A DNA stretch of 64,000 nt from an uncultured Thermotogae bacterium (GTDB lineage: Bacteria > Bipolaricaulota > Bipolaricaulia > UBA7950 > UBA9294), in assembly GCA_964558595.1 (NCBI GenBank), contig CAZLER010000001.1:39779-103778 (forward strand), given 5' to 3'. The position numbers and the translations under genes were made by a program. The notes under the pieces were generated by a model. That model worked only from the letters and a program-made list of their open reading frames with translations, was not told the DNA's origin and did no database searches. Below, piece after piece: positions 1 to 64,000 of the stretch; position 1 is the first letter of the stretch, and each line of letters starts with the position of its first letter.

Positions 1-902
1 GGCCGGAAGCTGTTGAGGATCCGCAGCGGAATTCTGCTGCGGATGATCGGGCGGATCGTGCGCGGATGGAGCACCTCGGCCCCGAACCGCGCCAGCTTGG
101 CCGCCTCCTCGTACGAAAGCTCCTCGAGTGTGCGGGCCCTCGGCACCAGGTGGGGGTCGGCGGAGAGGATCCCGTCGACGTCGGTCCAGATCCAGAGCTC
201 GTTCGCCGCGAGACCCGCAGCGACGAGGGCGGCGCTCCGATCGCTGCCGCTGCGACCCAGGGTGGTGGTCACCCCTCCATCGGTCGCGGCGATGAACCCG
301 GTGACTACCGGCACACCTCCACCCTCCACCATCGGGGCGATCTCGCTTGCGATCCGCTCGCAGGTCGCCGACATCCGCGGTGTGGCGCTCCCGAACCGGT
401 CATCGGTGACGATCACGTGGTCTGCCTCGACGGCCGTCGCCGGCAGACGATGCGCGCGCAACGTCGCCGCCAGCAGATCGGCGGACAGACGCTCGCCGCA
501 CGCCATCACCGCGTCGCCACTTCGGGGGGTCAGCTCGCCGAGCACGGCCAGACTGTCGTACAGCCTCTCGAGCCGGGCCAGCCGCTCGTCGAGCCGGCCG
601 GAGAACGCACGGCGCTCCGTCGGCGCCAACAACGCGGCCGCCACGCTGGCGTGGCGTTCGCGCAGCTCCGACAGCACCGCGCAGGGCTCGGTACGTTCGC
701 CGGTTGCGGCGTGGCGGGCCGCCGCCATCAGCCGGTCGGTTACCCCACCCATCGCCGAGACGACGACCACCGGGCGGACGGGACGTTCGATCTGTTCGCC
801 GACGATCTGCGTTACTCGGCGGAACCCGTCGGCATCGGCAATCGATGTCCCCCCGAATTTGTGAACGATCAGCGGGGAACGGTCGAGGTTCGGTCGACCC
901 AT
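1..902 (-). CDS. ask: aspartate kinase (partial; C-terminal part lies beyond window start)
   Basis: Own translation of minus strand from ATG at 902: MGRPNLDRSPLIVHKFGGTSIADADGF..SGSDRSAALVAAGL..WTDVDGILSADP, classic aspartokinase N-terminal kinase motifs; not in supplied ORF track because it runs off the window edge; start directly follows stop of upstream gene (TGA-ATG). Confidence 0.85.
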   Translation of the reverse strand, partial: MGRPNLDRSPLIVHKFGGTSIADADGFRRVTQIVGEQIERPVRPVVVVSAMGGVTDRLMAAARHAATGERTEPCAVLSELRERHASVAAALLAPTERRAFSGRLDERLARLERLYDSLAVLGELTPRSGDAVMACGERLSADLLAATLRAHRLPATAVEADHVIVTDDRFGSATPRMSATCERIASEIAPMVEGGGVPVVTGFIAATDGGVTTTLGRSGSDRSAALVAAGLAANELWIWTDVDGILSADPHLVPRARTLEELSYEEAAKLARFGAEVLHPRTIRPIIRSRIPLRILNSFR

Positions 903-2093
903 TCAGATCGCCTCCCCGCTGGGCAGCCCGTCCAACGCCCGCTTGAGGTCCTCGATCAGATCATCGGCCGCCTCGATCCCGACGGCATAGCGGATCAGGG
1001 CATCGGACACGCCATGGGCGGCGCGCTGGGCCGGGTCGCGCGCGATGAACATCGCCTGCGGCTGGGCGATGCTTTCCACGCCGCCGAGCGTCGGCCCCAC
1101 TGCGGTCAGGTCGAGGCGATCGATGCACGCGGCCGCGGCGTCGAGTCCGCCCCACAATTCGAAGCTGACCACGCCGCCGTACCCCGACAGCAACCGCCGG
1201 GCGGTCTCATGATCCGGGTGGGAGGGCAACCCGGGGTAGTGGACGCGGCCCACCGCGGGGTGATGTTCGAGGAAGCCGGCCAGACGAGAAGCCGTCGCAT
1301 TCTGCCGCTCGACGCGGAGCGCCAGCGTCTTCAGTCCCCGCAGCAACAGATACGCGTCCAACGGTCCGGATACGCCGCCGAGGACACCGCGAGTTCGCTC
1401 GATCGGAGCGATCCGCTCCGCCGAGCCGATCACCGCACCCGCCAGCAGATCGTTGTGGCCCCCGAGGTACTTCGTCGCACTGTGGAGCACGACGTCGGCG
1501 CCGTGCTCGAGCGGGCGCAGGTTGATCGGCGTGGCGAACGTTGCATCGACGATGCTGGTCCATCCTCGGCGGCGGGCCACCGACACGATGCGCGCCACGT
1601 CCGGAACGCGAAGGTACGGATTCGTCGGAATCTCGAAGTACACGACCCGCGTCGTCGGTCGCGCCACATCCTCGAGCGCATCCGCTGGGACGATCGACAC
1701 CTCGATGCCCCATCGAGCGAGATCCTCGGTGAAGAACGCCTTCGTCTTGCGATACAGCCCTTCAACCGCGACCAGATGATCACCCGCCTCCAGCGTCGCC
1801 AGCAGCGCCGTGGTAATCGCCGCCATCCCGCTGGAGAACAACAACGCCCGTTCCCCGCCGTCCAGGTCGGCCACCCGGCGCTCGGCCTCTTCCTGGGTCG
1901 GGTTCCCATACCGACCGTATTCGTACCGGGACCCCGGATCGCCGTCGTCCCGGCGCGCGACGTATTCCTGGATCTCTGCCGCGCTGCCAAAGGTGTACGT
2001 GGAGCTCATCACCACCGGCGTGACGAGCGCGTCGTACGCCATCGGTCGAGCCGCACCGGCGTGCACGGCTCTCGTATCCAGTCGTCCCTCCAT
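903..2093 (-). CDS. cystathionine gamma-synthase / O-succinylhomoserine sulfhydrylase family PLP enzyme (Cys/Met metabolism)
   Basis: ORF 903..2120; Cys/Met-metabolism PLP-enzyme signature incl. HSATKYLGGH (pyridoxal-Lys); track start 2120 is TTG, internal ATG at 2093 has strong RBS GAAGGAGGG 6 nt upstream. Confidence 0.85.
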   Translation of the reverse strand: MEGRLDTRAVHAGAARPMAYDALVTPVVMSSTYTFGSAAEIQEYVARRDDGDPGSRYEYGRYGNPTQEEAERRVADLDGGERALLFSSGMAAITTALLATLEAGDHLVAVEGLYRKTKAFFTEDLARWGIEVSIVPADALEDVARPTTRVVYFEIPTNPYLRVPDVARIVSVARRRGWTSIVDATFATPINLRPLEHGADVVLHSATKYLGGHNDLLAGAVIGSAERIAPIERTRGVLGGVSGPLDAYLLLRGLKTLALRVERQNATASRLAGFLEHHPAVGRVHYPGLPSHPDHETARRLLSGYGGVVSFELWGGLDAAAACIDRLDLTAVGPTLGGVESIAQPQAMFIARDPAQRAAHGVSDALIRYAVGIEAADDLIEDLKRALDGLPSGEAI

Positions 2094-2115
2094 GCCATCC
2101 CTCCTTCGATCCCAG

Positions 2116-2153
2116 CCCAAAACAAAAACGGACCGCGGGATCTCCCGCAGTCC
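2116..2153 (-). terminator. intrinsic-terminator-like hairpin + U-tract inside the 5' leader of the metB-family gene (attenuator candidate)
   Basis: minus-strand GGAC(T)GCGGGA-ga-TCCCGCGGTCC followed by GTTTTTGTTTTGGG, ending c. 25 nt before RBS/ATG 2093. Confidence 0.45.
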
Positions 2154-2183
2154 GCACTCGCTCCCGGCCCGGCGCCTCCTTGG

Positions 2184-2216
2184 CTACCGGAACGCAGCGA
2201 GCGACATCATCATCAT
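2184..2216 (-). CDS. candidate leader peptide MMMMSLAAFR (four consecutive Met codons)
   Basis: minus-strand ATG ATG ATG ATG TCG CTC GCT GCG TTC CGG TAG located between promoter-like element and terminator hairpin upstream of met/asp-family genes; no clear SD. Confidence 0.35.
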   Translation of the reverse strand: MMMMSLAAFR

Positions 2217-2294
2217 GACCGCGCCAGCGAACGTGCCTGCAGCGACGACGTTCGGCTCGATGGGCGACGCGCTCGAGATGATCATATCGTGGCG

Positions 2295-2322
2295 ATTATA
2301 GCGGAGGCGGAGGGCTCGGCAA
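2295..2322 (-). promoter_or_regulatory. putative sigma70-like promoter (TTGCCG-16nt-TATAAT) for metB-family/ask transcript
   Basis: minus-strand TTGCCG (2322-2317) and TATAAT (2300-2295) with 16-nt spacer, c. 170 nt upstream of ATG 2093. Confidence 0.35.
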
Positions 2323-2335
2323 GCGCCGCCGGTCG

Positions 2336-3196
2336 TTACGCAGGACGGTCGACACCGGCGATCGGTCCGCCCGACGGCTCGCCGAGCTCGGCCAGGGCCG
2401 TCTCCAGCTGCACCTCGGACAGCGCACCGTGATGCCACTTGGGATCGTCCTCCATGAACGAAACCCCTTTGCCAAGGACGGTGTGGGCCGCAATCGCCGT
2501 GGGCACACCGGACCCCCGTGCCGCAAGGAACGACGTGAACGCCGACATGATCTCCTCGATGTCGTGGCCATCGATCTCGCGGACGTTCCACCCGAACGCG
2601 CGAAGTTTCCCGGCGAGATCGCCGACGTCCATGACGTCGCACGTCCGGCCGTCGATCTGGCATCCGTTCCAGTCGAGCATCAGGCAGAGGTTGTCCGCAC
2701 GATGATGGACGGCGGCGGTGGCCGCCTCCCACGGCTGACCCTCCTGCAACTCGCCGTCGGAGACGAAGGTGTAGATCCGCGCGTCGCGGCGGGCCAGCTT
2801 CGCCCCCAGCGCCATGCCGAGCGCCACCGACAACCCGTTGCCGAGCGAGCCCGCCGAGGCTTCCACGCCGGGGACGTTCCATGCCGTGGAGGGGTGTCCC
2901 TGCAGCATCGATCCCAACGTGCGGAACCGCCACAGCTCCTCGCGAGGGAGATAGCCGCGGTCGGCGAGGATCGCGTAGAGGATCGGACAGGTATGCCCGT
3001 TGGACAGGATGAACCGATCCCGATCGACCCACCGGGGATCGCGGGGATCGTGCCGAAGGTACCGGTAGTAGAGCACCGTGAGCAGATCGGCCATGCCGAG
3101 GGCGCCCCCCGGATGCCCGGAGGAGGCATGGGTTACCATCCGCAGCACGTCGGATCGCAACGCGTTGGCCTTCCGCTTCAGCTCGGCGACCTCCAC
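2336..3196 (-). CDS. transketolase N-terminal (TPP-binding) subunit of split-type transketolase
   Basis: 286 aa; GHPGGALGMADL TPP-binding motif and LMLDWNGCQIDG region; no C-terminal subunit gene adjacent. Confidence 0.8.
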   Translation of the reverse strand: MEVAELKRKANALRSDVLRMVTHASSGHPGGALGMADLLTVLYYRYLRHDPRDPRWVDRDRFILSNGHTCPILYAILADRGYLPREELWRFRTLGSMLQGHPSTAWNVPGVEASAGSLGNGLSVALGMALGAKLARRDARIYTFVSDGELQEGQPWEAATAAVHHRADNLCLMLDWNGCQIDGRTCDVMDVGDLAGKLRAFGWNVREIDGHDIEEIMSAFTSFLAARGSGVPTAIAAHTVLGKGVSFMEDDPKWHHGALSEVQLETALAELGEPSGGPIAGVDRPA

Positions 3197-3303
3197 CGGT
3201 ATTCCCCCTTTCGCGTCCCGGCCAGATCATATCGGTTCGGGGGCCGCGGTGGTAGCCGTCGCAGCTCCTGCCGTACCATCGCACAGAGAGGGGATGATCC
3301 GGC

Positions 3304-3777
3304 ATGATCGAGGCGACGTTGTGCTTCCTCCTCGAGGGGGTTCCACCGAAGAGGATCCTCCTCGGGCGGAAGAAGCGGGGGTTCGGCCGAGGGAAGCTGA
3401 ACGGGTTTGGCGGGAAGCTCCTTCCCGGCGAGACGCCGTTGCAGGCGACCGTTCGCGAGGTCCACGAGGAGGTCGGCCTCCGCGTGGCACCGGGTGCCCT
3501 CCGACCGGCCGGGACCGTGAGGTTCGTCTTCCCGGTGGAGCCGGCGTTCGATCATCACGTTCACGTGTTCCTCGCCGTGCGCTGGGAAGGCACCGTCCAG
3601 GAAACCGCCGAGATGGCGCCCTCCTGGGTTCCGATCGATGCGATTCCCTACCACGAGATGTGGGCTGACGATCCGTACTGGCTGCCGCGGGTGCTCGCCG
3701 GCGACCGGATCCGTGCCGAATTCGTGTTCGCCGAGGACAACGAAACGGTCGCATCGTACACGATCGATGACCTATAG
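3304..3777 (+). CDS. Nudix hydrolase (MutT-like)
   Basis: 157 aa with Nudix box GKLLPGETPLQATVREVHEEVGL (GX5EX7REUXEEXGU). Confidence 0.8.
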   Translation: MIEATLCFLLEGVPPKRILLGRKKRGFGRGKLNGFGGKLLPGETPLQATVREVHEEVGLRVAPGALRPAGTVRFVFPVEPAFDHHVHVFLAVRWEGTVQETAEMAPSWVPIDAIPYHEMWADDPYWLPRVLAGDRIRAEFVFAEDNETVASYTIDDL

Positions 3778-3783
3778 GACGGT

Positions 3784-5691
3784 TCAGCGCCTCCCTTCCG
3801 AGACAGCGGCCGACTCGAAGGTGAACCGCCCCTCTCGGAACAAGCGGAGACAGGCGTCGGTGACCTCCACGTCGTATCGAGTTCCCCGGTGGCGCTCGAT
3901 CTCGTCGAGTGCCAGGTCGATCCCGAGCGCGGCCCGATACGGCCGGTGCGAGGCCATCGCTTCGACGGTATCGGCGACCGCGAGGACGCGCGCCTCGATG
4001 AGGATCTCCTCGCCGGATAGACCCTGCGGATATCCCGTGCCGTCGACCCGCTCGTGATGCTGCAAAACGATCTTCGCCAACGGCCACGGAAACGTCACCG
4101 TCTTGAGGATGTCGTAGGCAGCGCTCGGGTGCGATTCCATCAGGGCCATCTCCGTAGGGGACAGCGCGCTGGGCTTACTCAGGATCTCGGCGGGAATCGC
4201 CATCTTCCCGATGTCGTGCATCAGCCCCGCGGCGCGAATCCCCTCGATCTGCTCCTCATCGAGCGCCAGCTCCTCGGCCATCGCCACCGCCAGCGCCGTG
4301 ACGCGCCGCTGATGTCCGGCGGTGTACGGGTCGCGCGTCTCGGTCGTACGACCGATCGCCTCGATCGTCCCCTGGAGCGCCGCCTGCAGCGCCCCCTCGG
4401 CTTCCACCGTCGCCGTGATGTCCAACTTCGACACGAGAACGCGGGCATAGGTGTCTTCGAAGCCGGGAGGGACCGCCCACCGAACGGCGACGTGCATCAA
4501 CGATCCGTCGAACCGCCGATCGGTTCCGGTGCTCTCGAAGTAGGTCTTCCCCTCCGCAATCCCCACCAGCTGTTCGATGAACTGGGGCCGGGATGACACC
4601 GGAATGATCTGGGATAGGTTTCCCCGCAGTTCCTCCTTGTCGGCGGCGGCGTGCATGGCGACGGTCGCTTGGTTGACGTCGACGATGAGGATCCGACGGA
4701 TGCATTCGTCGACCACCTCGGGATGCTCCTGCAGGTATTCGCGCAGATCGTCGATTCCCTCGGCGCGCAGCCCGTCGAGCAACCGTTTCGTCTCCGAGTA
4801 GTCCTCCTGCCACAACGAGATCGGCGAGTTCTCGAACAGGGTGCGATACCGGACCTCGCTCTCTTCCAGTGCCCGTTCCGCCGCCACCCGCTCGGTGATA
4901 TCCCCGGCGAAGTGGAGGACCGCCGGTCGGCCGTCCCAGTCGATGACCACCGAGCGAATCTCGAGCCATCGCACGGCGCCACTGGACGCCACCATGCGGA
5001 TCTCCTCGCGCGACGCCACCTCCTCGCCGTCCAGCCGCCGACGCTGCCGATCCAGCATCGCCGGACGGTCTTCGGGATGGATCAGCTCCGGGGCGGACAG
5101 CTGGGCCAGTTGTGTCGGGTTGTAGCCGGTAATCTCGATCGTCTTGGGATTGGCGAATCGGATCCGATCCTCCTGGATGACGAACACCGCCTCGTTGGCG
5201 TTCTCGACCACCGTACGGTACTTCGTCTCGCTCTCCTCGAGCGCCCGGGCCGCCGCTTCGACCTGATTCTCCAGGTGGAGTCGCTGGAGGAGATCCTGGC
5301 GCTCTCGCTCCGCTCGGGCGTCGGCGAGCCGCTTGGCACGCACCGCGTCCTCGACGGCGGAACGGATCCGCTCCCCGGTAATCGGCTTGGCGAGGTAGTC
5401 GAACGCCCCTTCGCGGACCGCGCCCGCCGCCGTGTCGACGGTCGGCTCGCCGGTGATCATGATGACCGGCAGATCGGGACGGACCGCCTGGATCCGTCGC
5501 AGCAGGTCGACGCCCGTACCACCCGGGAGGATGATATCGGTGATCAGCACATCCAACACACTGTCGCGCAACAGCCGCAACGCCTCATCGGCGTCCTTGG
5601 CGGTGAGCGCCTCGTGCCCGGCGTCCTTGACGAACTCGCTCAGGGTCGTGCGGATGCTCTTCTCGTCGTCGACGATCAGGATCCTGGCCAT
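3784..5691 (-). CDS. response regulator receiver-PAS-PAS-HD-GYP phosphodiesterase
   Basis: ORF 3784..5730; receiver start MARILIVDDEKS (ATG 5691, RBS GAGGAG), two PAS-like segments, C-terminal HD-GYP motif HHERVDGTGYPQGL. Confidence 0.8.
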   Translation of the reverse strand: MARILIVDDEKSIRTTLSEFVKDAGHEALTAKDADEALRLLRDSVLDVLITDIILPGGTGVDLLRRIQAVRPDLPVIMITGEPTVDTAAGAVREGAFDYLAKPITGERIRSAVEDAVRAKRLADARAERERQDLLQRLHLENQVEAAARALEESETKYRTVVENANEAVFVIQEDRIRFANPKTIEITGYNPTQLAQLSAPELIHPEDRPAMLDRQRRRLDGEEVASREEIRMVASSGAVRWLEIRSVVIDWDGRPAVLHFAGDITERVAAERALEESEVRYRTLFENSPISLWQEDYSETKRLLDGLRAEGIDDLREYLQEHPEVVDECIRRILIVDVNQATVAMHAAADKEELRGNLSQIIPVSSRPQFIEQLVGIAEGKTYFESTGTDRRFDGSLMHVAVRWAVPPGFEDTYARVLVSKLDITATVEAEGALQAALQGTIEAIGRTTETRDPYTAGHQRRVTALAVAMAEELALDEEQIEGIRAAGLMHDIGKMAIPAEILSKPSALSPTEMALMESHPSAAYDILKTVTFPWPLAKIVLQHHERVDGTGYPQGLSGEEILIEARVLAVADTVEAMASHRPYRAALGIDLALDEIERHRGTRYDVEVTDACLRLFREGRFTFESAAVSEGRR

Positions 5692-5875
5692 CGCTCCTCT
5701 CGTCCGTATTCCGCGACCTTTCTGCCACACGACCGGAGCAGGGTGTTCGCCCTCCCGGACCGTCGTGACGCCGCTCGCGCACGCCAGCGTACTCCCAGGA
5801 AGGAGAAGCGGTCAACACGTCACGCGTCGTCGCCGGATCGCCGAACCGGTAGAATCCAGGGAGGGAGGTGCCGTG

Positions 5876-6985
5876 ATGGGCAGGCCGGCGGACCGCGGAG
5901 TGGACAGCGTCCGTCGCCGACCGAGGAGCTTTGGCATCGCGCCCGGCACCCTCCCAATCGGAGACGCCAACGCGATCAACGACGTGCCCGGCGTACTCGT
6001 CGGTCAGGTCAGCTTGATCGAGGGAGATGACGTCCGGACCGGCGCGACGGCGATCCTCCCCCACGACGGCAACCTCCTGCGGGAGCGGGTGCCGGCCGGG
6101 CTCGCCGTGGCCAACGGCCACGGGAAGATGATCGGCGTCACCCAGATCGTCGAGCTCGGCGAGCTCGAGACCCCGATTGTCCTCACCAACACGCTCGCCG
6201 TTCCCCGCGCCGCCGAAGCAATTCTCGACTGGACGCTGGCCCAACCCGGCAACGGAAACGCGGTGACGATCAACCCGGCCGTCGGGGAGACGAATGACGG
6301 TCGGCTGAACGTCATCGAGCGACGATCGCTGACCGTCGGGCAGATCCGCGCCGCGATCGAGGCCGCGACGACGGCGCCGATGACCGAGGGCTGCGTCGGC
6401 GCGGGAACGGGGACGGTAGCGATGGGATGGAAGGCGGGGATCGGGACCAGTTCACGCATCGTCGAGGTGGATCGCCCGCACACCGTCGGCGTGCTCGTCC
6501 AGACCAACTTCCCGGGGTCGCTCCACCTTCTCGGGGTCCCGGTCGGACGCCGGCTGGAGCGTCTCCGCGGCACCAGCGCGTCGGCCGAGGAGGCCGGCTC
6601 CATCGTCATCGTCGTGGCCACCGATGCGCCGCTGTCCGACCGCAACCTCACCCGCCTGGCGCGTCGCTCGTTCGCCGGCGTCGCCCGGGTCGGCGCCTCG
6701 TTCGCCAACGGATCCGGCGACTACGCGATCGCCTTTTCCACCGCCGAATCGGTTCGCCGGACCCCCCATCGGCGTGACCGCGAGTCGGCGATCCGCGAGC
6801 TGCCCAACGCGCGCGTATCCCCGCTGTTCGAAGCGACGATCGAGGCCACCGAGGAGGCGATCCTCAATGCCCTGTTCCTCGCCAGCACGATGACCGGACG
6901 CGATGGACGATGCGTCGAAGCGCTTCCCGTCGATCGCGTCGTCGCGATGTGGGACGACGCCCCGCATCTCGCCGTCGACGGATGA
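5876..6985 (+). CDS. DmpA/OAT-fold L-aminopeptidase/D-esterase family protein (peptidase S58)
   Basis: 369 aa from ATG 5876 (RBS GGGAGGTG); ...GTGTVAMGWKAGIGTSS... Thr-nucleophile autoprocessing region typical of DmpA family; upstream part of ORF 5432.. is Arg-rich junk. Confidence 0.7.
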   Translation: MGRPADRGVDSVRRRPRSFGIAPGTLPIGDANAINDVPGVLVGQVSLIEGDDVRTGATAILPHDGNLLRERVPAGLAVANGHGKMIGVTQIVELGELETPIVLTNTLAVPRAAEAILDWTLAQPGNGNAVTINPAVGETNDGRLNVIERRSLTVGQIRAAIEAATTAPMTEGCVGAGTGTVAMGWKAGIGTSSRIVEVDRPHTVGVLVQTNFPGSLHLLGVPVGRRLERLRGTSASAEEAGSIVIVVATDAPLSDRNLTRLARRSFAGVARVGASFANGSGDYAIAFSTAESVRRTPHRRDRESAIRELPNARVSPLFEATIEATEEAILNALFLASTMTGRDGRCVEALPVDRVVAMWDDAPHLAVDG

Positions 6986-7203
6986 ACGATCGACAACGGC
7001 TGTTCGATCGATGGGCCGCGTCGTACGACCTATCGACCGTGCGTGAGTCGTTCCCCTCGCTCGGCTACCGGACGGTGTTGCAGACCGTCGTCCGACTCGC
7101 CGAGGTCGGGCCGGGAGAGCGGCTGCTCGACGTCGGGATCGGGACCGGTAGCCTGGCCGAGCGGATCGCCGTAGCGGATGGGGGTTGGGACGACCGCTCT
7201 TGA
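6982..7203 (+). pseudogene. truncated class I SAM-dependent methyltransferase (only N-terminal c. 73 aa incl. motif I LLDVGIGTGSLA)
   Basis: ATG 6982 overlaps stop of upstream peptidase (ATGA); ORF ends at 7203 right after motif I, where the ilv-leader -35 element begins; no continuation in other frames. Confidence 0.5.
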
Positions 7204-7226
7204 CAAGCCGATCGAGTTGGTATAGC
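7200..7226 (+). promoter_or_regulatory. putative promoter of ilv leader transcript (TTGACA-15nt-TGgTATAGC, extended -10)
   Basis: TTGACA at c. 7200-7205 overlapping the stop of the MTase fragment; TGGTATAGC c. 7218-7226; c. 35 nt upstream of leader ATG. Confidence 0.35.
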
Positions 7227-7259
7227 GTAGGCTCAATCCAGCAGAGGCGTCGAGGAGCG

Positions 7260-7370
7260 ATGTCAGCGATGATCACGGACCGACGGTTGCCAGCAAGTCG
7301 AGTTCGCGCGCGATCCGTCCTTCTCGTCGTCGTCCTTGTCATTATCGTCCTAGTTATCGGAGGGCCATGA
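7260..7370 (+). CDS. branched-chain-amino-acid-rich leader peptide of ilvBNC-leu operon (MSAMITDRRLPASRVRARSVLLVVVLVIIVLVIGGP)
   Basis: ORF 7185..7370; 14 consecutive Val/Leu/Ile codons (7323-7361) immediately before stop; alternative start ATG 7269. Confidence 0.6.
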   Translation: MSAMITDRRLPASRVRARSVLLVVVLVIIVLVIGGP

Positions 7371-7438
7371 CCTGTTGGGCATAAACCTCTAGGCTCAAAG
7401 CGAAGGGGCCGCCCAACAGGGCGGCCCCTTTTTCTTTG
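7371..7438 (+). terminator. transcription attenuator: antiterminator segment CCTGTTGGG plus rho-independent terminator GGGGCCGCCC-aacag-GGGCGGCCCC-TTTTTCTTT
   Basis: perfect 10-bp GC stem with 5-nt loop and U-tract at c. 7405-7438; CCTGTTGGG (7371-7379) right after leader stop is exactly complementary to CCCAACAGG (7412-7420) in the terminator, giving mutually exclusive folds; 55 nt upstream of ilvB. Confidence 0.7.
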
Positions 7439-7494
7439 GGGCCGGAGACGAAGACGTGCGGTCGACACGACCGGCACGGCGGAGGAGGTGCACG

Positions 7495-9210
7495 GTGCGA
7501 AGGACAGGGGCACAAATCGTCTGGGAGATGCTGCGGCGGGAGGGGGTCGACGTCGTCTTCGGCATTCCCGGCGGGGGCATCATGCATACCTATCATCCCC
7601 GTCAGGAATATGGGATCCAGCATGTGCTGGTGCGCCACGAGCAAGCGGCCGCCCATGCCGCCGACGGATACGCCCGCGCCTCGGGACGGGTCGGTGTCGC
7701 CATCGCCACGTCCGGACCGGGGGCCACGAACCTGGTGACCGGAATCGCCACCGCGATGATGGACTCGTCTCCGATCGTGTGCATCACCGGACAGGTCAGC
7801 ACGTCGGTGCTGGGGACCGACGCGTTTCAGGAAGCCGACATCACCGGCATTACCCTGCCGATCACCAAACACAACTACCTGGTCACCGACGTCGACGAGC
7901 TTGCGGACACGATCCACGACGCGTTCCGGATCGCGCGCAGCGGTCGTCCGGGCCCGGTGCTCATCGATCTTCCCTCCGACGTGCAGCGCGCCGACACCAC
8001 GGTGCTCGATCCTCATTCCCCAGACGAGGAGGAGCGCCTGCCCACGGGCGATCCGGCCGCCCTCGAACGAGCGCTCGAACGGATCGATCGCGCCCACCGT
8101 CCGCTGATCCTCGCCGGCCGCGGCGTCCTGCTGTCCGGTGCGGTCGACGAGTTGGCCGCGTTCGCCGAGAAGACCCGTACGCCGGTCGCGGTGACCCTCC
8201 TCGGCAAGGGCTGCTTCTCTCCGTCCCACCCCCTGTACCTGGGGATGATGGGAATGCACGGGCATCCGGCCGCGAACCACGCGGTGCAGGAGGCGGATCT
8301 GCTGATCGCCCTGGGTATGCGGTTCGACGACCGCGTGACCGGCAACCCGACGCGCTACGCACCACAGGCTCGCATCATCCACATCGACATCGACCAGGCC
8401 GAGCTCGACAAGCTGATTCCCGCCGACATCGCGATCCACGCCGACCTGCGGCCGGCGCTCGCCGCGCTGGTCGAGCGAACGCGACCGCAGCAGCACGCGG
8501 CGTGGACGGCGAGAACGGAACGGTGGCAACGGGAGGCAACGGCTCACGATGTGCTGCACCGGTCGCCGGTTACCGATCTGCCGGCACCCCACATCATCCG
8601 GGCGATCTACGAGGTGACCGAGGGCAATGCGGTGTTGGTCACCGATGTCGGCCAGAATCAGATGTGGGCCGCCCAGTACTACGACACGGCGTGTCGCCGA
8701 CCGTTCCTGTCGTCCGGTGGCCTGGGGACGATGGGGTTCGGGCTGCCGGCGGCGATCGGGGCCCAGTTCGCGTGCCCCGACGAAGAGGTCTGGGCGATCG
8801 TCGGCGATGGCGGCTTCCAGATGAGCGTGCAAGAACTGGCAACGATCGCCCAGGAAGGCCTCCCCGTCAGGATTGCGCTGATCAACAACCGTTGCCTGGG
8901 GATGGTCCGCCAGTGGCAAACCTTGTTCTACGAAGGGCGGCATGAGGCGACCGATCTCGTCAACCCGGACTTCGTGCGCCTCGCCGAGGCCTACGGGATC
9001 CCCGCCCTCCGTGCCGGCGACCTGGCGACCGCACGAGCGGCCGTCGCCGATGCCCACGCTCGACGAGGCCCGGTTCTCATCGAATTCGAGGTCGCCCGCG
9101 ATGGCGAGGCAGGTCACGTCTACCCGATGGTGCCGGCGGGGGCTGCCCTCGATGCGATGATCCGGCGCACCCCGCTTCCGGCCGTGACCTCCTGCGGGAG
9201 GACACCGTGA
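7495..9210 (+). CDS. ilvB: acetolactate synthase large subunit
   Basis: ORF 7456..9210; GTG 7495 after RBS GGAGGAGG; TPP enzyme motifs (GIPGGGIMHTY.., ..GDGGFQM..). Confidence 0.9.
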   Translation: MRRTGAQIVWEMLRREGVDVVFGIPGGGIMHTYHPRQEYGIQHVLVRHEQAAAHAADGYARASGRVGVAIATSGPGATNLVTGIATAMMDSSPIVCITGQVSTSVLGTDAFQEADITGITLPITKHNYLVTDVDELADTIHDAFRIARSGRPGPVLIDLPSDVQRADTTVLDPHSPDEEERLPTGDPAALERALERIDRAHRPLILAGRGVLLSGAVDELAAFAEKTRTPVAVTLLGKGCFSPSHPLYLGMMGMHGHPAANHAVQEADLLIALGMRFDDRVTGNPTRYAPQARIIHIDIDQAELDKLIPADIAIHADLRPALAALVERTRPQQHAAWTARTERWQREATAHDVLHRSPVTDLPAPHIIRAIYEVTEGNAVLVTDVGQNQMWAAQYYDTACRRPFLSSGGLGTMGFGLPAAIGAQFACPDEEVWAIVGDGGFQMSVQELATIAQEGLPVRIALINNRCLGMVRQWQTLFYEGRHEATDLVNPDFVRLAEAYGIPALRAGDLATARAAVADAHARRGPVLIEFEVARDGEAGHVYPMVPAGAALDAMIRRTPLPAVTSCGRTP

Positions 9211-9755
9211 ACCGGACATTGATCGCCACTGTCGCCGACCGCCCTGGCGTATTGAACCGCGTCGCCAGTCTGTTTCGCCGGCGAGCGTTCAACATCGAAA
9301 GCCTCACCGTGGGCCATACCGAACGTAGCGGGGTATCCAGGATGACGATCGTCGTCGACAGTCGGCGCACCGATGCCCGCAAGGTGGCGCAGAACCTGGA
9401 AAAGCTGGTGGACGTCCTCGGCGTCGAGGACATCACCGACCGACCGTCGGTCGTCCACGATCTGGCGCTTGTCAAGCTGCGCGTCGCCGATCCGACGGCT
9501 CGCTCCGAGATCCTGCGCATCGCCGAAGGGTTCCAGGCACGGGTGGTCGACATGTGCCCGGCCACCGCGATGATCGAGGTCGTCGGCGGCGAGGAGACGA
9601 TCGACACGGTGGTCGAGGCGCTGCGCGGCCACGGAATTCTGGAGATGGTCCGGACCGGACGGGTGGCGATGGTGCGCGGCCAACAGGACGGCGAGCAGTA
9701 CGTCTCCGCCGGCAACAGGGAAACGAAGCAAGGAGGTAGCTCATGGCCAGGCTGA
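9207..9755 (+). CDS. ilvN: acetolactate synthase small (regulatory) subunit
   Basis: 182 aa, ACT-domain N-terminus ..RPGVLNRVASLFRRRAFNIESL..; GTGA overlap with ilvB stop. Confidence 0.85.
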   Translation: MNRTLIATVADRPGVLNRVASLFRRRAFNIESLTVGHTERSGVSRMTIVVDSRRTDARKVAQNLEKLVDVLGVEDITDRPSVVHDLALVKLRVADPTARSEILRIAEGFQARVVDMCPATAMIEVVGGEETIDTVVEALRGHGILEMVRTGRVAMVRGQQDGEQYVSAGNRETKQGGSSWPG

Positions 9756-10798
9756 ACTTCGGAGGTGTTCACGAAGAGATCGTCACGCGGGCGGAGGTCC
9801 CGCTGGAACGCGCACGCGAGCTGCTGCACGGCGAACGGCTCGTCGTCGTCGGGTACGGCGTTCAGGGACCGGCCCAGGGGCTGAACCTGCGCGACAACGG
9901 GTTCGACGTTCGTGTCGGCCTGCCCGTCGAACGGAGGCGGTCGTGGGAGAAGGCCGTTTCCGACGGCTGGATACCGGGGGATACGCTGCTTCCCCTGGAC
10001 GAAGCGGTCGCCGACGCGACGATCGTGCTGTTCCTCGTTTCCGATGCCGGACAGTGTGCGCTGTGGCCTGCCCTCGAGCCGCACCTGGCCGAGGGGGACG
10101 CGATCTACTTCTCGCACGGCTTTGCGGTGACCTATCAGGACCAGACCGGAATCGTACCGCCCCCCCATGTCGACGTGCTGCTCGTCGCGCCGAAAGGGTC
10201 AGGGGCAAGCGTCCGGGCCAACTACCTCGCCGGGAGCGGGATCAACAGCAGCTACGCGGTCTATCAGGACACCACCGGTCGGGCCGCCGAGCGCGCGCTG
10301 GCAATCGGGATCGGAATCGGATCGGGCTTTCTGTTCCCGACCACATTCGAGAAGGAGGTATACAGCGATCTCACCGGCGAACGCGGGGTGCTGATGGGAG
10401 CCCTTGCCGGCGTGATGGAGGCCCAGTACGAGCTGCTCCGGTCCCACGGCCACACCCCCAGCGAGGCGTTCAACGAGACCGTCGAGGAGCTAACCCAGAG
10501 CCTGATCCGTCTGGTCGGCGATCGGGGAATGGACTGGATGTACGCACACTGCAGCGCCACCGCCCAGCGCGGTGCCCTCGATTGGAAGCCGCGGTTCAAG
10601 CGCGCGGTCGCCCCCGTCTTCGAGGAACTGTACGCCAGCGTCGCCTCCGGCGAGGAGACGAGGATCGTCCTCGAGGTGAACGGCGCCGCCGACTACCAGC
10701 AGCGCCTCGACGAGGAGCTTTCGGCGATGCGTGCGTCCGAGATGTGGCAGGCCGGCGAGGTCGTCCGATCGCTGAGACCGGAAGCGGCCGAGGGCTAG
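9743..10798 (+). CDS. ilvC: ketol-acid reductoisomerase
   Basis: 351 aa; VVVGYGVQGPAQGLNLRDNGFDV NADPH-binding N-terminus; RBS AGGAGG. Confidence 0.9.
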   Translation: MARLNFGGVHEEIVTRAEVPLERARELLHGERLVVVGYGVQGPAQGLNLRDNGFDVRVGLPVERRRSWEKAVSDGWIPGDTLLPLDEAVADATIVLFLVSDAGQCALWPALEPHLAEGDAIYFSHGFAVTYQDQTGIVPPPHVDVLLVAPKGSGASVRANYLAGSGINSSYAVYQDTTGRAAERALAIGIGIGSGFLFPTTFEKEVYSDLTGERGVLMGALAGVMEAQYELLRSHGHTPSEAFNETVEELTQSLIRLVGDRGMDWMYAHCSATAQRGALDWKPRFKRAVAPVFEELYASVASGEETRIVLEVNGAADYQQRLDEELSAMRASEMWQAGEVVRSLRPEAAEG

Positions 10799-10821
10799 CG
10801 ACCGCGGCGAGGGAGGCGATC

Positions 10822-12627
10822 GTGCTCATCGAGGACGTCGAGACCGTCCGGATCTTCGATACGACGCTCCGGGACGGAGAGCAGTCACCAGGGGCGAGCC
10901 TCAGCGCCAACGAGAAGGTGGAGATCGGCCGACTGCTGGCCCGGATGGGGGTGGACGTGATCGAGGCGGGGTTCCCGGCCGCGTCGCCTGCGGATCGCCG
11001 GGCGGTGGCACGCGTCGCCCGGGAGGTCGGCTGCGACGGCGGCCACCCTGTGCCGAGCATCTGCGCTCTCGCTCGGACCGTCGATGCCGACATCGACATC
11101 GCCTGGGCGGCGGTTCGGGACGCGGAGCACCCGCGAATCCACACCTTCCTCGCCGCCTCCGATCTGCACCTCGAGCACAAGCTGCGGATCACGCGGGACG
11201 AGGCCCTGGCCCGCGCTCGCGAGGCCGTCGCCCGGGCCCGCAGCTACTGCGCTTCGGTCCAGTTCTCGCCCGAGGACGCCAGCCGCGCCGATCCGAGCTT
11301 CCTGTGCGAGCTCGTCGCCGTCGCAGCCGAGGCCGGCGCGACGACGATCAACATCCCCGATACCGTGGGATACGCCCTCCCCGACGAGTTCGCGCGGCTG
11401 ATCGAGCGGGTGCTCTCCGGGATGCCTCGTGACGGATCGGTCATCGTGTCGGTGCATTGTCACGACGATCTCGGACTGGCCTCGGCGAATACCCTCGCCG
11501 GCCTGTTGGCCGGCGCCCGGCAAGCGGAGGTCACCGTCAACGGCATCGGGGAGCGGGCCGGGAACACGGCGATCGAGGAGATCGTCATGGCCCTGTCGAC
11601 ACGGCGGGACGCTTGCCGGCTCGCCACCGCGATCGATACCACCCGGATCGCACAGACGAGCCGGATCGTCAGCCACTACACCGGCATCCCCGTGCAGCCG
11701 AACAAGGCCATCGTCGGGGCCAACGCCTTCTCCCACGAGTCCGGCATCCATCAAGACGGCGTCCTCAAGCATCAGGCAACCTACGAGATCATGCAGCCGG
11801 CATCGATCGGTTGGTCCGACACCCGTCTGGTGCTCGGACGGCACTCCGGCCGGCACGCCTTCGGCCGTCAAATCACCGATCTCGGCTATGAGCTGACCCC
11901 GATCCAGCTGGAGAAGGCCTTTCTGCGCTTCAAGGAGTTGGCCGGCAAGAAACGGCAAGTGAGCGATGCCGATGTGGAAGCGCTGATCGCCGATTTCGTC
12001 CACCGATCCGACGGTGCCTACCGGTTGGTCGACCTGCAGGTGGTCGCCGGTCGGCCCGGCCTGTCCACCGCCACCGTCCGGCTCCGGGCCCCCGATCGCC
12101 GGGAACGTGTCCAGGCGAGCATCGGCACCGGACCGGTCGACGCGATCTACCGCGCCATCCACGCAATCGTCGACGTACCGAATCGACTGGAGGAATTCCG
12201 GATCCATGCCGTGACCGAGGGGATCGACGCCCAGGGCGCCGTGAGCGTCCGCATCGGGTGCGACGGCACGAACTCGAGAATTGGAGGCTACGGTGCCGAT
12301 ACCGACATCCTCGTCGCCAGCGCGCGAGCCTACCTCGATGCCCTCAACCGGCTGATCGACCGACGGGCCGCTTCGTCGCCGTCCGACGAAGCGGGAAGCG
12401 ATGACCGAAAAACCGCAGCGAAGGAGCACCGTATGAACGAACGAGGGACCACACCACCCACCGGACCGAACACCTACCCGCTCGACGCACATCCCGAGCC
12501 GGTCCCGCAGCCGTGGCACGACGACCCCGACGAGATCAGGGGATGGGCGCTGCACTGGGACGACACCGCACTGCGAAAGGCCAGCTTGGCCCGCAAGATG
12601 CGGGAGCTGCGGGAGAGCGGAGGATGA
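10822..12627 (+). CDS. leuA: 2-isopropylmalate synthase (with c. 65-aa Pro-rich C-terminal extension)
   Basis: ORF 9943..12627; GTG 10822 after RBS GGGAGG; RIFDTTLRDGEQSPG.. HMG-CoA-lyase-like TIM barrel motifs. Confidence 0.85.
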   Translation: MLIEDVETVRIFDTTLRDGEQSPGASLSANEKVEIGRLLARMGVDVIEAGFPAASPADRRAVARVAREVGCDGGHPVPSICALARTVDADIDIAWAAVRDAEHPRIHTFLAASDLHLEHKLRITRDEALARAREAVARARSYCASVQFSPEDASRADPSFLCELVAVAAEAGATTINIPDTVGYALPDEFARLIERVLSGMPRDGSVIVSVHCHDDLGLASANTLAGLLAGARQAEVTVNGIGERAGNTAIEEIVMALSTRRDACRLATAIDTTRIAQTSRIVSHYTGIPVQPNKAIVGANAFSHESGIHQDGVLKHQATYEIMQPASIGWSDTRLVLGRHSGRHAFGRQITDLGYELTPIQLEKAFLRFKELAGKKRQVSDADVEALIADFVHRSDGAYRLVDLQVVAGRPGLSTATVRLRAPDRRERVQASIGTGPVDAIYRAIHAIVDVPNRLEEFRIHAVTEGIDAQGAVSVRIGCDGTNSRIGGYGADTDILVASARAYLDALNRLIDRRAASSPSDEAGSDDRKTAAKEHRMNERGTTPPTGPNTYPLDAHPEPVPQPWHDDPDEIRGWALHWDDTALRKASLARKMRELRESGG

Positions 12628-12631
12628 GCCG

Positions 12632-13927
12632 ATGCCGCCGCTGACCCTCACGGAGAAGATCCTCACCGCCCACCGCCTCCCAAAGCGCGACCCGGCTGCG
12701 GTAGGCGACCGCCCGGTTCGCCCCGGCGAGCTGCACGAGATCGCCGTCGATCTCGTGCTCGCCAACGACATCACCGCTCCGATCGCCATCCGCGAATTCG
12801 AGGGGCTGGGCGCAACCGAGCCGTATGACCGCGACGCGATCGTGCTCGTCGCCGACCACTTCACCCCGAACAAGGACATCGCTTCGGCGGAACAGGCGGC
12901 GGCCATGCGGCGGTTCGCGCGCGAGCACGCGATCGTGCACCACTACGATGGCGGCCGATCGGGGGTCGAACACGTCCTGCTCCACGAACTCGGGCTGGTG
13001 CTGCCGGGCGACGTGATCGTCGGCGCGGATTCTCATACCTGCACCGCGGGAGCTCTCGGAGCGTTCGCGACAGGGATGGGCTCGACCGACATCGCGGTAG
13101 CGATGGCGACGGGCTCGGCGTGGATGAGGGTTCCCGAAACGATCCGCATCGACCTGCGCGGCACCCCCGGCCGATGGATCGGCGGCAAGGACGTCATCCT
13201 GGAGCTCATCGGGCGCCTCGGAGTCAGCGGGGCCACCTACGTGGCCCTGGAATTCGGCGGGGACGGCGTCAGCCAGTTGCCGCTCGACGCTCGGTTCACG
13301 ATCGCCAACATGGCGATCGAGGCCGGCGCCAAGGCGGGGCTGTTCGCCGCCGACCACGCGGCCCTCACCTACCTGGAGGGGCGAGCGGTCCGTCCACCCC
13401 GGGCGATCGCCGCCGACCGGGGTGCAACGTACGCGCGAACCCTGACGATCGATCTCGACGAACTGGAGCCGCTCATCGCCCTCCCCCACCTCCCGGAGAA
13501 CGTCCGCCCGGTACGCGAAGCGGGCACGATGCCGATCGACCAGGTGGTCATCGGATCGTGCACGAACGGACGGCTCACCGACCTGCGGGTGGCGGCCGAG
13601 CTGCTACGCGGCCGCAGCGTCCATCCCAGCGTCCGCTGTCTGGTGATCCCGGGGAGCCCACGCGTCCAACTCGACGCCGTGCGGGAGGGGCTCGTCGAGC
13701 GGTTTCTCGAGGCGGGTGCCGTGGTGTCCACCCCGACCTGCGGACCGTGCCTCGGCGGCCACATGGGCGTACTGGCCGCAGGGGAGCGCGCGATCAGTAC
13801 GACCAATCGCAACTTCCGTGGTCGCATGGGGTCGCCGGACAGCGAGGTGATCCTCGCCGGACCGGCGGTCGCCGCGGCCTCCGCGGTCGCGGGACGGGTG
13901 GCCCATCCCGAGGAGGTGCTGCCATGA
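12632..13927 (+). CDS. leuC: 3-isopropylmalate dehydratase large subunit
   Basis: 431 aa aconitase-family; Cys ligand context ..GSCTNGR.. and ..TCGPCLGGHMG.. Confidence 0.9.
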   Translation: MPPLTLTEKILTAHRLPKRDPAAVGDRPVRPGELHEIAVDLVLANDITAPIAIREFEGLGATEPYDRDAIVLVADHFTPNKDIASAEQAAAMRRFAREHAIVHHYDGGRSGVEHVLLHELGLVLPGDVIVGADSHTCTAGALGAFATGMGSTDIAVAMATGSAWMRVPETIRIDLRGTPGRWIGGKDVILELIGRLGVSGATYVALEFGGDGVSQLPLDARFTIANMAIEAGAKAGLFAADHAALTYLEGRAVRPPRAIAADRGATYARTLTIDLDELEPLIALPHLPENVRPVREAGTMPIDQVVIGSCTNGRLTDLRVAAELLRGRSVHPSVRCLVIPGSPRVQLDAVREGLVERFLEAGAVVSTPTCGPCLGGHMGVLAAGERAISTTNRNFRGRMGSPDSEVILAGPAVAAASAVAGRVAHPEEVLP

Positions 13928-14445
13928 CGATCCACGGACGTATCTGGCGGTTGGGCGACCACGTCGATACCGACGCCATCATCCCGGCCCGCTACCTGCA
14001 TCGCTCCGACCCCGCCGAGCTCGGTCGCCACTGCCTGGAAGGGATCGATGAGCAACTCCCGGCGCAGCTGCGTTCCGGAGACTTGATCGTCGCCGGGGAG
14101 AACTTCGGCTGTGGGTCGTCCCGCGAGCATGCGCCGTGGGCGCTCCGGGGCGCCGGCATCCGCGGCGTCGTCGCCGCTGGCTTCGCGCGGATCTTCTATC
14201 GCAACGCGATCAATATCGGTCTTCCGATCGTCGTGTGTCCGGACATCGTCCCGTCGGCCCGGAACGGACAAACGTGGGAACTCGACCTGACACGCGGCGT
14301 CGTCCGCAACCTGTCGTTGCGAACGGAGGCCACGTTCGAGCCGTTTCCCCCGTTCATGACCGAGCTGTTGCAGGCCGGCGGATTGATCGCCTACACCCGT
14401 GCCCGCTGGGCGAACGGCGAGCGACCCCGAAGGGAAGGCCGATGA
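13924..14445 (+). CDS. leuD: 3-isopropylmalate dehydratase small subunit
   Basis: 173 aa aconitase swivel domain; ATGA overlap with leuC. Confidence 0.9.
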
Positions 14446-16031
14446 CGACGATCACCCTCTACGACACGACCCTTCGCGACGGCGCCCAACGCGAAGGACT
14501 GTCGTTCTCCCTCGCCGACAAGTTGAAGATCACGACGTGGCTCGATCGTCTGGGGATCGGCTACATCGAGGGGGGATGGCCGGGCTCGAATCCGAAGGAC
14601 CAGGCGTACTTCGAGCGCGCCGCGGAGCTCGATCTCGGACAGGCGCGCATTGTCGCCTTCGGCAGCACCCGCCGCGCCGGCACCGCCGTCGAGGACGATC
14701 CCGGTGTGGCCGCCCTCGTCGATGCCGGTACGGACGTGGTCACCGTGTTCGGGAAGAGTTGGCTGCTCCACGTCACGGAGGTGCTCCACACCACGCCCGA
14801 AGAGAACCTGCGGATGATCGGCGACACTGTGCGCTTCCTGAGGGAACAAGGACGCCAGGTACTGTTCGATGCCGAGCACCTCTTCGACGGCTATCGGGAT
14901 GCCCCCGCGTACGCATGGGAGACGCTTCACGCCGCCCTCGACGCCGGAGCCGAGGTGGTCGTGCTGTGCGACACGAACGGGGGCACGCTCCCGTCGCGGA
15001 TCGGGGCGATCGCTGGCGAGGCGGTGCGGACGTTGGGCGTGCCGGTGGGGATCCACACGCACAACGACATGGAGACCGCCGTTGCCGGCAGTCTCGCCGC
15101 GGTCGAGGCCGGAGCGACGTGGGTCCAGGGGACGATCAACGGCTACGGAGAGCGGTGCGGAAACGCCAACCTATGCGCGTTGATCCCCTCCCTCCAGCTC
15201 AAGGGCGGCGTCACGTGCGTCGGCGAGGAGCAGTTGGCAAGGCTTCGGGAAACCGCCCGCGCGATCAGCGAGCGGGCAAACCTCCCACTGGATCCGCATG
15301 CCGCCTACGTGGGCGGCAGCGCGTTCGCCCACAAGGGAGGGATGCACGTCAATGCGCTGCGCAAGCACGGGGGAACCTACCAGCACATCGATCCTGTACA
15401 GGTCGGCAACCGCAGCCGGATCGTCATCTCGGAATTGTCCGGTCGCAGCAACGTCCTCCAAAAGGCCGAGAGCTGTGGGCTGCCGCTGGACGGCGGCGAC
15501 GCAACGAGCGTCCTATCGAAGATCAAGGAGTTGGAGGGACGCGGCTTCCAGTTCGAGGGGGCCGAGGGGTCGGTCGAACTGATGATCCGGAGAACCGGAA
15601 GCGGGTATCGTCGACCGTTCGCGCTGATCGACTTCCATGTCCTCGTCCGCAGCGGCGACTGCGGTGCCATGGCCGCCGAAGCGACGGTCAAGCTACAGGT
15701 GGGGGATCGTACCCTCCACACCGCGGCGGACGGCAACGGACCCGTCAACGCACTCGACGCCGCCATTCGCAAGGCGCTCCTGCCGGTCCATCCACGGCTG
15801 GAGACTGTGCGGTTGACCGACTACAAGGTGCGGATCCTCGACAGCGAGGTGGGCACGGCAGCGCGGACACGGGTGCTGATCACCTCGAGCGATGGGGTGT
15901 ACACGTGGAGCACGGTCGGCTGCTCTCCCAACATCATCGAGGCCAGCTGGACGGCGCTCGCCGACGCGTACGAGTACGCGCTGTCCCGGGCACCGCTGGT
16001 CGCCGCACGATCGAAAGGAGTCCCCTCATGA
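14442..16031 (+). CDS. cimA: (R)-citramalate synthase (LeuA-family paralog; threonine-independent 2-oxobutanoate route)
   Basis: 529 aa; [35 protein letters not shown].. matches citramalate synthase subfamily rather than LeuA; ATGA overlap with leuD. Confidence 0.7.
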   Translation: MTTITLYDTTLRDGAQREGLSFSLADKLKITTWLDRLGIGYIEGGWPGSNPKDQAYFERAAELDLGQARIVAFGSTRRAGTAVEDDPGVAALVDAGTDVVTVFGKSWLLHVTEVLHTTPEENLRMIGDTVRFLREQGRQVLFDAEHLFDGYRDAPAYAWETLHAALDAGAEVVVLCDTNGGTLPSRIGAIAGEAVRTLGVPVGIHTHNDMETAVAGSLAAVEAGATWVQGTINGYGERCGNANLCALIPSLQLKGGVTCVGEEQLARLRETARAISERANLPLDPHAAYVGGSAFAHKGGMHVNALRKHGGTYQHIDPVQVGNRSRIVISELSGRSNVLQKAESCGLPLDGGDATSVLSKIKELEGRGFQFEGAEGSVELMIRRTGSGYRRPFALIDFHVLVRSGDCGAMAAEATVKLQVGDRTLHTAADGNGPVNALDAAIRKALLPVHPRLETVRLTDYKVRILDSEVGTAARTRVLITSSDGVYTWSTVGCSPNIIEASWTALADAYEYALSRAPLVAARSKGVPS

Positions 16032-17119
16032 GCCATCACATCGCCGTGTTGCCCGGCGACGGCATCGGTCCCGAGGTCGTCGCCCAGGCGACCCGGGTGC
16101 TGCGCGCCGTCGAAAGGGCATACGGTCGCGAGATCACGCTCCACGACTACCCCGTCGGGGGCGAGGCGATCGACCAAACCGGTGTGCCGCTGCCGGACGC
16201 CACGCTCGCGGGCTGCCGGAACGCCGACGCCATATTGCTCGGCGCGATCGGCGGGCCGGCGTGGTCCGATCCGACCGCTGCCGTGCGACCCGAGCAGGGA
16301 CTGCTGGAGCTGCGCCAGCAGCTAGGGCTGTTCGCCAACCTCCGGCCCGTGCGCACGGTTCCCGCGCTGCTCGACGCGTCGCCGTTGCGGCGGGAGCGAA
16401 TCGAGGGCACCGACCTGCTGGTCGTCCGGGAGCTGACCGGTGGGATCTACTTCGGCCCACGCCGAGAGGCCGGCGCCGACGGAGTGGCCGAAGACACGAT
16501 GCGATACGAGCGATCGGAGATCGAGCGGATCGCCCGGTTGGCGTTCCGGCTTGCTGCCGCTCGCCGCGGCACGGTCGTGTCCATCGACAAGGCCAACATC
16601 CTGGCCACGAGCCGGTGGTGGCGACGGACGGTCACCGACGTGGCCGCGGACTACCCCGACGTTCAGCTCGAGCATCTGCTCGTCGACGCGGCGGCGATGC
16701 ATCTGCTGCACCGAGCGCCCACGTTCGATGTGCTGCTGACCGCCAACCTGTTCGGGGACATCCTCAGCGACGAAGCCTCCATGCTCGCCGGATCGCTCGG
16801 CATGCTGCCGTCGGCGTCGCTCGGCGACGGCGGCGGCGGGGTCTACGAACCGGTTCACGGGAGCGCGCCCGACATCGTCGGGCGCGACATCGCCAACCCG
16901 ATCGGGGCGATCCTCAGCGTCGGGCTGCTGCTGCGTCACGCGTTCGGTTGGGAGGACGAGGCGGATACCGTCGAGCGGGCGGTCGATGAGGTGCTATCCG
17001 ACGGCGCCCGCACCGCCGACCTCGCGGGACCCAAGGAGGCGCCCATCGGCACCGAGGCGATGGGGGAGCGGATCGTCGCGGCCGTGCACCGGATGGCGGC
17101 GTGGAAGGAGAACCGATGA
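16028..17119 (+). CDS. leuB: 3-isopropylmalate dehydrogenase
   Basis: 363 aa isocitrate/isopropylmalate DH family (..[26 protein letters not shown]..); ATGA overlap with cimA. Confidence 0.9.
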
Positions 17120-18777
17120 AGCGAAGCGATCGCGCCGTACGCGGCATCGAGAGGGCCGCCCACCGCAGCCTGCTGTACGCCACCGGACTCACCCCCGAGG
17201 AGCTCGACCGCCCGTTGATCGGGATCGCCGGGGCCTACAACGAGATCGCCCCCGGACACCTTCACCTCGACCGAATCGCGGCGGCCGTGAAGGCGGGGAT
17301 CCGCGCCGCCGGCGGCACACCGCTCGAGTTCAACACGATCGGGATCTGCGACGGGATCGCGATGGGTCACGAAGGGATGCGATACTCCCTGCCCAGCCGA
17401 GAACTGGTCGCCGATTCGGTGGAGGCGATGGTTCAGGCGCACCGGCTCGACGGACTCGTCATGGTCCCCAACTGCGACAAGATCGTTCCCGGCATGCTGA
17501 TGGCGGCGGCCCGCCTCGATCTTCCCTCGGTGCTCGTCAGCGGCGGCCCGATGCTCGCCGGGCGCCACCGCGGAGCCGCCGTCGACGTCGCCACGATGTT
17601 CGAGGCCGCCGGCGCGGTCCGCACCGGACAGCTGTCCGAGGAGGAGCTGGCGGAGCTGGAGCTGGCCGCTTGCCCCGGCTGCGGCTCGTGCGCCGGTCTG
17701 TTCACCGCCAATTCGATGAACTGCCTCGCCGAAGCCCTCGGCCTGGCGCTTCCGGGAAACGGAACCCTCCCAGCGGTCAGCGCCGCCCGCCTTCGCCTCG
17801 CCAAGCGGGCCGGGGCCGCCGTTCTCGGCGCGATCGACCAAGGAATCACCGCCCGCGCCGTGCTGTCCGATGCCGCCTTCGACAACGCGATCGCCCTCGA
17901 CATGGCGATCGGCGGCTCGACGAACACGGCACTTCATCTGCCGGCGATCGCCCGCGAAGCCGGCATCAGGGTGACCCTCGAGCGGTTCGACGACATCAGC
18001 CGGCGAACGCCGTCGCTCGTCAAGCTGCGGCCAAGCGGTCCCCACCATCTCCAGGATCTCGACGAAGCAGGCGGGATCCCGGCCGTGCTGGGCGAGCTTC
18101 TGCGCGCCGGCTGCATCGACGGGGAGGTCCGCACCGTCGCCTCGGGATCGATTGCCGAGGTCGCGGCCGCCGCGGAGCGCCGTGGGGACGTGATCCGTTC
18201 GATCGATGATCCCCACCGTCCCGACGGCGGCATCGCCGTGCTGCGAGGCGACCTCGCTCCCGACGGCTGCGTGGTCAAGGCGAACGCCGTGGTCGATCGG
18301 ATGCTGCGCCATCGCGGTCCGGCACGGGTCTTCGACGGCGAAACGGCGGCGCTCGAGGCGATTCTCGGCGACGAGATCGCCTCCGGTGATGTCGTCGTCG
18401 TCCGCTACGAGGGGCCCCGCGGCGGACCGGGCATGCCGGAGATGCTCCAAGCCACCGCGGCGATCGCCGGACGGGGACTCGATGACCGGGTCGCGCTGCT
18501 GACCGACGGGAGGTTCTCCGGCGCCACCCGGGGCGCGGCGATCGGGCATATCGGGCCGGAGGCCGCCCTTGGAGGTCCGATCGCGCTGGTCGCCGACGGC
18601 GATCCCATCGAGATCGATATCCCCGCTCGCACACTGTCGCTGGCCGTCGATGCCGACGAACTCGAGCGCCGGCGTACCGGCTGGCGGGCACCCCCACCCC
18701 CGGTGAGCAGCGGACTGCTCGCGCGCTACGGCGCCTCGGTGCTTCCGGCCTCCGAGGGTGCAGTGCTCGGACGCTAG
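17116..18777 (+). CDS. ilvD: dihydroxy-acid dehydratase
   Basis: ORF 17101..18777; ATG 17116 overlapping leuB stop; ..[19 protein letters not shown].. Fe-S ligand motif. Confidence 0.9.
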
Positions 18778-18857
18778 CCGCGCGGGCGCCTGCGGTGGCA
18801 TCGCGGCGCGGTGGCGTGGTAGATTGGCGCCAGCCCCGCATCGCGAAGGAGGTCCGC

Positions 18858-21527
18858 GTGAGCACCGCAAGACGACGAAACCTGGTAGAAGATGGGAGAT
18901 CGCTCGCTCGGGCGGCGATCGTCGTTTCCGCCCTACTCGCGGCATCAGCGGTTCTGGCGGCCGCCCAATCGTCGGCGCCCCCTGCCCTGATCCCGATCGA
19001 CATCCGGCTCCCCTCGCCCAGCACCGGATCGGCGGACGGCACCCTGGCGGTCCGTGTCCACACCCCCATCCGTGGCGCCACCCGCTACCCGGAGGGGGCC
19101 CCGGTCCTCATCTGGGTGCCCGGCGGCGTCGAAGCCAAGGGGATCGGGCACGGCCTTCCTCCGACCGCCGATGACATCGTCTGCATCACGTTCGTCTTCC
19201 CCGGCGCTACCGACCCGGTGAGCGGACTCGCCTCCGACGGCACGTACGACTACCGCGGTGAGGCCTGCATCGCCGCGTTGCGCGACGTGATCCTGTACGC
19301 AGCGGGGGAGATCGCCGATGACCGGGGGCGGACGATCGACGAACTGCTGCCGGTCCCCGCAGTGCATGACAACATCGGGCTGATCGGGGCCTCGAACGGC
19401 GGGAACCTTCTCCCCGCGGTGGCCGCCCTCCACGGCAGAGCACTCGCCGGACGGCTGCGCTACGTGATCCAGTGGGAAACGCCCGTCTCCAGCCAGATCG
19501 CCACCCGCGACTTCGGCAGGATCTGGTTGAAGCCGACCTCCGCGCAGGGCGACTACGCCAATCCGCGTGGGCTCGGCTACGATCCTCTCGTCCTCCCCGT
19601 CGATTACCGTGACCTCGCCTACGACCCCGACCACCCGACCTACCCCCTGGTTCACGACGGCACCGGCGACGGTCGCTACACGACGGTCCATGCAGTCGGA
19701 CAGCGGGCGCCGGTCCCCGATCTGAACCTCGACGGCACCCTCGACCGGACCGAGGACTTCCCGCTGGATACCTACCCGATCGATGGGGAACGTGTGACCT
19801 ACTCCCGTCCGGTGATGGCGGCGCTGATCGAGCAGGACGTGTTCGACGACGATCGTCCCGAGGAGCTGGTGCCACTCGAGGAGGCCGAAGCGTATTGGGA
19901 TCTTCGCGAATCGGTGCGGCTGACCGGCGCGGCGATGCGCAACGTGCCCAAGCTCGCCGCGATGATCCTGTGCGGCGTCCGCGATCATGTCCAAGCGCGG
20001 CCCGACAAACCCCACATCCGCCAGGCGTTCGACAGCTGGGATGCAGAACGGGCGTGGGTCAAGATCAACCCAAGCCCGGATCGGCTGGCGGAGGTCGACC
20101 CGTCCCTGGTCGACCGGACGCTTCCGCTGCTGCCGCCGAATACGCCACCCGATGACTGGTCCGATCCCCATAGCTACGCCATGCCGGTCGATGTCCCGGC
20201 CCCGGTGTACCAGCTCGCCGCGGTGTACGAGATGGCGGACCGCGCACGGCGAACCGGATCGGTCGATGCGAAGCCGTCGTTCCAGCCCCCGATCACCGGC
20301 TCGTCGGTGACGTTCGTCGCATCGGAAGGAATCGGACGGATCGCCGTCTCCATCCGCTCTCCCGATCGGCCCCGCTATCCGGAAGGGGCGCCGGTGGTCG
20401 TCGACGTGTCGGGTTTCTTCACTGCCGCCACCGGATTCAAGGACCAGCTCGACCCGGACCGGTTGGGGGCCGTCGTCGTCTCCTACCTGTGGCCGGGGCG
20501 GGCCGATCCGCGCACCGGCATCTCCAGCGAGGGGACGTTCGACTACGGCGGGCCCGACGATCTCGAGGCGCTGCGCGACGTGATCCGCTTCGCTACCGGC
20601 GAGATCGACGACGTCGACGGACGCAGCCTCGACGAGACGGTCGATCTGCCGATCCTGTATGACGTCGCCGGCCTGTACGCATTCTCCCACTCGGGGATTG
20701 CGGCCACCAACGTGCTGGCGCTGCACGGTGATCGGCTGCAGGGGGTCCGGTTCTTCGTCGGCCGGGAGAACCCGACGATCGACCCGCTGTATCCGCTGGA
20801 GCCGGGTCACTGGGACGACCGCACCGGACGACCGGTGCACAACCCGTTCTACGACCCGAGCGGTTATACCCCGACCTCGATCGCCATCGACTACTCGACC
20901 GTCGCCTGGTCCACTGAACACGGACGACCCGTCTTCCGGTCCGATGGCACGGGACGCGGGGAGTACCTGTGCTCCTCCAAGCACCCGCGGATGTACGGCA
21001 AGGACTACTGGTCGACCGACCTGCTGCGGGCGCTGCTCGACAACGGGGCGCTCACCCGCGAGCGCTGGCCGGAAACGCTCGCCACCCCCGAAGAGGCGGC
21101 CGAGCACTGGCCGCTTCGGACCACGGTGCACAACTACGGCCAGGTTGGAGCCCACCTTCCCGATCTGAAGGTGATGCTGGTGTTCGCCGCCGACGACCAC
21201 GTCCAGACGGCCCTCGACAAGCCCCACATCCACCAGGCCTACGATGGATTCCACGGTGTCGCCTCCCTATGGTGCCGCCTCAACCCCGACCGAAGCTACG
21301 TGGAGCAGGTCCTCGGGAGGGAAGCCGCCGCCGGGATCCCCGACCACCCCGCCAACCGGGAGCCGGGAACGTGGGCGATCGCCCGCAGCTGGGGATACGC
21401 GCCCGGATCGATCGCCGGATTCAACACGAACGAAGTGGTGCCGCTGGCCGCCGTCGCCGAGATGTGCGATCGGGCCTACCACGACATCTGGGAGCCCGAC
21501 TTGGACACCCCCCTCGTCTCGCCGTAG
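18858..21527 (+). CDS. secreted protein with two tandem alpha/beta-hydrolase-like repeats (c. 400 aa each), function unknown
   Basis: ORF 18795..21527; GTG 18858 after RBS GAAGGAGG; signal peptide RRRN..LARAAIVVSALLAASAVLAAAQS; halves share RYPEGAPV..W.PG, LRDVI..A.GEIDD.DGR..DE, nucleophile-elbow-like IGLIGASNGG / AFSHSGIA, and ..DHVQ..DKPHI.QA.D. Confidence 0.7.
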   Translation: MSTARRRNLVEDGRSLARAAIVVSALLAASAVLAAAQSSAPPALIPIDIRLPSPSTGSADGTLAVRVHTPIRGATRYPEGAPVLIWVPGGVEAKGIGHGLPPTADDIVCITFVFPGATDPVSGLASDGTYDYRGEACIAALRDVILYAAGEIADDRGRTIDELLPVPAVHDNIGLIGASNGGNLLPAVAALHGRALAGRLRYVIQWETPVSSQIATRDFGRIWLKPTSAQGDYANPRGLGYDPLVLPVDYRDLAYDPDHPTYPLVHDGTGDGRYTTVHAVGQRAPVPDLNLDGTLDRTEDFPLDTYPIDGERVTYSRPVMAALIEQDVFDDDRPEELVPLEEAEAYWDLRESVRLTGAAMRNVPKLAAMILCGVRDHVQARPDKPHIRQAFDSWDAERAWVKINPSPDRLAEVDPSLVDRTLPLLPPNTPPDDWSDPHSYAMPVDVPAPVYQLAAVYEMADRARRTGSVDAKPSFQPPITGSSVTFVASEGIGRIAVSIRSPDRPRYPEGAPVVVDVSGFFTAATGFKDQLDPDRLGAVVVSYLWPGRADPRTGISSEGTFDYGGPDDLEALRDVIRFATGEIDDVDGRSLDETVDLPILYDVAGLYAFSHSGIAATNVLALHGDRLQGVRFFVGRENPTIDPLYPLEPGHWDDRTGRPVHNPFYDPSGYTPTSIAIDYSTVAWSTEHGRPVFRSDGTGRGEYLCSSKHPRMYGKDYWSTDLLRALLDNGALTRERWPETLATPEEAAEHWPLRTTVHNYGQVGAHLPDLKVMLVFAADDHVQTALDKPHIHQAYDGFHGVASLWCRLNPDRSYVEQVLGREAAAGIPDHPANREPGTWAIARSWGYAPGSIAGFNTNEVVPLAAVAEMCDRAYHDIWEPDLDTPLVSP

Positions 21528-21573
21528 GGCGGGTACACTCTCGAGAACGCCGAGACGGAAAGGGGAACGGTCG

Positions 21574-22371
21574 ATGAAGCTGTACATCAGCGCTGACATC
21601 GAGGGCGTCACCGGGGTGACGTCATGGGATGAAACGGAGATCGGCAAGCCCGGCTACGAGCGGGCCCGCGAGCGGATGACCGAGGAGGTCGTGGCCGCAT
21701 GCGACGGCGCCGGCGCGGCGGGGGTCGATGAGATCTGGGTGAAGGACGCCCACGATCGAGCGCGCAACCTGGTGGGAGAACGGCTTCCCCGGACGATCCG
21801 CTGGATCCGGGGTTGGAGCGGTCACCCGTTGGTGATGATGCAAGAGGTGGATCCGTCGTTCGACGCCGCGATGGCGATCGGCTACCACGCACGTGCCGGT
21901 GCCGGCGCCAGTCCGCTGGAGCACAGTTTCACCCCGCGCGTTGCGGAGATCCGGTTGAACGACCGACCGCGTTCGGAGTTCGCCTTCGCGGCGTACAGCG
22001 CGGCGCTGCATGGTGTGCCCATGGTGCTTGTCGCAGGCGACGAGGGGGTCTGCGCCGAGGCCTCCGAGCTCTGTCCGGCGATCGCGGCGGTGCCGGTGAA
22101 GCGGGGGGTCGGGGGCTCGACGATCTCGCTGCATCCCGAGGTCGCTTGCGACCGCATCCGGAGCGCGGCGGAGACGGCGCTCGAGGATCCGAGCGCCTGC
22201 CGGATCCAGCTGCCCGATCGGTTCGCGCTGGAGATCGTGTACCGGGAGCAGGCCGACGCCTACGCCGGATCATTCTATCCCGGTGCGACGCTGTCCGGGC
22301 CGAATTCCGTGCGGTACGAAGCCACCGATCTGTTCGAGATCCTCCGCGCCCTCAAGTTCCTCGTTCTCTAG
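21574..22371 (+). CDS. M55 family D-aminopeptidase (DppA-like)
   Basis: 265 aa starting MKLYISADIEGVTGV.. characteristic of DppA/M55. Confidence 0.75.
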   Translation: MKLYISADIEGVTGVTSWDETEIGKPGYERARERMTEEVVAACDGAGAAGVDEIWVKDAHDRARNLVGERLPRTIRWIRGWSGHPLVMMQEVDPSFDAAMAIGYHARAGAGASPLEHSFTPRVAEIRLNDRPRSEFAFAAYSAALHGVPMVLVAGDEGVCAEASELCPAIAAVPVKRGVGGSTISLHPEVACDRIRSAAETALEDPSACRIQLPDRFALEIVYREQADAYAGSFYPGATLSGPNSVRYEATDLFEILRALKFLVL

Positions 22372-22477
22372 ACGGGTGCGGCGAGGCACACGGACCAGGA
22401 CACCCGAGGGCCGGCGCGACCACGTCGGTGCGGCTCCGGGGTTTCCCCTGGTTCCTCCGATCGGCTACGATCTGCGT

Positions 22478-23425
22478 ATGTCGGCTCAGCCTCCTTTGGA
22501 GCTTCGATCGGTCGGTCTCGCCCTCGGTTCGGGCGGCGCCCGCGGGGCCGCCCACACGGGCGTGTTGAACGTGCTTCAGCGCGAGGGGATCAGCATCTCG
22601 GCGATCTCCGGGTCGAGCATCGGGGCGCTGGTCGGCGCGGCGTACGCCGTCGGCGTACCCGTCGAGCAGGTCGAACGGGAGTGGCTCACCACCGACGGGC
22701 ATCGTCTGTTCCGCAGCTTCCTTCCGACCTTTCCCCGCAGTTCGCTCGCTTCGGGTACCGAACTGCGCCGCATCCTGACCGATCTGCTCGGAGACGCTCG
22801 GATCGAGGAGCTTCCGATCCCGTTTTCCGCCGTCGCTTGCGACATCGACACCGGCGAGAGGGTCGTGTTGCGCGAGGGGGCGCTGGTCGATGCGGTGCTG
22901 GCGTCGACCGCGATTCCCGGGATCTTCCAGCCAATCCGTTGGGGCGGCCGCCTGCTCGTCGATGGCGGCCTCGTCGAGCCGATCCCGGTCGGTCCGTGCC
23001 GCGACCTCGGCACCGCGTTCGTCCTCGCCGTCGATGTCGCGCCGCGGCCGATCCCGACCACCCAGCAGACGCGCAACGTGTGGACCCGGGTCGGCGAGCA
23101 GCTTCGCGACGGGATCCATCAACAGACATGGCTGCCCAGCAGCCTCACCGAACTGCTGGAATCGGTGGTTGGCGAACGCCCGCAACGACCGTTGCCCGGC
23201 CTGTACAGCATCCTCAACCAATCGATCTCGATTCTCGTCCAGGAGGTTCTCCGCCAGAAGCTCGCCGCCCAGCCACCGGACCTCTTGCTCCGTCCGGAGC
23301 TGTCGCTGTCGATCATGAGCTTCCTGCAGGCGAGGGACGGGATCGAAGCCGGCGAGGCGGCGATCGAGGCGGTACTGCCCGAGCTGCGCCGTCGCCTCGG
23401 CCAGCGGGCCGGACCGGCGGGCTGA
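22478..23425 (+). CDS. patatin-like phospholipase
   Basis: ORF 22283..23425; ATG 22478; GSGGARGAAHTGV oxyanion box, GSSIG nucleophile (GxSxG), DGG catalytic Asp motif. Confidence 0.8.
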   Translation: MSAQPPLELRSVGLALGSGGARGAAHTGVLNVLQREGISISAISGSSIGALVGAAYAVGVPVEQVEREWLTTDGHRLFRSFLPTFPRSSLASGTELRRILTDLLGDARIEELPIPFSAVACDIDTGERVVLREGALVDAVLASTAIPGIFQPIRWGGRLLVDGGLVEPIPVGPCRDLGTAFVLAVDVAPRPIPTTQQTRNVWTRVGEQLRDGIHQQTWLPSSLTELLESVVGERPQRPLPGLYSILNQSISILVQEVLRQKLAAQPPDLLLRPELSLSIMSFLQARDGIEAGEAAIEAVLPELRRRLGQRAGPAG

Positions 23426-23476
23426 CCGGCTGGCCACCCGCGCCGATCTGCGGCATCATCGTCAACCGAGGTGAAG

Positions 23477-23953
23477 ATGAACCAACGAGCAAGCGGGATC
23501 GTTGAACGGGTCGTGCTGATCGTCGGGATGACCCTTCTGTTCGGCGGCGGGCTGGCCGCCCAGGAGGCGCCCGACATCGTCGTATTCTACCGGGAGGAAT
23601 GCAACGAATGCCGGCACATGGACGCGCTGCTCGACGAGCTGCTCGCGCTGTATCCCGAGGTATCGGTTCAGCACATCGAAGAGGGGGAGCCGGGAGCCTC
23701 GGATCTGATGTGGGCGCTGTCCTCCGAGTACGGAATCTTCCCGACGAAGTTCCCCGTGATCTTCGTCGGCGATCAGGTGGTGGTCGGATCCGGTCGCGAC
23801 AAGGAGCTTCAGCTGCGTTCGGCCGTTCGTGGGTGCGTTTTCGACGGCTGTCGATCGCCGCTGGTCCGCATGGAGCGAGAGCCGTTCCCGCTGACCACGG
23901 TCGCCATCGTGGTTGCGGCCGTGCTCACCGCAGCGTTTCTGCTGCTGCTCTGA
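23477..23953 (+). CDS. membrane-tethered thioredoxin/glutaredoxin-fold protein with CxxC (CNEC) and second Cys pair, C-terminal TM helix
   Basis: N-terminal hydrophobic segment VVLIVGMTLLFGGGLAA, ..VVFYREECNECRH.. glutaredoxin-like core, CVFDGC, C-terminal LTTVAIVVAAVLTAAFLLLL. Confidence 0.6.
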   Translation: MNQRASGIVERVVLIVGMTLLFGGGLAAQEAPDIVVFYREECNECRHMDALLDELLALYPEVSVQHIEEGEPGASDLMWALSSEYGIFPTKFPVIFVGDQVVVGSGRDKELQLRSAVRGCVFDGCRSPLVRMEREPFPLTTVAIVVAAVLTAAFLLLL

Positions 23954-24003
23954 GGGATCGTCGAACCCCTCGTGCTCCCGATGACGGAGTCAAGAGGCGC
24001 AAG

Positions 24004-24531
24004 GTGAAGATCGGACTGGTGTCGGATACCCATGTCCCCACGTCGCTTCCCCGCTTGCCGGAAGCGTTGCTGGCGCGGCTCGAGGGGGTCGATGCCATCC
24101 TGCACGCCGGCGACCTGGTACAGCTCCGCGTCATCGACGTGTTGCACGGGATCGCCCCGACGACCGCGGTCGCCGGCAACATGGATCCTCCCGAGGTCGC
24201 CCGCGTCCTCGCCGATTCCGAGATTGTGCGTATCGGGGGACGAACGATCGGACTCAAGCACGGTCATCAACCCCATGCGCTCCAGAACCGTTACAGAGGG
24301 CGCGGTGACGACGATCCGGCAATGGAGCTGTTCTACCAGGCGATGGCCGCACAGCTCCCGGACGCGGAGATCGTCGTCTTCGGGCACTTCCACACCCCCG
24401 CGGTCAAGCGCTGGCGCGATCGCCTGTTCGTCAATCCCGGCGCCGTGGCGCCCCGCCGCGGTCGCTCCACCTTCGCCCTTCTCGACCTCGCGAACCCCCT
24501 CGCCGTCGAATTCGTCACGCTTCCCGTGTAG
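24004..24531 (+). CDS. YfcE/MJ0936-family metallophosphoesterase
   Basis: ORF 23599..24531; GTG 24004; KIGLVSDTHVP..ILHAGD..GHFH motifs. Confidence 0.75.
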   Translation: MKIGLVSDTHVPTSLPRLPEALLARLEGVDAILHAGDLVQLRVIDVLHGIAPTTAVAGNMDPPEVARVLADSEIVRIGGRTIGLKHGHQPHALQNRYRGRGDDDPAMELFYQAMAAQLPDAEIVVFGHFHTPAVKRWRDRLFVNPGAVAPRRGRSTFALLDLANPLAVEFVTLPV

Positions 24532-24576
24532 CGACCCGGCGGCCACCCTGGCCGCCCGGCGGGTCATCGGCTACAC

Positions 24577-24593
24577 TATTCCATGATGGAATA
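24577..24593 (+). promoter_or_regulatory. 17-bp near-perfect palindrome TATTCCATGATGGAATA spanning the PadR start codon (candidate autoregulatory operator)
   Basis: ATTCCAT-G-ATGGAAT inverted repeat read directly from sequence; position +/-1. Confidence 0.4.
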
Positions 24594-25143
24594 CCGTCGC
24601 CGATCGCGGGGACTACCGGCGGAGTACGCCGTCCTCGGCGCCTTGATCGAGCGCCCGATGCACGGCTACGAGCTGCGGGAACGGCTCGGCGCCGGGCTCG
24701 GCGCGTTCTGGAGGATCGCCTCCAGCCAGCTGTACGGGGTGCTCCATCGCCTCGAGGAGGCGGGATGGGTGGACGGCGACGTCGCGTCGGGAGTGAGCGG
24801 GCCGTCGCGCGTGGTGTATCGCGCCACCGAGCAGGGAGAGTACGCGTTCTGGGCGTGGGCGGGAACGCCGGTCCGGTCCATACGCCGGTTTCGCGTCGAG
24901 TTCCCCGCCAAGCTGTACTTCCTGCGCCGGCTGGCACCGGATCGGATCGATCCATTGGTCGCTCGCCAGACCGCGTGGCTCCGCCAGCTGGCGGAGAAGA
25001 TGGAACAGCGGCCTCGGCTTCACCTCGATGATCCCGATCTCGCCGACCTGATCGCCTCCTACCGACTCCATCGGGTTCATGGCACCCTCCGGTGGTTGGA
25101 GAAGGAACGTGGGCGGATGACCGCGAAAAAGGAGAGAGCATGA
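24583..25143 (+). CDS. PadR family transcriptional regulator
   Basis: 186 aa; N-terminal wHTH ..LGALIERPMHGYELRERL.. typical of PadR. Confidence 0.8.
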   Translation: MMEYRRRSRGLPAEYAVLGALIERPMHGYELRERLGAGLGAFWRIASSQLYGVLHRLEEAGWVDGDVASGVSGPSRVVYRATEQGEYAFWAWAGTPVRSIRRFRVEFPAKLYFLRRLAPDRIDPLVARQTAWLRQLAEKMEQRPRLHLDDPDLADLIASYRLHRVHGTLRWLEKERGRMTAKKERA

Positions 25144-26162
25144 GGAGCAGAGTTCGTGGGGTTCTGTGCGGGTTCTTGATCGTCGCGCTGGCCGGCGCGG
25201 TCGGGGCCGAGGAGGCGATCGAGCTCGTCGACCAGACAGGGGAAGCCGTCCGGATCGACCGGCCGGTCGAGCGGCTGGTCAGCGTCTACGGGTCCGGCAC
25301 CTACATCGTCTACACGCTCGGTGCCGCCGATCGGTTGATCCTGGGGTGGTACATCGGCGTGAAGGGGATCGACAAGGCGTCGGAGGCGATGCTCCGGCTC
25401 GAGCCGCGGCTGGAGCAGCTCCTCACGTTTGGCGAGCCCAACGTCGAGGAGATCGTCAGTCACGCACCGGACCTGATCCTGGTCGACGGCTCACGGCATG
25501 CAGCGTTCGCCGACCAGATGACCGATCTGGGGATCCCGGTGATCCGCTACCTGGTCGAGAGCCCCGCCGCCCTCGTGGAGGCGGTGCTGCTGACCGGCCA
25601 GGCGCTGGGTCCGGAGGCAGCGCAGCGAGCCGCCGCCTTCGTCGCCGATTACGAGCGTCTGTTCGCTGCGGTCGCAGCGGACCTCGAAGCGCTACCGGCC
25701 GATCGGCGGGCTCGCGTGTTGTTCCTGGGGACCGATCGCCTCCGGGTCGCCAGCGGCGAGATGTACCAGACCGACCTCATCGAGGCGGCCGGCGCGGTGT
25801 CGGTGACGTCAGGGCTCTCCGGGTACTGGAACGAGGTGACCCTCGAACAGATCCTGGTGTGGAACCCTGACGTGATTCTCATCCCGCCCTACGGACCGCT
25901 GCAGCCCGTCGACCTTCTGAAGAACCCAGATTGGGCGTCGATTCGGGCCGTGCAAGACGGGCGTGTCCACCGGATGCCACGGGTCATCGCTCCGATGGAT
26001 ACGCCGGTCCCCGAATCGCTGCTCGGTGTCGTCTGGATGGCGAAGCGGTTCTACCCGGATCGGATCGGACTCGATCTGGCCCACGAGGCGGAGCGGTTCT
26101 ATGCCCACTACTATGGCTACGAGCTGACCGATGCCGAGCAGGAGCATCTGTCCGTCCGATGA
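25140..26162 (+). CDS. ABC transporter substrate-binding protein, class III (siderophore/cobalamin/heme type)
   Basis: ORF 25092..26162; ATG 25140 overlaps PadR stop (ATGA); signal peptide; FecB/BtuF-like fold. Confidence 0.8.
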   Translation: MRSRVRGVLCGFLIVALAGAVGAEEAIELVDQTGEAVRIDRPVERLVSVYGSGTYIVYTLGAADRLILGWYIGVKGIDKASEAMLRLEPRLEQLLTFGEPNVEEIVSHAPDLILVDGSRHAAFADQMTDLGIPVIRYLVESPAALVEAVLLTGQALGPEAAQRAAAFVADYERLFAAVAADLEALPADRRARVLFLGTDRLRVASGEMYQTDLIEAAGAVSVTSGLSGYWNEVTLEQILVWNPDVILIPPYGPLQPVDLLKNPDWASIRAVQDGRVHRMPRVIAPMDTPVPESLLGVVWMAKRFYPDRIGLDLAHEAERFYAHYYGYELTDAEQEHLSVR

Positions 26163-27157
26163 GCAATCCCTCCCGACGCCGGGCGTGGTTCCTCCTCCTC
26201 GCGCCGGCGGCGGTCTTCCTGGGGGCCCTGTGTCTCGGCCGATACGGTGCGGGCCCGACGGAGGTGTTCCGGGCGCTGTTCGCCTCCGAGGGTTCGGACC
26301 TCCTGCGCTCGTTGATCCTGCGAGTCCGCCTGCCGCGGGCGTTGGCCGCCGCGTGTATCGGCGCCAACCTGGCGGTCTGTGGGGTGGCGCTTCAGGGGCT
26401 GTTTCGCAACCCCCTCGTCGATTCGCGGATCCTCGGCGTCAGCTCCGGCGCCGCGTTCGGAGCCTCCCTGGCGCTGTTGCTATCCGCCGGGATCGCTGCG
26501 ACCCAGGCAACGGCGTTCGCCTTCGCCCTGATCGCCGTCGGCGCGGTCACGCTGGTCGGTTGGCGGTTCGGCTCGTCGACGCTCGTCCTCGTGATCGGCG
26601 GCGTCCTGGTGAGCGCGTTGTTCAACGCCTTGCTCGGGCTGGTCAAGGTGGTTGCCGATCCGTTGAGCCATCTCCCCACCATCACCTACTGGCTGCTCGG
26701 CGGGCTCGGCGGTACCCGATGGGCGATCCTCCCGCCGTTGCTCGCGTTCAGCGGTACCGGGATGGCGTTCTTTCTGCTGATGCGCTGGCGCCTCAATCTG
26801 CTGACGCTCTCCGACGCCGAGGCGACGACGCTCGGCGTCCATGTCCGCCCGCTTCGCGCGGCGGTGATCGTCGTGGCCGCGCTGATGATCGCGGCGTCGG
26901 TGGCGGTCGGGGGGATGATCGGATGGGTCGGCCTTGTGGTTCCCCACCTCGCCCGCGCGTGGGTCGGACCGGACCATACCGCGCTCGTCCCCGCTTCGGC
27001 CGCTCTCGGCGCGACCGTTCTCGTCGCGTTGGACACGATCGCTCGGACGGCGTTGCCCGGGGAGATCCCCCTCGGCATCCTCACCGGGATGATCGGTGTG
27101 CCGGCGTTCTTCCTGTTGTTCTTGCGGTTCCTCCGCGCCCGGGGAGAGGTGCGATGA
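26159..27157 (+). CDS. FecCD-family ABC permease
   Basis: ORF 25931..27157; ATG 26159 (ATGA overlap); c. 9-10 TM segments, FecCD signature region. Confidence 0.85.
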   Translation: MSNPSRRRAWFLLLAPAAVFLGALCLGRYGAGPTEVFRALFASEGSDLLRSLILRVRLPRALAAACIGANLAVCGVALQGLFRNPLVDSRILGVSSGAAFGASLALLLSAGIAATQATAFAFALIAVGAVTLVGWRFGSSTLVLVIGGVLVSALFNALLGLVKVVADPLSHLPTITYWLLGGLGGTRWAILPPLLAFSGTGMAFFLLMRWRLNLLTLSDAEATTLGVHVRPLRAAVIVVAALMIAASVAVGGMIGWVGLVVPHLARAWVGPDHTALVPASAALGATVLVALDTIARTALPGEIPLGILTGMIGVPAFFLLFLRFLRARGEVR

Positions 27158-27996
27158 ACCTCGTCGCCGAACGGATCCGGTTCGCGTACCGCCCCGGATA
27201 CGACGTCCTCCGCGACGTGTCGCTCGCCGTCGAGGATCGACAGATCGTGTTCGTGCTCGGAGCGAACGGGTCGGGAAAGACCACCCTCCTCGATTGCCTC
27301 GGTGGGATACGCGTCCCACAATCCGGCCGGATCACCGTCGATGGGGTGCACCTCGGCGATCTCGGCATCCGGGAACGCGCTCGGCACATCGGGGTCGTCC
27401 CCCAGCTGCACGAGCCGGTGTTCGGCTACACCGTCGAACAGGCCGTCCTCATGGGACGAGCACCGTACCTCGGGGTGTTCGATCGGCCGGGAGCAGCCGA
27501 CCGCGACGCCGTCGTCTCCGCGCTACATGCCGTCGGGATCACACATCTGCACGATCGACCGTACACGGCGATCAGCGGCGGGGAGCGGCAGCTCGTCCTC
27601 GTCGCGCGCGGGCTCGCGCAGGGAGCCGGCTGTCTGCTCATGGACGAGCCGACCGCCCATCTCGATCCTCACCATCAACACGACGTCCTGTCGGTTGTCC
27701 GTCGCCTCGCCGCAGATGGCTTCTGCTTCGTCGTCAGCTCGCATCATCCGAACAACGCCCTGCTGTACGCCGACGAGGTCGTCTTCCTGGCCGATGGGAC
27801 CACGATCGGCCGCGGTCCACCCGCCACGGCGATCAACCAGATCAGCCTGGAAGCCACCTATGCCATGGAGTTCGAGATCGTCCGCGGGACCGATGGCCGT
27901 CGCGCAATCCTCCCTCGCCTGGCGGATGCCACGCTACGGGCAGCTGGACCCGAACGGGAAACCGCGTCCATCGACCGTCGGCACCGCTCGACCTAG
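27154..27996 (+). CDS. ABC transporter ATP-binding protein (FepC/FecE type)
   Basis: ORF 26131..27996; ATG 27154 (ATGA overlap); Walker A GANGSGKTT, signature SGGERQ, Walker B LLMDEP. Confidence 0.85.
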   Translation: MNLVAERIRFAYRPGYDVLRDVSLAVEDRQIVFVLGANGSGKTTLLDCLGGIRVPQSGRITVDGVHLGDLGIRERARHIGVVPQLHEPVFGYTVEQAVLMGRAPYLGVFDRPGAADRDAVVSALHAVGITHLHDRPYTAISGGERQLVLVARGLAQGAGCLLMDEPTAHLDPHHQHDVLSVVRRLAADGFCFVVSSHHPNNALLYADEVVFLADGTTIGRGPPATAINQISLEATYAMEFEIVRGTDGRRAILPRLADATLRAAGPERETASIDRRHRST

Positions 27997-28667
27997 CCTC
28001 GATCGGGCGCGGCGGTCGCCGCCTTCACGAACTCCGACAGCCGATGGCCGGCAAGCGAAGACACCACCCGATCCGCCTCCGGGAACGCCAGGTGGCAGGT
28101 CACCGGATTCGGCACCGCGACGCAGTACAGTCCCGCCGCCTTGGCCGCCGCCACGCCACGAACCGAGTCTTCGAACGCGATGGCCTCCGCCGGTGTCATG
28201 CCGAGTCGATCGAGGGTGACGGCGTACAGGTCGGGGGCGGGCTTGGTCGCGGCCACCTCCTCGGCGCACACCACGACCGCGAACCGGTCCCGCAAGCCGA
28301 TCGCCGTCAGATGCCCGATGACCCAGCGGCGGTCCGAGCTGGAGGCGATGCCCAGCCGAATCCCGACATCGTCCGCGTCGTCGATCAGTTCCCGCACGCC
28401 GGGGAGGACGCGCTCCCGGCGGAGCAGCTCCAGCTCCCGCGTCGACCGTCGCCGCCGTAGCGCTTCGCGATCCACCGGCCGTCCAAGATGACGCTCCAGC
28501 CGCTCGTACGCCTCCTCTGGATCGGATGACGAACCGATCAGCTCGGCCCAATCCGCTCCCGTCACCGTCAGGCCGTGTTCGGCGTAGATCTCGCCCCACG
28601 AGCGCTGAAACGGCGTCTCCGTGTCGAGGATCAATCCGTCGAAATCGAGAATCGCTGCTTTGATCAC
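27993..28667 (-). CDS. HAD-superfamily hydrolase (beta-phosphoglucomutase-like subfamily IA)
   Basis: 224 aa; motif I AILDFDGLILDTE. Confidence 0.8.
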   Translation of the reverse strand: MIKAAILDFDGLILDTETPFQRSWGEIYAEHGLTVTGADWAELIGSSSDPEEAYERLERHLGRPVDREALRRRRSTRELELLRRERVLPGVRELIDDADDVGIRLGIASSSDRRWVIGHLTAIGLRDRFAVVVCAEEVAATKPAPDLYAVTLDRLGMTPAEAIAFEDSVRGVAAAKAAGLYCVAVPNPVTCHLAFPEADRVVSSLAGHRLSEFVKAATAAPDRG

Positions 28668-28880
28668 CGTCGCCTCCCGGTCGGCTGCCGCAGCTCCTCA
28701 GCATACGAGCCGTTCGCCTGGCCGTCCATCTCCAACCGCCCGGTACGCTCACCCTCACAGGACGAGCGCGCCACCCTCATCGACCGAGCAGGGCTGCAAG
28801 CCCTGGGACGTCGTACAACGCGTGCAGCACGTCAGATGCTGCGAAAGGAGGCTGCGCTGCCTGCTCGAACGTTTCGTCGA

Positions 28881-29426
28881 TCAGTCCCTGAAGATCATCC
28901 GCCGGTAGAGCCGCAGCTCCTCGATCGATTCCCGGATGTCACCGCTTGCCCGGTGTGGGACCCCCTTGTCCAGGATGGCCACCGTCCCCGGGAACCATCG
29001 AGCCGCCAGCTCGTTGATCGCGCTGACGTCGATATTGCGGTGGCTCAAGTGGGCGTTGAGCTCCGGCATGTAGCGCATCAGAAACCGGCGGTCCAGCAGG
29101 ATCGAGTTACCACACAGTGGCGCGACGCCCCGATGGGTGTGCCTGCGCAGGAAGGTCAGCGTCTGCTGCTCGGCCTCCTGCAGGGAGATGTCGGAGGCTC
29201 GCGACGCCTCCAGCAGCCCGGAGAAGCCATGCTGCTGCTCGCACCACGGATCGATCCGCTCCAGGATCTCGTCGGGTTGGTGGATCACCAGCACCGGGCC
29301 CTCGCCGACGACATGCAGATCCTTGTCCGTCACGATGCTGGCGATCTCGAGGATCGTTCGCTTGGTCACGCTCAGGCCGGTGGTCTCGAGGTCGATCCAC
29401 ACGAGGTTGCTGCGATGTCGTGCCAT
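28881..29426 (-). CDS. orn: oligoribonuclease (DEDDh 3'-5' exonuclease)
   Basis: 181 aa; LVWIDLETTGL exo I motif, ..HRASGDIRESIEELRLYR.. exo III. Confidence 0.85.
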   Translation of the reverse strand: MARHRSNLVWIDLETTGLSVTKRTILEIASIVTDKDLHVVGEGPVLVIHQPDEILERIDPWCEQQHGFSGLLEASRASDISLQEAEQQTLTFLRRHTHRGVAPLCGNSILLDRRFLMRYMPELNAHLSHRNIDVSAINELAARWFPGTVAILDKGVPHRASGDIRESIEELRLYRRMIFRD

Positions 29427-29625
29427 GGCGAAACGGCTCCTTCCCCGCCAACCTTATCCCCCGCCGCGCCCATCGACCACCTCGCGCACCTCCGCGGCAT
29501 GCAGGATGCCCTGAGGTGATGGAGCTTGGAAGGGGAGGCGTGGCGAAACGTTGTCGGGGCAGCGGCGCGCGGGGCGCTCGTCGGCCCGGTTTCGGCGCTC
29601 CGGGGTCGGCGTGTATCATCGGGCC

Positions 29626-30363
29626 ATGCCCGCGCCGCTGTGGAGACCCACTCACCGACCCGTCCGCGCCATCCTGCGTGGACTCATCCGGTTCGCGTTC
29701 GCCGTCCTCGCCCGCCTAACCATCGAGGGTCGCGAGAACATTCCCCCCCACGGACCCCTCCTCGTGGTCGCCAACCATTTTCACTTCACCGATCCGGTTG
29801 CGGTGATCCGCGCCATGCCATGGCCGCTCGACTTCATCGGGGGCGCTCGGATGCCTCACGCTCCCACCGGAGTCAAGTGGTTGACGAGCCTGTGGGGCAC
29901 GTTCCGCGTCCGGCGCGCCGGCTCCTCGCGGGAGGCGCTACAGACCGCGGAGACAGTGCTCTCCTCGGGGGGGGTACTCGGGATCTTCCCCGAGGGGGGA
30001 AGCTGGGCGTCCGTCCTCCGTCCGGCCCGTCCCGGCGCGGCGTACCTCGCGGCTCGGACCGACACGCCGATTCTGCCGATCGGCCTCGACGGCATGACCG
30101 AACTGTTCTCCAGTCTACGCCGGTTCCGGAGAGCCGAGGTGACGATCCGGATCGGCAAGCCGTTCGGTCCGTTCCCGCCCGCCCCGCGCGGGCGTCAAGG
30201 CCGCGCGGAGCTCGACCGGATCGGAGAGATTGTCATGCGTCACATCGCGGAGCTCATCGCTCCCGATCGCCGCGGCGTATACTCCGAGGATCCTGCGGTT
30301 CGTGAGGCGGCTCTTGAGGCCGCCGTCTATCCGTGGACCCGGAAACAGGGAGGTTCTCGATGA
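29626..30363 (+). CDS. lysophospholipid acyltransferase (PlsC-like, 1-acyl-sn-glycerol-3-phosphate acyltransferase family)
   Basis: ORF 29551..30363; ATG 29626; HxxxxD motif NHFHFTD, ..FPEGG.. Confidence 0.75.
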   Translation: MPAPLWRPTHRPVRAILRGLIRFAFAVLARLTIEGRENIPPHGPLLVVANHFHFTDPVAVIRAMPWPLDFIGGARMPHAPTGVKWLTSLWGTFRVRRAGSSREALQTAETVLSSGGVLGIFPEGGSWASVLRPARPGAAYLAARTDTPILPIGLDGMTELFSSLRRFRRAEVTIRIGKPFGPFPPAPRGRQGRAELDRIGEIVMRHIAELIAPDRRGVYSEDPAVREAALEAAVYPWTRKQGGSR

Positions 30364-31664
30364 TGGAGCAGCGAGTCGACAGGCGGGCACGAAGGGCATG
30401 GTATCTGTACGACGCGGGGAACTCGGCGTACGCAGCCGTCGTTCTCCTCGCGGTCTACGCGGCGTACTTCAAGGAGACCGTCGTCGGCGGGGCACTGGGC
30501 TCGTTCTTCTGGGGGATCGCCGTGACCACGGCCACCGCAATCGTCGCGCTCATCTCCCCGATGTTCGGCGCCGTCGCCGACGTCTCCGCCAGCAAGAAGC
30601 GGTTCCTCGCCGTGTTCACGGGGATCGCCTGCGGATTCACGGCGTCGCTGTTCTTCGTCACCGAAGGGGCGATCGCACTCGGCATGGCCCTGTTCATCCT
30701 GGCCGAGGTCGGCTACCGCAGCGGCCAGGTGTTTTACAACGCCTTTCTCCCCGAGATCGCGTCTCCACAGGAGATGGGGCGCGTCTCCGGCAACGGGTGG
30801 GCGATCGGCTCGGCGGGGGGCGTGCTGTGCCTGTTGATCGTCCTCGCAGCGGTCAAGCTCATCGGCGGGGCGTTCATCGCGCGGCTGTCCCTCGTGTTCA
30901 CCGCCCTGTACTTCGTGGCGTTTGCCGTACCGCTGTTCGCTCGGCTGCCGGAGCGGGGCGAACGTCGCCCGCTGCCGCGCGGCCGCGATCTGATCATGGT
31001 GCCGTTCCGCCGGCTGGCCGAGACGCTGCGGGCAGCCCGTGCACACCGGGAGTTCGGCAAGTTCCTGCTGGCGTTCCTCGTCTACAACGAGGGAATCCTC
31101 ATCACCTTGAGCTACGCGGCGATTCTGGGCACGACGCTGTTCGGCCTGGGAAGGGATCAGATCATCATCTTCATGGTGTTGGTCCAGGTCGCCAGCATCC
31201 CGGGCGCGTTCTTCCCCGGGTTGATGATCGGCCGCATCGGGTTCCGCTCAACGCTTGTCGTCTCGTTGGCGGGGATGATCGCCGCCGTCGTGTGGCTGTT
31301 CTTCACCGAGAGCGTGCTCGCGTTCTACTTCATCGGCGCGCTCGCTGGCTTCGCGTTGACCGGCGTCCAATCGGTCAGCCGGGCGACCGTGGCGATGCTG
31401 GCTCCGCCAGGACGGAGCGCCGAGTTCTATGGCTTCTTCGCCGTCGCCGGGCGGACATCGTCGGCGGTGGGACCGGCCGTCTTCGGTGCGATCGTCTACC
31501 ACGTCGCCAACCTCCTCGAGCGGGGCGGAGAGGCGACAGCGTTGGCCGAGAGGACGGCACACCGCTACGCCCTCCTATCGATCATCGGCTTCCTCGTGGC
31601 CGGTACCCTCATCCTGCTCACGGTGCATCGTCGCGCCGGACGCCCATCCGACGCTCTGCCTTAG
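30360..31664 (+). CDS. MFS transporter (UMF1/Atg22-like family)
   Basis: ORF 30333..31664; ATG 30360 overlaps upstream stop (ATGA); 12 predicted TM segments. Confidence 0.75.
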   Translation: MMEQRVDRRARRAWYLYDAGNSAYAAVVLLAVYAAYFKETVVGGALGSFFWGIAVTTATAIVALISPMFGAVADVSASKKRFLAVFTGIACGFTASLFFVTEGAIALGMALFILAEVGYRSGQVFYNAFLPEIASPQEMGRVSGNGWAIGSAGGVLCLLIVLAAVKLIGGAFIARLSLVFTALYFVAFAVPLFARLPERGERRPLPRGRDLIMVPFRRLAETLRAARAHREFGKFLLAFLVYNEGILITLSYAAILGTTLFGLGRDQIIIFMVLVQVASIPGAFFPGLMIGRIGFRSTLVVSLAGMIAAVVWLFFTESVLAFYFIGALAGFALTGVQSVSRATVAMLAPPGRSAEFYGFFAVAGRTSSAVGPAVFGAIVYHVANLLERGGEATALAERTAHRYALLSIIGFLVAGTLILLTVHRRAGRPSDALP

Positions 31665-31755
31665 GAGCCGTCGACTGGCCGCCACAAAAGAGCGCGGCAC
31701 GCGTCACCGCGCGCCGCGCCGATCATAGGTCATAGGTCGGTCGTCCTCGTAAACG

Positions 31756-31965
31756 CTACAGCGCTACGACGTCGAGCGCCTGCGGACCCTTCTGGCCCTG
31801 TCCCAGGGTGAACTCGACCTGTTGGCCGTCCTGAAGCGACTTGTAGCCCTCGCCGCGAATCGAGCTGAAGTGCACGAAAACATCTTCGCCGCCCTCGCGC
31901 TCGATGAAGCCGAAGCCTTTGTCGTCATTGAACCACTTGACGGTACCTGTCATCCGATCGGACAT
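31756..31965 (-). CDS. cold-shock protein (CspA family)
   Basis: ORF 31756..32058; ATG 31965 after RBS GAGGAGGGG; [21 protein letters not shown].. RNP1/RNP2 motifs. Confidence 0.85.
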
Positions 31966-32294
31966 ATGGAACCCCTCCTCCATGCTGGGAGCCTTAGCGA
32001 AACAGAACGATCTCAGGATTTCAGGAATGATCCGGACTCCGAGAATGCGACTGCACAACTACCAACATTGATCTAAGCATACCTCCACCCGGCCTCCGGT
32101 GCAATCCCTCGTTCCATGGGACGAATTCAGCCGTTTTCGACCCATCACGCGAGTGCAGGCGGGGCGCTCTGCCCGAGAAGACCACCAAGAAGCCCACTCC
32201 GTACCCCCGCCTGCAAGGTGCCACCAGTACGCCTCATTCAAGGGCTCTGGTGGCGCCAATCTACCCCGCCGGGGCCATGGGAAGACAAGCGCCG

Positions 32295-32549
32295 TTATCG
32301 CCCGATGTCCGGGCCCTCCACATCGCGGGGCGAGATCGGCGCGAGCGTGTACCAGGAGCGGTTTCTGCACACGCAGTCGAGGCAAATCGGGCCGCTCTCT
32401 CGCAACACCGTTTCGGTCTCGGGGTTCGGTAGGTGCACAACCGGCTCGGCGTCGGTCCCGCAGATCCGGCACCCCCGAACTTGGACGCCCGCCAGGCTGG
32501 CGTAGCGCACCGAGAACGGACAGCTCTCGAAGTCAACGATCTCCCACAT
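32295..32549 (-). CDS. hypothetical small zinc-ribbon protein (CxxC..26..CxxC)
   Basis: C-terminal 84 codons of ORF 32295..33815 after DUF4389 stop: MWEIVDFESCPFSV..RGCRICGTD..GPICLDCVC..; protein-like composition unlike other frames; start uncertain. Confidence 0.35.
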   Translation of the reverse strand: MWEIVDFESCPFSVRYASLAGVQVRGCRICGTDAEPVVHLPNPETETVLRESGPICLDCVCRNRSWYTLAPISPRDVEGPDIGR

Positions 32550-32698
32550 CCCAAACGCCTGGTGGTAGATGACCTCCCATCGCCTCTCGTCCGGGCCCAG
32601 AGGAATCGTGGCATCATCGCCACCTCCCTTGACCGTCCGTCCCCCACCAGGCGGGGTCGAACCCTGGCCGCCGACGGGGGTGCCAGCACCCTCCTGGT

Positions 32699-34012
32699 TC
32701 AGGCGTCCAACCGGAACGGCGGATACTCGTCGGTCATCAACGCCGCGTAGGCCAGCACCCTCAGCGTCCATCGATTCATCCCCACGACCAGACGGAAGAT
32801 GTCCTTCGGATAGCGACCGGTGAACAACAACGTCACCCCGGCGAATAGCGCCAAGAGGGGGGTAAGCCCCAAACGGTAAAACCCGTAGCCCCCCTGGAAT
32901 ACCGCAACGATGAGGTAGTGAGGCACCGCCAGCAACCACCATTTCACCAGCGCCAAACCCGGCGACAGCCGCTCGGGATAGACGACGTCGAGATCGGCCG
33001 GATACCCGCCGGCCTCGAGGCTGAACGGCGGATACGCATCGGTGGCCAACGCCGCGTAGCCGTAGAACGCAACCCGCCACGACCACCGCAGCACACCGAC
33101 GTTGTAATCGAACAGGCCCCGCGGGTAGCGCCCGGTGAACAGGATCGCGAACAATGACAGGATCCACGAGATGGCGAACCCGCACCAGAGGAACCCGAGG
33201 ACGACGAAGTGGGGGATCAACAGGAACCACTTCACCAGCCACAGCGCCGGGGCGAGCGGTTCGGTCAGTTCCGCCTGAAACGCCAGGGGGTACTCGGCCG
33301 GCGACACCGTCAACTCGCCAACGGACGGCGTCTCCGCCAGTCGGGAGCGGGTCCCGCGGGCGACCAACAGCACGATCAGCACCCCGAGTCCGGTGAGCAG
33401 CACCCCAGCCGCAAGCAGGCCGATCCCCACCGCGAGCAGCCACGGGGCTTCGGCAGCGACCGTCCCCGTGACGTCGATCCCTCGGCTGCCGTCGGCGTTC
33501 ATCACCGCCAACGCCCAATCGCCCGGCTCGATCCTCCATTTCAACGTCTGGGTTCCGTCGCCCTGGACGCTGGCCTGCCAGAACGGCTCGCTTGCGGGCG
33601 GCGCAGGTTCGTCCGTCCCAGCATGCTGCTCGACCTCGACGCTCCAGACGCCCTCCTTCCGACAGCTTCGGAAGTCGACGCTCTCGATCCTCGCGTAGCT
33701 GACGTCGGACAAGTAGTCCTCGAGTTCGGCGCGGGGAGCGATCCCCAAGAAGAGCGGACGATCGCCGCTCATCCGGATCCGCACCGTCGTCGGATGACGG
33801 TACCACCAGATCCACTCCCCCTCGAACAGCGCCTCGCCCACGATCGCGTAGACGTCGCGCTCCAGCGTGCCGCGCGGCGAGGTGAGGTAGCCCTCGTCAT
33901 CGGTGAAGGTCGTATCGATCCCCATCAGGGCCCCACCGCCGAACATCAACGCCACACCGATCGTTACGATCAAGCTGCCAATCACCAGCAGGACGATCTT
34001 CCCTGCACGCAT
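32699..34012 (-). CDS. membrane protein with N-terminal TM + extracytoplasmic domain and two C-terminal DUF4389 repeats
   Basis: ORF 32699..34099; ATG 34012 (RBS AAGGGGGAG); repeats ..LVKWFLLIPHFVVL..LFTGRYPRGLFD..TDAYPPFSL and ..LVKWWLLAVPHYLIV..LFTGRYPKDIFR..TDEYPPFRL. Confidence 0.65.
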   Translation of the reverse strand: MRAGKIVLLVIGSLIVTIGVALMFGGGALMGIDTTFTDDEGYLTSPRGTLERDVYAIVGEALFEGEWIWWYRHPTTVRIRMSGDRPLFLGIAPRAELEDYLSDVSYARIESVDFRSCRKEGVWSVEVEQHAGTDEPAPPASEPFWQASVQGDGTQTLKWRIEPGDWALAVMNADGSRGIDVTGTVAAEAPWLLAVGIGLLAAGVLLTGLGVLIVLLVARGTRSRLAETPSVGELTVSPAEYPLAFQAELTEPLAPALWLVKWFLLIPHFVVLGFLWCGFAISWILSLFAILFTGRYPRGLFDYNVGVLRWSWRVAFYGYAALATDAYPPFSLEAGGYPADLDVVYPERLSPGLALVKWWLLAVPHYLIVAVFQGGYGFYRLGLTPLLALFAGVTLLFTGRYPKDIFRLVVGMNRWTLRVLAYAALMTDEYPPFRLDA

Positions 34013-34161
34013 CCCTGGGCTCCCCCTTGTCCGATCCGCCAAATCACCAACGGACCACGTTCTTCGCAGCATCATAGCCCGCCAACCGTCGGCCGCCAAC
34101 CGCCGCTACCCCGATTGACGACTCGGCCGGCGGCGGGTACGGTGCACGCTGGAGGTGCGTC

Positions 34162-35283
34162 ATGAAGGGAGAGCCAATGGTCCCCCCGGTGGTCCATTCC
34201 GCGACCTACCGCTTCGGTACGAGCGCCGAACTCATCGATGTCGTCCAGCACCGCAGCGGCTACATCTACTCCCGCTGGGACAACCCCACCGTTCGCGAGA
34301 CGGAACGGCGACTCGCCGAGATCGAAGAGACCGAGGAGGCGGTCGCCTTCGCCTCTGGAATGGCGGCGATCACCAGTTCGATTCTCGCCCATGTGCGGCC
34401 CGGCGACCGGATCGCCGCGATCGCCACCTATGGGGAGACCGTCCGGTTCCTCGCCGACTACCTGCCGTCGATCGGCGTCGAGACCACCGTGCTCGGGGCC
34501 GACGAGGCCTCCGCCTGCCGGCAGATGCTCCAGCGGGGGGCGAAGCTGCTGTACCTGGAGTCGCCGATGAATCCGCTGCTGCGCGTACTCGATATCGAAG
34601 CGCTCGCCGTAGCGGCCCATGAAGGCGGAGCGCTCGTCCTGCTCGACGCCACCTTCGCATCCCCGGTCAACCTCCGCGCCCGACGTCTGGGCGCCGATGT
34701 GGTGCTCCACAGCGCCACCAAGTACCTCGGAGGTCACCACGATGTCACCGCCGGGGTCGCCTGCTGCAACGGGGAGATCGCTGAGCGCATCTGGAAGCTG
34801 CGCCGCATGCTCGGCGGCGTCCTCGATCCGACCCAGGCGTACCTGGTGTGGCGTGGCATGCAGACGCTCGATGTCCGAGTGGAGCGGCAAAATGCTTCGG
34901 CGGACCGGATCGCGCGTTGGCTGATCGAGCAGCCGGGGATCCGCGCCGTCCACTATCCCGGTCTGGACAGCCATCCCGACCATGCGCTGGCCGCTCGGCA
35001 GATGAGCGGCTTCGGCGGCATCGTCAGCTTCGAGCTGGAAGCGGACTACGAAACGACCGGGCGGTTCATGGACCAGCTACGGACGTTCAAGCTGGCCACC
35101 AGCCTGGGCGGGGTAACGAGCTTGGCCAACCAGTCGGTGACCAACACCCACGCATCGATGACGGATGCGGAGCGAGCGAAGGCCGGCATCGCCGACAGCC
35201 TCGTCCGGCTGTCCGTCGGTCTTGAGTCCATCGACGATTTGATCGCCGATCTCCGGCAGGCGCTCGAGGTCGCCGCCGGGTAA
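34162..35283 (+). CDS. Cys/Met-metabolism PLP-dependent enzyme (cystathionine gamma-synthase / methionine gamma-lyase family), second paralog
   Basis: 373 aa; HSATKYLGGHHD pyridoxal-Lys motif; RBS GGAGGTG. Confidence 0.85.
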   Translation: MKGEPMVPPVVHSATYRFGTSAELIDVVQHRSGYIYSRWDNPTVRETERRLAEIEETEEAVAFASGMAAITSSILAHVRPGDRIAAIATYGETVRFLADYLPSIGVETTVLGADEASACRQMLQRGAKLLYLESPMNPLLRVLDIEALAVAAHEGGALVLLDATFASPVNLRARRLGADVVLHSATKYLGGHHDVTAGVACCNGEIAERIWKLRRMLGGVLDPTQAYLVWRGMQTLDVRVERQNASADRIARWLIEQPGIRAVHYPGLDSHPDHALAARQMSGFGGIVSFELEADYETTGRFMDQLRTFKLATSLGGVTSLANQSVTNTHASMTDAERAKAGIADSLVRLSVGLESIDDLIADLRQALEVAAG

Positions 35284-35381
35284 CTCCGCGGCAGCACGCA
35301 CCGCGACGGGGCCTGCATCATCCCGGGAGAAGCCGTACCGGCCCGGACGACGTCAGACGTTCATCCGGGCCGGAGAATCCG

Positions 35382-37514
35382 CTATCCCGTCAACCGTTCG
35401 ATGACGTCGTTCGTCAGCGTCACCATCCCCTCGTCAGCGATGCGGACGAAGCGATCGCCGACCGCCACGATCGCCCGGTCGCCCACCGCCAGGTGGGGCG
35501 CGATCCAGGGGACGAGCTCGGCCAGGCGGAAGTACGCATCGCTGAACACGACGATGTCGATCGTCTCCTCGTCCTCGTACGCACTGTCGACCCAGACGCC
35601 ATCCCGGCTGTAGTACGTGCGATCACCGACGGTCCGCACCCCTTCGACACCGGACTGCACCGTCGCCCCTTCGGACAGCGTCTTGAGCGCCGCCGCGCCA
35701 GCGACCGCGTTCGCCCCTACCACCGGAGCCGCAGCAGCGTTTCGCACTGCCTCGGCGGCCTCCGCCTCCGTCTCGACGTCATCGTCGACGAGGAACGAGG
35801 TGTAGGGGGTGATGATCCCGTACCGGCGACTGAGAGCGATCACCGCGTCGACGAGCTCATCACTCTCCCCGTACAGGCGGATCTGCTGCAGCAAGACCGA
35901 CACCTTGCGCCCGGCCCACAACCTGGGCAGGAACACATGTTCGAGAGCGACCTCGGGAAACGCCTGCACGGTGGTAAACGAGATCGCTGCCCCCGCTGCG
36001 TGCCCGGCGATCGTCACCGGGAGTTCGCCGCTGCCGCTGTATCGCCCGACGACCAACAGCTGCGTCCCGCGGAACAGGTCCGGAAGCCCCGTCGGGTGGA
36101 CGTCGTACGTCTCCAGACCCTCTATCGCGAGACGAGGCTCGGCGAGCACCGGCGAGGCGATCTTTCGGTAGAAGCCGGACAGGACCACCTCCAGGTTCTC
36201 GCCGGGCAGCACATACGTCGCCGTCCCGCGGTTCTCCCGCGCCAGCTGATCGAGCAGCACGGTGTTGACGTCGTAGCCGACGCCGAAGGCGAACACGCGC
36301 GCGTCGGCGTCGTTGGCCGCCAGGGCGTGAGCGGCGATCGCCGCGGGCTCGGTCACTCCCACCGTCGGCTCACCGTCGGTGAGGAAGATGAGGAACCGGG
36401 GACGGTCGTTCGACTCGAACAGCGCCATCGCCGCGGACAGGGCGTCATCGATATTCGTCCCCCCTTCCGCTTCGATGGCCGATGCCCACGTCGTGGCTGC
36501 CTGCACGCTCGCCGGCGTGACCTCGACGAGGTGGGGATGCAGGGCCCGCACCGCATCGGAGAACGCAATCACGGCGAACCGATCGTCGGGGTGGAGGTTG
36601 GACACCACGTAGCGTAGTGCCTGCTTCGCCTGTTCGATCTTCTCGCCGTGCATGCTGCCCGAGCTGTCGAGGACGAAGACGAGGTCCTTGGGAAGGGCGA
36701 CAGCCGTGGTGTCCGACTCCGGAGGCGTACCGATCAACAGGAAGTAGCCGTCCTCGTCGGGGAGTCGATACGTCAGCATCGTCATCCCCATCCGATCGCT
36801 CGATACCGAAAGGTAGAGGAGGAAGTCCTCCGTCGGCAGGACGCCGTGCGCCTCGTAGCGGGCCGTGGCCGCGCGGGTTCCGGCGCGGACGACGTCCAGT
36901 GGATGGGTCGGCGAGTAGATGGCCTGCAGCGGTCCGGTGGTCTGCACATCGACGGCGAGCGTTGCCCGTTCGAGGGGCCGGGCGGAGAACCGCTCGGTGT
37001 CGAGGGGATATCGATACCGGTACGTCCCACTCTCCGCCGTCAGCAGCTCGGTGTACGTGATCTCGATCCGACGCTCGCCGCCGGCCGGGATCGGGTAGAT
37101 CCGCGCCGATAGCGTGTCGCGGCCGACGTACTCGAGCAACGCCGGATCGATCATCCGTCGAACGTAGTCTTCGTAGATCGCCCGCGCGTCATCGGCCTCG
37201 AGGAGTCGTGCCTCGAGGGCATCCCCGTCGACCCACATCGTGAACGCCGACACCACAGCCCCCGGAGGAAGCGGAAACACGTAGCGTCCTTCGATGTCGC
37301 GATGGGTGTCGTTGCGGAACAGCTGGTCCACCTGGGTGGTGACCACGCCGTCCCGGATCGTGATCTCGACGTCATGGTGCACAATCGACAACCAGCCCTG
37401 TTCCGGAAGATCGGGGAGGATGACCCCGTCGGCCAACACCCCTGCGGACGAGCCGATCATGAGCCCGACCGCCAGGAGGATCGTTCGTTTCAGGTTCCGA
37501 CGCAGCATGAACAT
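35382..37514 (-). CDS. secreted VIT-vWA domain protein
   Basis: ORF 35382..37805; ATG 37514 with signal peptide MFMLRRNLKRTILLAVGLMIGSSAGVLA; VIT-like N-domain; vWA MIDAS DSSGSM..TNIDDAL..LTDGEPT. Confidence 0.75.
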   Translation of the reverse strand: MFMLRRNLKRTILLAVGLMIGSSAGVLADGVILPDLPEQGWLSIVHHDVEITIRDGVVTTQVDQLFRNDTHRDIEGRYVFPLPPGAVVSAFTMWVDGDALEARLLEADDARAIYEDYVRRMIDPALLEYVGRDTLSARIYPIPAGGERRIEITYTELLTAESGTYRYRYPLDTERFSARPLERATLAVDVQTTGPLQAIYSPTHPLDVVRAGTRAATARYEAHGVLPTEDFLLYLSVSSDRMGMTMLTYRLPDEDGYFLLIGTPPESDTTAVALPKDLVFVLDSSGSMHGEKIEQAKQALRYVVSNLHPDDRFAVIAFSDAVRALHPHLVEVTPASVQAATTWASAIEAEGGTNIDDALSAAMALFESNDRPRFLIFLTDGEPTVGVTEPAAIAAHALAANDADARVFAFGVGYDVNTVLLDQLARENRGTATYVLPGENLEVVLSGFYRKIASPVLAEPRLAIEGLETYDVHPTGLPDLFRGTQLLVVGRYSGSGELPVTIAGHAAGAAISFTTVQAFPEVALEHVFLPRLWAGRKVSVLLQQIRLYGESDELVDAVIALSRRYGIITPYTSFLVDDDVETEAEAAEAVRNAAAAPVVGANAVAGAAALKTLSEGATVQSGVEGVRTVGDRTYYSRDGVWVDSAYEDEETIDIVVFSDAYFRLAELVPWIAPHLAVGDRAIVAVGDRFVRIADEGMVTLTNDVIERLTG

Positions 37515-37614
37515 CGCCTCCGTAGAAGGAATCGGTGGATGTACACGTCGAATGCGATTCCGTTCGCTGCGCGAAACGGTTGACGGCGACGTCGCGGCAG
37601 CGGATCGTACGTTT

Positions 37615-39042
37615 ATGGCACCGATGGAGCCGTTCCACCTGCCCAGCGTCGTCGACGTACTCAAGCCCGCCGTCGGGCCGAGTTCGTCGCACACCCTGGG
37701 TCCGATGCGCGCCGGGTTGCGGTTCCGCCATGAGCTCGAACGGTGCGCGCAGGGGTCGTCGGGCGCACGTCTAACGGTGACGATGTACGGCAGCCTCGCC
37801 CACACCGGACGAGGCCATCTGTCCGATCTTGCCGTCGTGTGCGGACTGTCGGGCCACGGCCCGGAAGCAATCGCGAACCGGTCGATGCGTTCGATCTACA
37901 ACGAGGTCGCGTCCGCCGGGCGGCTTCCGCTTCCCCGCGGGACGCTCGTCTTCCGGCCCGATGAGGACGTCCGCTTCGATACGGAGACCCCGAGTCGCCC
38001 CCATCCGAACACGCTTCGTTTCGCCGTCCGCGACGATGAGGAGCGGGTGGTACGCTCATCGCTGTTCTGCTCGATCGGCGGCGGAGCGCTCGTCGGCGCC
38101 GACGAGCTGCACTCCCTGGACACCGGCCGGAGCACGTCTTCGACCGCCGCGCGTGACCTGCTCACCGCCTGCGAGCAATCCGGCCGTTCGCTCGCCGACC
38201 ATGCGTTGGCCTTGGAAGAGACCGTCCATGGGCGACCGCGGGACGAGGTCGTCGACCAGCTCGATCGGATCTGGTCCCTGATGCGAAGCTCGATCGACCG
38301 CGGGCTGCGAACCGAAGGCGTCCTTCCCGGCAGGCTCGGGGTGGAGCGGCGAGCGGCGGCGATGTTGCAGCGCTGGGGCAGCACGCGCGGCACGCCGAGC
38401 GTCGGCTCCGGCGAATTCACCCTCGCCTCGATCTACGCCATCGCCGTCGCGGAGGAGAACGCCGACGGCGGCGCCGTCGTCACCGCCCCCACCTGCGGAT
38501 CCGCCGGCGTGCTCCCGGCCTGCCTGCGGGTGACCCAGGATGCCCTCCGCGTGTCGAACCGGGAGATCGTCGACGGACTGCTCGTCGCCGGTGCCATCGG
38601 GGGGCTGGCCATCGCCAAGGCATCGATTGCGGGTGCCCTGGTCGGCTGCCAGGGCGAGATCGGCATCGCCGCCGCGATGGCGGCGGCCGCGGTCTGTCAT
38701 CTACTCGGAGGGAGCGTCGCGGACCAGATCGATCGGGCCGCCGAGACCGCGCTCGAGCACTTCCTCGGCCTCACCTGCGATCCGGTGGCCGGCCTCGTTC
38801 AGATCCCGTGCATCGAGCGGAACGCCGCCGGCGCCGTATCGGGGCTCAATGCAGCCAACCTGGCGAGGGTCACGGGCGGTCGCGATCGGGTCAGCTTCGA
38901 TGCAACACTGGAGGCGATGCATAGGACCGGCCTCGATCTACGCAGCCGGTACAAGGAAACCTCACTCGGCGGGCTCGCCGCGATTCCCGATCTCGATCGG
39001 GACGGCCGCCCGGATGACGAACACCTCAAAACCGCGAACTGA
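37615..39042 (+). CDS. sdaA: L-serine dehydratase, iron-sulfur-dependent, single-chain (beta+alpha)
   Basis: ORF 37294..39042; ATG 37615; ..VGPSSSHTLGPM.. N-terminal motif and Cys ligands; upstream part of ORF is junk. Confidence 0.85.
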   Translation: MAPMEPFHLPSVVDVLKPAVGPSSSHTLGPMRAGLRFRHELERCAQGSSGARLTVTMYGSLAHTGRGHLSDLAVVCGLSGHGPEAIANRSMRSIYNEVASAGRLPLPRGTLVFRPDEDVRFDTETPSRPHPNTLRFAVRDDEERVVRSSLFCSIGGGALVGADELHSLDTGRSTSSTAARDLLTACEQSGRSLADHALALEETVHGRPRDEVVDQLDRIWSLMRSSIDRGLRTEGVLPGRLGVERRAAAMLQRWGSTRGTPSVGSGEFTLASIYAIAVAEENADGGAVVTAPTCGSAGVLPACLRVTQDALRVSNREIVDGLLVAGAIGGLAIAKASIAGALVGCQGEIGIAAAMAAAAVCHLLGGSVADQIDRAAETALEHFLGLTCDPVAGLVQIPCIERNAAGAVSGLNAANLARVTGGRDRVSFDATLEAMHRTGLDLRSRYKETSLGGLAAIPDLDRDGRPDDEHLKTAN

Positions 39043-39054
39043 AGCACTGGATCG

Positions 39055-39552
39055 TCAGGCTTCCTCCGCGTTCAGATCGAGCACGGTCGGGGACATCGTC
39101 GCCGTATCCAGGACCACGACCGTCGCTCGACCGGACAGGTATCCACAGGCCTCGCCGGGGTTGACGACAGCGCACCGACCCTCACGGAGGTCAATCTCGT
39201 GGGTGTGTCCGTAGACGACCAGGTCGTAGTGCCCGCTGTCCACCAAGGCGTCGATCGATTTCGGCTCGTGCATCAACACGGCGCGCACTCCATCGACCTC
39301 AAACGTGTGGTAGCCGAGGTGGATCGGGCCGATCCGCGCGAACCGCTCGGCCAGGTACAGGCGATCGCCGTCGTTGTTCCCGAACACGCCGACGAATTCC
39401 GCGTGTAGCTTCTCCAGAGGACGCACCGTGAACGGCGACACGAAATCCCCGGCGTGGAGCACCATCTCCACCCCCGCGTCGCGGAACCGCTCCACCGCCC
39501 GCTCGAGCAGCGGCAGCCGATCGTGGCTGTCGGACAGGATCCCGAGCTTCAT
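39055..39552 (-). CDS. YfcE/MJ0936-family metallophosphoesterase (second copy)
   Basis: ORF 39055..39705; ATG 39552 MKLGILSDSHD..LHAGDF..GHTHE. Confidence 0.8.
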   Translation of the reverse strand: MKLGILSDSHDRLPLLERAVERFRDAGVEMVLHAGDFVSPFTVRPLEKLHAEFVGVFGNNDGDRLYLAERFARIGPIHLGYHTFEVDGVRAVLMHEPKSIDALVDSGHYDLVVYGHTHEIDLREGRCAVVNPGEACGYLSGRATVVVLDTATMSPTVLDLNAEEA

Positions 39553-40487
39553 CGGGCCGTCCTCGCTTCGCGGTACGTGCGGCTTGAATGGCTCCTCCGT
39601 CCTCCAGCGGTGGACGAAAACGTTGTGCAGCGGAACGAACTCGGCTGTCGCCGCTCCCGTAGGCCGCGAGGTGTCGATCCTCGGTCTGCAGGTGCTGGAG
39701 TGCACCGTTCCATCGACGATGATGGTTTCCTGTTTCCGATCTCAGGTCGTTCGGATGGGGATCGCCACCGTTCGACGTCAGGATGTCGTAGAAGTCGAAC
39801 ACCGCCAGGTGGTCGTCGGGATGGTCGACCAGCCACTCGCGCACCGGCCAGTGGTTCCACGCCCGCGCGGCTCCTGGATCCTTCCAGCGGTCGCACGGCG
39901 CCACCGGCGGCGCGGTGATGGCGACGAACAGCTTGTCGGGGTAGGCCCGCGAAGCTCTCCAGCAGCCGGAGATACACGGCTTGGGCCCGGTCAACCGTCA
40001 GGCCGTCATCGTCCTCCGACGTCGGATCCTCCGGGCGACCCGCGAGGCTCGAATTCGGATAGCACGACGTGAACAGGATGATCTCGTTCTTCCGGTTCGG
40101 ATCCGGATCGGTGCCGCGGCGGTAGTCGGCGTGCTGGTCGAACGTGTGGAGCAGCGCGGTGAACGGCTCGCCATCCGGAACACCCAACCAGTTGACCCAG
40201 TGTACGATGTCGGTGCAGTCGCCGATCGCGCCCCGGCACCCCTCGCAGTCCTCGCACACCGGTCCCCGGCCGTAGCTCGTGCCGCTGACGTAGTCCCCGT
40301 GGTCGGCAAGCGCCCTTCCCAGGCCGCCGTCGCCGTGGGCCAACCCGTTCTCACCGCAGGAAGGGTGGATGACCACCACCTCGTACGTCCTGTCGGGCGG
40401 TGCCGGATCGTCGCGCCCGAGAACCGCGAGGCCCCACGCCACAACGTCGATCATCGCCACCGCAGCCGCGCTCACCGTTCGCCGCAT
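39549..40487 (-). pseudogene. secreted Cys-rich protein of unknown function, apparent +1 frameshift near 39945-39960 (or sequencing indel)
   Basis: ATG 40487 (RBS AAGGGGGAA), signal peptide MRRTVSAAAVAMIDVVAWGLAVLG, ..CGENG..CEDCEGCRGAIGDCTD..; frame A is protein-like up to ..LLESFAG, then protein-like sequence YPDKLFVAITAPPVAPCDRW..VFDFYDILTSNGGDPH continues in the frame of ORF 39299..39994; switch is at a GCGGGCC run; 3' end undefined. Confidence 0.45.
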
Positions 40488-40599
40488 CGCTTCCCCCTTG
40501 TCGAAGGATATCCCCAATCGGACCGGGGCGGTCGATGACCAGTCTAGCACACGGGCGTTCCACGATCGTTCCCGACTCGGTATACTCGAGGTTCAGCCG

Positions 40600-43263
40600 A
40601 TGGACAACCAACTGGAAGCAGCTTCCCAGCCGATCACCAACGCCGCATGGGCCCAGTCGAACGAGGCGGTCGCCCGACAGCTGCAGGTATCCCCCGAGGA
40701 TGGCCTCAGCGCACGCGAGGTCATGCGTCGACGGCAGCAATTCGGGCCGAACCTCCTTCGCGAGCCGGAGCGGACGACATGGTGGGAGGTGCTGCTCCGG
40801 CAGTTCAAGAGCTTGATCGTGCTCCTTCTCGCCGTTGCGTCGGTTGTCTCGTTCTCGTTCGGCGACTGGCAAGAGGGGGCGGCGATCGGGCTGGTCATCC
40901 TGATCAACGCCGTCATCGGGCTGGTGACCGAGCTGCGGGCCGTACGCTCGATGGAGGCGCTACAGCAGCTGACTCGGGTGACGGCGAAGGCCCGTCGGGA
41001 AGGGAAGCTGATCGAGCTGCCCGCGGAGGAGATCGTCCCCGGTGATGTCCTCGTCCTCGAGGCCGGCGACCTGATTTCGGCCGATCTGCGGGTGCTCAGT
41101 GCATCGAAGCTGCAGGCCGACGAATCGGCGCTGACCGGTGAATCGCTCCCGGTCTCCAAGACCGTCGAACCGCTGTCCGAGGACGCAGCGCTCGCCGATC
41201 GCACCAACATGCTGTTCAAGGGAACGACGGTGACGCGTGGTTCCGGGGAGGCGTTGGTCGCGGCAACCGGGATGGCGACCGAGCTCGGCCAGATCTCCTC
41301 ACTGATCGAGGGCTCGCAGGAGGAAGTCACACCGCTCGAGCGTCGGCTCGACCGGCTGGGACGGATGCTGCTGTGGATCACGGTGGTCATCGCCGCGGCG
41401 ATCGCCGGCCTGGGGATCGCCAGCGGAAAAGAGCTGCTGTTGATGATCGAGACCTCGATCGCCCTCGCGGTGGCCGCGATTCCGGAGGGGTTACCGATCG
41501 TCGCCACCTTGGCGCTCGCTCGCGGGATGTGGCGGATGGCGCAGCGGAACGCGGTGATCCGGCGGTTGTCGGCCGTGGAGACGCTCGGGGCGGCGGGAGT
41601 CATCTGCACCGACAAGACGGGGACGCTGACCGAGAACAAGATGGCGGTCGAACGGTACATCCTCTCCGACGGCGCGGTCGAGATGCGCGAGGCGGCCGCG
41701 GAACCGCCCGATCCGTTGGTGCGCGCTGCGCTGGAGGTCGGCATCCTGTGTAACAACGCCGAGGTCGACCCCGAAGCCGGGCTGGGGGTCGGGGACCCGC
41801 TCGAGGTGGCCCTCCTCGAAGCCGGCCAGGCCAGTGGAATCGATGTCCGTGACCTCCGCGACCGCCATCCCGAGCTGCGCGAGGAAGCGTTCGATCCCGA
41901 CAGCAAGCGGATGGCGACCCTGCACCGGACGCCGGAGAACGACGTCTACGTGACCGTCAAGGGGGCTCCCGAGGTGATCCTCGCTTCGTGCACGACGGTT
42001 CTCGAGAGGAGCGGAGTCGTTCCGCTGGACGAGGACGCGAAGACCCGCTGGCTCGCCGAGGAGCGGGCGATGGCCGAGAGGGGATTGCGCGTCCTCGGCC
42101 TGGCTTCCAAGCGCGCCGCCTCCGCGGAGACACCCGCCTACGAGGAGCTCAGCCTCGTCGGGTGGGTCGGCCTCGCCGACCCGCCGCGAACCGATGTCCG
42201 CGCAGCAATCGCAAGCTGCCGCGACGCCGGCATCGATGTCGTCATGGTAACCGGCGACCAACCCGCCACTGGCCTGAGCATCGCGCAAGCGGTGGGACTG
42301 CTGGACGACGGACGGGGCGAAGCCGTCCATGGTTCGGAGCTCGATCGTCTGGTCGACCTTCCCGAGGAGGAACGCCGCCGACTGCTCGAGATTCGAGTGT
42401 TCGCTCGGGTCGCCCCCAAGCAGAAGCTGGAGCTGATCTCCCTGTTCCAGGATGACGGTCGTGTGGTGGCGATGACGGGGGATGGGGTGAACGACGCTCC
42501 GGCGCTGAAGAAAGCCGACATCGGCGTGGCGATGGGCCAACGCGGGACCCAAGTCGCGCAGGAGGCGGCCGATATGGTGCTCAAGGACGACGCGTTCTCG
42601 ACCATCGTCGCCGCGGTGGCCCAGGGACGGGCGATCTTCGACAACATCCGCAAGTTCGTCATCTACCTCCTCTCCTGCAACGTCAGCGAGATCGTCGCCG
42701 TGGCGGTGGCATCGTTTGCTGGGTTGCCGCTGCCGCTACTGCCGCTACAGATCCTGTTCCTCAACCTCGTCACCGACGTCTTCCCCGCACTGGCGCTCGG
42801 TGCCGGCGAGGGTGGTCCGGGAATCATGCGTCGGCCGCCCCGGCCGGCGGACGAGCCGATCGTCGCCGCCCGGCACTGGCGCGTGATCGGGGGGTATGGG
42901 GTGTTCATCGCCGGCGTCGTGCTCGGGGCGTTGTTGTTGGCGATCCACGCGTTCGGGCTCTCCCACGCCCAGGGGACGACGACGGCGTTTCTGTCGCTGG
43001 CGTTCGCTCAGCTATGGCACGTGTTCAATATGCGGGATCCCGGGTCGGGCATCCTCCGCAACGACATCACCCGCAACCGCTACGTGTGGGGCGCGCTGGT
43101 GCTATGCACCGGGCTGCTGGTTGCCGCGGTCTACCTTCCGGGGTTGGCCACCGTGCTGAAGACCGTCGACCCCGGCGTCCGAGGCTGGGTGATCGCCGCG
43201 ATCGCCAGCTTGATCCCATGGGTCGCCGGACAGCTGTCGATCAGCTGGCGGTATCGGCGGTAG
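40600..43263 (+). CDS. P-type cation-transporting ATPase (P2-type, Ca2+/Mg2+-like)
   Basis: ORF 40369..43263; ATG 40600; [22 protein letters not shown] motifs; 10 TM. Confidence 0.9.
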
Positions 43264-44749
43264 GGTGCCCCGACGGGCGATCAACGGCAAAGCTCGTGCG
43301 GAAATGGTAGCCGTAGATGGACAGGGCAACGGCAAGCGGAAACGCTCGTGGTCGGTGCCGCAACACCCAGCTCAGGAGCTTCCAGTACTGCACGCGTTCT
43401 CGGTCGAGGATGCCCATGCGGTAGACGGAGCGGAAGAACGCCAGGATGTGTTGTACGTCCAGCCGTGTGCGATTGCGCCGGAGGGTGTACTGCTCAAGGA
43501 AAGTCCGGATCCGTTGGTAGTGGGCGCGCGGAGCGTAGATCGTCTGGACGATCCTGCGATAGCCCGCCTGCAGCGTTTCGACCGGCATGGTCGGCACGAT
43601 GTTCGTGCTCCCGTCGGCGTTGTCGCCGGTGACCCACTCCCGTAGCCGCCCTTCCCGGCGCAGCCGATCGTAGAGTCGTGTCCCGGGAATCGCCTGCAAC
43701 AACCCCACCATCGCCGTGACGATACCGCTTTGCTGGATGAACGCGATCTGGCGCTCGAAGATCGCTGGGGTGTCGTGATCGAACCCCACGATGAAGCCGC
43801 CTTGCACTTGAAGGCCGGCTCGTTGGATGCGGTGAACATCGGCGATCATGTCGCGGTTCGCGTTGAGCCGCTTGCCGCACTCCGCCAGGTTGGCCTCCTC
43901 GGGCGTCTCGATGCCGATGAACACGGTGCTGAACCCCGCCTCGACCATCATCCGCATCAGCTCCGGATCGTCGGCGAGATCGATCGACACCTCGGTGGCG
44001 AACTCCACCCGTTGCTTGCCCTGCCGCCATGCGATCAGCGCCGGCAACAACGTCTCCTTGAGGTGTCGTTTGTTGCCGAGGAGGTTGTCGTCTCCCGAGA
44101 AGATCGGCCCCTCCCATCCCAACTCGACCAGACTGTCCAGCTCGCGGAGGATCTGATCGGCGGTCTTGAATCGCGTCCGATGGCCGAACAGCTCACTCAC
44201 GCTACAGAACTCACAGTTGTACGGACAGCCGCGGGAGAACTGCACGATCATCGAAGCGTACAGACGCATGTCGACCAGTTCCCACAACGGCGGCGGGCTC
44301 TCCCGGATGTCGGCGAATTCGTCGGTGCCGTAGCACCTGCCCGCTCGACCCTTCGCGAGATCGTCCAGAAACGGGGGCAGCGTCAGCTCGGCCTCGTTGA
44401 GGATGACGTGGTCGACGTCGGCGAACCGCTCGGGTTCGGTCGTGAACATCGGGCCGCCGGCAACAACTGTCAGGCCCGCGTCCTTGCACCGCCCAATGAT
44501 CTGCCGTGCCGACTCCGCTTGGATCGTCATCCCGCTGATGAACGCCATGTCGGCCCACGCCAGGTCGTCCGCGCCAAGCGCCGACACATTGGCGTCGACC
44601 AATCGTTTTCCCCAGTTCTCCGGCAGCAACGCGGCGACCGTCAGCAAACCGAGCGGTGGAGAGAAGGCGCGCTTACGGATGAAACGAAGCGCGTGCCTGA
44701 AGCTCCAGAAGGTATCCGGGAACTCGGGATAGATCAGCAAAACGTTCAT
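43241..44749 (-). CDS. B12-binding radical SAM protein (class B, DUF4070-type C-terminus)
   Basis: ORF 43241..44893; ATG 44749 (RBS GAAGGGAA); N-terminal cobalamin-binding Rossmann MNVLLIYPEF.., radical SAM CPYNCEFC. Confidence 0.8.
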   Translation of the reverse strand: MNVLLIYPEFPDTFWSFRHALRFIRKRAFSPPLGLLTVAALLPENWGKRLVDANVSALGADDLAWADMAFISGMTIQAESARQIIGRCKDAGLTVVAGGPMFTTEPERFADVDHVILNEAELTLPPFLDDLAKGRAGRCYGTDEFADIRESPPPLWELVDMRLYASMIVQFSRGCPYNCEFCSVSELFGHRTRFKTADQILRELDSLVELGWEGPIFSGDDNLLGNKRHLKETLLPALIAWRQGKQRVEFATEVSIDLADDPELMRMMVEAGFSTVFIGIETPEEANLAECGKRLNANRDMIADVHRIQRAGLQVQGGFIVGFDHDTPAIFERQIAFIQQSGIVTAMVGLLQAIPGTRLYDRLRREGRLREWVTGDNADGSTNIVPTMPVETLQAGYRRIVQTIYAPRAHYQRIRTFLEQYTLRRNRTRLDVQHILAFFRSVYRMGILDRERVQYWKLLSWVLRHRPRAFPLAVALSIYGYHFRTSFAVDRPSGHPTADTAS

Positions 44750-44899
44750 TCGGTTCCCTTCGCGCATCGGGCTGCACACAGGAGGAGTCCATCCGCTCGT
44801 GCGGGCCGGCGGGGCCCGACCATTGTAGGACACCGCGGAGGGACACGAAAGGGCGCGGGAGTGAACGATGGAACCGTGACCCCAGTCATCCACAATGGG

Positions 44900-45919
44900 C
44901 TAGGGGAGGAGGTCGTCGCGGACGTCGGTCACCTCGACGAAGAACGCGAGCCGTTCGCCCTCCGTGGTCTGTGGACGGGCGCGGAGGCCGGCGACGATCC
45001 CGTGGCACGGCATCCGGACCATGGCGAGGACCTCGCCATGGAGGTCGTACACTGTTCCCAACGGGACACCTTCGCGCAACTGCTCGAGCAACGGCAGCTC
45101 CGGAGCGGCGAGCCATACTCCCGACGCCGGAGCTCGGATCGTCCGCAACGCTCCGAGCCACCACCGTTCGGCGTACGCCGGTGTTCCGTTGACCATCCGA
45201 TAGTGACGCAGCACGTTGACGATGCCCCCGCACAGCGCTTCGCCGGCGGCATGGGCGTCGTCGCCGAACGAGCCGGCCAGACCACCACGTTCGACGCCGA
45301 TCCCGGCACCGCCGACAGCGGCAATCTGCGATGCCGGATTCCCTTCGTCGACGCCGATCGGCACGATCAGCGAACAGGTTGGCCCCATTGCCGCGGCCAG
45401 TTCGAGCGACATCGGCGTCTCGGGAGCGAACAGCAGCTCGCCCATGACGAGGTTCGTGCCGCCCGAATGGACGTTGATCTGTAGGTCACAGTCCGCCTGC
45501 ATCGCCGCGAAGTGCGCCGCGGCGGTCCGCTCGGTCGGCGTACCGTCGCCACGCCCCGGGTAGATTCGGTTCATGTCGTACGCCGCGGGATCGGACGGGT
45601 CTCCACGGGAGCCGGCGCGGAACGCCTCCGGGTTCATCGCCGGACAGAGAACGAGCCCCCCGCAGATCGCCCCCGGATCGAGGCGGTCGAGCAGCTTGAC
45701 GATGGCGATCGCGCCCTCCGGTTCGTCGCCATGCGTGCCGCCATTGATCCATAGCACCGGGCCGTTCTCGGCACCGTTGACGAGGACGATCGGGATCGAC
45801 ATCCCGTGCCCACAGATGTCCCGCCCGACCGGGATCTCGCATCGAGCGATCTCGCCCGGCCGCGCCGTCCCGGTTCCGACCGAAAGCTGTCCCCCCGGCG
45901 TCCCTCGCACGTTGCCCAT
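44900..45919 (-). CDS. succinylglutamate desuccinylase/aspartoacylase (AstE/AspA) family zinc hydrolase
   Basis: 339 aa; Zn-binding INGGTHGDEPEG; start uncertain (alt. M40). Confidence 0.7.
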   Translation of the reverse strand: MGNVRGTPGGQLSVGTGTARPGEIARCEIPVGRDICGHGMSIPIVLVNGAENGPVLWINGGTHGDEPEGAIAIVKLLDRLDPGAICGGLVLCPAMNPEAFRAGSRGDPSDPAAYDMNRIYPGRGDGTPTERTAAAHFAAMQADCDLQINVHSGGTNLVMGELLFAPETPMSLELAAAMGPTCSLIVPIGVDEGNPASQIAAVGGAGIGVERGGLAGSFGDDAHAAGEALCGGIVNVLRHYRMVNGTPAYAERWWLGALRTIRAPASGVWLAAPELPLLEQLREGVPLGTVYDLHGEVLAMVRMPCHGIVAGLRARPQTTEGERLAFFVEVTDVRDDLLP

Positions 45920-46032
45920 GGGGTTTCCTCCTCGGCCGCCCCCAAGTGGACCTCCGGGGGCACCGTGCGCATAGTTGACGCGATCGCCGGCCGGAAGTCC
46001 AACGCGCGGCGGTCGGGAGGAAGTGCGGCGAC

Positions 46033-47319
46033 ATGGTCTACCTCACAGCAGCTCGGCTGATCGACGGAACGGGGAGCCCACCGATCGATCGAGGCGCCCT
46101 CCTCGTTGACGGTGATCGGATCGCCGCCGTCGGGCCGGAAGAACGGATTCCGTGTCCTCCCGGCGATGTTGAGACGATCGCGCTCGGCCATGCCACGCTG
46201 CTTCCGGGGCTGATCGACACCCACGTCCATATCACCTGGCAGGTCGACCCGGCGCACTGGCTCGACCTCGGCGTGGCGTCGGCCGAGCGGCTCGCGGCCG
46301 ATGGAGAGATCCACGCGCGTCGGACGATCGCCGCCGGGTTCACCACCGTCCGCGATCTGATGGGGCTGCCCAACGTGGTGCTCTCGTTGCGGGATCGCAT
46401 CGCCCGCGGGGCGATCGTCGGTTCGCGGATCGCCGCCGCCGGCGCCTGCATCACCATCCCCGCCGGGCATGGGACGCAGTTCGGTCACGCCAACGTCCTG
46501 CTGGCGAGTACCGCCAACGAGATCGTCGAGGCGGTGGGACGACAGGTTGGCGCCGGGGTGGATGCGATCAAGATCATGGTCGGACGTGCTTCGTCTTCGT
46601 CGGAGTTCCTCGACTCCCCGGCCTATTCCGTGGAACAGCTGCAGGCCGGGGTTGCGGCCGCCCACCGAGCCGGACTGCGCGTCTGCGCCCACGCTCACAC
46701 CCTGCCGGACGCCGTTCGCACCGCCGTGCTCGCCGGCGTCGATTCCATCGAGCACGGGGCACCGGCGGAAGACGAGACCCTCCGCATCATGGCCGCACGA
46801 GGGACGTACCTCGTGCCCACCCTGTCCGTCGGTCTGGGGCTACCGCAGTCGGGCGAGCCGTCCGATCTCCCGTACGCGCCGCAGGTGATCGCCTGGATGC
46901 AACGGCTCGACCGCGACTCGCGCGATACCGTCCGTCGGGCGCACGCCCTCGGCGTGCCGATCGCCCTCGGCACCGATGCCGGCGCGCCCAAGGTCGCGCA
47001 CGGTGCCAATGCGCGCGAACTCGCCCTACTCGTGGCGTGCGGCTTGTCGCCGATGGAGGCCATCGTCACAGCCACGGGAAACGCCGCCGCGAATCTCGGC
47101 CGTGCCGACCTCGGTCGGTTGGCACCGGGTCGCCTCGCCGACCTCGTCGCCGTCCGCGGCGACCCGCTCGTCAACATCGGCTACCTCGCGGAGCCCGAGC
47201 GGATCCTGCTGGTGATGCAGGGCGGTCGCATCGTCGACGATCGGAGAACCGGCGCCACCACGCGTCCGACGGAGGACGTCAGCCGGCGAGGCAGCGGATC
47301 GTCCGCTGCGCCCGGCTGA
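46033..47319 (+). CDS. amidohydrolase-superfamily metal-dependent hydrolase (imidazolonepropionase/Xaa-Pro dipeptidase-like)
   Basis: 428 aa; LIDTHVHI metal-binding motif, ..VCAHAHT.., ..GTDAG..; C-terminal c. 13 codons overlap convergent M24 gene. Confidence 0.75.
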   Translation: MVYLTAARLIDGTGSPPIDRGALLVDGDRIAAVGPEERIPCPPGDVETIALGHATLLPGLIDTHVHITWQVDPAHWLDLGVASAERLAADGEIHARRTIAAGFTTVRDLMGLPNVVLSLRDRIARGAIVGSRIAAAGACITIPAGHGTQFGHANVLLASTANEIVEAVGRQVGAGVDAIKIMVGRASSSSEFLDSPAYSVEQLQAGVAAAHRAGLRVCAHAHTLPDAVRTAVLAGVDSIEHGAPAEDETLRIMAARGTYLVPTLSVGLGLPQSGEPSDLPYAPQVIAWMQRLDRDSRDTVRRAHALGVPIALGTDAGAPKVAHGANARELALLVACGLSPMEAIVTATGNAAANLGRADLGRLAPGRLADLVAVRGDPLVNIGYLAEPERILLVMQGGRIVDDRRTGATTRPTEDVSRRGSGSSAAPG

Positions 47320-48472
47320 GGAACTCGCACCCCGCCTCGGTCACCAGCACGTCCTCCTCCAGGCTCACCTGCCCGTGGGATGCGTTGGGTACGTGAAGCT
47401 CCAGCGTGAACACGTTGCCTTCCTCGACGATTCCGTCCGGCGAAGCGCCATACCGCTCCCACGGTGGGCCGAGCAGCGTCCCGCCGTCGTGGGCGAATCG
47501 ACCGACCTGATGCCCAAGGGCGTGCGCGAACTCCGGATAGCCGCTACGGTGACGTGCCGACGGGCCACCGCATCCACGTCCTTCCCCCGGACACCCGGCC
47601 GCAACACCTCGTCAGCGAGATCGATCGCATCGCGAACGGTATCGAACGCATGGAGCACCTCATCGGGGATCTCGCCCGGTGGTCCGAAGAAGTACATCCG
47701 CTGCAGATCGGCGCTGTACCCTGCCGCCTGGACACCGAAATCGAAGTGCAGCAGGTGGCCCGCCTTCGTCCGGTTTTCCGACGGCGCACCGTGGCCGAAC
47801 CGCTTGTTGGGACCGGCGTCGACCGCCGGATTCGCCTCCGCCTGCCAGGCGAAGCCGACCCCGAGTTCCGCCATCCTGCGATGGACGACCCGCTGGATCT
47901 CGATCTCCGTCTGCCCCACCCGCAGGAACGCGTCCAGCTCGTCGAAGATCGACTCGGTGATCCGCACCGCCTCCCGGATCCGCTCCTGCTCCAGCGGGCT
48001 CTTCCGTCCGCGGAGCCGTCCGATCATCTGTTCGGCGCTCACCAGCCGCCCCGCGCACGGTGTTCCCTCGAGCATCTCGAGCAGCCGCTGCTTCATCCCC
48101 GCCGTGAGTCCGTCCGCCCCCACGTCATCCCGACTCTCGTCGATCCCGATCGAGCGGGGATCGATCCGTTCCAGCTCCTCGAAGCAGATCGGCCATCCCC
48201 TCGGTGTAGGGAACGATCCGCGGGTACAGCGCGTCGGGGATCGCCACCGCATCGAGCACTCCAACGATCGCGATCGGGTCTCCCTCCGGCGTGAACAGGA
48301 ACGCCGACGGCCAGACCAGATCCGCCCCCAAGACGATCGGCAGCACCGGGTCCGGCGCCTGGACCGGCTCGCGAACGACCACCAGCCAGCAGTCGATCCC
48401 CGTCTCCCGGAGCAGCGGCGAGAGTTGGTCGAGCTTCTCGCGCTGCAGTCCGAGATCCCATCGAGCGTTCAT
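47279..48472 (-). pseudogene. M24 Xaa-Pro aminopeptidase (PepP-like) interrupted by two frameshifts
   Basis: creatinase-N domain in ORF 48125..48553 (MNARWDLGLQREKL..), middle in ORF 47365..48264 (..IDPRSIGIDE.. to ..VDAVARRHVT), C-terminal catalytic part GYPEFAHALGHQVG..NVFTLELHV..EDVLVTEAGCEFLS only in a third frame (own translation) ending at TGA 47279; shifts near 48190-48215 and 47540-47550. Confidence 0.6.
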
Positions 48473-48617
48473 GACAGACCCGTGTCCGTGATGAGGACCT
48501 GGGCGGCGATGCAGCACCTCGTGACGCAACGCCGAGGGATCCTTCCTCTGCACGGAGTCTTGGCACCGCCGGTATCATCTGTCAGACACCCGACAGATCG
48601 GATACACTGCCGGGGTC

Positions 48618-49328
48618 ATGTCGTTCGTCAAGCTGTCCGACCCGACGAAACCTCGTCACGTCGTCGACCAGGTGCTGGAGGGGATCCGCGACGGATCGCT
48701 CAGTGCGGGGGAGCGGCTGCCGTCGGAGGCGAAGCTGGCGGAGCTCACGGGGGTGGGACGGACATCGGTCCGCGAGGCGCTGGCGGCCCTGCGGTTGATG
48801 GGGGTCATCGAGACGCGTGTCGGCGACGGGAGCTACGTCCGCGACACGGTCGGGACCGACGATGTGGCAAGCGGCATCGCCCGGGCGATCGCGCAATCGG
48901 AAGAGGCGATGCAGCTTCAGGAAGCACGGGCGGTGTTCGAGTGCGGGATGGTCCGCCTGGCAGCGGCGCGCTGGTCGCCGGAGAAAGCGACGACGTTTCG
49001 AGATCTCCTGTCGGACATGTCGACCTGCGTCGATGGTGAGTGTTATGAGCAGTACATTCGACTCCATCGCGACTTCCATCTTCGTCTCGCCGAGGCGACC
49101 GACAACGGGATCGTCGTGGCCACCGAGCGGAGCTTCCTCGAGACGATGGACCACGAAGGGTGGCAGGACATGGAGCGGCAGTTCTACCTTCCCAACCGGG
49201 CCGAGTACCTGCGCGAATCGGTCGACGAACACGCCGCGATCCTCGACGCCGTCGCCGCGGGTGATGGGGATGCCGCGTCGGTGCTGATGCACGCCCACTT
49301 TTCCAGACATGAGCGGACGGGAGGCTGA
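48618..49328 (+). CDS. GntR-family transcriptional regulator (FadR/FCD C-terminal domain)
   Basis: 236 aa; HTH ..LPSEAKLAELTGVGRTSVREAL.., FCD-type ligand domain. Confidence 0.8.
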   Translation: MSFVKLSDPTKPRHVVDQVLEGIRDGSLSAGERLPSEAKLAELTGVGRTSVREALAALRLMGVIETRVGDGSYVRDTVGTDDVASGIARAIAQSEEAMQLQEARAVFECGMVRLAAARWSPEKATTFRDLLSDMSTCVDGECYEQYIRLHRDFHLRLAEATDNGIVVATERSFLETMDHEGWQDMERQFYLPNRAEYLRESVDEHAAILDAVAAGDGDAASVLMHAHFSRHERTGG

Positions 49329-49329
49329 C

Positions 49330-51738
49330 ATGGAGGAGGCGGAATCCGCGATGCGTACAAGCGGTGCACAACTCCAGCCGGCGACAGGGGGGTGGCAGGT
49401 GGTCGGGCGCTCGTACCGCCGCAAGGACGGGAACGCCCGCGTCACCGGTCAGGAGCGGTACACGTCGGACATCGTCTTGCCGGGGATGCTGCACGGTCGG
49501 ATCCTGCCCAGTCCGCACGCTCACGCCGTCGTCCGATCGATCGACACGCGCAAGGCCGAAGCATTGGGAGCAACCGTCCTGACCTACGAGGACGTGCCGA
49601 AGCTGCGCTATAACGAGCGGATCATCACCATCCCGTCGGTGCTTCACAAGGACCATACCGTGCTCGCCGACAAGGTTCGCCGCGCCGGAGAAGCCGTCGC
49701 CGCCGTCGCCGCGGAGACCGAGGAGCTGGCCGAGCGGGCGGTGCAGGCGGTTCACGTCGAGTACGACGTGCTGCCGGCGATCACCGATCCATACGCGGCG
49801 ATGGCACCCGACGCCCCCACGATCTACGACACCGTGCTGTGGGGCGACGACGAGATCGCCATCGAGCGCAACATCGCCTGCGTACGCGCGGTCGAGGAAG
49901 GGGATGTCGAGACGGCATTCCGCGACGCGGACGTGGTGGTGGAGGGGACGTTTCGGCTGCCCAAGGTGTACCATGCCCAGCTGGAGACCAAGGGGTGCGT
50001 CTGTCGCCCCGAACCGAACGGCGGCCTGACCGTGTGGCCGACGACGCAGTCGATCCACAACGTCCGGATCCTGCTCGGGGAGATCTTCGGGATCCCGCTG
50101 TCCAAGATCGACGTCCGCCGGGTGCCCATCGGCGGGACGTTCGGCTCGAGCATCCAGATGAACTCGCCGATCCCGATCTGCGCCGCGCTGTGCCGAAAGG
50201 CCGGACGTCCGGTCAAGCTCGTCTATACCCGCGAGGAGGACGTCCACGACCACACGCGCTACGGATGTGCGATCGACCTCAAGCTGGCCGCCCGAGCGGA
50301 CGGCACCCTGCTCGGCGCCGAGATGGAACTCGTCGTCGACATCGGCGCGCACAACATCCAGGCGTACTCGTTCCTCGGCGTGTCGATCGGCTGGCTGGTC
50401 AGCCTGTACAAGCTTCCCCACCTCCGCTATCGGGGGACGGCGGTCTATACGAACACGGCGCCTTCGTGCGCGATGCAGGGATTCGGCAACCCCCAGGTGA
50501 CATTCGCCGCCGAGCAGCTGATCGACGAGCTGGCTGATCGAGTCGGCGTCGATCCGATCGAACTGCGGCGCAACAACTACGTCGGTCTCGGCGACAGCTT
50601 CTGGGGGCAGGGGCCGATGGTACGGTCGATCGTCCGGTCGGACGGTGTACCGGAGCTGCTCGACCGTGGGGCGCAGCAGATCGGATGGTCCAACCGAGCG
50701 GACCCGTCGAGCAAGGCGGGCCGGTACCGAAAAGGCCATGGCATGGCCCGCGGCTTCCACACCTCGAGCGCCGGAGCGCCGCAGCCCGGGGACGTCATCG
50801 ACTTCTCCGGCGCAATGGTCAAGGTGAACACCGACGGATCCCTCGACGTCGTCACCGCCCTGATGGATCACGGAGGTGGAACCCACGAGGCGATCGCCAA
50901 ACTGGTCGGCGAAGCGCTGTGCGTACCGTTTGACAAGGTGGAGGTCGTCCCGGTCGGGACCCAGACGACGGTGTACGACTGTGTCACGCATGCCACCCGC
51001 GGGGTGTACGCCGGCGGCGGAGCTGCGGTGAAGGCGGCGGAGACGCTGCGCGGGGAGATCATGGAAACGGCAGCCCGCTACCTCGATGTCTACCCCGACG
51101 CCCTCGAGCTGGAGCTCGACGCCGACGCAGGGCACACCGTGGTTCTTGCCCCGGCGATCCCCGACCGGACGATGACGCTCGGTGAGCTGGCGACGCGTTG
51201 CTGGTCGGAGAGCTGGAAGACGCTCGCCGCGGTGGAGAGCTTCCGCCCGACGAATTGCCCGCCGGCCTACGTCGCCGTGTTCCTCGAGGTCGAGGTCGAT
51301 ACATGGACCGGCCGGGTGCGGACGATCCGTGCGGTGATGGGCTCGGACTGCGGCACGGTCGTCAACCCGGCGATGGCCGTCGGCCAACTCGAGGGCGGGC
51401 TGTCCAAGGGGGTGGGCTACGCGCTGATCGAAGGATGCCGCTGGGATGGCGACGGGCGTCTGTCGTCGCGGGGGTCGCTTCTCGACGCGAAGATCGCCGC
51501 CTTCGGCGAGAGCCCTCCGGTCGATGGACTGGCGACGTTCTTCGCCGACAGCTATGAGCCGACGGGGCCGTTCGGGGCGAAGGGAATTGGCGAGGCGGCG
51601 ATGAATCCCGTCGCGGCGGCGTACGCCAACGCGATCGCCAACGCGATCGGCGCTCGGCTTGGCGAGCTGCCGATGACGCCCGAGCGGGTGCTCGAAGCGA
51701 TCGAGCGCTCCGAACCCACGGGGGGCGATCGACCATGA
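49330..51738 (+). CDS. xanthine dehydrogenase/aldehyde oxidase-family molybdopterin-binding subunit (set 1)
   Basis: ORF 49309..51738; ATG 49330 (RBS GGGAGG); c. 800 aa MoCo subunit with ..GGTFGSS.. and C-terminal ..GPFGAKGIGEA.. motifs. Confidence 0.85.
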   Translation: MEEAESAMRTSGAQLQPATGGWQVVGRSYRRKDGNARVTGQERYTSDIVLPGMLHGRILPSPHAHAVVRSIDTRKAEALGATVLTYEDVPKLRYNERIITIPSVLHKDHTVLADKVRRAGEAVAAVAAETEELAERAVQAVHVEYDVLPAITDPYAAMAPDAPTIYDTVLWGDDEIAIERNIACVRAVEEGDVETAFRDADVVVEGTFRLPKVYHAQLETKGCVCRPEPNGGLTVWPTTQSIHNVRILLGEIFGIPLSKIDVRRVPIGGTFGSSIQMNSPIPICAALCRKAGRPVKLVYTREEDVHDHTRYGCAIDLKLAARADGTLLGAEMELVVDIGAHNIQAYSFLGVSIGWLVSLYKLPHLRYRGTAVYTNTAPSCAMQGFGNPQVTFAAEQLIDELADRVGVDPIELRRNNYVGLGDSFWGQGPMVRSIVRSDGVPELLDRGAQQIGWSNRADPSSKAGRYRKGHGMARGFHTSSAGAPQPGDVIDFSGAMVKVNTDGSLDVVTALMDHGGGTHEAIAKLVGEALCVPFDKVEVVPVGTQTTVYDCVTHATRGVYAGGGAAVKAAETLRGEIMETAARYLDVYPDALELELDADAGHTVVLAPAIPDRTMTLGELATRCWSESWKTLAAVESFRPTNCPPAYVAVFLEVEVDTWTGRVRTIRAVMGSDCGTVVNPAMAVGQLEGGLSKGVGYALIEGCRWDGDGRLSSRGSLLDAKIAAFGESPPVDGLATFFADSYEPTGPFGAKGIGEAAMNPVAAAYANAIANAIGARLGELPMTPERVLEAIERSEPTGGDRP

Positions 51739-53267
51739 CGGCATCGGTCGGTGGGCGGCCCGCGGCGGCCGACGAGCGCAGCTGGCCGAACAGCCACCTC
51801 CTCGCCCATCGGTTTGCCTACCTGCGACCGGGATCGCTGATGCAGGCGGTGCGCGCGCTCGCCGAGCACGGGGACGGTGCACGGGCGATCGCCGGCGGCA
51901 CCGACCTGCTGGTGGCGATGAAGACGACACCGACGGCCCCTGCCGCCGGCGCGCCGTGGCCGCAGGGTCGGTCGTCGGGCGTGCCGGATCTCCTCGTCGA
52001 TCTCTCCGGTCTGTCCGAGCTGTCGACCCGGGCGCACGACGGGATCGACCTGCGGATCGGTGCGATCACCAAGATCCGCTCACTGGCGGTCGATCCCGAG
52101 CTGTGGGCCGAGCACAGCTGCCTCGCCGAGGCGGCCGCTTCGTTCGGCTCGACGCAGGTGGCGATGATGGGCACCCTGGGCGGGAACCTCGCCAACGGTT
52201 CTCCGGCGTCGGACACCGTCCCGGCGTTGGTCGCGCTCGGCGCCCACGTCGCGCTGGTCAACCCCGGAGGCGCCCGTCGGGTACCGATCGAGGAGATCCC
52301 GCTGCGACCCGGGCGGACGGCGATTCGTCATGACGAGCTGATCGCCGAAATCCAGATCCCGGCACCGAGGGACGGCACCGGCTCGGCTTTCCTCAAGCTA
52401 TCGCGCGTCTGCGCCGATCTGGCCAAGCTCTCGGTCGCCGTCTGGCTGGTGCGCGAGGGCGACAAGGTCGCCGAGGCGCGGATCGCGCTCGGATCGGTGG
52501 GTCCGACGGTCCTGCGCGCGGGCGGTGCGGAAGCGCTCCTCGCCGGGCAACCGTTCACCGAGGCGGCTGCGCTGGAAGCCGGGCGCGCCGCCGCCGAGGC
52601 GATCCAACCGATCGACGACCTTCGATCGACTGCGGAATACCGGCGCAAGGCTTCGGTGGCGCTCGTTCACGACGCCTGCGTGGCGGCGTGGCGTCGAACG
52701 GGGGAAGAACGATTGGCCGGCCGGCGCGGGGCCCCCGTCCCGCTGTTCGTGGTCCCCGAAGGCGCTTCGTTCCGCATCGGCCCCGCCGAGACGGCGCGGA
52801 TCGAACTCACGGTGAACGGTCAACGCCGCTCGCTCGACGTCGCCCCCAACGAGCTGCTGCTCAACGTGCTCCGCGATCGGCTCACGCTCACGGGCGCCAA
52901 GTACGGCTGCGGAATCGGCGAGTGCGGCGCGTGCACGGTGTGGATGAACGGCACCCCCGTGCTGGGCTGCCTGGTGCTCGCGGTGGCCGCGGACCATGCC
53001 GAGATCCGGACGGTCGAGGGGCTCGCCACGCCCGACGGTACGCTCGACCCGATCCAGCAGGCGTATCTGGAGGAGAACGCCTTTCAATGTGGCTACTGCA
53101 CACCAGGAATGCTGATGATGACCGAGAAGCTGCTCGAGGAGATCCCCGCCCCCCACGAAGACGAGATCCGCGACTACCTCAAGGGCAACCTGTGCCGTTG
53201 CACCGGCTACGCGAGCATCGTTCGAGCGGTCCGGCGTGCGGCGGGCGCCGACGGGGAGGGATGCTGA
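51735..53267 (+). CDS. fused FAD-binding (CoxM-like) + [2Fe-2S] (CoxS-like) subunit (set 1)
   Basis: 510 aa; N-terminal ..IAGGTDLLV.. FAD domain, C-terminal ..YGCGIGECGACTV..CGYCTPGM..CRCTGY.. ferredoxin and four-helix 2Fe-2S motifs; ATGA overlap with upstream Mo subunit. Confidence 0.8.
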   Translation: MTASVGGRPAAADERSWPNSHLLAHRFAYLRPGSLMQAVRALAEHGDGARAIAGGTDLLVAMKTTPTAPAAGAPWPQGRSSGVPDLLVDLSGLSELSTRAHDGIDLRIGAITKIRSLAVDPELWAEHSCLAEAAASFGSTQVAMMGTLGGNLANGSPASDTVPALVALGAHVALVNPGGARRVPIEEIPLRPGRTAIRHDELIAEIQIPAPRDGTGSAFLKLSRVCADLAKLSVAVWLVREGDKVAEARIALGSVGPTVLRAGGAEALLAGQPFTEAAALEAGRAAAEAIQPIDDLRSTAEYRRKASVALVHDACVAAWRRTGEERLAGRRGAPVPLFVVPEGASFRIGPAETARIELTVNGQRRSLDVAPNELLLNVLRDRLTLTGAKYGCGIGECGACTVWMNGTPVLGCLVLAVAADHAEIRTVEGLATPDGTLDPIQQAYLEENAFQCGYCTPGMLMMTEKLLEEIPAPHEDEIRDYLKGNLCRCTGYASIVRAVRRAAGADGEGC

Positions 53268-53346
53268 TGGGACGACCGCTCGGCACGGGGATCCCCAGGC
53301 GAAGCGATGCCCGGAGGGCTTCGTCGACGGCTCCAAAGGAGGCGCC

Positions 53347-54228
53347 ATGACCTTGCCGACGTTCGGCCTGATCCAGCCGGAAACGTTGCCCAAGGCGTTG
53401 AGGCAGCTCGAGGAGACGCCGGCGGCAGCACCGATCGCCGGCGGGACGTGTCTGCTCGTCGAGCTGCGGAAGCGCGCCATCATGTCAGACGACTTGCTCG
53501 ACCTGTCGCGGATCCGCGAGCTGCGTCAGATTCGCATCGAGGGTGATGAGCTTGTGCTCGGCGCCACGGCGACCATCGCGGATGTGCTCGACAGCACGGC
53601 GGTGCGGGACCACGCGCCGGTGCTCTACGAAGCCTGCAGGACGTTCGCCGCGCCGTTGATCCGCAACCGGGCCACGGTGGGCGGCAACCTCGCACACGGG
53701 TCACCGGCAGCGGACACCGCGCCGCCGCTGTTGCTGTACGACGCGATGGTGGAACTCCAGGCGCACGGACGGAAGCGCCTGATGCCGCTGAACCGCTTCT
53801 TCGCCGGACCGTGCACCACCAACCTCCGTCCGGGGCATCTGGTGACGGCGATCCGGCTCCCGATCGAGGGGGCGCCCGCGCGCTGGACGTACGAGAAGCT
53901 GAGGCTGCGCCAAGCGGGCGCGATCAGCGTCGCCAGCGTCGCCGTCCTGTCCCGCCCGGGAGACGATGGCGGAACCGAGACTCGCATCGCCTTGGGAGCC
54001 GTGGCCCCGACACCGATCCGGGCATGGGACGCGGAGGAGGCGCTGCGGGGTGTGACGCTGTCGGACCATGTCATCGAGGTCGCCGCGACGATCGCCGCCG
54101 AAGAGACCCGTCCGATCACCGACATCCGCGGCACCGCCGACCACCGCCGCCGAGGGGTCAAGATCCTGCTACGTCGGGCGCTCACGCGACTGATGGAGCA
54201 ATACCAGGAGGAGACCGATGCAGCCTAG
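53347..54228 (+). CDS. FAD-binding subunit of XDH/CODH-family molybdoenzyme (set 2)
   Basis: ORF 53236..54228; ATG 53347 (RBS AAAGGAGG); ..PIAGGTCLLVEL.. FAD-binding. Confidence 0.8.
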   Translation: MTLPTFGLIQPETLPKALRQLEETPAAAPIAGGTCLLVELRKRAIMSDDLLDLSRIRELRQIRIEGDELVLGATATIADVLDSTAVRDHAPVLYEACRTFAAPLIRNRATVGGNLAHGSPAADTAPPLLLYDAMVELQAHGRKRLMPLNRFFAGPCTTNLRPGHLVTAIRLPIEGAPARWTYEKLRLRQAGAISVASVAVLSRPGDDGGTETRIALGAVAPTPIRAWDAEEALRGVTLSDHVIEVAATIAAEETRPITDIRGTADHRRRGVKILLRRALTRLMEQYQEETDAA

Positions 54229-54790
54229 AGAGGTCCAACTTCACGTCAACGGCCAGGTTCACGCCGTCCACCTCCCGCCCAACGCCACCCTCCTCGAGGC
54301 GCTGCGCGAGCTCGGGTACACGGACGTCAAGAACGGCTGTGAGCAGGGCGACTGTGGAGCGTGTGCGGTGCTGCTCGACGGGAGGGCGGTCAACAGCTGC
54401 TTGGTCCTCGCCTGGCAAGCGGAGGGCCTCGAGATCGTCACCGACAGCGGTTTGGGAACGATGGACTCGCCGCATCCGATCCAGGAGGCGTTCGCCGACA
54501 CCGGGGCGATCCAGTGTGGTTTCTGCACCCCCGGGATGATCGTGGCCACCAAGGCGCTGCTCGATCGCGTCCCGAACCCAACCGAGGAGGAGATCCGAGA
54601 AGCGCTATCGGGGAATCTCTGCCGATGCACCGGATACGGTCAGATCGTGGAGGCGGTGGCGTCAGCGGCCAAGCGGCTCCGGGCGTCGGCGTCGGGCCCC
54701 GGGAAGCCGGCCGTCTCGGAAGTCGATACGGCGCCCGCGGACCGGCACCAGCGTGCACAACGTGATGCTTCGGAAGGTGAACCGTCGTGA
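54218..54790 (+). CDS. (2Fe-2S)-binding small subunit (set 2)
   Basis: 190 aa; ..CEQGDCGACAV.., ..CGFCTPGM.., ..CRCTGY.. Confidence 0.85.
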   Translation: MQPREVQLHVNGQVHAVHLPPNATLLEALRELGYTDVKNGCEQGDCGACAVLLDGRAVNSCLVLAWQAEGLEIVTDSGLGTMDSPHPIQEAFADTGAIQCGFCTPGMIVATKALLDRVPNPTEEEIREALSGNLCRCTGYGQIVEAVASAAKRLRASASGPGKPAVSEVDTAPADRHQRAQRDASEGEPS

Positions 54791-57129
54791 ACGATGTGAC
54801 CCCCAAGCCGTTGCCCTCCGTGGAGCTCCCCCCGCTCCGGCAAGTCGGCCGCCCGCTGAGGAGGGTCGACGCCTTGGGAAAGGCCATCGGCGCGACGAGG
54901 TACGCCGCCGACTTCTCGATGCCCAGAATGCTCCACGCCAAGGTGTTTCGCAGCTGTCGCCCTCACGCGCGGATCCTCCGCCTCGACGTGGACCGCGCGA
55001 GGGCGCTGCCGGGGGTCGCCTGTGTGCTCACCGGTGAGGACGTCCGGGGGGCGAAGCTGAATACCGACCTGCCGGGGCAGACGGGCCGGGAAGCGCGCGC
55101 CGGGTCGGATGCGCCGGTGCTCGCCCTCGACACCGTTCGCTACGTGGGCGAACCGATCGCCCTCGTCGCTGCGGAGACCCCCGCCATCGCCGAAACGGCG
55201 CTCGAGCGAATCGCCGTCGACTACGAGGATCTCCCGGCGGTGTTCCATCCGGAGGCCGCCCTGCGGCCGGGAGCACCGATCCTGTTCGAGCCGGACAACG
55301 TCGTCTCCCGATACACCGTTCGCAAGGGCGACCTCGATGCCGGCATGGCGCAGGCCGATCGGATCGTCGAGAACACGTTCCGAATGCCGTTCGTCGAACA
55401 CGCTTATCTCGAGCCGGACGCCGGGGTGGGGTGGATCGACGACCAGGGAGTCATCAACCTCCGGGTGGCCACCCAGGTCGTCGAACATTTCCGCTCGGTG
55501 GCCCAGGCGCTGGGGGTGCCGCAGCACAAGATCCGGGTGCGGGGGACGATGGTCGGCGGCGGGTTCGGCAGCAAGGAGGACGTCACTGTCGAGATCTTCC
55601 TCGCCTTCCTCACCCGCGAAACCGGCCGTCCGGTCAAGCTCGTGTACACTCGCGAGGAGGCGTTCCTCGCCACGTCGAAGCGGCATCCGTTTACCATCAC
55701 CCACCGCACCGGCGTGAAGAGCGACGGTCGAATCACCGCGGCGCAGATCCGCATGGTGGCCGATTCCGGCGCCTATCCCTACCTGACGCCGTACGTCCTC
55801 CTGTACGCCACCGGGATGGCCACCGGTCCGTACCGGATCGACAACGTGCACGTCGACTCCATCGCGGCAGCGACGAATCAGCCGTTCACCAGCGCCTTTC
55901 GCGGCTTCGGCGGTCCGCAGGCGGCGCTCGGGTACGAGCAACAGATGGACGCGATCGCCGCGGAGCTGGAGATCGACCCGCTGGAGCTACGGCGGATCAA
56001 CTACCTGCGAACGGGGGAGACCACGTGTACCGGTCAGAAGCTCGCGTCGGCCGCATGGTCCGAGGAGTGCGCAACCCGTGTCCTGCACGCCCTCGGCGAT
56101 CGAACACCGGGAAGCGGCACCAGGAAGGTCGGCCGGGGGCTGGCCAACACCTTCCAGAGCTACGGGCGGATCATGTGGTTCCGCGACACGTCCCGGGCGT
56201 GGGTCGGCGTCGAGCTGGACGGTACGGTGGTCATCCGCTGCGGCGTACCCGACCTCGGCGCCGGCCAGTCGAACTCGTTGTGCCAGCTCGCCGCCGAGAT
56301 CCTCGGCGTTCCCCTCGACCGGGTCACGATCTACGCCACCGATTCCGCGGTCACCCCGCTCGCCGGCACCTCAACGGCAACCCGGCAGCTGTACATGTCG
56401 GGTAACGCCGTGTGCACAGCGGCGAATGCCGTCCGAGGCCGGCTGGTTCACCGCGCCGCCGAGGAGCTGGGGGCGGACGAGGGCGCGATCGTCCTCGGCG
56501 ACGGAAGGGCGTTCGTCCCGGGCAGCGACACGGTGTCCATCGACCTCGCCGACCTGGCGAGACGTTGCGCAGCGGAGGGCATCGAGCTGTCCCAACTGGC
56601 GCAGTTCAACGCCCCGTTCACCGACGGTCTCGACCCGGAGACCGGACAGGGCGACATCTGGCCGGACTTCACCTTCGGCGCCGTCGCCGCCGAGGTCGCT
56701 GTCGACGTGGAGACCGGGCAGATCGAGCTGCTGAAGTGCGCTGCCGCGCATGACGTCGGTCGGGCGATCAACCGGGCGGCGGTGGTGGGACAGATCGCAG
56801 GCGGAACCCATCAGGGCCTCGGCTACGCGTTGATGGAGGAGTTTGCCCTCGACAACGGTCACGTGAGGACGCCGTCGTTCGCCGAGTACCTGATCCCGAC
56901 ATCCGTCGATTTCCCGTCGACCGAGGTGTTCGTCCTGGAATCGGGAACCGGCGTTGGGCCGTTCGGAGCCAAGGGGATCGGGGAGCCGGCGTTGACCCCG
57001 GCGGCTCCCGCGGTGGCCAACGCCGTCGCCGACGCGCTCGGCGTCCGGATCCATGAGCTGCCGATGACTCCCGAGCGCGTGCTGCAGGCGATCGACGAGG
57101 CGGAACGAGAGGGAAGAGCCCACGGATAG
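54787..57129 (+). CDS. xanthine dehydrogenase/aldehyde oxidase-family molybdopterin-binding subunit (set 2)
   Basis: 780 aa; GTG start overlapping upstream stop (GTGA); same family as 49330..51738. Confidence 0.85.
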   Translation: MNDVTPKPLPSVELPPLRQVGRPLRRVDALGKAIGATRYAADFSMPRMLHAKVFRSCRPHARILRLDVDRARALPGVACVLTGEDVRGAKLNTDLPGQTGREARAGSDAPVLALDTVRYVGEPIALVAAETPAIAETALERIAVDYEDLPAVFHPEAALRPGAPILFEPDNVVSRYTVRKGDLDAGMAQADRIVENTFRMPFVEHAYLEPDAGVGWIDDQGVINLRVATQVVEHFRSVAQALGVPQHKIRVRGTMVGGGFGSKEDVTVEIFLAFLTRETGRPVKLVYTREEAFLATSKRHPFTITHRTGVKSDGRITAAQIRMVADSGAYPYLTPYVLLYATGMATGPYRIDNVHVDSIAAATNQPFTSAFRGFGGPQAALGYEQQMDAIAAELEIDPLELRRINYLRTGETTCTGQKLASAAWSEECATRVLHALGDRTPGSGTRKVGRGLANTFQSYGRIMWFRDTSRAWVGVELDGTVVIRCGVPDLGAGQSNSLCQLAAEILGVPLDRVTIYATDSAVTPLAGTSTATRQLYMSGNAVCTAANAVRGRLVHRAAEELGADEGAIVLGDGRAFVPGSDTVSIDLADLARRCAAEGIELSQLAQFNAPFTDGLDPETGQGDIWPDFTFGAVAAEVAVDVETGQIELLKCAAAHDVGRAINRAAVVGQIAGGTHQGLGYALMEEFALDNGHVRTPSFAEYLIPTSVDFPSTEVFVLESGTGVGPFGAKGIGEPALTPAAPAVANAVADALGVRIHELPMTPERVLQAIDEAEREGRAHG

Positions 57130-57380
57130 CCCCGAGGATCACGGAGAAAGGCGGAACCGCCAAGGCTCGCTGTCGGCAACCGCTCGAGAGGAACATCCAG
57201 TGACGAAGGACAGGAACAGGACGAACACGCTCGCCCCGCACGGACACGGAAGGCGGACATCCCCCGCGGGTTCTCCGTGCCCATGCACGGCCCACGAGGG
57301 CACCGCAGCTGCGTCGGTGCGTAGGACGAGGTACTTCGTGCCAGGTTCAGCGCTTGCTCGCAGGACACCGTCGATCTTCT

Positions 57381-57675
57381 CCCCTTGGCGGCCCCCGCAC
57401 CTTGGCAAGGGCTCAGCGGTTCCGGGGAACGAACGCACCGGCGCCTTGCCGTTGATGTCCCCTCGTCCTCGTTCCTCTCAGCGCCCTCCGCGCCTCCGCG
57501 AGAGACCCGAAGTCCCCGACAACGAACGAAGTCGATGCCTTCCGTTGTCCTTGCCCTCCACCATTCCCCCTTGGCGTGCTGTGCGCCTTGGCGAGAGACC
57601 CGCCGTCTCCAACGAAGAAGGAAGGGGTTGCTTGCGCCCGAGATTCGCCCTTGTTCGTTTCCCCGAGCGCACCCC
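57381..57675. repeat. three degenerate c. 85-105-bp tandem repeats, each beginning with duplicated CCTTGGCG / CCTCCGCG motif
   Basis: units c. 57381-57482, 57483-57565, 57566-57675 share CCTTGGCG-N9-CCTTGGC(A/G)AG(G/A)G, GCGAGAGACCCG, AACGAA(C/G)(G/A)AAG, GC(C)TT(G)C; a more decayed fourth unit is possible at c. 57170-57260; whole 57130-57723 intergenic is gene-free. Confidence 0.5.
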
Positions 57676-57723
57676 CGCGTCTCTGCGAGCGTCACCGCGG
57701 ACCAGGATCGGAAGAGATACCGA

Positions 57724-59619
57724 ATGACACGACGAATCCTCACCGGAAACCAAGCCGTTGCCGCCGCAGCTCTGACCGCCGGCGTTCGCGTTGTCACCGG
57801 GTACCCGGGGACGCCGTCGACCGGATGCCTCGAGGCGCTGCTGCCGATGGATCTCCCCGATCGCCACGTCGAATGGTCGACCAACGAGAAGGTGGCGTTC
57901 GAGATCGCCACGGGTGCGGCCTGGGCGGGGCACCGTGCCCTGTGCACGATGAAGATGACCGGGGTCAACGTCGCCTTCGATGCGCTGATCTCGGTCGCCT
58001 ACTCCGGGACCCGCGGCGGGCTCGTCGTCTACGTGGCCGACGATCCCGGCGTCAGTGCCGGCATGGCGGAACAGGATACGCGCGGGTTCGCCCGCATCGC
58101 CCACCTCCCGATGCTCGAGCCGTCGACCCCGAGGGAGGCGTACGCGTTCGCACGGGCCGCGTTCGAGCTGTCGGAGGCGGTAGGAGCCCCCGTGTTCGTT
58201 CGCCTCACCACGGCGATTGCCCTGGGCCACGCGTTCGTCGACGTCGACGAGCCAACGGCGCCGCGCGCGATTGAGCCGATCCTCGAGAAAGACATCGCGC
58301 GCTACACCAAGGCCGGTGCCGCCATCTGTCGCGCCCAACACGAAGCATCGATCGAGCGGCTGGCAGCGGCCCGGACTTGGATCCGCGAGGCGGGGTTCCA
58401 CCGCCTGGAGGGCGGCGCGACGGCGCGCCGACTGGGTGTCGTCGTCTGTGGCGCCGTCGGAACGTACCTGGACGAGGTGCTCGACGCGGCGCGAACCGAT
58501 GATGACCTCGACGCCGACCCGGCGGTGCTGCGCACCGCAGCTGTCGTTCCGTTTCCCACCGAGGAAGCGTCCCAGCTGCTCGACGGCTGCGATACCCTGC
58601 TCGTCCTCGAGGAACTCGAGCCGTACGCTGAGCAGGAGCTGTACGTGCTCGCCCAGCAACGCCGTTGGAACGGTCGGATTGTCGGCAAGCTCGACGGAAC
58701 GCTCCCTCGCAGTGGCGAGTATTCGGTGGCCGAAATCCTCCGGGGCATGACGGCCTGCAGTCCGCGCATCCTGAACCGCGGCGATGTCGCGCCCGCCGCG
58801 CCTCGCGAGCCGCAGTCCGCGGCCGCCGCAGCGCGCCCGATCACCGTATGCGCCGGATGTCCGCATCGCGGCACCTATCTCGCCATCGACGCCGCCATCC
58901 GCCAAGCCGGATACGCAAAGGACGAGGTGATGGTGACCGGCGACATCGGGTGCACCATTCTCGGCATGAACCCGCCGTTCGAACTCTTATGGAATGAGGT
59001 GTCGATGGGCTCGAGCGTCGGCTTGGCCCAGGGAACCGTGCACGCCGGGGGGTCCACGCCGGTGATCGCCACGATCGGCGACTCGACGCTGTTCCACGGC
59101 GGGCTCCCAGCGTTCGTCAACGCCGTTCACCATCGGGTGCCGTTGGTGGTGGTGGTGCTCGACAACGGCTGGACCGCCATGACCGGAATGCAGGTCAATC
59201 CCGGCACCGACGAGGCACAGCAGACCGGTGACCGGCGGATCGATCCCGCGGCGGTGCTCCGGGGGATCGGGGTCGATCGATGCGTCACGGTCGACCCGTA
59301 CGATCTCGAAGCGACGACCGAGGCGATTGCCACCTCGTTGCGGCGTTCAGCAGGCGTGAGCGCAGTGATCGCGCGCCGCGAGTGCGCGGTGCAGGCACGC
59401 CGCCATGGCGCTCCGACAACGCACATCTCCGTCGATCCGGAGCGGTGCACACGGTGTGGTCGATGCCTGCGCGCCACCGGCTGCCCGGCCCTTTCGATGA
59501 CTGCGGCGGGCGGCAGATCCGAGCGCAGCGTGGCGGTGGATCCCGCGCTGTGCAACGGATGCGGATTGTGCGTGCCGTTCTGTCCCACCGGAGCCCTGAG
59601 GAAGGAGGCCTCCGAATGA
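57724..59619 (+). CDS. iorA: indolepyruvate:ferredoxin oxidoreductase alpha subunit
   Basis: ORF 57385..59619; ATG 57724; TPP-binding 2-oxoacid:ferredoxin oxidoreductase with C-terminal 2x[4Fe-4S] (CTRCGRC.. CNGCGLC). Confidence 0.85.
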   Translation: MTRRILTGNQAVAAAALTAGVRVVTGYPGTPSTGCLEALLPMDLPDRHVEWSTNEKVAFEIATGAAWAGHRALCTMKMTGVNVAFDALISVAYSGTRGGLVVYVADDPGVSAGMAEQDTRGFARIAHLPMLEPSTPREAYAFARAAFELSEAVGAPVFVRLTTAIALGHAFVDVDEPTAPRAIEPILEKDIARYTKAGAAICRAQHEASIERLAAARTWIREAGFHRLEGGATARRLGVVVCGAVGTYLDEVLDAARTDDDLDADPAVLRTAAVVPFPTEEASQLLDGCDTLLVLEELEPYAEQELYVLAQQRRWNGRIVGKLDGTLPRSGEYSVAEILRGMTACSPRILNRGDVAPAAPREPQSAAAAARPITVCAGCPHRGTYLAIDAAIRQAGYAKDEVMVTGDIGCTILGMNPPFELLWNEVSMGSSVGLAQGTVHAGGSTPVIATIGDSTLFHGGLPAFVNAVHHRVPLVVVVLDNGWTAMTGMQVNPGTDEAQQTGDRRIDPAAVLRGIGVDRCVTVDPYDLEATTEAIATSLRRSAGVSAVIARRECAVQARRHGAPTTHISVDPERCTRCGRCLRATGCPALSMTAAGGRSERSVAVDPALCNGCGLCVPFCPTGALRKEASE

Positions 59620-60218
59620 GCTGCGACATCGTGGTGGTCGGAATCGGAGGGCAGGGGGTGGTGACGATCGGCGATCTCCTCCTGCGCAGCGCGTTCGAAA
59701 CCGACCTGCCGGCCTCGTTCTGCCCCACCAAGGGGATGGCGCAGCGGGGCGGATTCGTCAAGGTGGAGTTGCGCCTCGGCCGGGAACGGGCTGGGCCGAG
59801 AATCGGCGATGGGGCCGCCGACCTGGTCGTTTCGCTGGAGCGCTCGGAGTCACTAAGGGCACTCCGCTACGTCCAGGCAGGGGGCTCGTTCCTCCTCTTC
59901 GACGACGTATGGGAGCCCACGCACGTCATGCTCGGCGTGGACCCGTATCCGAGCCGCCGGCAGGTCGTCGCGGAGATCGTGCAGGTTGCCGAAACGGCCA
60001 TCGTCCTCGACCCGGCCCAGCGCCCGGAGGCCGACGGTCATCCTGTCGCAGCCAACGTCTACGTCCTCGGAGCGATGCTCGCCGTTCCCGCGTTGAGCCG
60101 GATCCTCGACGCAGCGGCCGTCGAACGGGTCGTCGCCGAGCGGTGGCCGAACGCGGCCGATGCGAACCGCACCGCCCTGCATGCAGGAAGGGAGCGGATC
60201 CACCGTGAACTGGGCTGA
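59616..60218 (+). CDS. iorB: indolepyruvate oxidoreductase beta subunit
   Basis: ORF 59280..60218; ATG 59616 after RBS GAAGGAGG, ATGA overlap with iorA; ..IVVVGIGGQGVV.. pyruvate/ketoisovalerate oxidoreductase gamma-like domain. Confidence 0.8.
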   Translation: MSCDIVVVGIGGQGVVTIGDLLLRSAFETDLPASFCPTKGMAQRGGFVKVELRLGRERAGPRIGDGAADLVVSLERSESLRALRYVQAGGSFLLFDDVWEPTHVMLGVDPYPSRRQVVAEIVQVAETAIVLDPAQRPEADGHPVAANVYVLGAMLAVPALSRILDAAAVERVVAERWPNAADANRTALHAGRERIHRELG

Positions 60219-62250
60219 GGCGCTGTTTCGACCGCGAGCAGTGGCCGTCTACGGCTCCGCCCGCCCCGGCAAGATCGGTCGTGTCCTGGTCGATCACCTC
60301 CTCGATGGCGGCTATCGAGAGGTCGTCGTGGTCAATCCACGGGCCGAGGGCACCGAGCACGCCGGCGGCGTGCGATCGCTCGACGAGCGCTTGCCTGAGG
60401 CCCCGCCGGTCGATCTCGCCGTGGTCGCCACCCCGGCGCCCACCGTCGAGGCCGTGGTCGCGGACGCGGGAGGGGCCGGGGTAGCGGTCGCCGTCGTCAT
60501 CACCGCCGGCTTCGCGGAGGCCGGCGATGCCGACGCCGAGGGGCGGCTACTCCGCACGGCGGCGTCGCACGGGATCCGTCTGGTCGGCCCGAACTGCGCC
60601 GGAATCGTCAACACCAAGCATCACCTGTACCCGACGTTGGAGACCCGCCCTCCGTGCGGTGACGTCGCATTCGTGTCGCAAAGCGGAGCGCTCGGCGGCG
60701 CCGTGTTGTCGTGGGCCGAACAGCAGGGACTCGGCTTCTCCAAATTCATCTCCTATGGCAACGCGATCGATCTCACCGATGTCGACTTCCTCGATATGCT
60801 GCGCGACGACGACGAGAGCCGTGTGGTCGCCGTCTACCTGGAGACCGTGTCCGACGGACGCCGATTCCTCGAAATCGCCGGCCGCCTGGCCGAAGTGAAA
60901 CCGCTCGTCGTCATCAAGTCCGGCCGATCGTCTGCCGGTGGCCGTGCCACTCGATCCCACACCGGCTCGTTGGCGGGAGAAGACGCGGTGTTCGACGCCG
61001 CCCTCCGGCAAGCCGGCGCCCTCCGCGTCGACGGCATCGAGGAGTTGTTCGATCTGTGCCGGGGATTCGTCGCCCTCCCCCGAATCGGCGGTCGCCGGTT
61101 GGCGATCGTGACCAACGCGGGCGGGCCCGCCGTCCTGGCCGCCGATCGTGCCGAGGCGTGCGGGCTGCGGGTCGATCCTCCCTCTGCTACGCTGCGTCGG
61201 CGGCTGGCGGATCGACTGCCTCCTTTCTGCGGCATCGACAATCCATTCGACCTCACCGTGCAAGCGTCAGGGGACACCTACCGCGACGTGCTGCTCGAGA
61301 CGCTCGCCGAGGCCGACGCGGCGTTGGCGATCAACGTGAACACACCGTACCTGGACGCCGCCACCATGGCGGAAGGGGTCGTCTCCGCCGCGGCACGGAC
61401 CGGAAAGCCGATCGTTGCGTCGTTTCTTGCCGGACGGCCAGCGGAAGCGGCGCTTCCGGTTCTGCACGATGGCGGGGTACCGAACTTCGCCACCGGCGAG
61501 CGTGCCGTGCGGGTGCTCGCTCGGATGGCGCGTGAAGGTGACGCGAAGCGCCCGGCAAACCGCACGCCCGACCGTCATGCCGCGCAGCCGTTGCCGTGGA
61601 CGCGGAGCCCGCTGGAACCGGAGGCGATGGAATGGCTCGCCGAGCTGGGGTTTCCGGTGCTCGGTCGCCGGTGGGCTGCCACCGAGGAGGCGGCGGCGGC
61701 CGCGGTGCGAGAATTCGGGGGTCCGGTGGCGATGAAGGTCGTCAGTCCGGACCTCCTCCACAAGTCCGATGTCGGCGGGGTGCAGCTCAACGTCGGCCCC
61801 GACGCGGTCTCGGCCGTCTTCCGTGAGCTACGCGCCCTCGCCGACGGCGCGTCGTTCCACGGCGTCCTCGTCACCCCGATGGTCGCCGACGCCGTCGAGA
61901 TGCTCGTCGGCGTTTCGCGCGATCCGCAGTTCGGCCCGGTCATCGCCTGCGGAATCGGCGGAATCCACGCCGAGATGCTTGCCGACGTCGCCTTGCGGGT
62001 GGCCCCGGTCCCCCGGGAAGAAGCACGATCGATGGTCGATGATCTGCGCGGCGCGAGCCTCCTGCGCGGCGTCCGGGGTCAACCCCCCCGGGATCTCGAC
62101 GCCCTCGCCGAGCTGATCGCGGGCGTGTCCGAACTCCCGTTCCGTTTTCCGACAATCGCCGAACTCGACCTCAACCCGGTCTTCCTGTTCGACGCCGGGT
62201 TGCGCCTCGCCGACGTCCGCATCCTCCTCGGGGACGAGCCGGCAACGTAG
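60205..62250 (+). CDS. ADP-forming acyl-CoA synthetase (acetyl/aryl-CoA synthetase, fused alpha-beta; NDP-forming)
   Basis: ORF 60160..62250; GTG 60205 after RBS GGAAGGGAG; CoA-binding ..AVYGSARPGKIG.., succinyl-CoA-synthetase-like and ATP-grasp domains. Confidence 0.8.
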   Translation: MNWAEALFRPRAVAVYGSARPGKIGRVLVDHLLDGGYREVVVVNPRAEGTEHAGGVRSLDERLPEAPPVDLAVVATPAPTVEAVVADAGGAGVAVAVVITAGFAEAGDADAEGRLLRTAASHGIRLVGPNCAGIVNTKHHLYPTLETRPPCGDVAFVSQSGALGGAVLSWAEQQGLGFSKFISYGNAIDLTDVDFLDMLRDDDESRVVAVYLETVSDGRRFLEIAGRLAEVKPLVVIKSGRSSAGGRATRSHTGSLAGEDAVFDAALRQAGALRVDGIEELFDLCRGFVALPRIGGRRLAIVTNAGGPAVLAADRAEACGLRVDPPSATLRRRLADRLPPFCGIDNPFDLTVQASGDTYRDVLLETLAEADAALAINVNTPYLDAATMAEGVVSAAARTGKPIVASFLAGRPAEAALPVLHDGGVPNFATGERAVRVLARMAREGDAKRPANRTPDRHAAQPLPWTRSPLEPEAMEWLAELGFPVLGRRWAATEEAAAAAVREFGGPVAMKVVSPDLLHKSDVGGVQLNVGPDAVSAVFRELRALADGASFHGVLVTPMVADAVEMLVGVSRDPQFGPVIACGIGGIHAEMLADVALRVAPVPREEARSMVDDLRGASLLRGVRGQPPRDLDALAELIAGVSELPFRFPTIAELDLNPVFLFDAGLRLADVRILLGDEPAT

Positions 62251-62267
62251 AAGAGAGGAGTGCCTCG

Positions 62268-63371
62268 ATGTCCCCTACCGTCCGACCGCAACGAGGGCTC
62301 GACGCCATCCGTCCGTACGTGCCCGGCAAGCCGATCGAGGAGCTGATGCGAGAGCAGGGCATCGAGGACGTCATCAAGCTGGCATCGAACGAGAATCCGT
62401 TGGGCGTATCGCCCAAGGCGCTTCAAGCGATCCGCGACGCCGCCGCCCACGTGCACCGGTACCCCGATGCCCGCAGCCATGACCTGCGATCGGCGATCGG
62501 CGACCGGTTCGGGTTCTCCCTCGATCAGGTCGCCGTCGGCAACGGGGCGGACGATCTCATCCTGCAGCTGTCGATGGCCTACCTCGAGGACGGCGACGAG
62601 GTGGTGATCAGCCGCTCATCGTTCCCGATCTACGACGGCTACGCCGCGGCGATGCGGGCGACGATCGTCAAGACGCCGCTCGCCCCCGGCTACCGGATCG
62701 ACCTCGATCGGATGGCGGATGCGATCTCCGAACGCACCCGGATCGTCGTCGTGTGCAACCCCAACAATCCCACCGGAACCATCGTACCCATCGGCGCATT
62801 CGACGCCTTCATGGACCGGATCCCCCAGCACGTGCTGATCGTCGTCGACGAAGCGTACGTGGAGATGGTCGATTCCGATGTCTTCCCCGATGCCGCGGAG
62901 CGGGTGCGCGACGGCATGCCGAACCTGCTCGTGTTGCGTACGTTCTCCAAGGTGTATGGGCTGGCCGGACTTCGGCTTGGCTATGCCTTCGGGGAGCCGA
63001 CGACGATCGCCGCCCTCCTGCGGGTGAAGACGGTGTTCAACGTGAACGTCCTCGCTCAGGCCGCCGGCATCGCCGCCCTCCACGATGATGACTTCCTCCG
63101 TCGATCGGTGGAGGCCAATCGGCGCGGACGTCACCAGCTGATGGCCGCGTTCACCAGGCTCGGGCTGGAGTACGCCGACAGCCACACGAATTTCGTGCTC
63201 GTCCGGGTCGGTCCGGCCGATCCCATCTACCGACGTCTACTCGAACGCGGGATCATCGTACGTCCCTGCGCCCCCTACGACCTACCCGAATTCCTTCGGA
63301 TCACCGTCGGTACACCGGAACAGAACGACCGGCTGATTGCCGCGCTCGAACAGCTGCTCCCCCCGACATGA
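62268..63371 (+). CDS. histidinol-phosphate/aromatic amino acid aminotransferase (class II, HisC family)
   Basis: 367 aa; ..KLASNENPLG.., PLP-Lys ..RTFSKVYGLAGLRLGY.. Confidence 0.8.
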   Translation: MSPTVRPQRGLDAIRPYVPGKPIEELMREQGIEDVIKLASNENPLGVSPKALQAIRDAAAHVHRYPDARSHDLRSAIGDRFGFSLDQVAVGNGADDLILQLSMAYLEDGDEVVISRSSFPIYDGYAAAMRATIVKTPLAPGYRIDLDRMADAISERTRIVVVCNPNNPTGTIVPIGAFDAFMDRIPQHVLIVVDEAYVEMVDSDVFPDAAERVRDGMPNLLVLRTFSKVYGLAGLRLGYAFGEPTTIAALLRVKTVFNVNVLAQAAGIAALHDDDFLRRSVEANRRGRHQLMAAFTRLGLEYADSHTNFVLVRVGPADPIYRRLLERGIIVRPCAPYDLPEFLRITVGTPEQNDRLIAALEQLLPPT

Positions 63372-63883
63372 ACGGAGGCGTGCGAGGCGATCCCGCTCCT
63401 GAACTCGTGACGCTCTCCTCACGCCACGTCCCGGAGATGCTGCGGATCTTCAACCACTACGTCGCTGCAGGGTTCGCGGCGTATCCCGAGCAGCCGCTGT
63501 CGGAATCGTCCATCGTCCGTTTCCTGGAGGACGCGGCGAACCACCCGAGGGTGGCGGCCGAGGCGTCGGGCGGACAGCTGCTCGGGTTCGGCTTCCTCCG
63601 TCCTTATTCGACCTATCCCACGTTCTCCCACACTGCCCTGCTGACGGTGTTCCTCGATCCGTCGCAGCGCCGTCGCGGCCTCGGCAGTGCCATCCTCGAG
63701 GCGCTCGAGGACGGGGCGCGCTCCCGTGGGATCGCGGTTCTGCTTGCACATATCTCCTCACGCAACCCGGACAGTCTGGCATTTCACGCTGCCCGCGGCT
63801 TCGTCGCGTGCGGACGTTTTCCCGGCATCGGGCGCAAGCACGGTGTGGCGTTCGACATCGTGTGGATGGTCAAGACGCTGTAG
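63368..63883 (+). CDS. GNAT N-acetyltransferase (phosphinothricin/amino-acid acetyltransferase-like)
   Basis: 171 aa; acetyl-CoA motif ..QRRRGLGSAILEAL..; ATGA overlap with aminotransferase. Confidence 0.75.
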   Translation: MNGGVRGDPAPELVTLSSRHVPEMLRIFNHYVAAGFAAYPEQPLSESSIVRFLEDAANHPRVAAEASGGQLLGFGFLRPYSTYPTFSHTALLTVFLDPSQRRRGLGSAILEALEDGARSRGIAVLLAHISSRNPDSLAFHAARGFVACGRFPGIGRKHGVAFDIVWMVKTL

Positions 63884-64000
63884 TTCGTTGCGCTCAGCTC
63901 GGACCTGGCGATGGCCGGTCGACCGCTTCCTCTCCTTCCACGATTCAGCCTATGATGAGCCCATCTCGCGGCCGGCAGGCCGCAAGCTGCCGAGGAGGGG

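Follow-up and report, generated by a model that had tools for sequence, protein, structure and literature searches.

To our knowledge, all characterised amino-acid attenuators (the trp, his, leu, thr, ilv, and phe leaders) operate by alternative-helix switching, and methionine is a conspicuous gap among the amino acids known to be under leader-peptide attenuation. The usual reasoning for this gap is that methionine starvation blocks translation initiation, and that SAM riboswitches, T-boxes, and repressors of the MetJ/MtaR type serve instead; super-attenuation under limiting initiator tRNA is the usual argument against methionine attenuators. A characterised methionine leader-peptide attenuator was not found in the literature searched. 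In coupling of the pyrBI type, a nearby ribosome represses an intrinsic terminator.

Among the closest described systems are the mycobacterial polycysteine leaderless sORFs, which act by translational attenuation, without recourse to a terminator, through base pairing of the Cys tract with the SD region of the following gene (bioRxiv 10.1101/834739). In Streptomyces lividans, leaderless leader peptides followed by hairpins and U stretches have been described, and a 'metL' leader has been proposed upstream of metNIQ (PMC8079986). The influence of ribosome position on an intrinsic terminator is illustrated by tR2, at which termination fell from about 90% to less than 10% when the stop codon was shifted from a distance of 28 bp to one of 5 bp upstream of the terminator (PMC4824070).

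Here, we describe a comparative and structural analysis of a leader found in the window (the whole 64-kb stretch of DNA analysed), in which a run of methionine codons precedes an intrinsic terminator and a metB-family gene. A family of Met-tRNA-sensing attenuators, a control type undescribed for methionine, is the most likely interpretation of such Met-run leaders. We give even chances to the specific claim that this locus is a ribosome-mediated transcription attenuator sensing methionyl-tRNA(Met) through its leader ORF.

Conserved anatomy and gene association of the leader

A sequence-only reading of the window had listed a promoter, four consecutive ATG codons, a GC hairpin with a T-run, and a metB-family gene followed by an aspartokinase gene, all on the minus strand, and every one of these elements was recovered where that reading had placed it (Table 1). 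The promoter-like element TTGCCG-16-TATAAT (2322-2295) is the sole match of its kind in 5 kb (0.5 expected), and ATG ATG ATG ATG TCG CTC GCT GCG TTC CGG TAG is read at 2216-2184 on the minus strand. No second copy of ATGATGATG occurs in the 64 kb window, with 0.49 expected. Taken singly, the leader elements are within chance, as are terminator-like sites (1 found, 1.6 expected); it is conservation at related loci that confirms, at the level of sequence, that their combination is real.

Table 1. Features of the Met-run leader and the operon behind it (window coordinates).
Feature	Position	Strand	Basis or remark
-35-like hexamer TTGCCG	2317..2322	minus	TTG-type -35 16-18 nt ahead of the -10 in all homologous leaders
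-10 hexamer TATAAT	2295..2300	minus	(near-)invariant in homologs: TATAAT, TACAAT, TATAGT
Leader ORF, 33 codons + TAG, MIISSASPIEPNVVAAGTFAGAVMMMMSLAAFR*	2184..2285	minus	frame and length kept in 32/32 related leaders
Four AUG (Met) codons in a row, proposed sensor	2205..2216	minus	(V/M)MMM is the sole peptide feature common to seven subfamilies
Helix I domain	2204..2287	minus	MFE folds; start codon and the rest of the transcript 5' end pair with codons just before and within the Met run
Hairpin II, CGCUCGCU..CCGG[UAGCC..]CCGG..AGCGAGUG, about -29 kcal/mol	2155..2203	minus	per-sequence folds
Intrinsic terminator (GC stem of 12 bp, invariant U.G wobble), followed by UUUUUGUUUUG	2118..2155	minus	
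Candidate long-range antiterminator (window-specific), arm 1: 5' ORF segment UC-A-UCUCGAGCGCGUCGCCC	2262..2281	minus	
Candidate antiterminator, arm 2: hairpin II 3' strand and terminator 5' strand	2141..2164	minus	
SD GAAGGAGGG of the metB-family gene	2099..2107	minus	read from sequence
Cys/Met-metabolism PLP enzyme (cystathionine gamma-synthase / sulfhydrylase family), first regulated gene	903..2093	minus	Pfam PF01053, E=2.5e-120; NCBIfam matches
Aspartokinase, second operon gene, runs off the window	1..902	minus	translation

The same reading had taken the Met run as the start of a 10-codon mini-ORF without a clear SD sequence. The open frame in fact begins 23 codons further upstream, at the ATG at 2285-2283, and the Met run forms codons 24-27 of its 33 codons. 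This ATG lies exactly 9 nt past the -10 box, a gap that is 7-10 nt in homologs and 9 nt in most, and too short for any SD. From this fixed spacing alone, the leader ORF is probably leaderless, with a 5' UTR of 0-3 nt, which would account for the missing SD. Conservation suggests that the leader ORF is translated: the other two frames contain stops in 31/32 and 16/32 leaders.

The comparison set consisted of 31 related leaders, or 32 counting the window. Nine close homologs, whose MetB proteins are 64-69% identical, have a frame of 33-34 codons that starts with an ATG 9 nt past TATAAT and ends in CGG TAG, and indels within this frame occur solely in multiples of 3. A metagenome search for the Met-run-plus-terminator pattern gave 29 matches, 27 of which add a promoter, a promoter-abutting in-frame ATG, and an ORF of 30-37 codons; because the search pattern demanded both Met run and terminator, the co-occurrence of these two elements in the metagenome set is not independent evidence. 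The leaders fall into seven peptide subfamilies that are otherwise unrelated, with MMM as the sole residue motif in common. What the seven share is a promoter-abutting start, a 30-37-codon ORF, the invariant MMM, and a stable hairpin before a conserved terminator, and nothing else. At the run itself, the window has AUG x4 where every relative has (GUG)AUG x3. The sequence-only reading had looked to orthologous leaders as a check on the Met run, and the run is kept in all close relatives as well as in the seven subfamilies.

The genes behind Met-run leaders are metB-ask-asd operons, a lone aspartokinase gene, or a Peripla_BP_6 amino-acid-binding transporter gene. The leader unit is always co-oriented with and immediately upstream of such Met/Asp-family or binding-protein genes, at 24-80 nt from the SD. 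In relatives, the operon comprises the PLP enzyme, aspartokinase, aspartate-semialdehyde dehydrogenase, and an unknown 380-aa protein. The metB-family gene of the window starts with the ATG at 2093, and its SD (2107-2099) is downstream of the terminator and unpaired with the Met run in the predicted folds. The leader ORF is in frame with metB in the window, a relation that is not conserved in relatives. Two further, independent Met-rich leader ORFs, WMMFMRMMM and MAMMMAMVM, precede the same gene at loci L076 and L045.

Known RNA families do not account for the element. Searches against Rfam were empty both for the leader region, at a threshold as loose as E<=1, and, at gathering score, for the entire 64 kb window, and the leader is unmatched in cmscan by the Rfam Trp, His, Leu, Thr, and Phe leader models. 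The view that neither a SAM riboswitch nor a T-box is present was upheld: SAM-I/II/III/IV/V/VI, SAM-SAH, and T-box models have no cmscan match at E<=1 in positions 1-8000, while SAM-I is readily detected at orthologous loci. Orthologous PLP-enzyme loci of this other type carry a SAM-I riboswitch in the same place in 11/11 cases tested. The sole Phe_leader match (E=0.9) falls on the plus strand at 7380-7434, where it marks an unrelated terminator. Programmed frameshifting at the AUG run was considered and rejected, given that the +1 frame meets UGA at once and the -1 frame stops early in L001, L085, and L086; a conserved alternative frame crossing the terminator was not present among the leaders compared.

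Predicted hairpins and the search for an antiterminator

Helix I encloses an inner hairpin, the enclosed stretch being ~55 nt long. An alifold consensus built from 15 A-type leaders pairs the nucleotides of the start codon with AUG codons in the Met run, and the GUG-to-AUG change peculiar to the window is compensated by a change of CG to UA. The sequences of the 5' hairpin are unrelated from one subfamily to another. Hairpin II is predicted in 32/32 leaders, at -24 to -36 kcal/mol, with stem sequences that differ by subfamily; the UAG stop codon of the leader sits in its apical part, and the apical UAGC is invariant whatever the reading frame. The foot of hairpin II lies 5 nt past the last AUG in 22/32 leaders. 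Its 3' foot is separated from the terminator by 0-6 nt overall and by 0-3 nt in 28/32 leaders, the gap being 0-1 nt in most A-type leaders and 3-6 nt in several subfamilies. RNAalifold over all subfamilies recovers the terminator alone because the hairpin II stems are not alignable by sequence, and hairpin II was therefore read from per-sequence folds.

The terminator consists of the stem-loop GCGGACTGCGGGAGATCCCGCGGTCCGT at 2155-2128 followed by TTTTGTTTTG, and all family members have an 11-12 bp GC stem and a U-run. The stem is conserved, with compensatory changes at 4/11 pairs and the U.G wobble retained in 29/29 sequences; within 0.98 Mb of related loci, the terminator motif was never found without a Met run. 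An alternative fold had been suggested in which GCUCGCU of the ORF pairs with AGCGAG just upstream of the terminator. These segments instead form a hairpin that is compatible with the terminator and coexists with it in every predicted fold.

A classical antiterminator overlapping the terminator was sought by ribosome-masked folding, duplex energies, and partner scans, and none was conserved or demonstrable. Folding of terminator against antiterminator had been named by the sequence-only reading as a way to reveal the switch; in the first nine homologs the terminator survives in the ribosome-masked MFE folds of all states. Applied to L076, an independent Met leader, the masking brings out a textbook antiterminator. 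When the terminator 3' strand is removed, a long alternative duplex appears in the window alone: if the Met run is masked by a ribosome and the 3' strand of the terminator is still unmade, the candidate arms 2262-2281 and 2164-2141 pair over 19 bp. Duplexes between 5' segments and the terminator region were no better than those of shuffled sequences (z from -2 to +2; window z = +0.4). When the leaders were scanned for copies of the terminator 3' strand that could best pair with its 5' strand, the matches were weak (-8 to -16 kcal/mol) and in no consistent register; they fell just ahead of the Met run or within the 5' arm of hairpin II, with a variable linker opposite an invariant terminator. 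The hairpin II 3' strand as an A-tract partner of the U-run was likewise indistinguishable from shuffles (mean z 0.01), with the minor caveat that for B-type leaders the tail segment was cut 2 nt late. The persistence of the terminator in every ribosome-masked fold suggests that a non-classical coupling would be needed, and with no classical antiterminator demonstrable, we infer the route from ribosome position to terminator.

A proposed mechanism and its rivals

The Met-codon leader attenuator put forward by the sequence-only reading has strong comparative support in its core, an apparently translated Met-run ORF and a terminator ahead of metB-ask, and was corrected in the length of the ORF and in the alternative fold. 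In the mechanism we favour, the TTGCCG/TATAAT promoter would produce an RNA starting at the AUG or 1-3 nt before it, and an initiating ribosome would meet the four AUG codons in a row at codons 24-27. Right after the run it would face the very stable hairpin II, whose 3' foot adjoins a strong intrinsic terminator. Under ample Met-tRNA, the ribosome would clear the run, unzip hairpin II, and leave at the UAG, upon which the terminator would close and metB-ask-asd would be off. Untranslated RNA is predicted to form helix I, hairpin II, and the terminator together, and thus to terminate. Under scarce Met-tRNA, the ribosome would park on the run, with hairpin II folded and its foot at the mRNA entrance. 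The ribosomal helicase site is at about +11 from the P site, so hairpin II would stay intact while a ribosome waits at any AUG of the run and would begin to open at the following translocation. About 1-11 single-stranded nt would then lie between the parked ribosome and the first terminator base pair, and in the favoured scheme the bottom terminator pairs would be barred from RNA polymerase by the ribosome-hairpin block, resulting in readthrough.

We tentatively suggest, as a possibility well short of even, that the element is a mechanically coupled attenuator without an antiterminator helix. The parked ribosome itself would block the terminator, hairpin II would serve as a bridge when folded and as slack when unzipped, and the leaderless start together with helix I would limit sensing to one pioneer ribosome per transcript. 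We know of no direct precedent for steric coupling across an intervening hairpin. The spacers of 3-6 nt between hairpin II and terminator in several subfamilies would weaken a purely steric effect, and the invariance of the terminator-stem sequence (U.G in 29/29) and of the apical UAGC, which the favoured model does not explain, hints at an unrecognised pairing or binding partner. Methionine starvation would also limit fMet-tRNA, and the resulting decrease in leader initiations would favour termination under the favoured model.

Two other schemes also attribute control to the ribosome. In a classical alternative-helix attenuator, which we consider doubtful, a parked ribosome would hold the 3' strand of helix I and the freed 5' ORF segment (2281-2262 in the window) would pair with 2164-2141 as antiterminator; once the ribosome had gone, helix I would re-form and the terminator would close. 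This is the mechanism of every characterised amino-acid attenuator known to us. In the window, masking the run yields the 19-bp duplex of codons 2-8 with the hairpin II 3' strand and the terminator 5' strand, and a ribosome at the stop codon lets helix I re-form and frees the terminator 5' strand. The 5' ends of some B-type leaders (ACUGUGGC / ACCGCGGU) copy the terminator 3' strand, with an apparent co-change of A-U to G-C, and the masking procedure is able to produce a textbook antiterminator, as in L076. However, the 5'-segment duplex energies do not exceed those of shuffled controls, the pairing is not conserved, codons 8-13 of typical A-type leaders mimicking rather than complementing the terminator 5' strand, and the terminator wins the full-length folds by 15-23 kcal/mol in every ribosome state. 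Distinctly unlikely, in our view, is a default-ON arrangement with folded hairpin II as the antiterminator, either as an abutting helix barred from the RNA exit channel or by binding RNA polymerase in the manner of HK022 put RNA. Termination would then require a ribosome past MMM, with hairpin II unzipped, while RNA polymerase is at the terminator, and lack of initiation or a stall at MMM would both give readthrough. Whether hairpin II is intact or open is indeed the sole structural difference between a ribosome not past MMM and one past it, and the closeness of hairpin II to the terminator (0-1 nt apart in most A-type leaders), the frame-independent UAGC suggestive of recognition by a macromolecule, and the closure of the leaderless start codon by helix I once the Met run is transcribed all suit such a design, which would moreover escape super-attenuation when initiator tRNA is limiting. 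Against it, thermodynamic folds of the untranslated RNA keep the terminator intact, efficient shut-off would demand tight synchrony of ribosome and RNA polymerase, and in the window no terminator lies between the upstream co-directional transketolase gene and the leader, so that untranslated read-in transcripts would escape regulation.

The remaining alternatives dispense with the ribosome as sensor or with control in cis. It is very unlikely that the unit is a small gene or sRNA in its own right, with a separate promoter and terminator and a product that acts elsewhere, the operon being expressed by unregulated leakage through the terminator. The unit is compact, comprising promoter, ORF, and terminator, and attenuator RNAs and leader peptides may have trans functions, as is reportedly the case for peTrpL/rnTrpL of Sinorhizobium; yet the peptides are unrelated across subfamilies save for MMM, and the unit is always found just upstream of Met/Asp-family or binding-protein genes, with no space for another promoter. 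Least probable of all, to the point of being scarcely credible, is a metabolite riboswitch responding to SAM, methionine, or some kindred ligand, with AUGAUGAUG as a structural strand of a P1-like helix and an open frame present by coincidence. The long helix that joins the Met run to the 5' end of the transcript, enclosing about 55 nt, and the occurrence of SAM-I riboswitches at the position of the element in relatives would be in keeping with this reading. It is opposed by the failure of Rfam to match at E<=1, by an enclosed region without conserved sequence or common fold across subfamilies, by an ORF whose frame, start position, and length are kept in 32/32 leaders with 3-nt indels, and by the position of the Met run outside any P1-like helix in non-A subfamilies.

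Significance and comparison with known systems

If methionine is sensed as proposed, charged tRNA(Met), beside SAM, can be the controlling signal, and the leader offers a tangible system, open to mutation, in which to ask how attenuation deals with the problem of scarce initiator tRNA. Three mutually compatible hairpins with exact 5-nt spacing and no detectable antiterminator make it a test case for ribosome-RNA polymerase proximity as a regulatory principle, and the Met-run leader signature is usable to annotate methionine regulons in uncultured Chloroflexota-like genomes. Should the mechanical coupling prove true, this would be the first natural methionine attenuator and a new route from ribosome position to RNA polymerase.

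Like the classical leader-peptide attenuators (trpL, hisL, leuL, thrL, pheL, and ilvL of Proteobacteria; trp, leu, and ilv of Actinobacteria), the window leader has a terminator between the ORF and the structural genes and a stop codon at or inside the next helix. It differs from them in that methionine would be sensed, that its ORF, probably leaderless, is longer at 30-37 codons and has some 24 codons ahead of the run, and that the helix after the run shares no nucleotides with the terminator, no overlapping antiterminator being detected. With the mycobacterial polycysteine sORFs it has in common a probably leaderless ORF of ~30 codons, a codon run near the 3' end, and a position as first cistron of the operon, and in both a stalled ribosome is proposed to prevent the attenuating fold. 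In contrast to the mycobacterial type, the run pairs with the 5' end of its own transcript, the metB SD is free, and a canonical terminator is the output; the amino acid differs, as does the phylum, the MAGs here being Chloroflexota-like. The Streptomyces metL leader (MSTTSDRTPATEATTTPGARCMCRRMCAF), a single-genome prediction, has scattered Met codons with no run and no clear terminator; it has no sequence or structural similarity to the window family, and the two are alike in a leaderless start, probable in the window family, and in their proposed response to methionine.

In the tR2 position series (PMC4824070), readthrough results when a ribosome stands about 10-15 nt or less from the foot of the terminator and keeps its last pairs from closing. 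With tR2, and likewise in coupling of the pyrBI type, the ribosome is near in linear distance; in the window leader it would be 52-60 nt off in sequence and brought near solely by the folding of hairpin II, which we propose acts as the bridge. Finally, the SAM-I riboswitch (RF00162), which takes this place ahead of orthologous PLP-enzyme genes in related genomes (11/11 loci), also ends in an intrinsic terminator and shares the presumable logic of repression under plentiful methionine or SAM; SAM-I senses SAM by a conserved aptamer, whereas the window leader would sense methionine by a translated ORF.

Leader elements in the window

Every element that the sequence-only reading had placed on the minus strand is present there: promoter, ATG run, GC stem-loop with its tail, Shine-Dalgarno sequence (SD), metB-family ATG and aspartokinase gene. 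The product of the first gene matches the NCBIfam models for cystathionine gamma-synthase, sulfhydrylase and gamma-lyase, all under the model cut-offs, and ATGATGATG is unique to the leader within the 64-kb window. The reported absence of SAM-I core motifs agrees with Rfam, which gave no family match for the leader at E<=1 and none for the whole window at gathering score. Since the leader elements are singly within chance, the case depends on comparison with other sequences.

Upstream, a gene for the N-terminal half of transketolase (2336-3196, minus strand) ends 36 nt before the -10 box of the leader, with no terminator between gene and promoter visible in the window sequence. The C-terminal-half gene does not follow it; the met operon comes next in that direction. 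Elsewhere, a perfect 10-bp GC hairpin (GGGGCCGCCC/GGGCGGCCCC) with a U-run at 7380-7434 (plus strand) has sub-threshold Rfam matches to BjrC1505 (27 bits, E=0.06) and Phe_leader, and looks like an ordinary intrinsic terminator.

Coordinates of the leader, the genes behind it and Met-rich leader ORFs at other loci (window positions unless a locus is named)
Feature	Position	Strand	Basis or detail
Promoter TTGCCG-16-TATAAT	2322-2295	minus	read from sequence; sole promoter-like site in 5 kb
Leader ORF, peptide MIISSASPIEPNVVAAGTFAGAVMMMMSLAAFR	2285-2184	minus	comparison with close leaders
ATG ATG ATG ATG TCG CTC GCT GCG TTC CGG TAG	2216-2184	minus	read from sequence
Terminator, 12-bp GC stem-loop, then TTTTGTTTTG	2155-2128 (stem-loop)	minus	read from sequence
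SD GAAGGAGGG of Cys/Met PLP enzyme gene	upstream of ATG 2093	minus	read from sequence
Cys/Met PLP enzyme, first gene	ATG at 2093	minus	PF01053, E=2.5e-120
Aspartokinase	from 902	minus	translation
L076 leader ORF	about 430-620		leaderless, MTARLALCWMMFMRMMMPRSRAWAVAPLQR; classical antiterminator
Bellilinea L045/L042 leader ORF	about 3700-3990		peptide includes LSLMAMMMAMVMRG
L004 leader ORF	about 3760-3990		encodes MSRLTPRRTDTGRMIM, then stop; hairpin directly after

Conserved anatomy and gene association of the leader

Among species-representative genomes, the closest 80 relatives of the window's PLP enzyme are at most 65% identical to it and mostly carry Anaerolineae or Chloroflexota MAG labels. 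Most have a SAM-I riboswitch immediately upstream of the PLP-enzyme gene (motifs read by eye), verified by Rfam in 11/11 loci tested (77-92 bits); at two loci, L001 and L002, leaders homologous to that of the window stand in its place. The protein database holds the window's identical enzyme and a group of 64-69% identity, and all eight relatives fetched from this group (L081-L092) possess the homologous leader. Seven of the eight share the order PLP enzyme, aspartokinase, aspartate-semialdehyde dehydrogenase and unknown gene, and six have the transketolase N-subunit gene directly upstream of the leader; L084 lacks both the operon synteny and the transketolase gene. The fourth gene of the operon, conserved behind metB-ask-asd in all relatives (about 375-400 aa; L001:7725-8867) and beyond the edge in the window, encodes a product whose sequence matches nothing in Pfam, NCBIfam or PDB. 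Its segment VIIDIDKTAIG looks like motif I (DxDxT) of the HAD superfamily, so the gene may code for an as yet unrecognised homoserine/methionine-branch enzyme.

Exactly 9 nt past the -10 hexamer, each of the nine distinct close leaders has an ATG that opens a frame of 33-34 codons through (G/A)TG ATG ATG ATG to CGG TAG; the window differs by a single 3-nt deletion. Of the ten-codon mini-ORF proposed earlier, the Met run and TAG therefore stand and the start does not, the frame opening at ATG 2285; the run, whose conservation in orthologous leaders had been named as a check, is kept in 9/9 as (G/A)TG ATG ATG ATG. The 9-nt gap is too short for any SD, and assuming transcription to begin about 7 nt past the -10, we estimate a 5' UTR of 0-3 nt. 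The start thus appears to be leaderless, and the missing SD, which had counted as a weak point, ceases to be one. The promoter-abutting ATG shares its frame with the run, uninterrupted by a stop, in each of 32 distinct leaders, the remaining two frames being open in 1/32 and 16/32. In the window, the leader ORF and the metB-family gene share a frame with no stop from TAG 2184 to ATG 2093, such that UAG readthrough would fuse them; this relation varies among homologs (0, 1 or 2) and is probably a coincidence. Frameshifting as a conserved feature was excluded.

A metagenome scan with the pattern ATGATGATG-N40-70-GACTRCRGG-N2-14-CYGYGGTC, for which we estimate about 1-2 chance matches, matched 29 loci. 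Two are chance matches located within genes. At each of the remaining 27, a -35/-10 promoter is followed, 7-10 nt past the -10, by an ATG in frame that opens an ORF of 30-37 codons; the pattern requires none of these. The leader peptides form seven subfamilies (for example MITVKTQRTEQGVVVELSVGCVTVMMMRSLAPSR, MTVANGTMRKRDEISGLSDSRCRVSYMMMP and MNARGRASLVSQYSVEPSSVRVFAGMMMLVSA) with MMM as their sole common feature. The gene behind the leader is that of the PLP enzyme in most loci, aspartokinase directly in L093 and L095, and a Peripla_BP_6 solute-binding protein with a signal peptide in the D/E subfamilies. Taken together, this is the pattern of a leader peptide whose regulatory codons alone count, and a riboswitch is disfavoured because a conserved core is absent. 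The D/E subfamilies (L098, L101, L104, L114, L117, L120) also have a second small, SD-led ORF 40-110 nt after the terminator, before the binding-protein gene. It opens with two Met codons (MMYMFISRK or MMYTFVSNTVIPYF, then stop) and might add a second layer of Met sensing, at the level of translation.

Two further Met-rich leader ORFs, unrelated to this family, precede the orthologous PLP-enzyme gene in other Anaerolineae; that of Bellilinea caldifistulae (L045) is SD-led, with 38 codons and 7 Met within 10 residues. The unrelated Met-rich ORF at L004 likewise stands before that gene. Met-codon attenuation therefore seems to have evolved repeatedly within Anaerolineae.

Compatible folds and inferred coupling

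Every leader folds as three units that can coexist. In helix I, ACC GUG AUG AUG pairs with the transcript 5' end, start codon included, and the GUG-to-AUG change of the window is compensated by CG to UA. Hairpin II (-24 to -36 kcal/mol) has a stem that differs by subfamily (GCUCGC/GCGAGC; ACCGCUUUGUUC/GAACAAGGCGGU; GUCCGCCU/AGGCGGAC) and an invariant apical UAGC that serves as stop codon in some subfamilies only. Four pairs of the terminator stem have changed in a compensatory way, and its U.G wobble persists in 29/29 sequences. The GCUCGCU/AGCGAG pairing, previously taken as an alternative fold, is the foot of hairpin II and compatible with the terminator.

Whether a ribosome was masked (P-12 to P+15) at any AUG or at the stop codon, every full-length fold retained the terminator. 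The translated Met-codon leader with a terminator before metB-ask is upheld by the 32/32 open frames, MMM and the gene association; an antiterminator could not be demonstrated in these folds. A classical attenuator, in which an antiterminator helix overlaps the terminator, is unlikely. When the terminator 3' strand was omitted, a long alternative appeared in the window alone, a 19-bp duplex (2281-2262 with 2164-2141) that forms solely with a ribosome on the run; duplexes of this kind are not conserved, and shuffling the 5' segment made them no weaker. Scans of the leaders for anything else that might pair with the terminator 5' strand yielded weak, inconsistent matches, and complementarity of the hairpin II 3' strand to the U-run is at chance level. 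The same procedure recovered the textbook antiterminator of L076, where a copy of the terminator 3' strand directly follows the Met cluster, and the negative for this family is therefore meaningful, if not final. A default-ON arrangement, in which folded hairpin II itself antiterminates, is quite improbable.

We keep both alternatives live because several features lack explanation. The terminator stem GGACU(G/A)C(A/G)GG / CC(U/C)G(C/U)GGUCC with its central U.G wobble (2129-2154) is kept across 32 leaders, in genomes with leader-region GC of about 49% to 67%; such conservation, of the sequence and not of the pairing only, is unusually strong for a terminator. In A-type leaders, codons 8-13 (CGN ACC GAG CAG GGA) resemble the terminator 5' strand and codons just upstream of the run its 3' strand. 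The invariant stem, the apical UAGC and these look-alikes may stem from shared ancestry, from an alternative pairing that escaped detection or from a binding partner.

We favour steric coupling between a stalled ribosome and the terminator. The last AUG lies 5 nt from the hairpin II foot in 22/32 leaders, and the first terminator pair 0-3 nt past its 3' foot in 28/32 (0-6 nt overall); with the feet so placed, run and terminator are 52-60 nt apart in sequence with only 1-11 nt single-stranded. In the window, a fourth AUG and the 3-nt deletion shift the run, so that its third AUG, 6 nt upstream of the conserved CUCGC core, matches the last AUG of other A-type leaders. A translating ribosome opens mRNA structure about 11 nt ahead of the first nucleotide in its P site. 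Given the 5-nt linker, a ribosome awaiting Met-tRNA at any of three AUGs would leave hairpin II intact; with the last AUG in the A site the hairpin foot would sit exactly at the mRNA entrance, and the next translocation would begin unzipping. Because the terminator starts 0-6 nt past hairpin II, the parked ribosome would effectively lie inside the 10-15 nt zone that abolishes intrinsic termination; at tR2 in E. coli, termination fell from about 90% with a stop codon 28 bp ahead to under 10% with one 5 bp ahead (PMC4824070). The terminator foot would be unable to close, and RNA polymerase would read through. A ribosome beyond the run would unzip hairpin II, leave its 3' strand slack and come off at the stop codon, permitting termination. 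Without translation all three units would form and terminate transcription, also halting read-in from the transketolase gene, itself without a terminator. We infer that expression is on at low Met, by analogy with the SAM-I riboswitches on orthologs and from the biosynthetic genes controlled.

Comparison with known systems

The Met-run leader shares with classical amino-acid attenuators a leader ORF, a cognate codon run and a terminator, whereas their overlapping antiterminator has no demonstrated counterpart here. It also resembles the mycobacterial leaderless poly-Cys sORF attenuators (bioRxiv 10.1101/834739); in those, however, the codon run pairs with the SD and acts on translation, neither of which applies to the Met-run leader. 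Streptomyces leaderless leader peptides are a further likeness, and the nearest described, S. lividans 'metL' (PMC8079986), is a single-genome guess with neither run nor terminator. A full-text literature search found no earlier description of a Met-run leader peptide. That the coupling mechanism itself is new is a fair possibility, if less likely than not, and we rate the Met-run leader as a variant of the amino-acid attenuators.

Follow-up and report, generated by a model that had tools for sequence, protein, structure and literature searches.

We found that the 594-nt gap upstream of iorA (57130-57723, + strand) in a 64,000-nt stretch of DNA from an uncultured Thermotogae bacterium (the window) is non-coding intercistronic DNA. 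It probably stems from a dispersed intergenic repeat family, the 3′ module of which was tandemly amplified and has since decayed. The gap carries about 3.4 head-to-tail copies of a 93-bp module, and a dedicated control region is a less likely explanation for this array than a side effect of repeat-driven duplication within the operon. The reading accounts for the one 594-bp gap among 11 genes that otherwise abut, and it leaves this operon for aromatic amino-acid fermentation with one fewer candidate regulatory region, riboswitch or small protein. The locus itself is of modest interest; the repeat family to which it points deserves a systematic survey.

The gap is bounded by the stop codon of an XDH-family Moco subunit gene (54787-57129) and by the iorA ATG at 57724. 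According to the ORF map and Pfam, every gene from 48618 to 63883 lies on the + strand and abuts or overlaps its neighbour, and 57130-57723 is the single long gap of the operon. The encoded proteins are a GntR/FCD regulator at the operon head (48618-49328), two XDH-family subunit sets, iorA and iorB, an ADP-forming acyl-CoA synthetase, an aminotransferase and a GNAT acetyltransferase. The two XDH-family sets follow each other 5′ of iorAB (49309-57129), the first consisting of a Moco subunit and a fused FAD/2Fe-2S protein and the second of separate FAD, 2Fe-2S and Moco subunits; the regulator gene overlaps the first set, an arrangement kept in relatives. The iorA start (57710-57726) comprises a ribosome-binding site, GGAAGAGA (57710-57717), and the ATG (57724-57726), and the resulting N-terminus agrees with those of homologues. 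The GC content of the window is 68%. The MAGs nearest to it carry the label Candidatus Bipolaricaulota or, in the binchicken set, "Thermotogae", with identities of 80-83% for the XDH subunit and 61-68% for iorA. The "uncultured Thermotogae bacterium" MAGs L001, L002, L004 and L006 (GC 65-67%) have the operon in common with Bipolaricaulota MAGs, with XDH proteins 74-83% identical, and the Thermotogae label therefore looks doubtful.

Self-comparison of 57371-57680 yielded one sharp peak, at a lag of 93, with an identity of 0.52 compared to about 0.33 at other lags and a maximum of 0.43 across 500 shuffles. The original prediction had placed a degenerate tandem array here and had proposed self-comparison as its check; the periodicity is significant and the array is real, while the predicted period of about 95 bp becomes exactly 93. 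A repeat search recovered three in-register copies, spaced by 93 and 93 nt, that are 60-71% identical across their first 65 nt. Over whole ungapped units the identity is 0.54-0.59, compared to 0.276 ± 0.046 (maximum 0.48, 5000 trials) for out-of-register segments of the gap. The repeat is too degenerate for TRF, which did not detect the array, and nhmmer found no other copy of the unit within the 64-kb window.

The three full units, the minimum number that had been predicted, occupy 57375-57467, 57468-57560 and 57561-57653 on the + strand; the second boundary had first been drawn about 9 nt away, and every one of the ordered motif blocks described for the array is found in it. Each unit contains an arm, in which three 8-9-mers that terminate in GCG or GCA precede AG(A/G)G(A/C)C; the octamers ending in GCG are CCTTGGCG, CCTCCGCG or TCTCTGCG, with AGAGAC next. 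The arms read CCTTGGCG GCCCCCGCA CCTTGGCA AGGGC in unit 1 (57383-57412), CTCTCAGCG CCCTCCGCG CCTCCGCG AGAGACCCG in unit 2 (57476-57509) and CCTTGGCG TGCTGTGCG CCTTGGCG AGAGACCCG in unit 3 (57569-57602). A partial fourth copy (57654-57693, + strand) consists of the arm only (CCCGAGCG CACCCCCGCG TCTCTGCG AGCGTC); it was recognized in alignments A1 and A3 and by a match to the arm HMM, and when aligned with the head of unit 2 it shows about 72% identity and a single indel (hand count, alignment A1). A decayed fourth unit had instead been suspected at about 57170-57260, where identity is at background (0.19-0.37), as it is in the other segments upstream of 57375; the extra copy lies downstream. 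The four arms start at 57383, 57476, 57569 and 57662, in exact 93-nt steps. This spacing, a multiple of 3, has been kept with zero net indel despite a divergence of about 45%.

The two halves of the gap differ in composition. The 3′ half is C-rich (C 129, G 89), and the 5′ half (57130-57340) has a strong excess of A over T (skew +0.55) and 11 GGA trinucleotides, compared to 5.3 ± 1.9 expected; 11 were reached in only 7 of 2000 shuffles. Just 3′ of the XDH stop codon are purine-type octamers, CACGGAGAA, AGGCGGAA and CCGCCAAGG (57141-57166, + strand), which are a weak counterpart of the 5′ arm found in relatives; one of them, CCGCCAAGG, is exactly complementary to the CCTTGGCGG of unit 1. An A-rich purine tract, GAGAGGAACA...GACGAAGGACAGGAACAGGACGAACA (57186-57228, + strand; AT skew +0.55), is similar to the purine-rich middle part of the L001 and L091 elements. 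When the 5′ octamers were paired in calculation with each arm, the duplex energies stayed inside the range of shuffles, with unit 3 as a marginal exception, and a closing hairpin within the window was rejected on these grounds.

We rejected the gap as coding DNA. Its codon-position GC is flat (0.65-0.68), compared to 0.8-0.9 at position 3 of the flanking genes, and the differences between units have no codon-position bias. The 175-aa ORF that runs across the array (57200-57727, + strand) has no Pfam domain and, in an exhaustive HMMER search of 1.84 billion representative proteins, zero homologues at E ≤ 0.001. Consequently, its repeated peptide pattern is, as had been proposed, the DNA repeat translated, and we judged that it is not a gene. 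One stop-free frame per strand spans the gap; such a frame occurs in 4.6% (+ strand) and 2.2% (minus strand) of local-composition shuffles, and this particular + frame in 1.5%. The first start codon of the ORF is 70 nt past the XDH stop, and the overlap of its TGA with the iorA ATG arises only because iorA has A as the first base of its second codon.

The same DNA was evaluated for RNA structure, with negative results throughout. The fold of the whole gap is no better than that of its shuffles (z +0.5), and individual units on both strands range from z -1.3 to +1.1. Covariation analysis of the three units, one of the checks that had been recommended, gave an alifold consensus with a covariation term of only -0.22 kcal/mol. 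Searches of Rfam returned nothing relevant in the window at E up to 10, and no match for the arm elements of eight arm-bearing loci at E up to 1. Repeated structured RNA elements, one of three explanations originally offered for the array, were therefore rejected. Scanning the gap revealed neither a sigma-70-like promoter nor an intrinsic terminator. The array is also not CRISPR-like, as stated at the outset: its 93-nt units are degenerate and lack spacers, and cas domains are absent among the neighbouring genes scanned (window genes from 43 kb onward). A tRNA-derived element was rejected because ARAGORN was negative in ten arm-bearing loci. Likewise, the lone viral match is a chance one inside coding sequence, and no similarity to plasmids was found; viral and plasmid origins were set aside.

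A comparison of relatives shows that the XDH-iorA synteny is constant, while the spacer ranges from 3 bp to 2.8 kb, a variability that the original prediction had proposed to check. The spacer is 3 bp in L087, about 15 bp in L003 and L004, 102 bp of unrelated sequence in L083-L085, 160-165 bp in L002 and L082, at least 235 bp in L081, 245 bp in L001 and L086, 594 bp in the window and 2.8 kb, with an antitoxin gene and heptamer arrays, in L005. In L001 and L002, the spacer starts directly past the stop codon with purine-type octamers (TGAACCGCAGAGG.CGCRGAGA...) and ends, 32-35 nt 5′ of iorA, with their complement (CTCTGCG.CTCTGCG); in folding calculations the two ends pair, closing the spacer with a stem of about 30 bp. 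The pre-iorA arm is common to the window, L001, L002 and L081, with its end 32-36 nt before the iorA start, and the partial fourth copy in the window occupies the position equivalent to the lone arm of the other three. Moreover, the last 106 nt of the L001 spacer align to one full window unit with 64% identity (E 0.007 in 1.68 Mb; also alignment A3). This single-copy module is flanked by AGAGAGACC and GCGAGAGAC, which are a plausible substrate for tandem duplication. TIR-like arms are present in L001, L002 and L033, and L003, L004 and L087 have empty sites. None of the junctions compared has a visible target-site duplication.

In L001, a second operon junction (2644-3040), 3′ of a paralogous XDH Moco subunit gene, is also expanded. 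It holds three copies of CATGAAGGG, arrays of the CGCAGAG type and another two GAACCGCAGAG / GAACCACGAAG motifs; its counterpart in L082 is a 4-bp overlap. The 2.8-kb insert at the XDH-iorA junction of the Bipolaricaulota MAG L005 (6740-9590) contains a gene for an antitoxin of the MqsA/SocA-Panacea type (minus strand; Pfam) and, upstream, a 128-aa ORF without a domain; 7-mer arrays (GTSCGCR) and GGGTTCGTT-type repeats flank the insert. The first 45 nt of the L081 contig, as held in ENA, are Illumina adapter sequence (ACACTCTTTCCCTACACGACGCTCTTCCGATCT), indicating that this assembly is contaminated at the contig end.

The arm is not confined to this operon. As the building block of the repeat family, it consists of two or three tandem 8-9-nt repeats with the core CTYNGYG, followed by AGAGAC(CCG). 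We scanned metagenomes with the 20-mer common to units 2 and 3 (GCGCCTYSGCGAGAGACCCG) and obtained 41 loci, many of which are chance matches in coding sequence. By reading, about 15 of the 41 have one or two additional upstream octamers outside the query, and several have an inverted partner. Loci retrieved solely through the iorA protein (L033, L040, L045 and L087) contain arms as well; in L033, an Anaerolineae, they lie in the iorA-iorB spacer. The contigs that bear them belong to Pirellula (L119, by a 100% protein match), Anaerolineae and Bipolaricaulota-like organisms, where arms are multi-copy and intergenic: L119 has six in 2.6 kb, and L091 and L108 have three sites each. An HMM built from 27 arms of other loci scores highest in the 64-kb window where units 3 and 2 begin and next at the fourth copy, a result that is partly circular because some of its source loci were found with a window-derived pattern. 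When the HMM is built from the protein-fetched loci alone, three of its top 10 matches fall in the array, all on the + strand, compared to about 0.03 expected by chance; the individual arm scores are weak (E 3-11). An arm-like match at 34312-34336 (minus strand) lies in coding-like sequence and looks like chance.

Elsewhere, arms often form inverted pairs with regular hairpins. Folding of seven such pairs gave z-scores between -2.4 and -10.5, with six no higher than -4.4, and their 7-bp helices are interrupted by one or two mismatched bases every 8-9 nt. Across loci, the octamer types co-vary within pairs: CGCAGAG/CTCTGCG, CACGGAG/CTCCGTG, CGCCAAGG/CCTTGGCG and CACAGAAGG/CCTTCTGTG. In L106 (3003-3132), one hairpin is nested within another, CGCCAAGG/CCTTGGCG inside CACGGAG/CTCCGTG (MFE -90.5 kcal/mol, z -10.5). 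The arm of unit 2 is 97% identical to that of L109 over 33 nt, and the arm of unit 3 is 88-91% identical to those of L089, L115, L119 and others over 34-42 nt, so that both are nearer to arms of unrelated organisms than to their neighbour in the array (73%, hand count). This could be due to constraint, homogenization or independent insertion. Tandem duplication around arms is directly visible in L119, where a 140-nt element is duplicated with a 160-nt period and 99% identity, and where a second duplication (255/263 nt) takes in the 3′ end of the upstream gene, its copies differing by one octamer. The core of the 140-nt element contains GGTTCGATCCTACTTCGAACCA (L119:1355-1380 and 1515-1540), which resembles a tRNA T-arm plus 3′ end, and ARAGORN calls no tRNA there. 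Genes of the GxxExxY family (TIGR04256) have octamer arms on both sides in two unrelated contigs (L119:865-1260 and L097:1193-1590, both minus strand). We rejected this nuclease as the mobilizing gene, since it adjoins arms in only two of about 12 distinct contigs and is absent from the window and from the other arm-bearing loci searched.

Based on these comparisons, we propose the following sequence of events, the order of which is inferred because no relative in the databases exceeds 68% iorA identity. One inverted arm pair would have entered the ancestral XDH-iorA junction, with a purine-type arm past the XDH stop, a purine-rich middle and a pyrimidine-type arm about 35 nt before iorA. In the window lineage, the 3′ module would then have been amplified head to tail to about 3.4 copies, probably by slippage or unequal recombination between short GAGAGACC repeats like those flanking the single-copy module of L001. 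The copies would later have diverged to 54-59% identity while the octamers inside each arm stayed homogenized, and the 5′ arm would have decayed, such that the window copy no longer forms the closing hairpin. We think that the resulting array has no dedicated regulatory role and that it mainly serves to keep iorA apart from the cistrons upstream. Should some part of it be functional, that part would be the last arm, which lies at a conserved distance from the iorA start. The data neither demonstrate nor call for a specific regulatory function.

Several observations run counter to this sequence of events. The window has no convincing 5′ arm or stable hairpin, and pure neutral decay predicts something other than an exact 93/93/93-nt arm spacing at about 45% divergence. 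The weak individual scores of the independent HMM and the lack of a further copy in the 64 kb also count against it, as do the arms that are nearer to those of unrelated organisms and the fixed distance to iorA. These last two features, the unchanged spacing and the stop-free frames leave room for constraint, for instance if the C-rich arms act at the RNA level or are recognized by a conserved protein, which we consider possible if unlikely.

The alternatives differ in how the array arose and in what it would do. The one we take most seriously, while still finding it doubtful, is an RNA-level control element in the operon transcript, namely a rut site, an RNase processing site or a protein platform that sets the XDH:iorA ratio, with the GGA-rich 5′ half and the C-/U-rich arms as its actors; the arms contain CCUCC, the pentamer of the 16S rRNA anti-Shine-Dalgarno. 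Rho prefers C-rich, unstructured RNA, and the 3′ half is both C-rich and folded at shuffle stability. The enrichment of GGA, the arms that in relatives form a duplex between the stop codon and the ribosome-binding site, the conserved distance of the last arm from the start codon and the purine-type octamer arrays that directly follow stop codons in many operons all favour such an element, as do the short tandem repeat (STRR) hairpins of the cyanobacterial hupS-hupL spacer, which have been suggested to affect transcripts (PMC2670836). Against it, the units have no conserved structure (z near 0), and equally close relatives have junctions of 3-15 bp, indicating that the operon needs no such element. 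These short junctions, together with the recurrence of the arm in unrelated genomes, also make unlikely the array of regulator-binding sites for the aromatic amino-acid operon that was originally offered as a second explanation. In its specific form, an operator array for a transcription factor of the iorAB-acd genes such as the GntR/FCD regulator, it would fit direct repeats upstream of iorA, a GntR-family gene at the operon head and the fixed position of the last arm. However, the same arm sequence adjoins unrelated genes in other phyla, the gap has no sigma-70-like promoter, and GntR/FadR operators are short palindromes rather than octamer arrays; we regard this form as very unlikely.

The array could also have grown by separate, adjacent insertions of mobile-element copies of about 93 nt, rather than through tandem copying of a segment already in place. 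Units 2 and 3 indeed have arms of different octamer subtypes (CCTCCGCG and CCTTGGCG), each with near-identical counterparts elsewhere, and the nested hairpins of L106 show that one element can insert into another. Separate insertions are nevertheless improbable: the similarity continues in register through the non-arm part of the units (AACGAACGAAG, GCCTTCCGTTG) at an exact 93-nt spacing, which favours amplification of a resident segment, target-site duplications are not visible, and young segmental tandem duplications are directly seen in L119. Least probable, to the point of being nearly negligible, is that the 175-aa ORF is translated and that ribosomes are carried across the spacer to the iorA start through the ATGA overlap. 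The stop-free frame, the period divisible by 3, the GAGAGGAA 6 nt before the GTG start, the overlap itself and the description of MIRU ORFs as overlapping neighbouring genes (PMC3184786) would agree with translation. But a minus-strand frame is likewise stop-free, the ATGA overlap also exists in relatives without a spacer, the L001 spacer has no equivalent ORF, and neither the composition, nor the unit differences, nor the homology searches bear the mark of a protein. The most probable reading remains a decayed, tandemly amplified member of a dispersed repeat family. Among the three explanations first put forward, a decaying minisatellite comes nearest to it; that description is incomplete because the unit is not locus-specific, its arm motif recurring in unrelated genomes and gene contexts.

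We compared the array to known repeat systems and found that it belongs to the general class of intergenic repeat elements and to no named family, because the defining features of STRR, REP and MIRU are not all present. STRRs are short tandem oligomers with 7-bp units, intergenic or intercistronic, found many times per cyanobacterial genome and of unknown function; their hairpins between hupS and hupL are one example (PMC2670836). The arms are similarly intergenic or intercistronic with hairpin potential (XDH-iorA and iorA-iorB junctions). Unlike the STRRs, their repeats measure 8-9 nt, with a conserved AGAGAC(CCG) box at the end, and true 7-mer arrays were seen only in L005; their hosts are Bipolaricaulota-like organisms, Anaerolineae and Pirellula instead of filamentous cyanobacteria, and the window adds a higher-order 93-bp repeat.

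REPs are lineage-specific, and REP/REPIN sequences are associated with a RAYT (Y1 transposase) gene; the arm sequence, in contrast, is common to several phyla. REP, BIME and REPIN sequences are described as abundant, extragenic and often intercistronic, with inverted pairs that form hairpins and with filled and empty sites (PMC3116915, PMC3184786). Inverted arm pairs likewise form hairpins in other genomes (six of seven at z -4.4 to -10.5) and in L001 and L002, and several arm sites per contig occur elsewhere. The window differs in having its arms in one orientation only (gap z +0.5) and at this locus only within 64 kb. Furthermore, a single arm is a direct octamer array whose units fold at shuffle level, unlike the palindromic REP monomer.

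MIRU-type VNTRs number about 40-50 loci per genome, with a copy number that varies between strains, and the BOX elements of Streptococcus pneumoniae consist of end modules and a middle module in variable repeat number. The former, in Mycobacterium, are tandem units in operon spacers, with an ORF touching a flanking gene and with filled and empty sites (PMC3184786). The window has the same architecture, compared here by description: tandem units of 40-100 bp (93 bp, about 3.4 copies) in an operon spacer of a high-GC genome, co-oriented with the genes. Unlike MIRU, whose ORF overlaps both flanking genes, its ORF overlaps the downstream gene alone; it is a single locus in 64 kb, and its copies are old (54-59% identical) instead of a young, variable array. 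The mobility, transcription and predicted structures of BOX elements have also been covered (PMC3184786). The arm elements are similarly modular, intergenic and able to fold, while their sequence and hosts are unrelated to those of BOX and the repeated module includes one end arm. The TIR-like arms and the empty sites in relatives might suggest a MITE, a type of element with terminal inverted repeats, target-site duplications and a cognate transposase; the 5′ arm of the window is weak, and no duplication is visible at the junctions.

The element family looks undescribed, with the window locus as a degenerate example; a literature search by sequence words and by topic found no description of the arm. 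It is a short repeat type of poorly studied phyla, distinguished by its position at cistron boundaries, its unusually regular hairpins and its capacity to seed local tandem duplications. Arm-type repeats can break assemblies, create spurious ORFs and possibly alter expression ratios within operons. A bolder reading, which we hold only tentatively, is that arms ending in GCGAGAGAC(CCG) mark a cross-phylum family of hairpin elements with a conserved recognition enzyme. Such a family would span Planctomycetota, Chloroflexota and Bipolaricaulota-like organisms and would prefer cistron boundaries. A near-identical arm across genomes of 50-72% GC would then point to recognition by a conserved enzyme, either a mobilizing nuclease or an RNA-processing factor, and the exact 93-nt spacing of the four window arms would reflect a maintained multi-site platform and not decay.

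Tandem 7-9-mer arrays are common at cistron boundaries in the phyla of the Bipolaricaulota-like, Anaerolineae and Pirellula hosts, and in many operons purine-type octamer arrays immediately follow the stop codon. Arrays of this type, on the sense strand, fill the iorA-iorB spacer in Chloroflexota MAGs (L047:1908-2045, L034:11957-12060 and L050:10245-10350). The array of L034 consists of (ACCACGC)n and then its own partial complement, and that of L047 repeats GCRGAGGA about 14 times, like a run of Shine-Dalgarno-like sequences before iorB.
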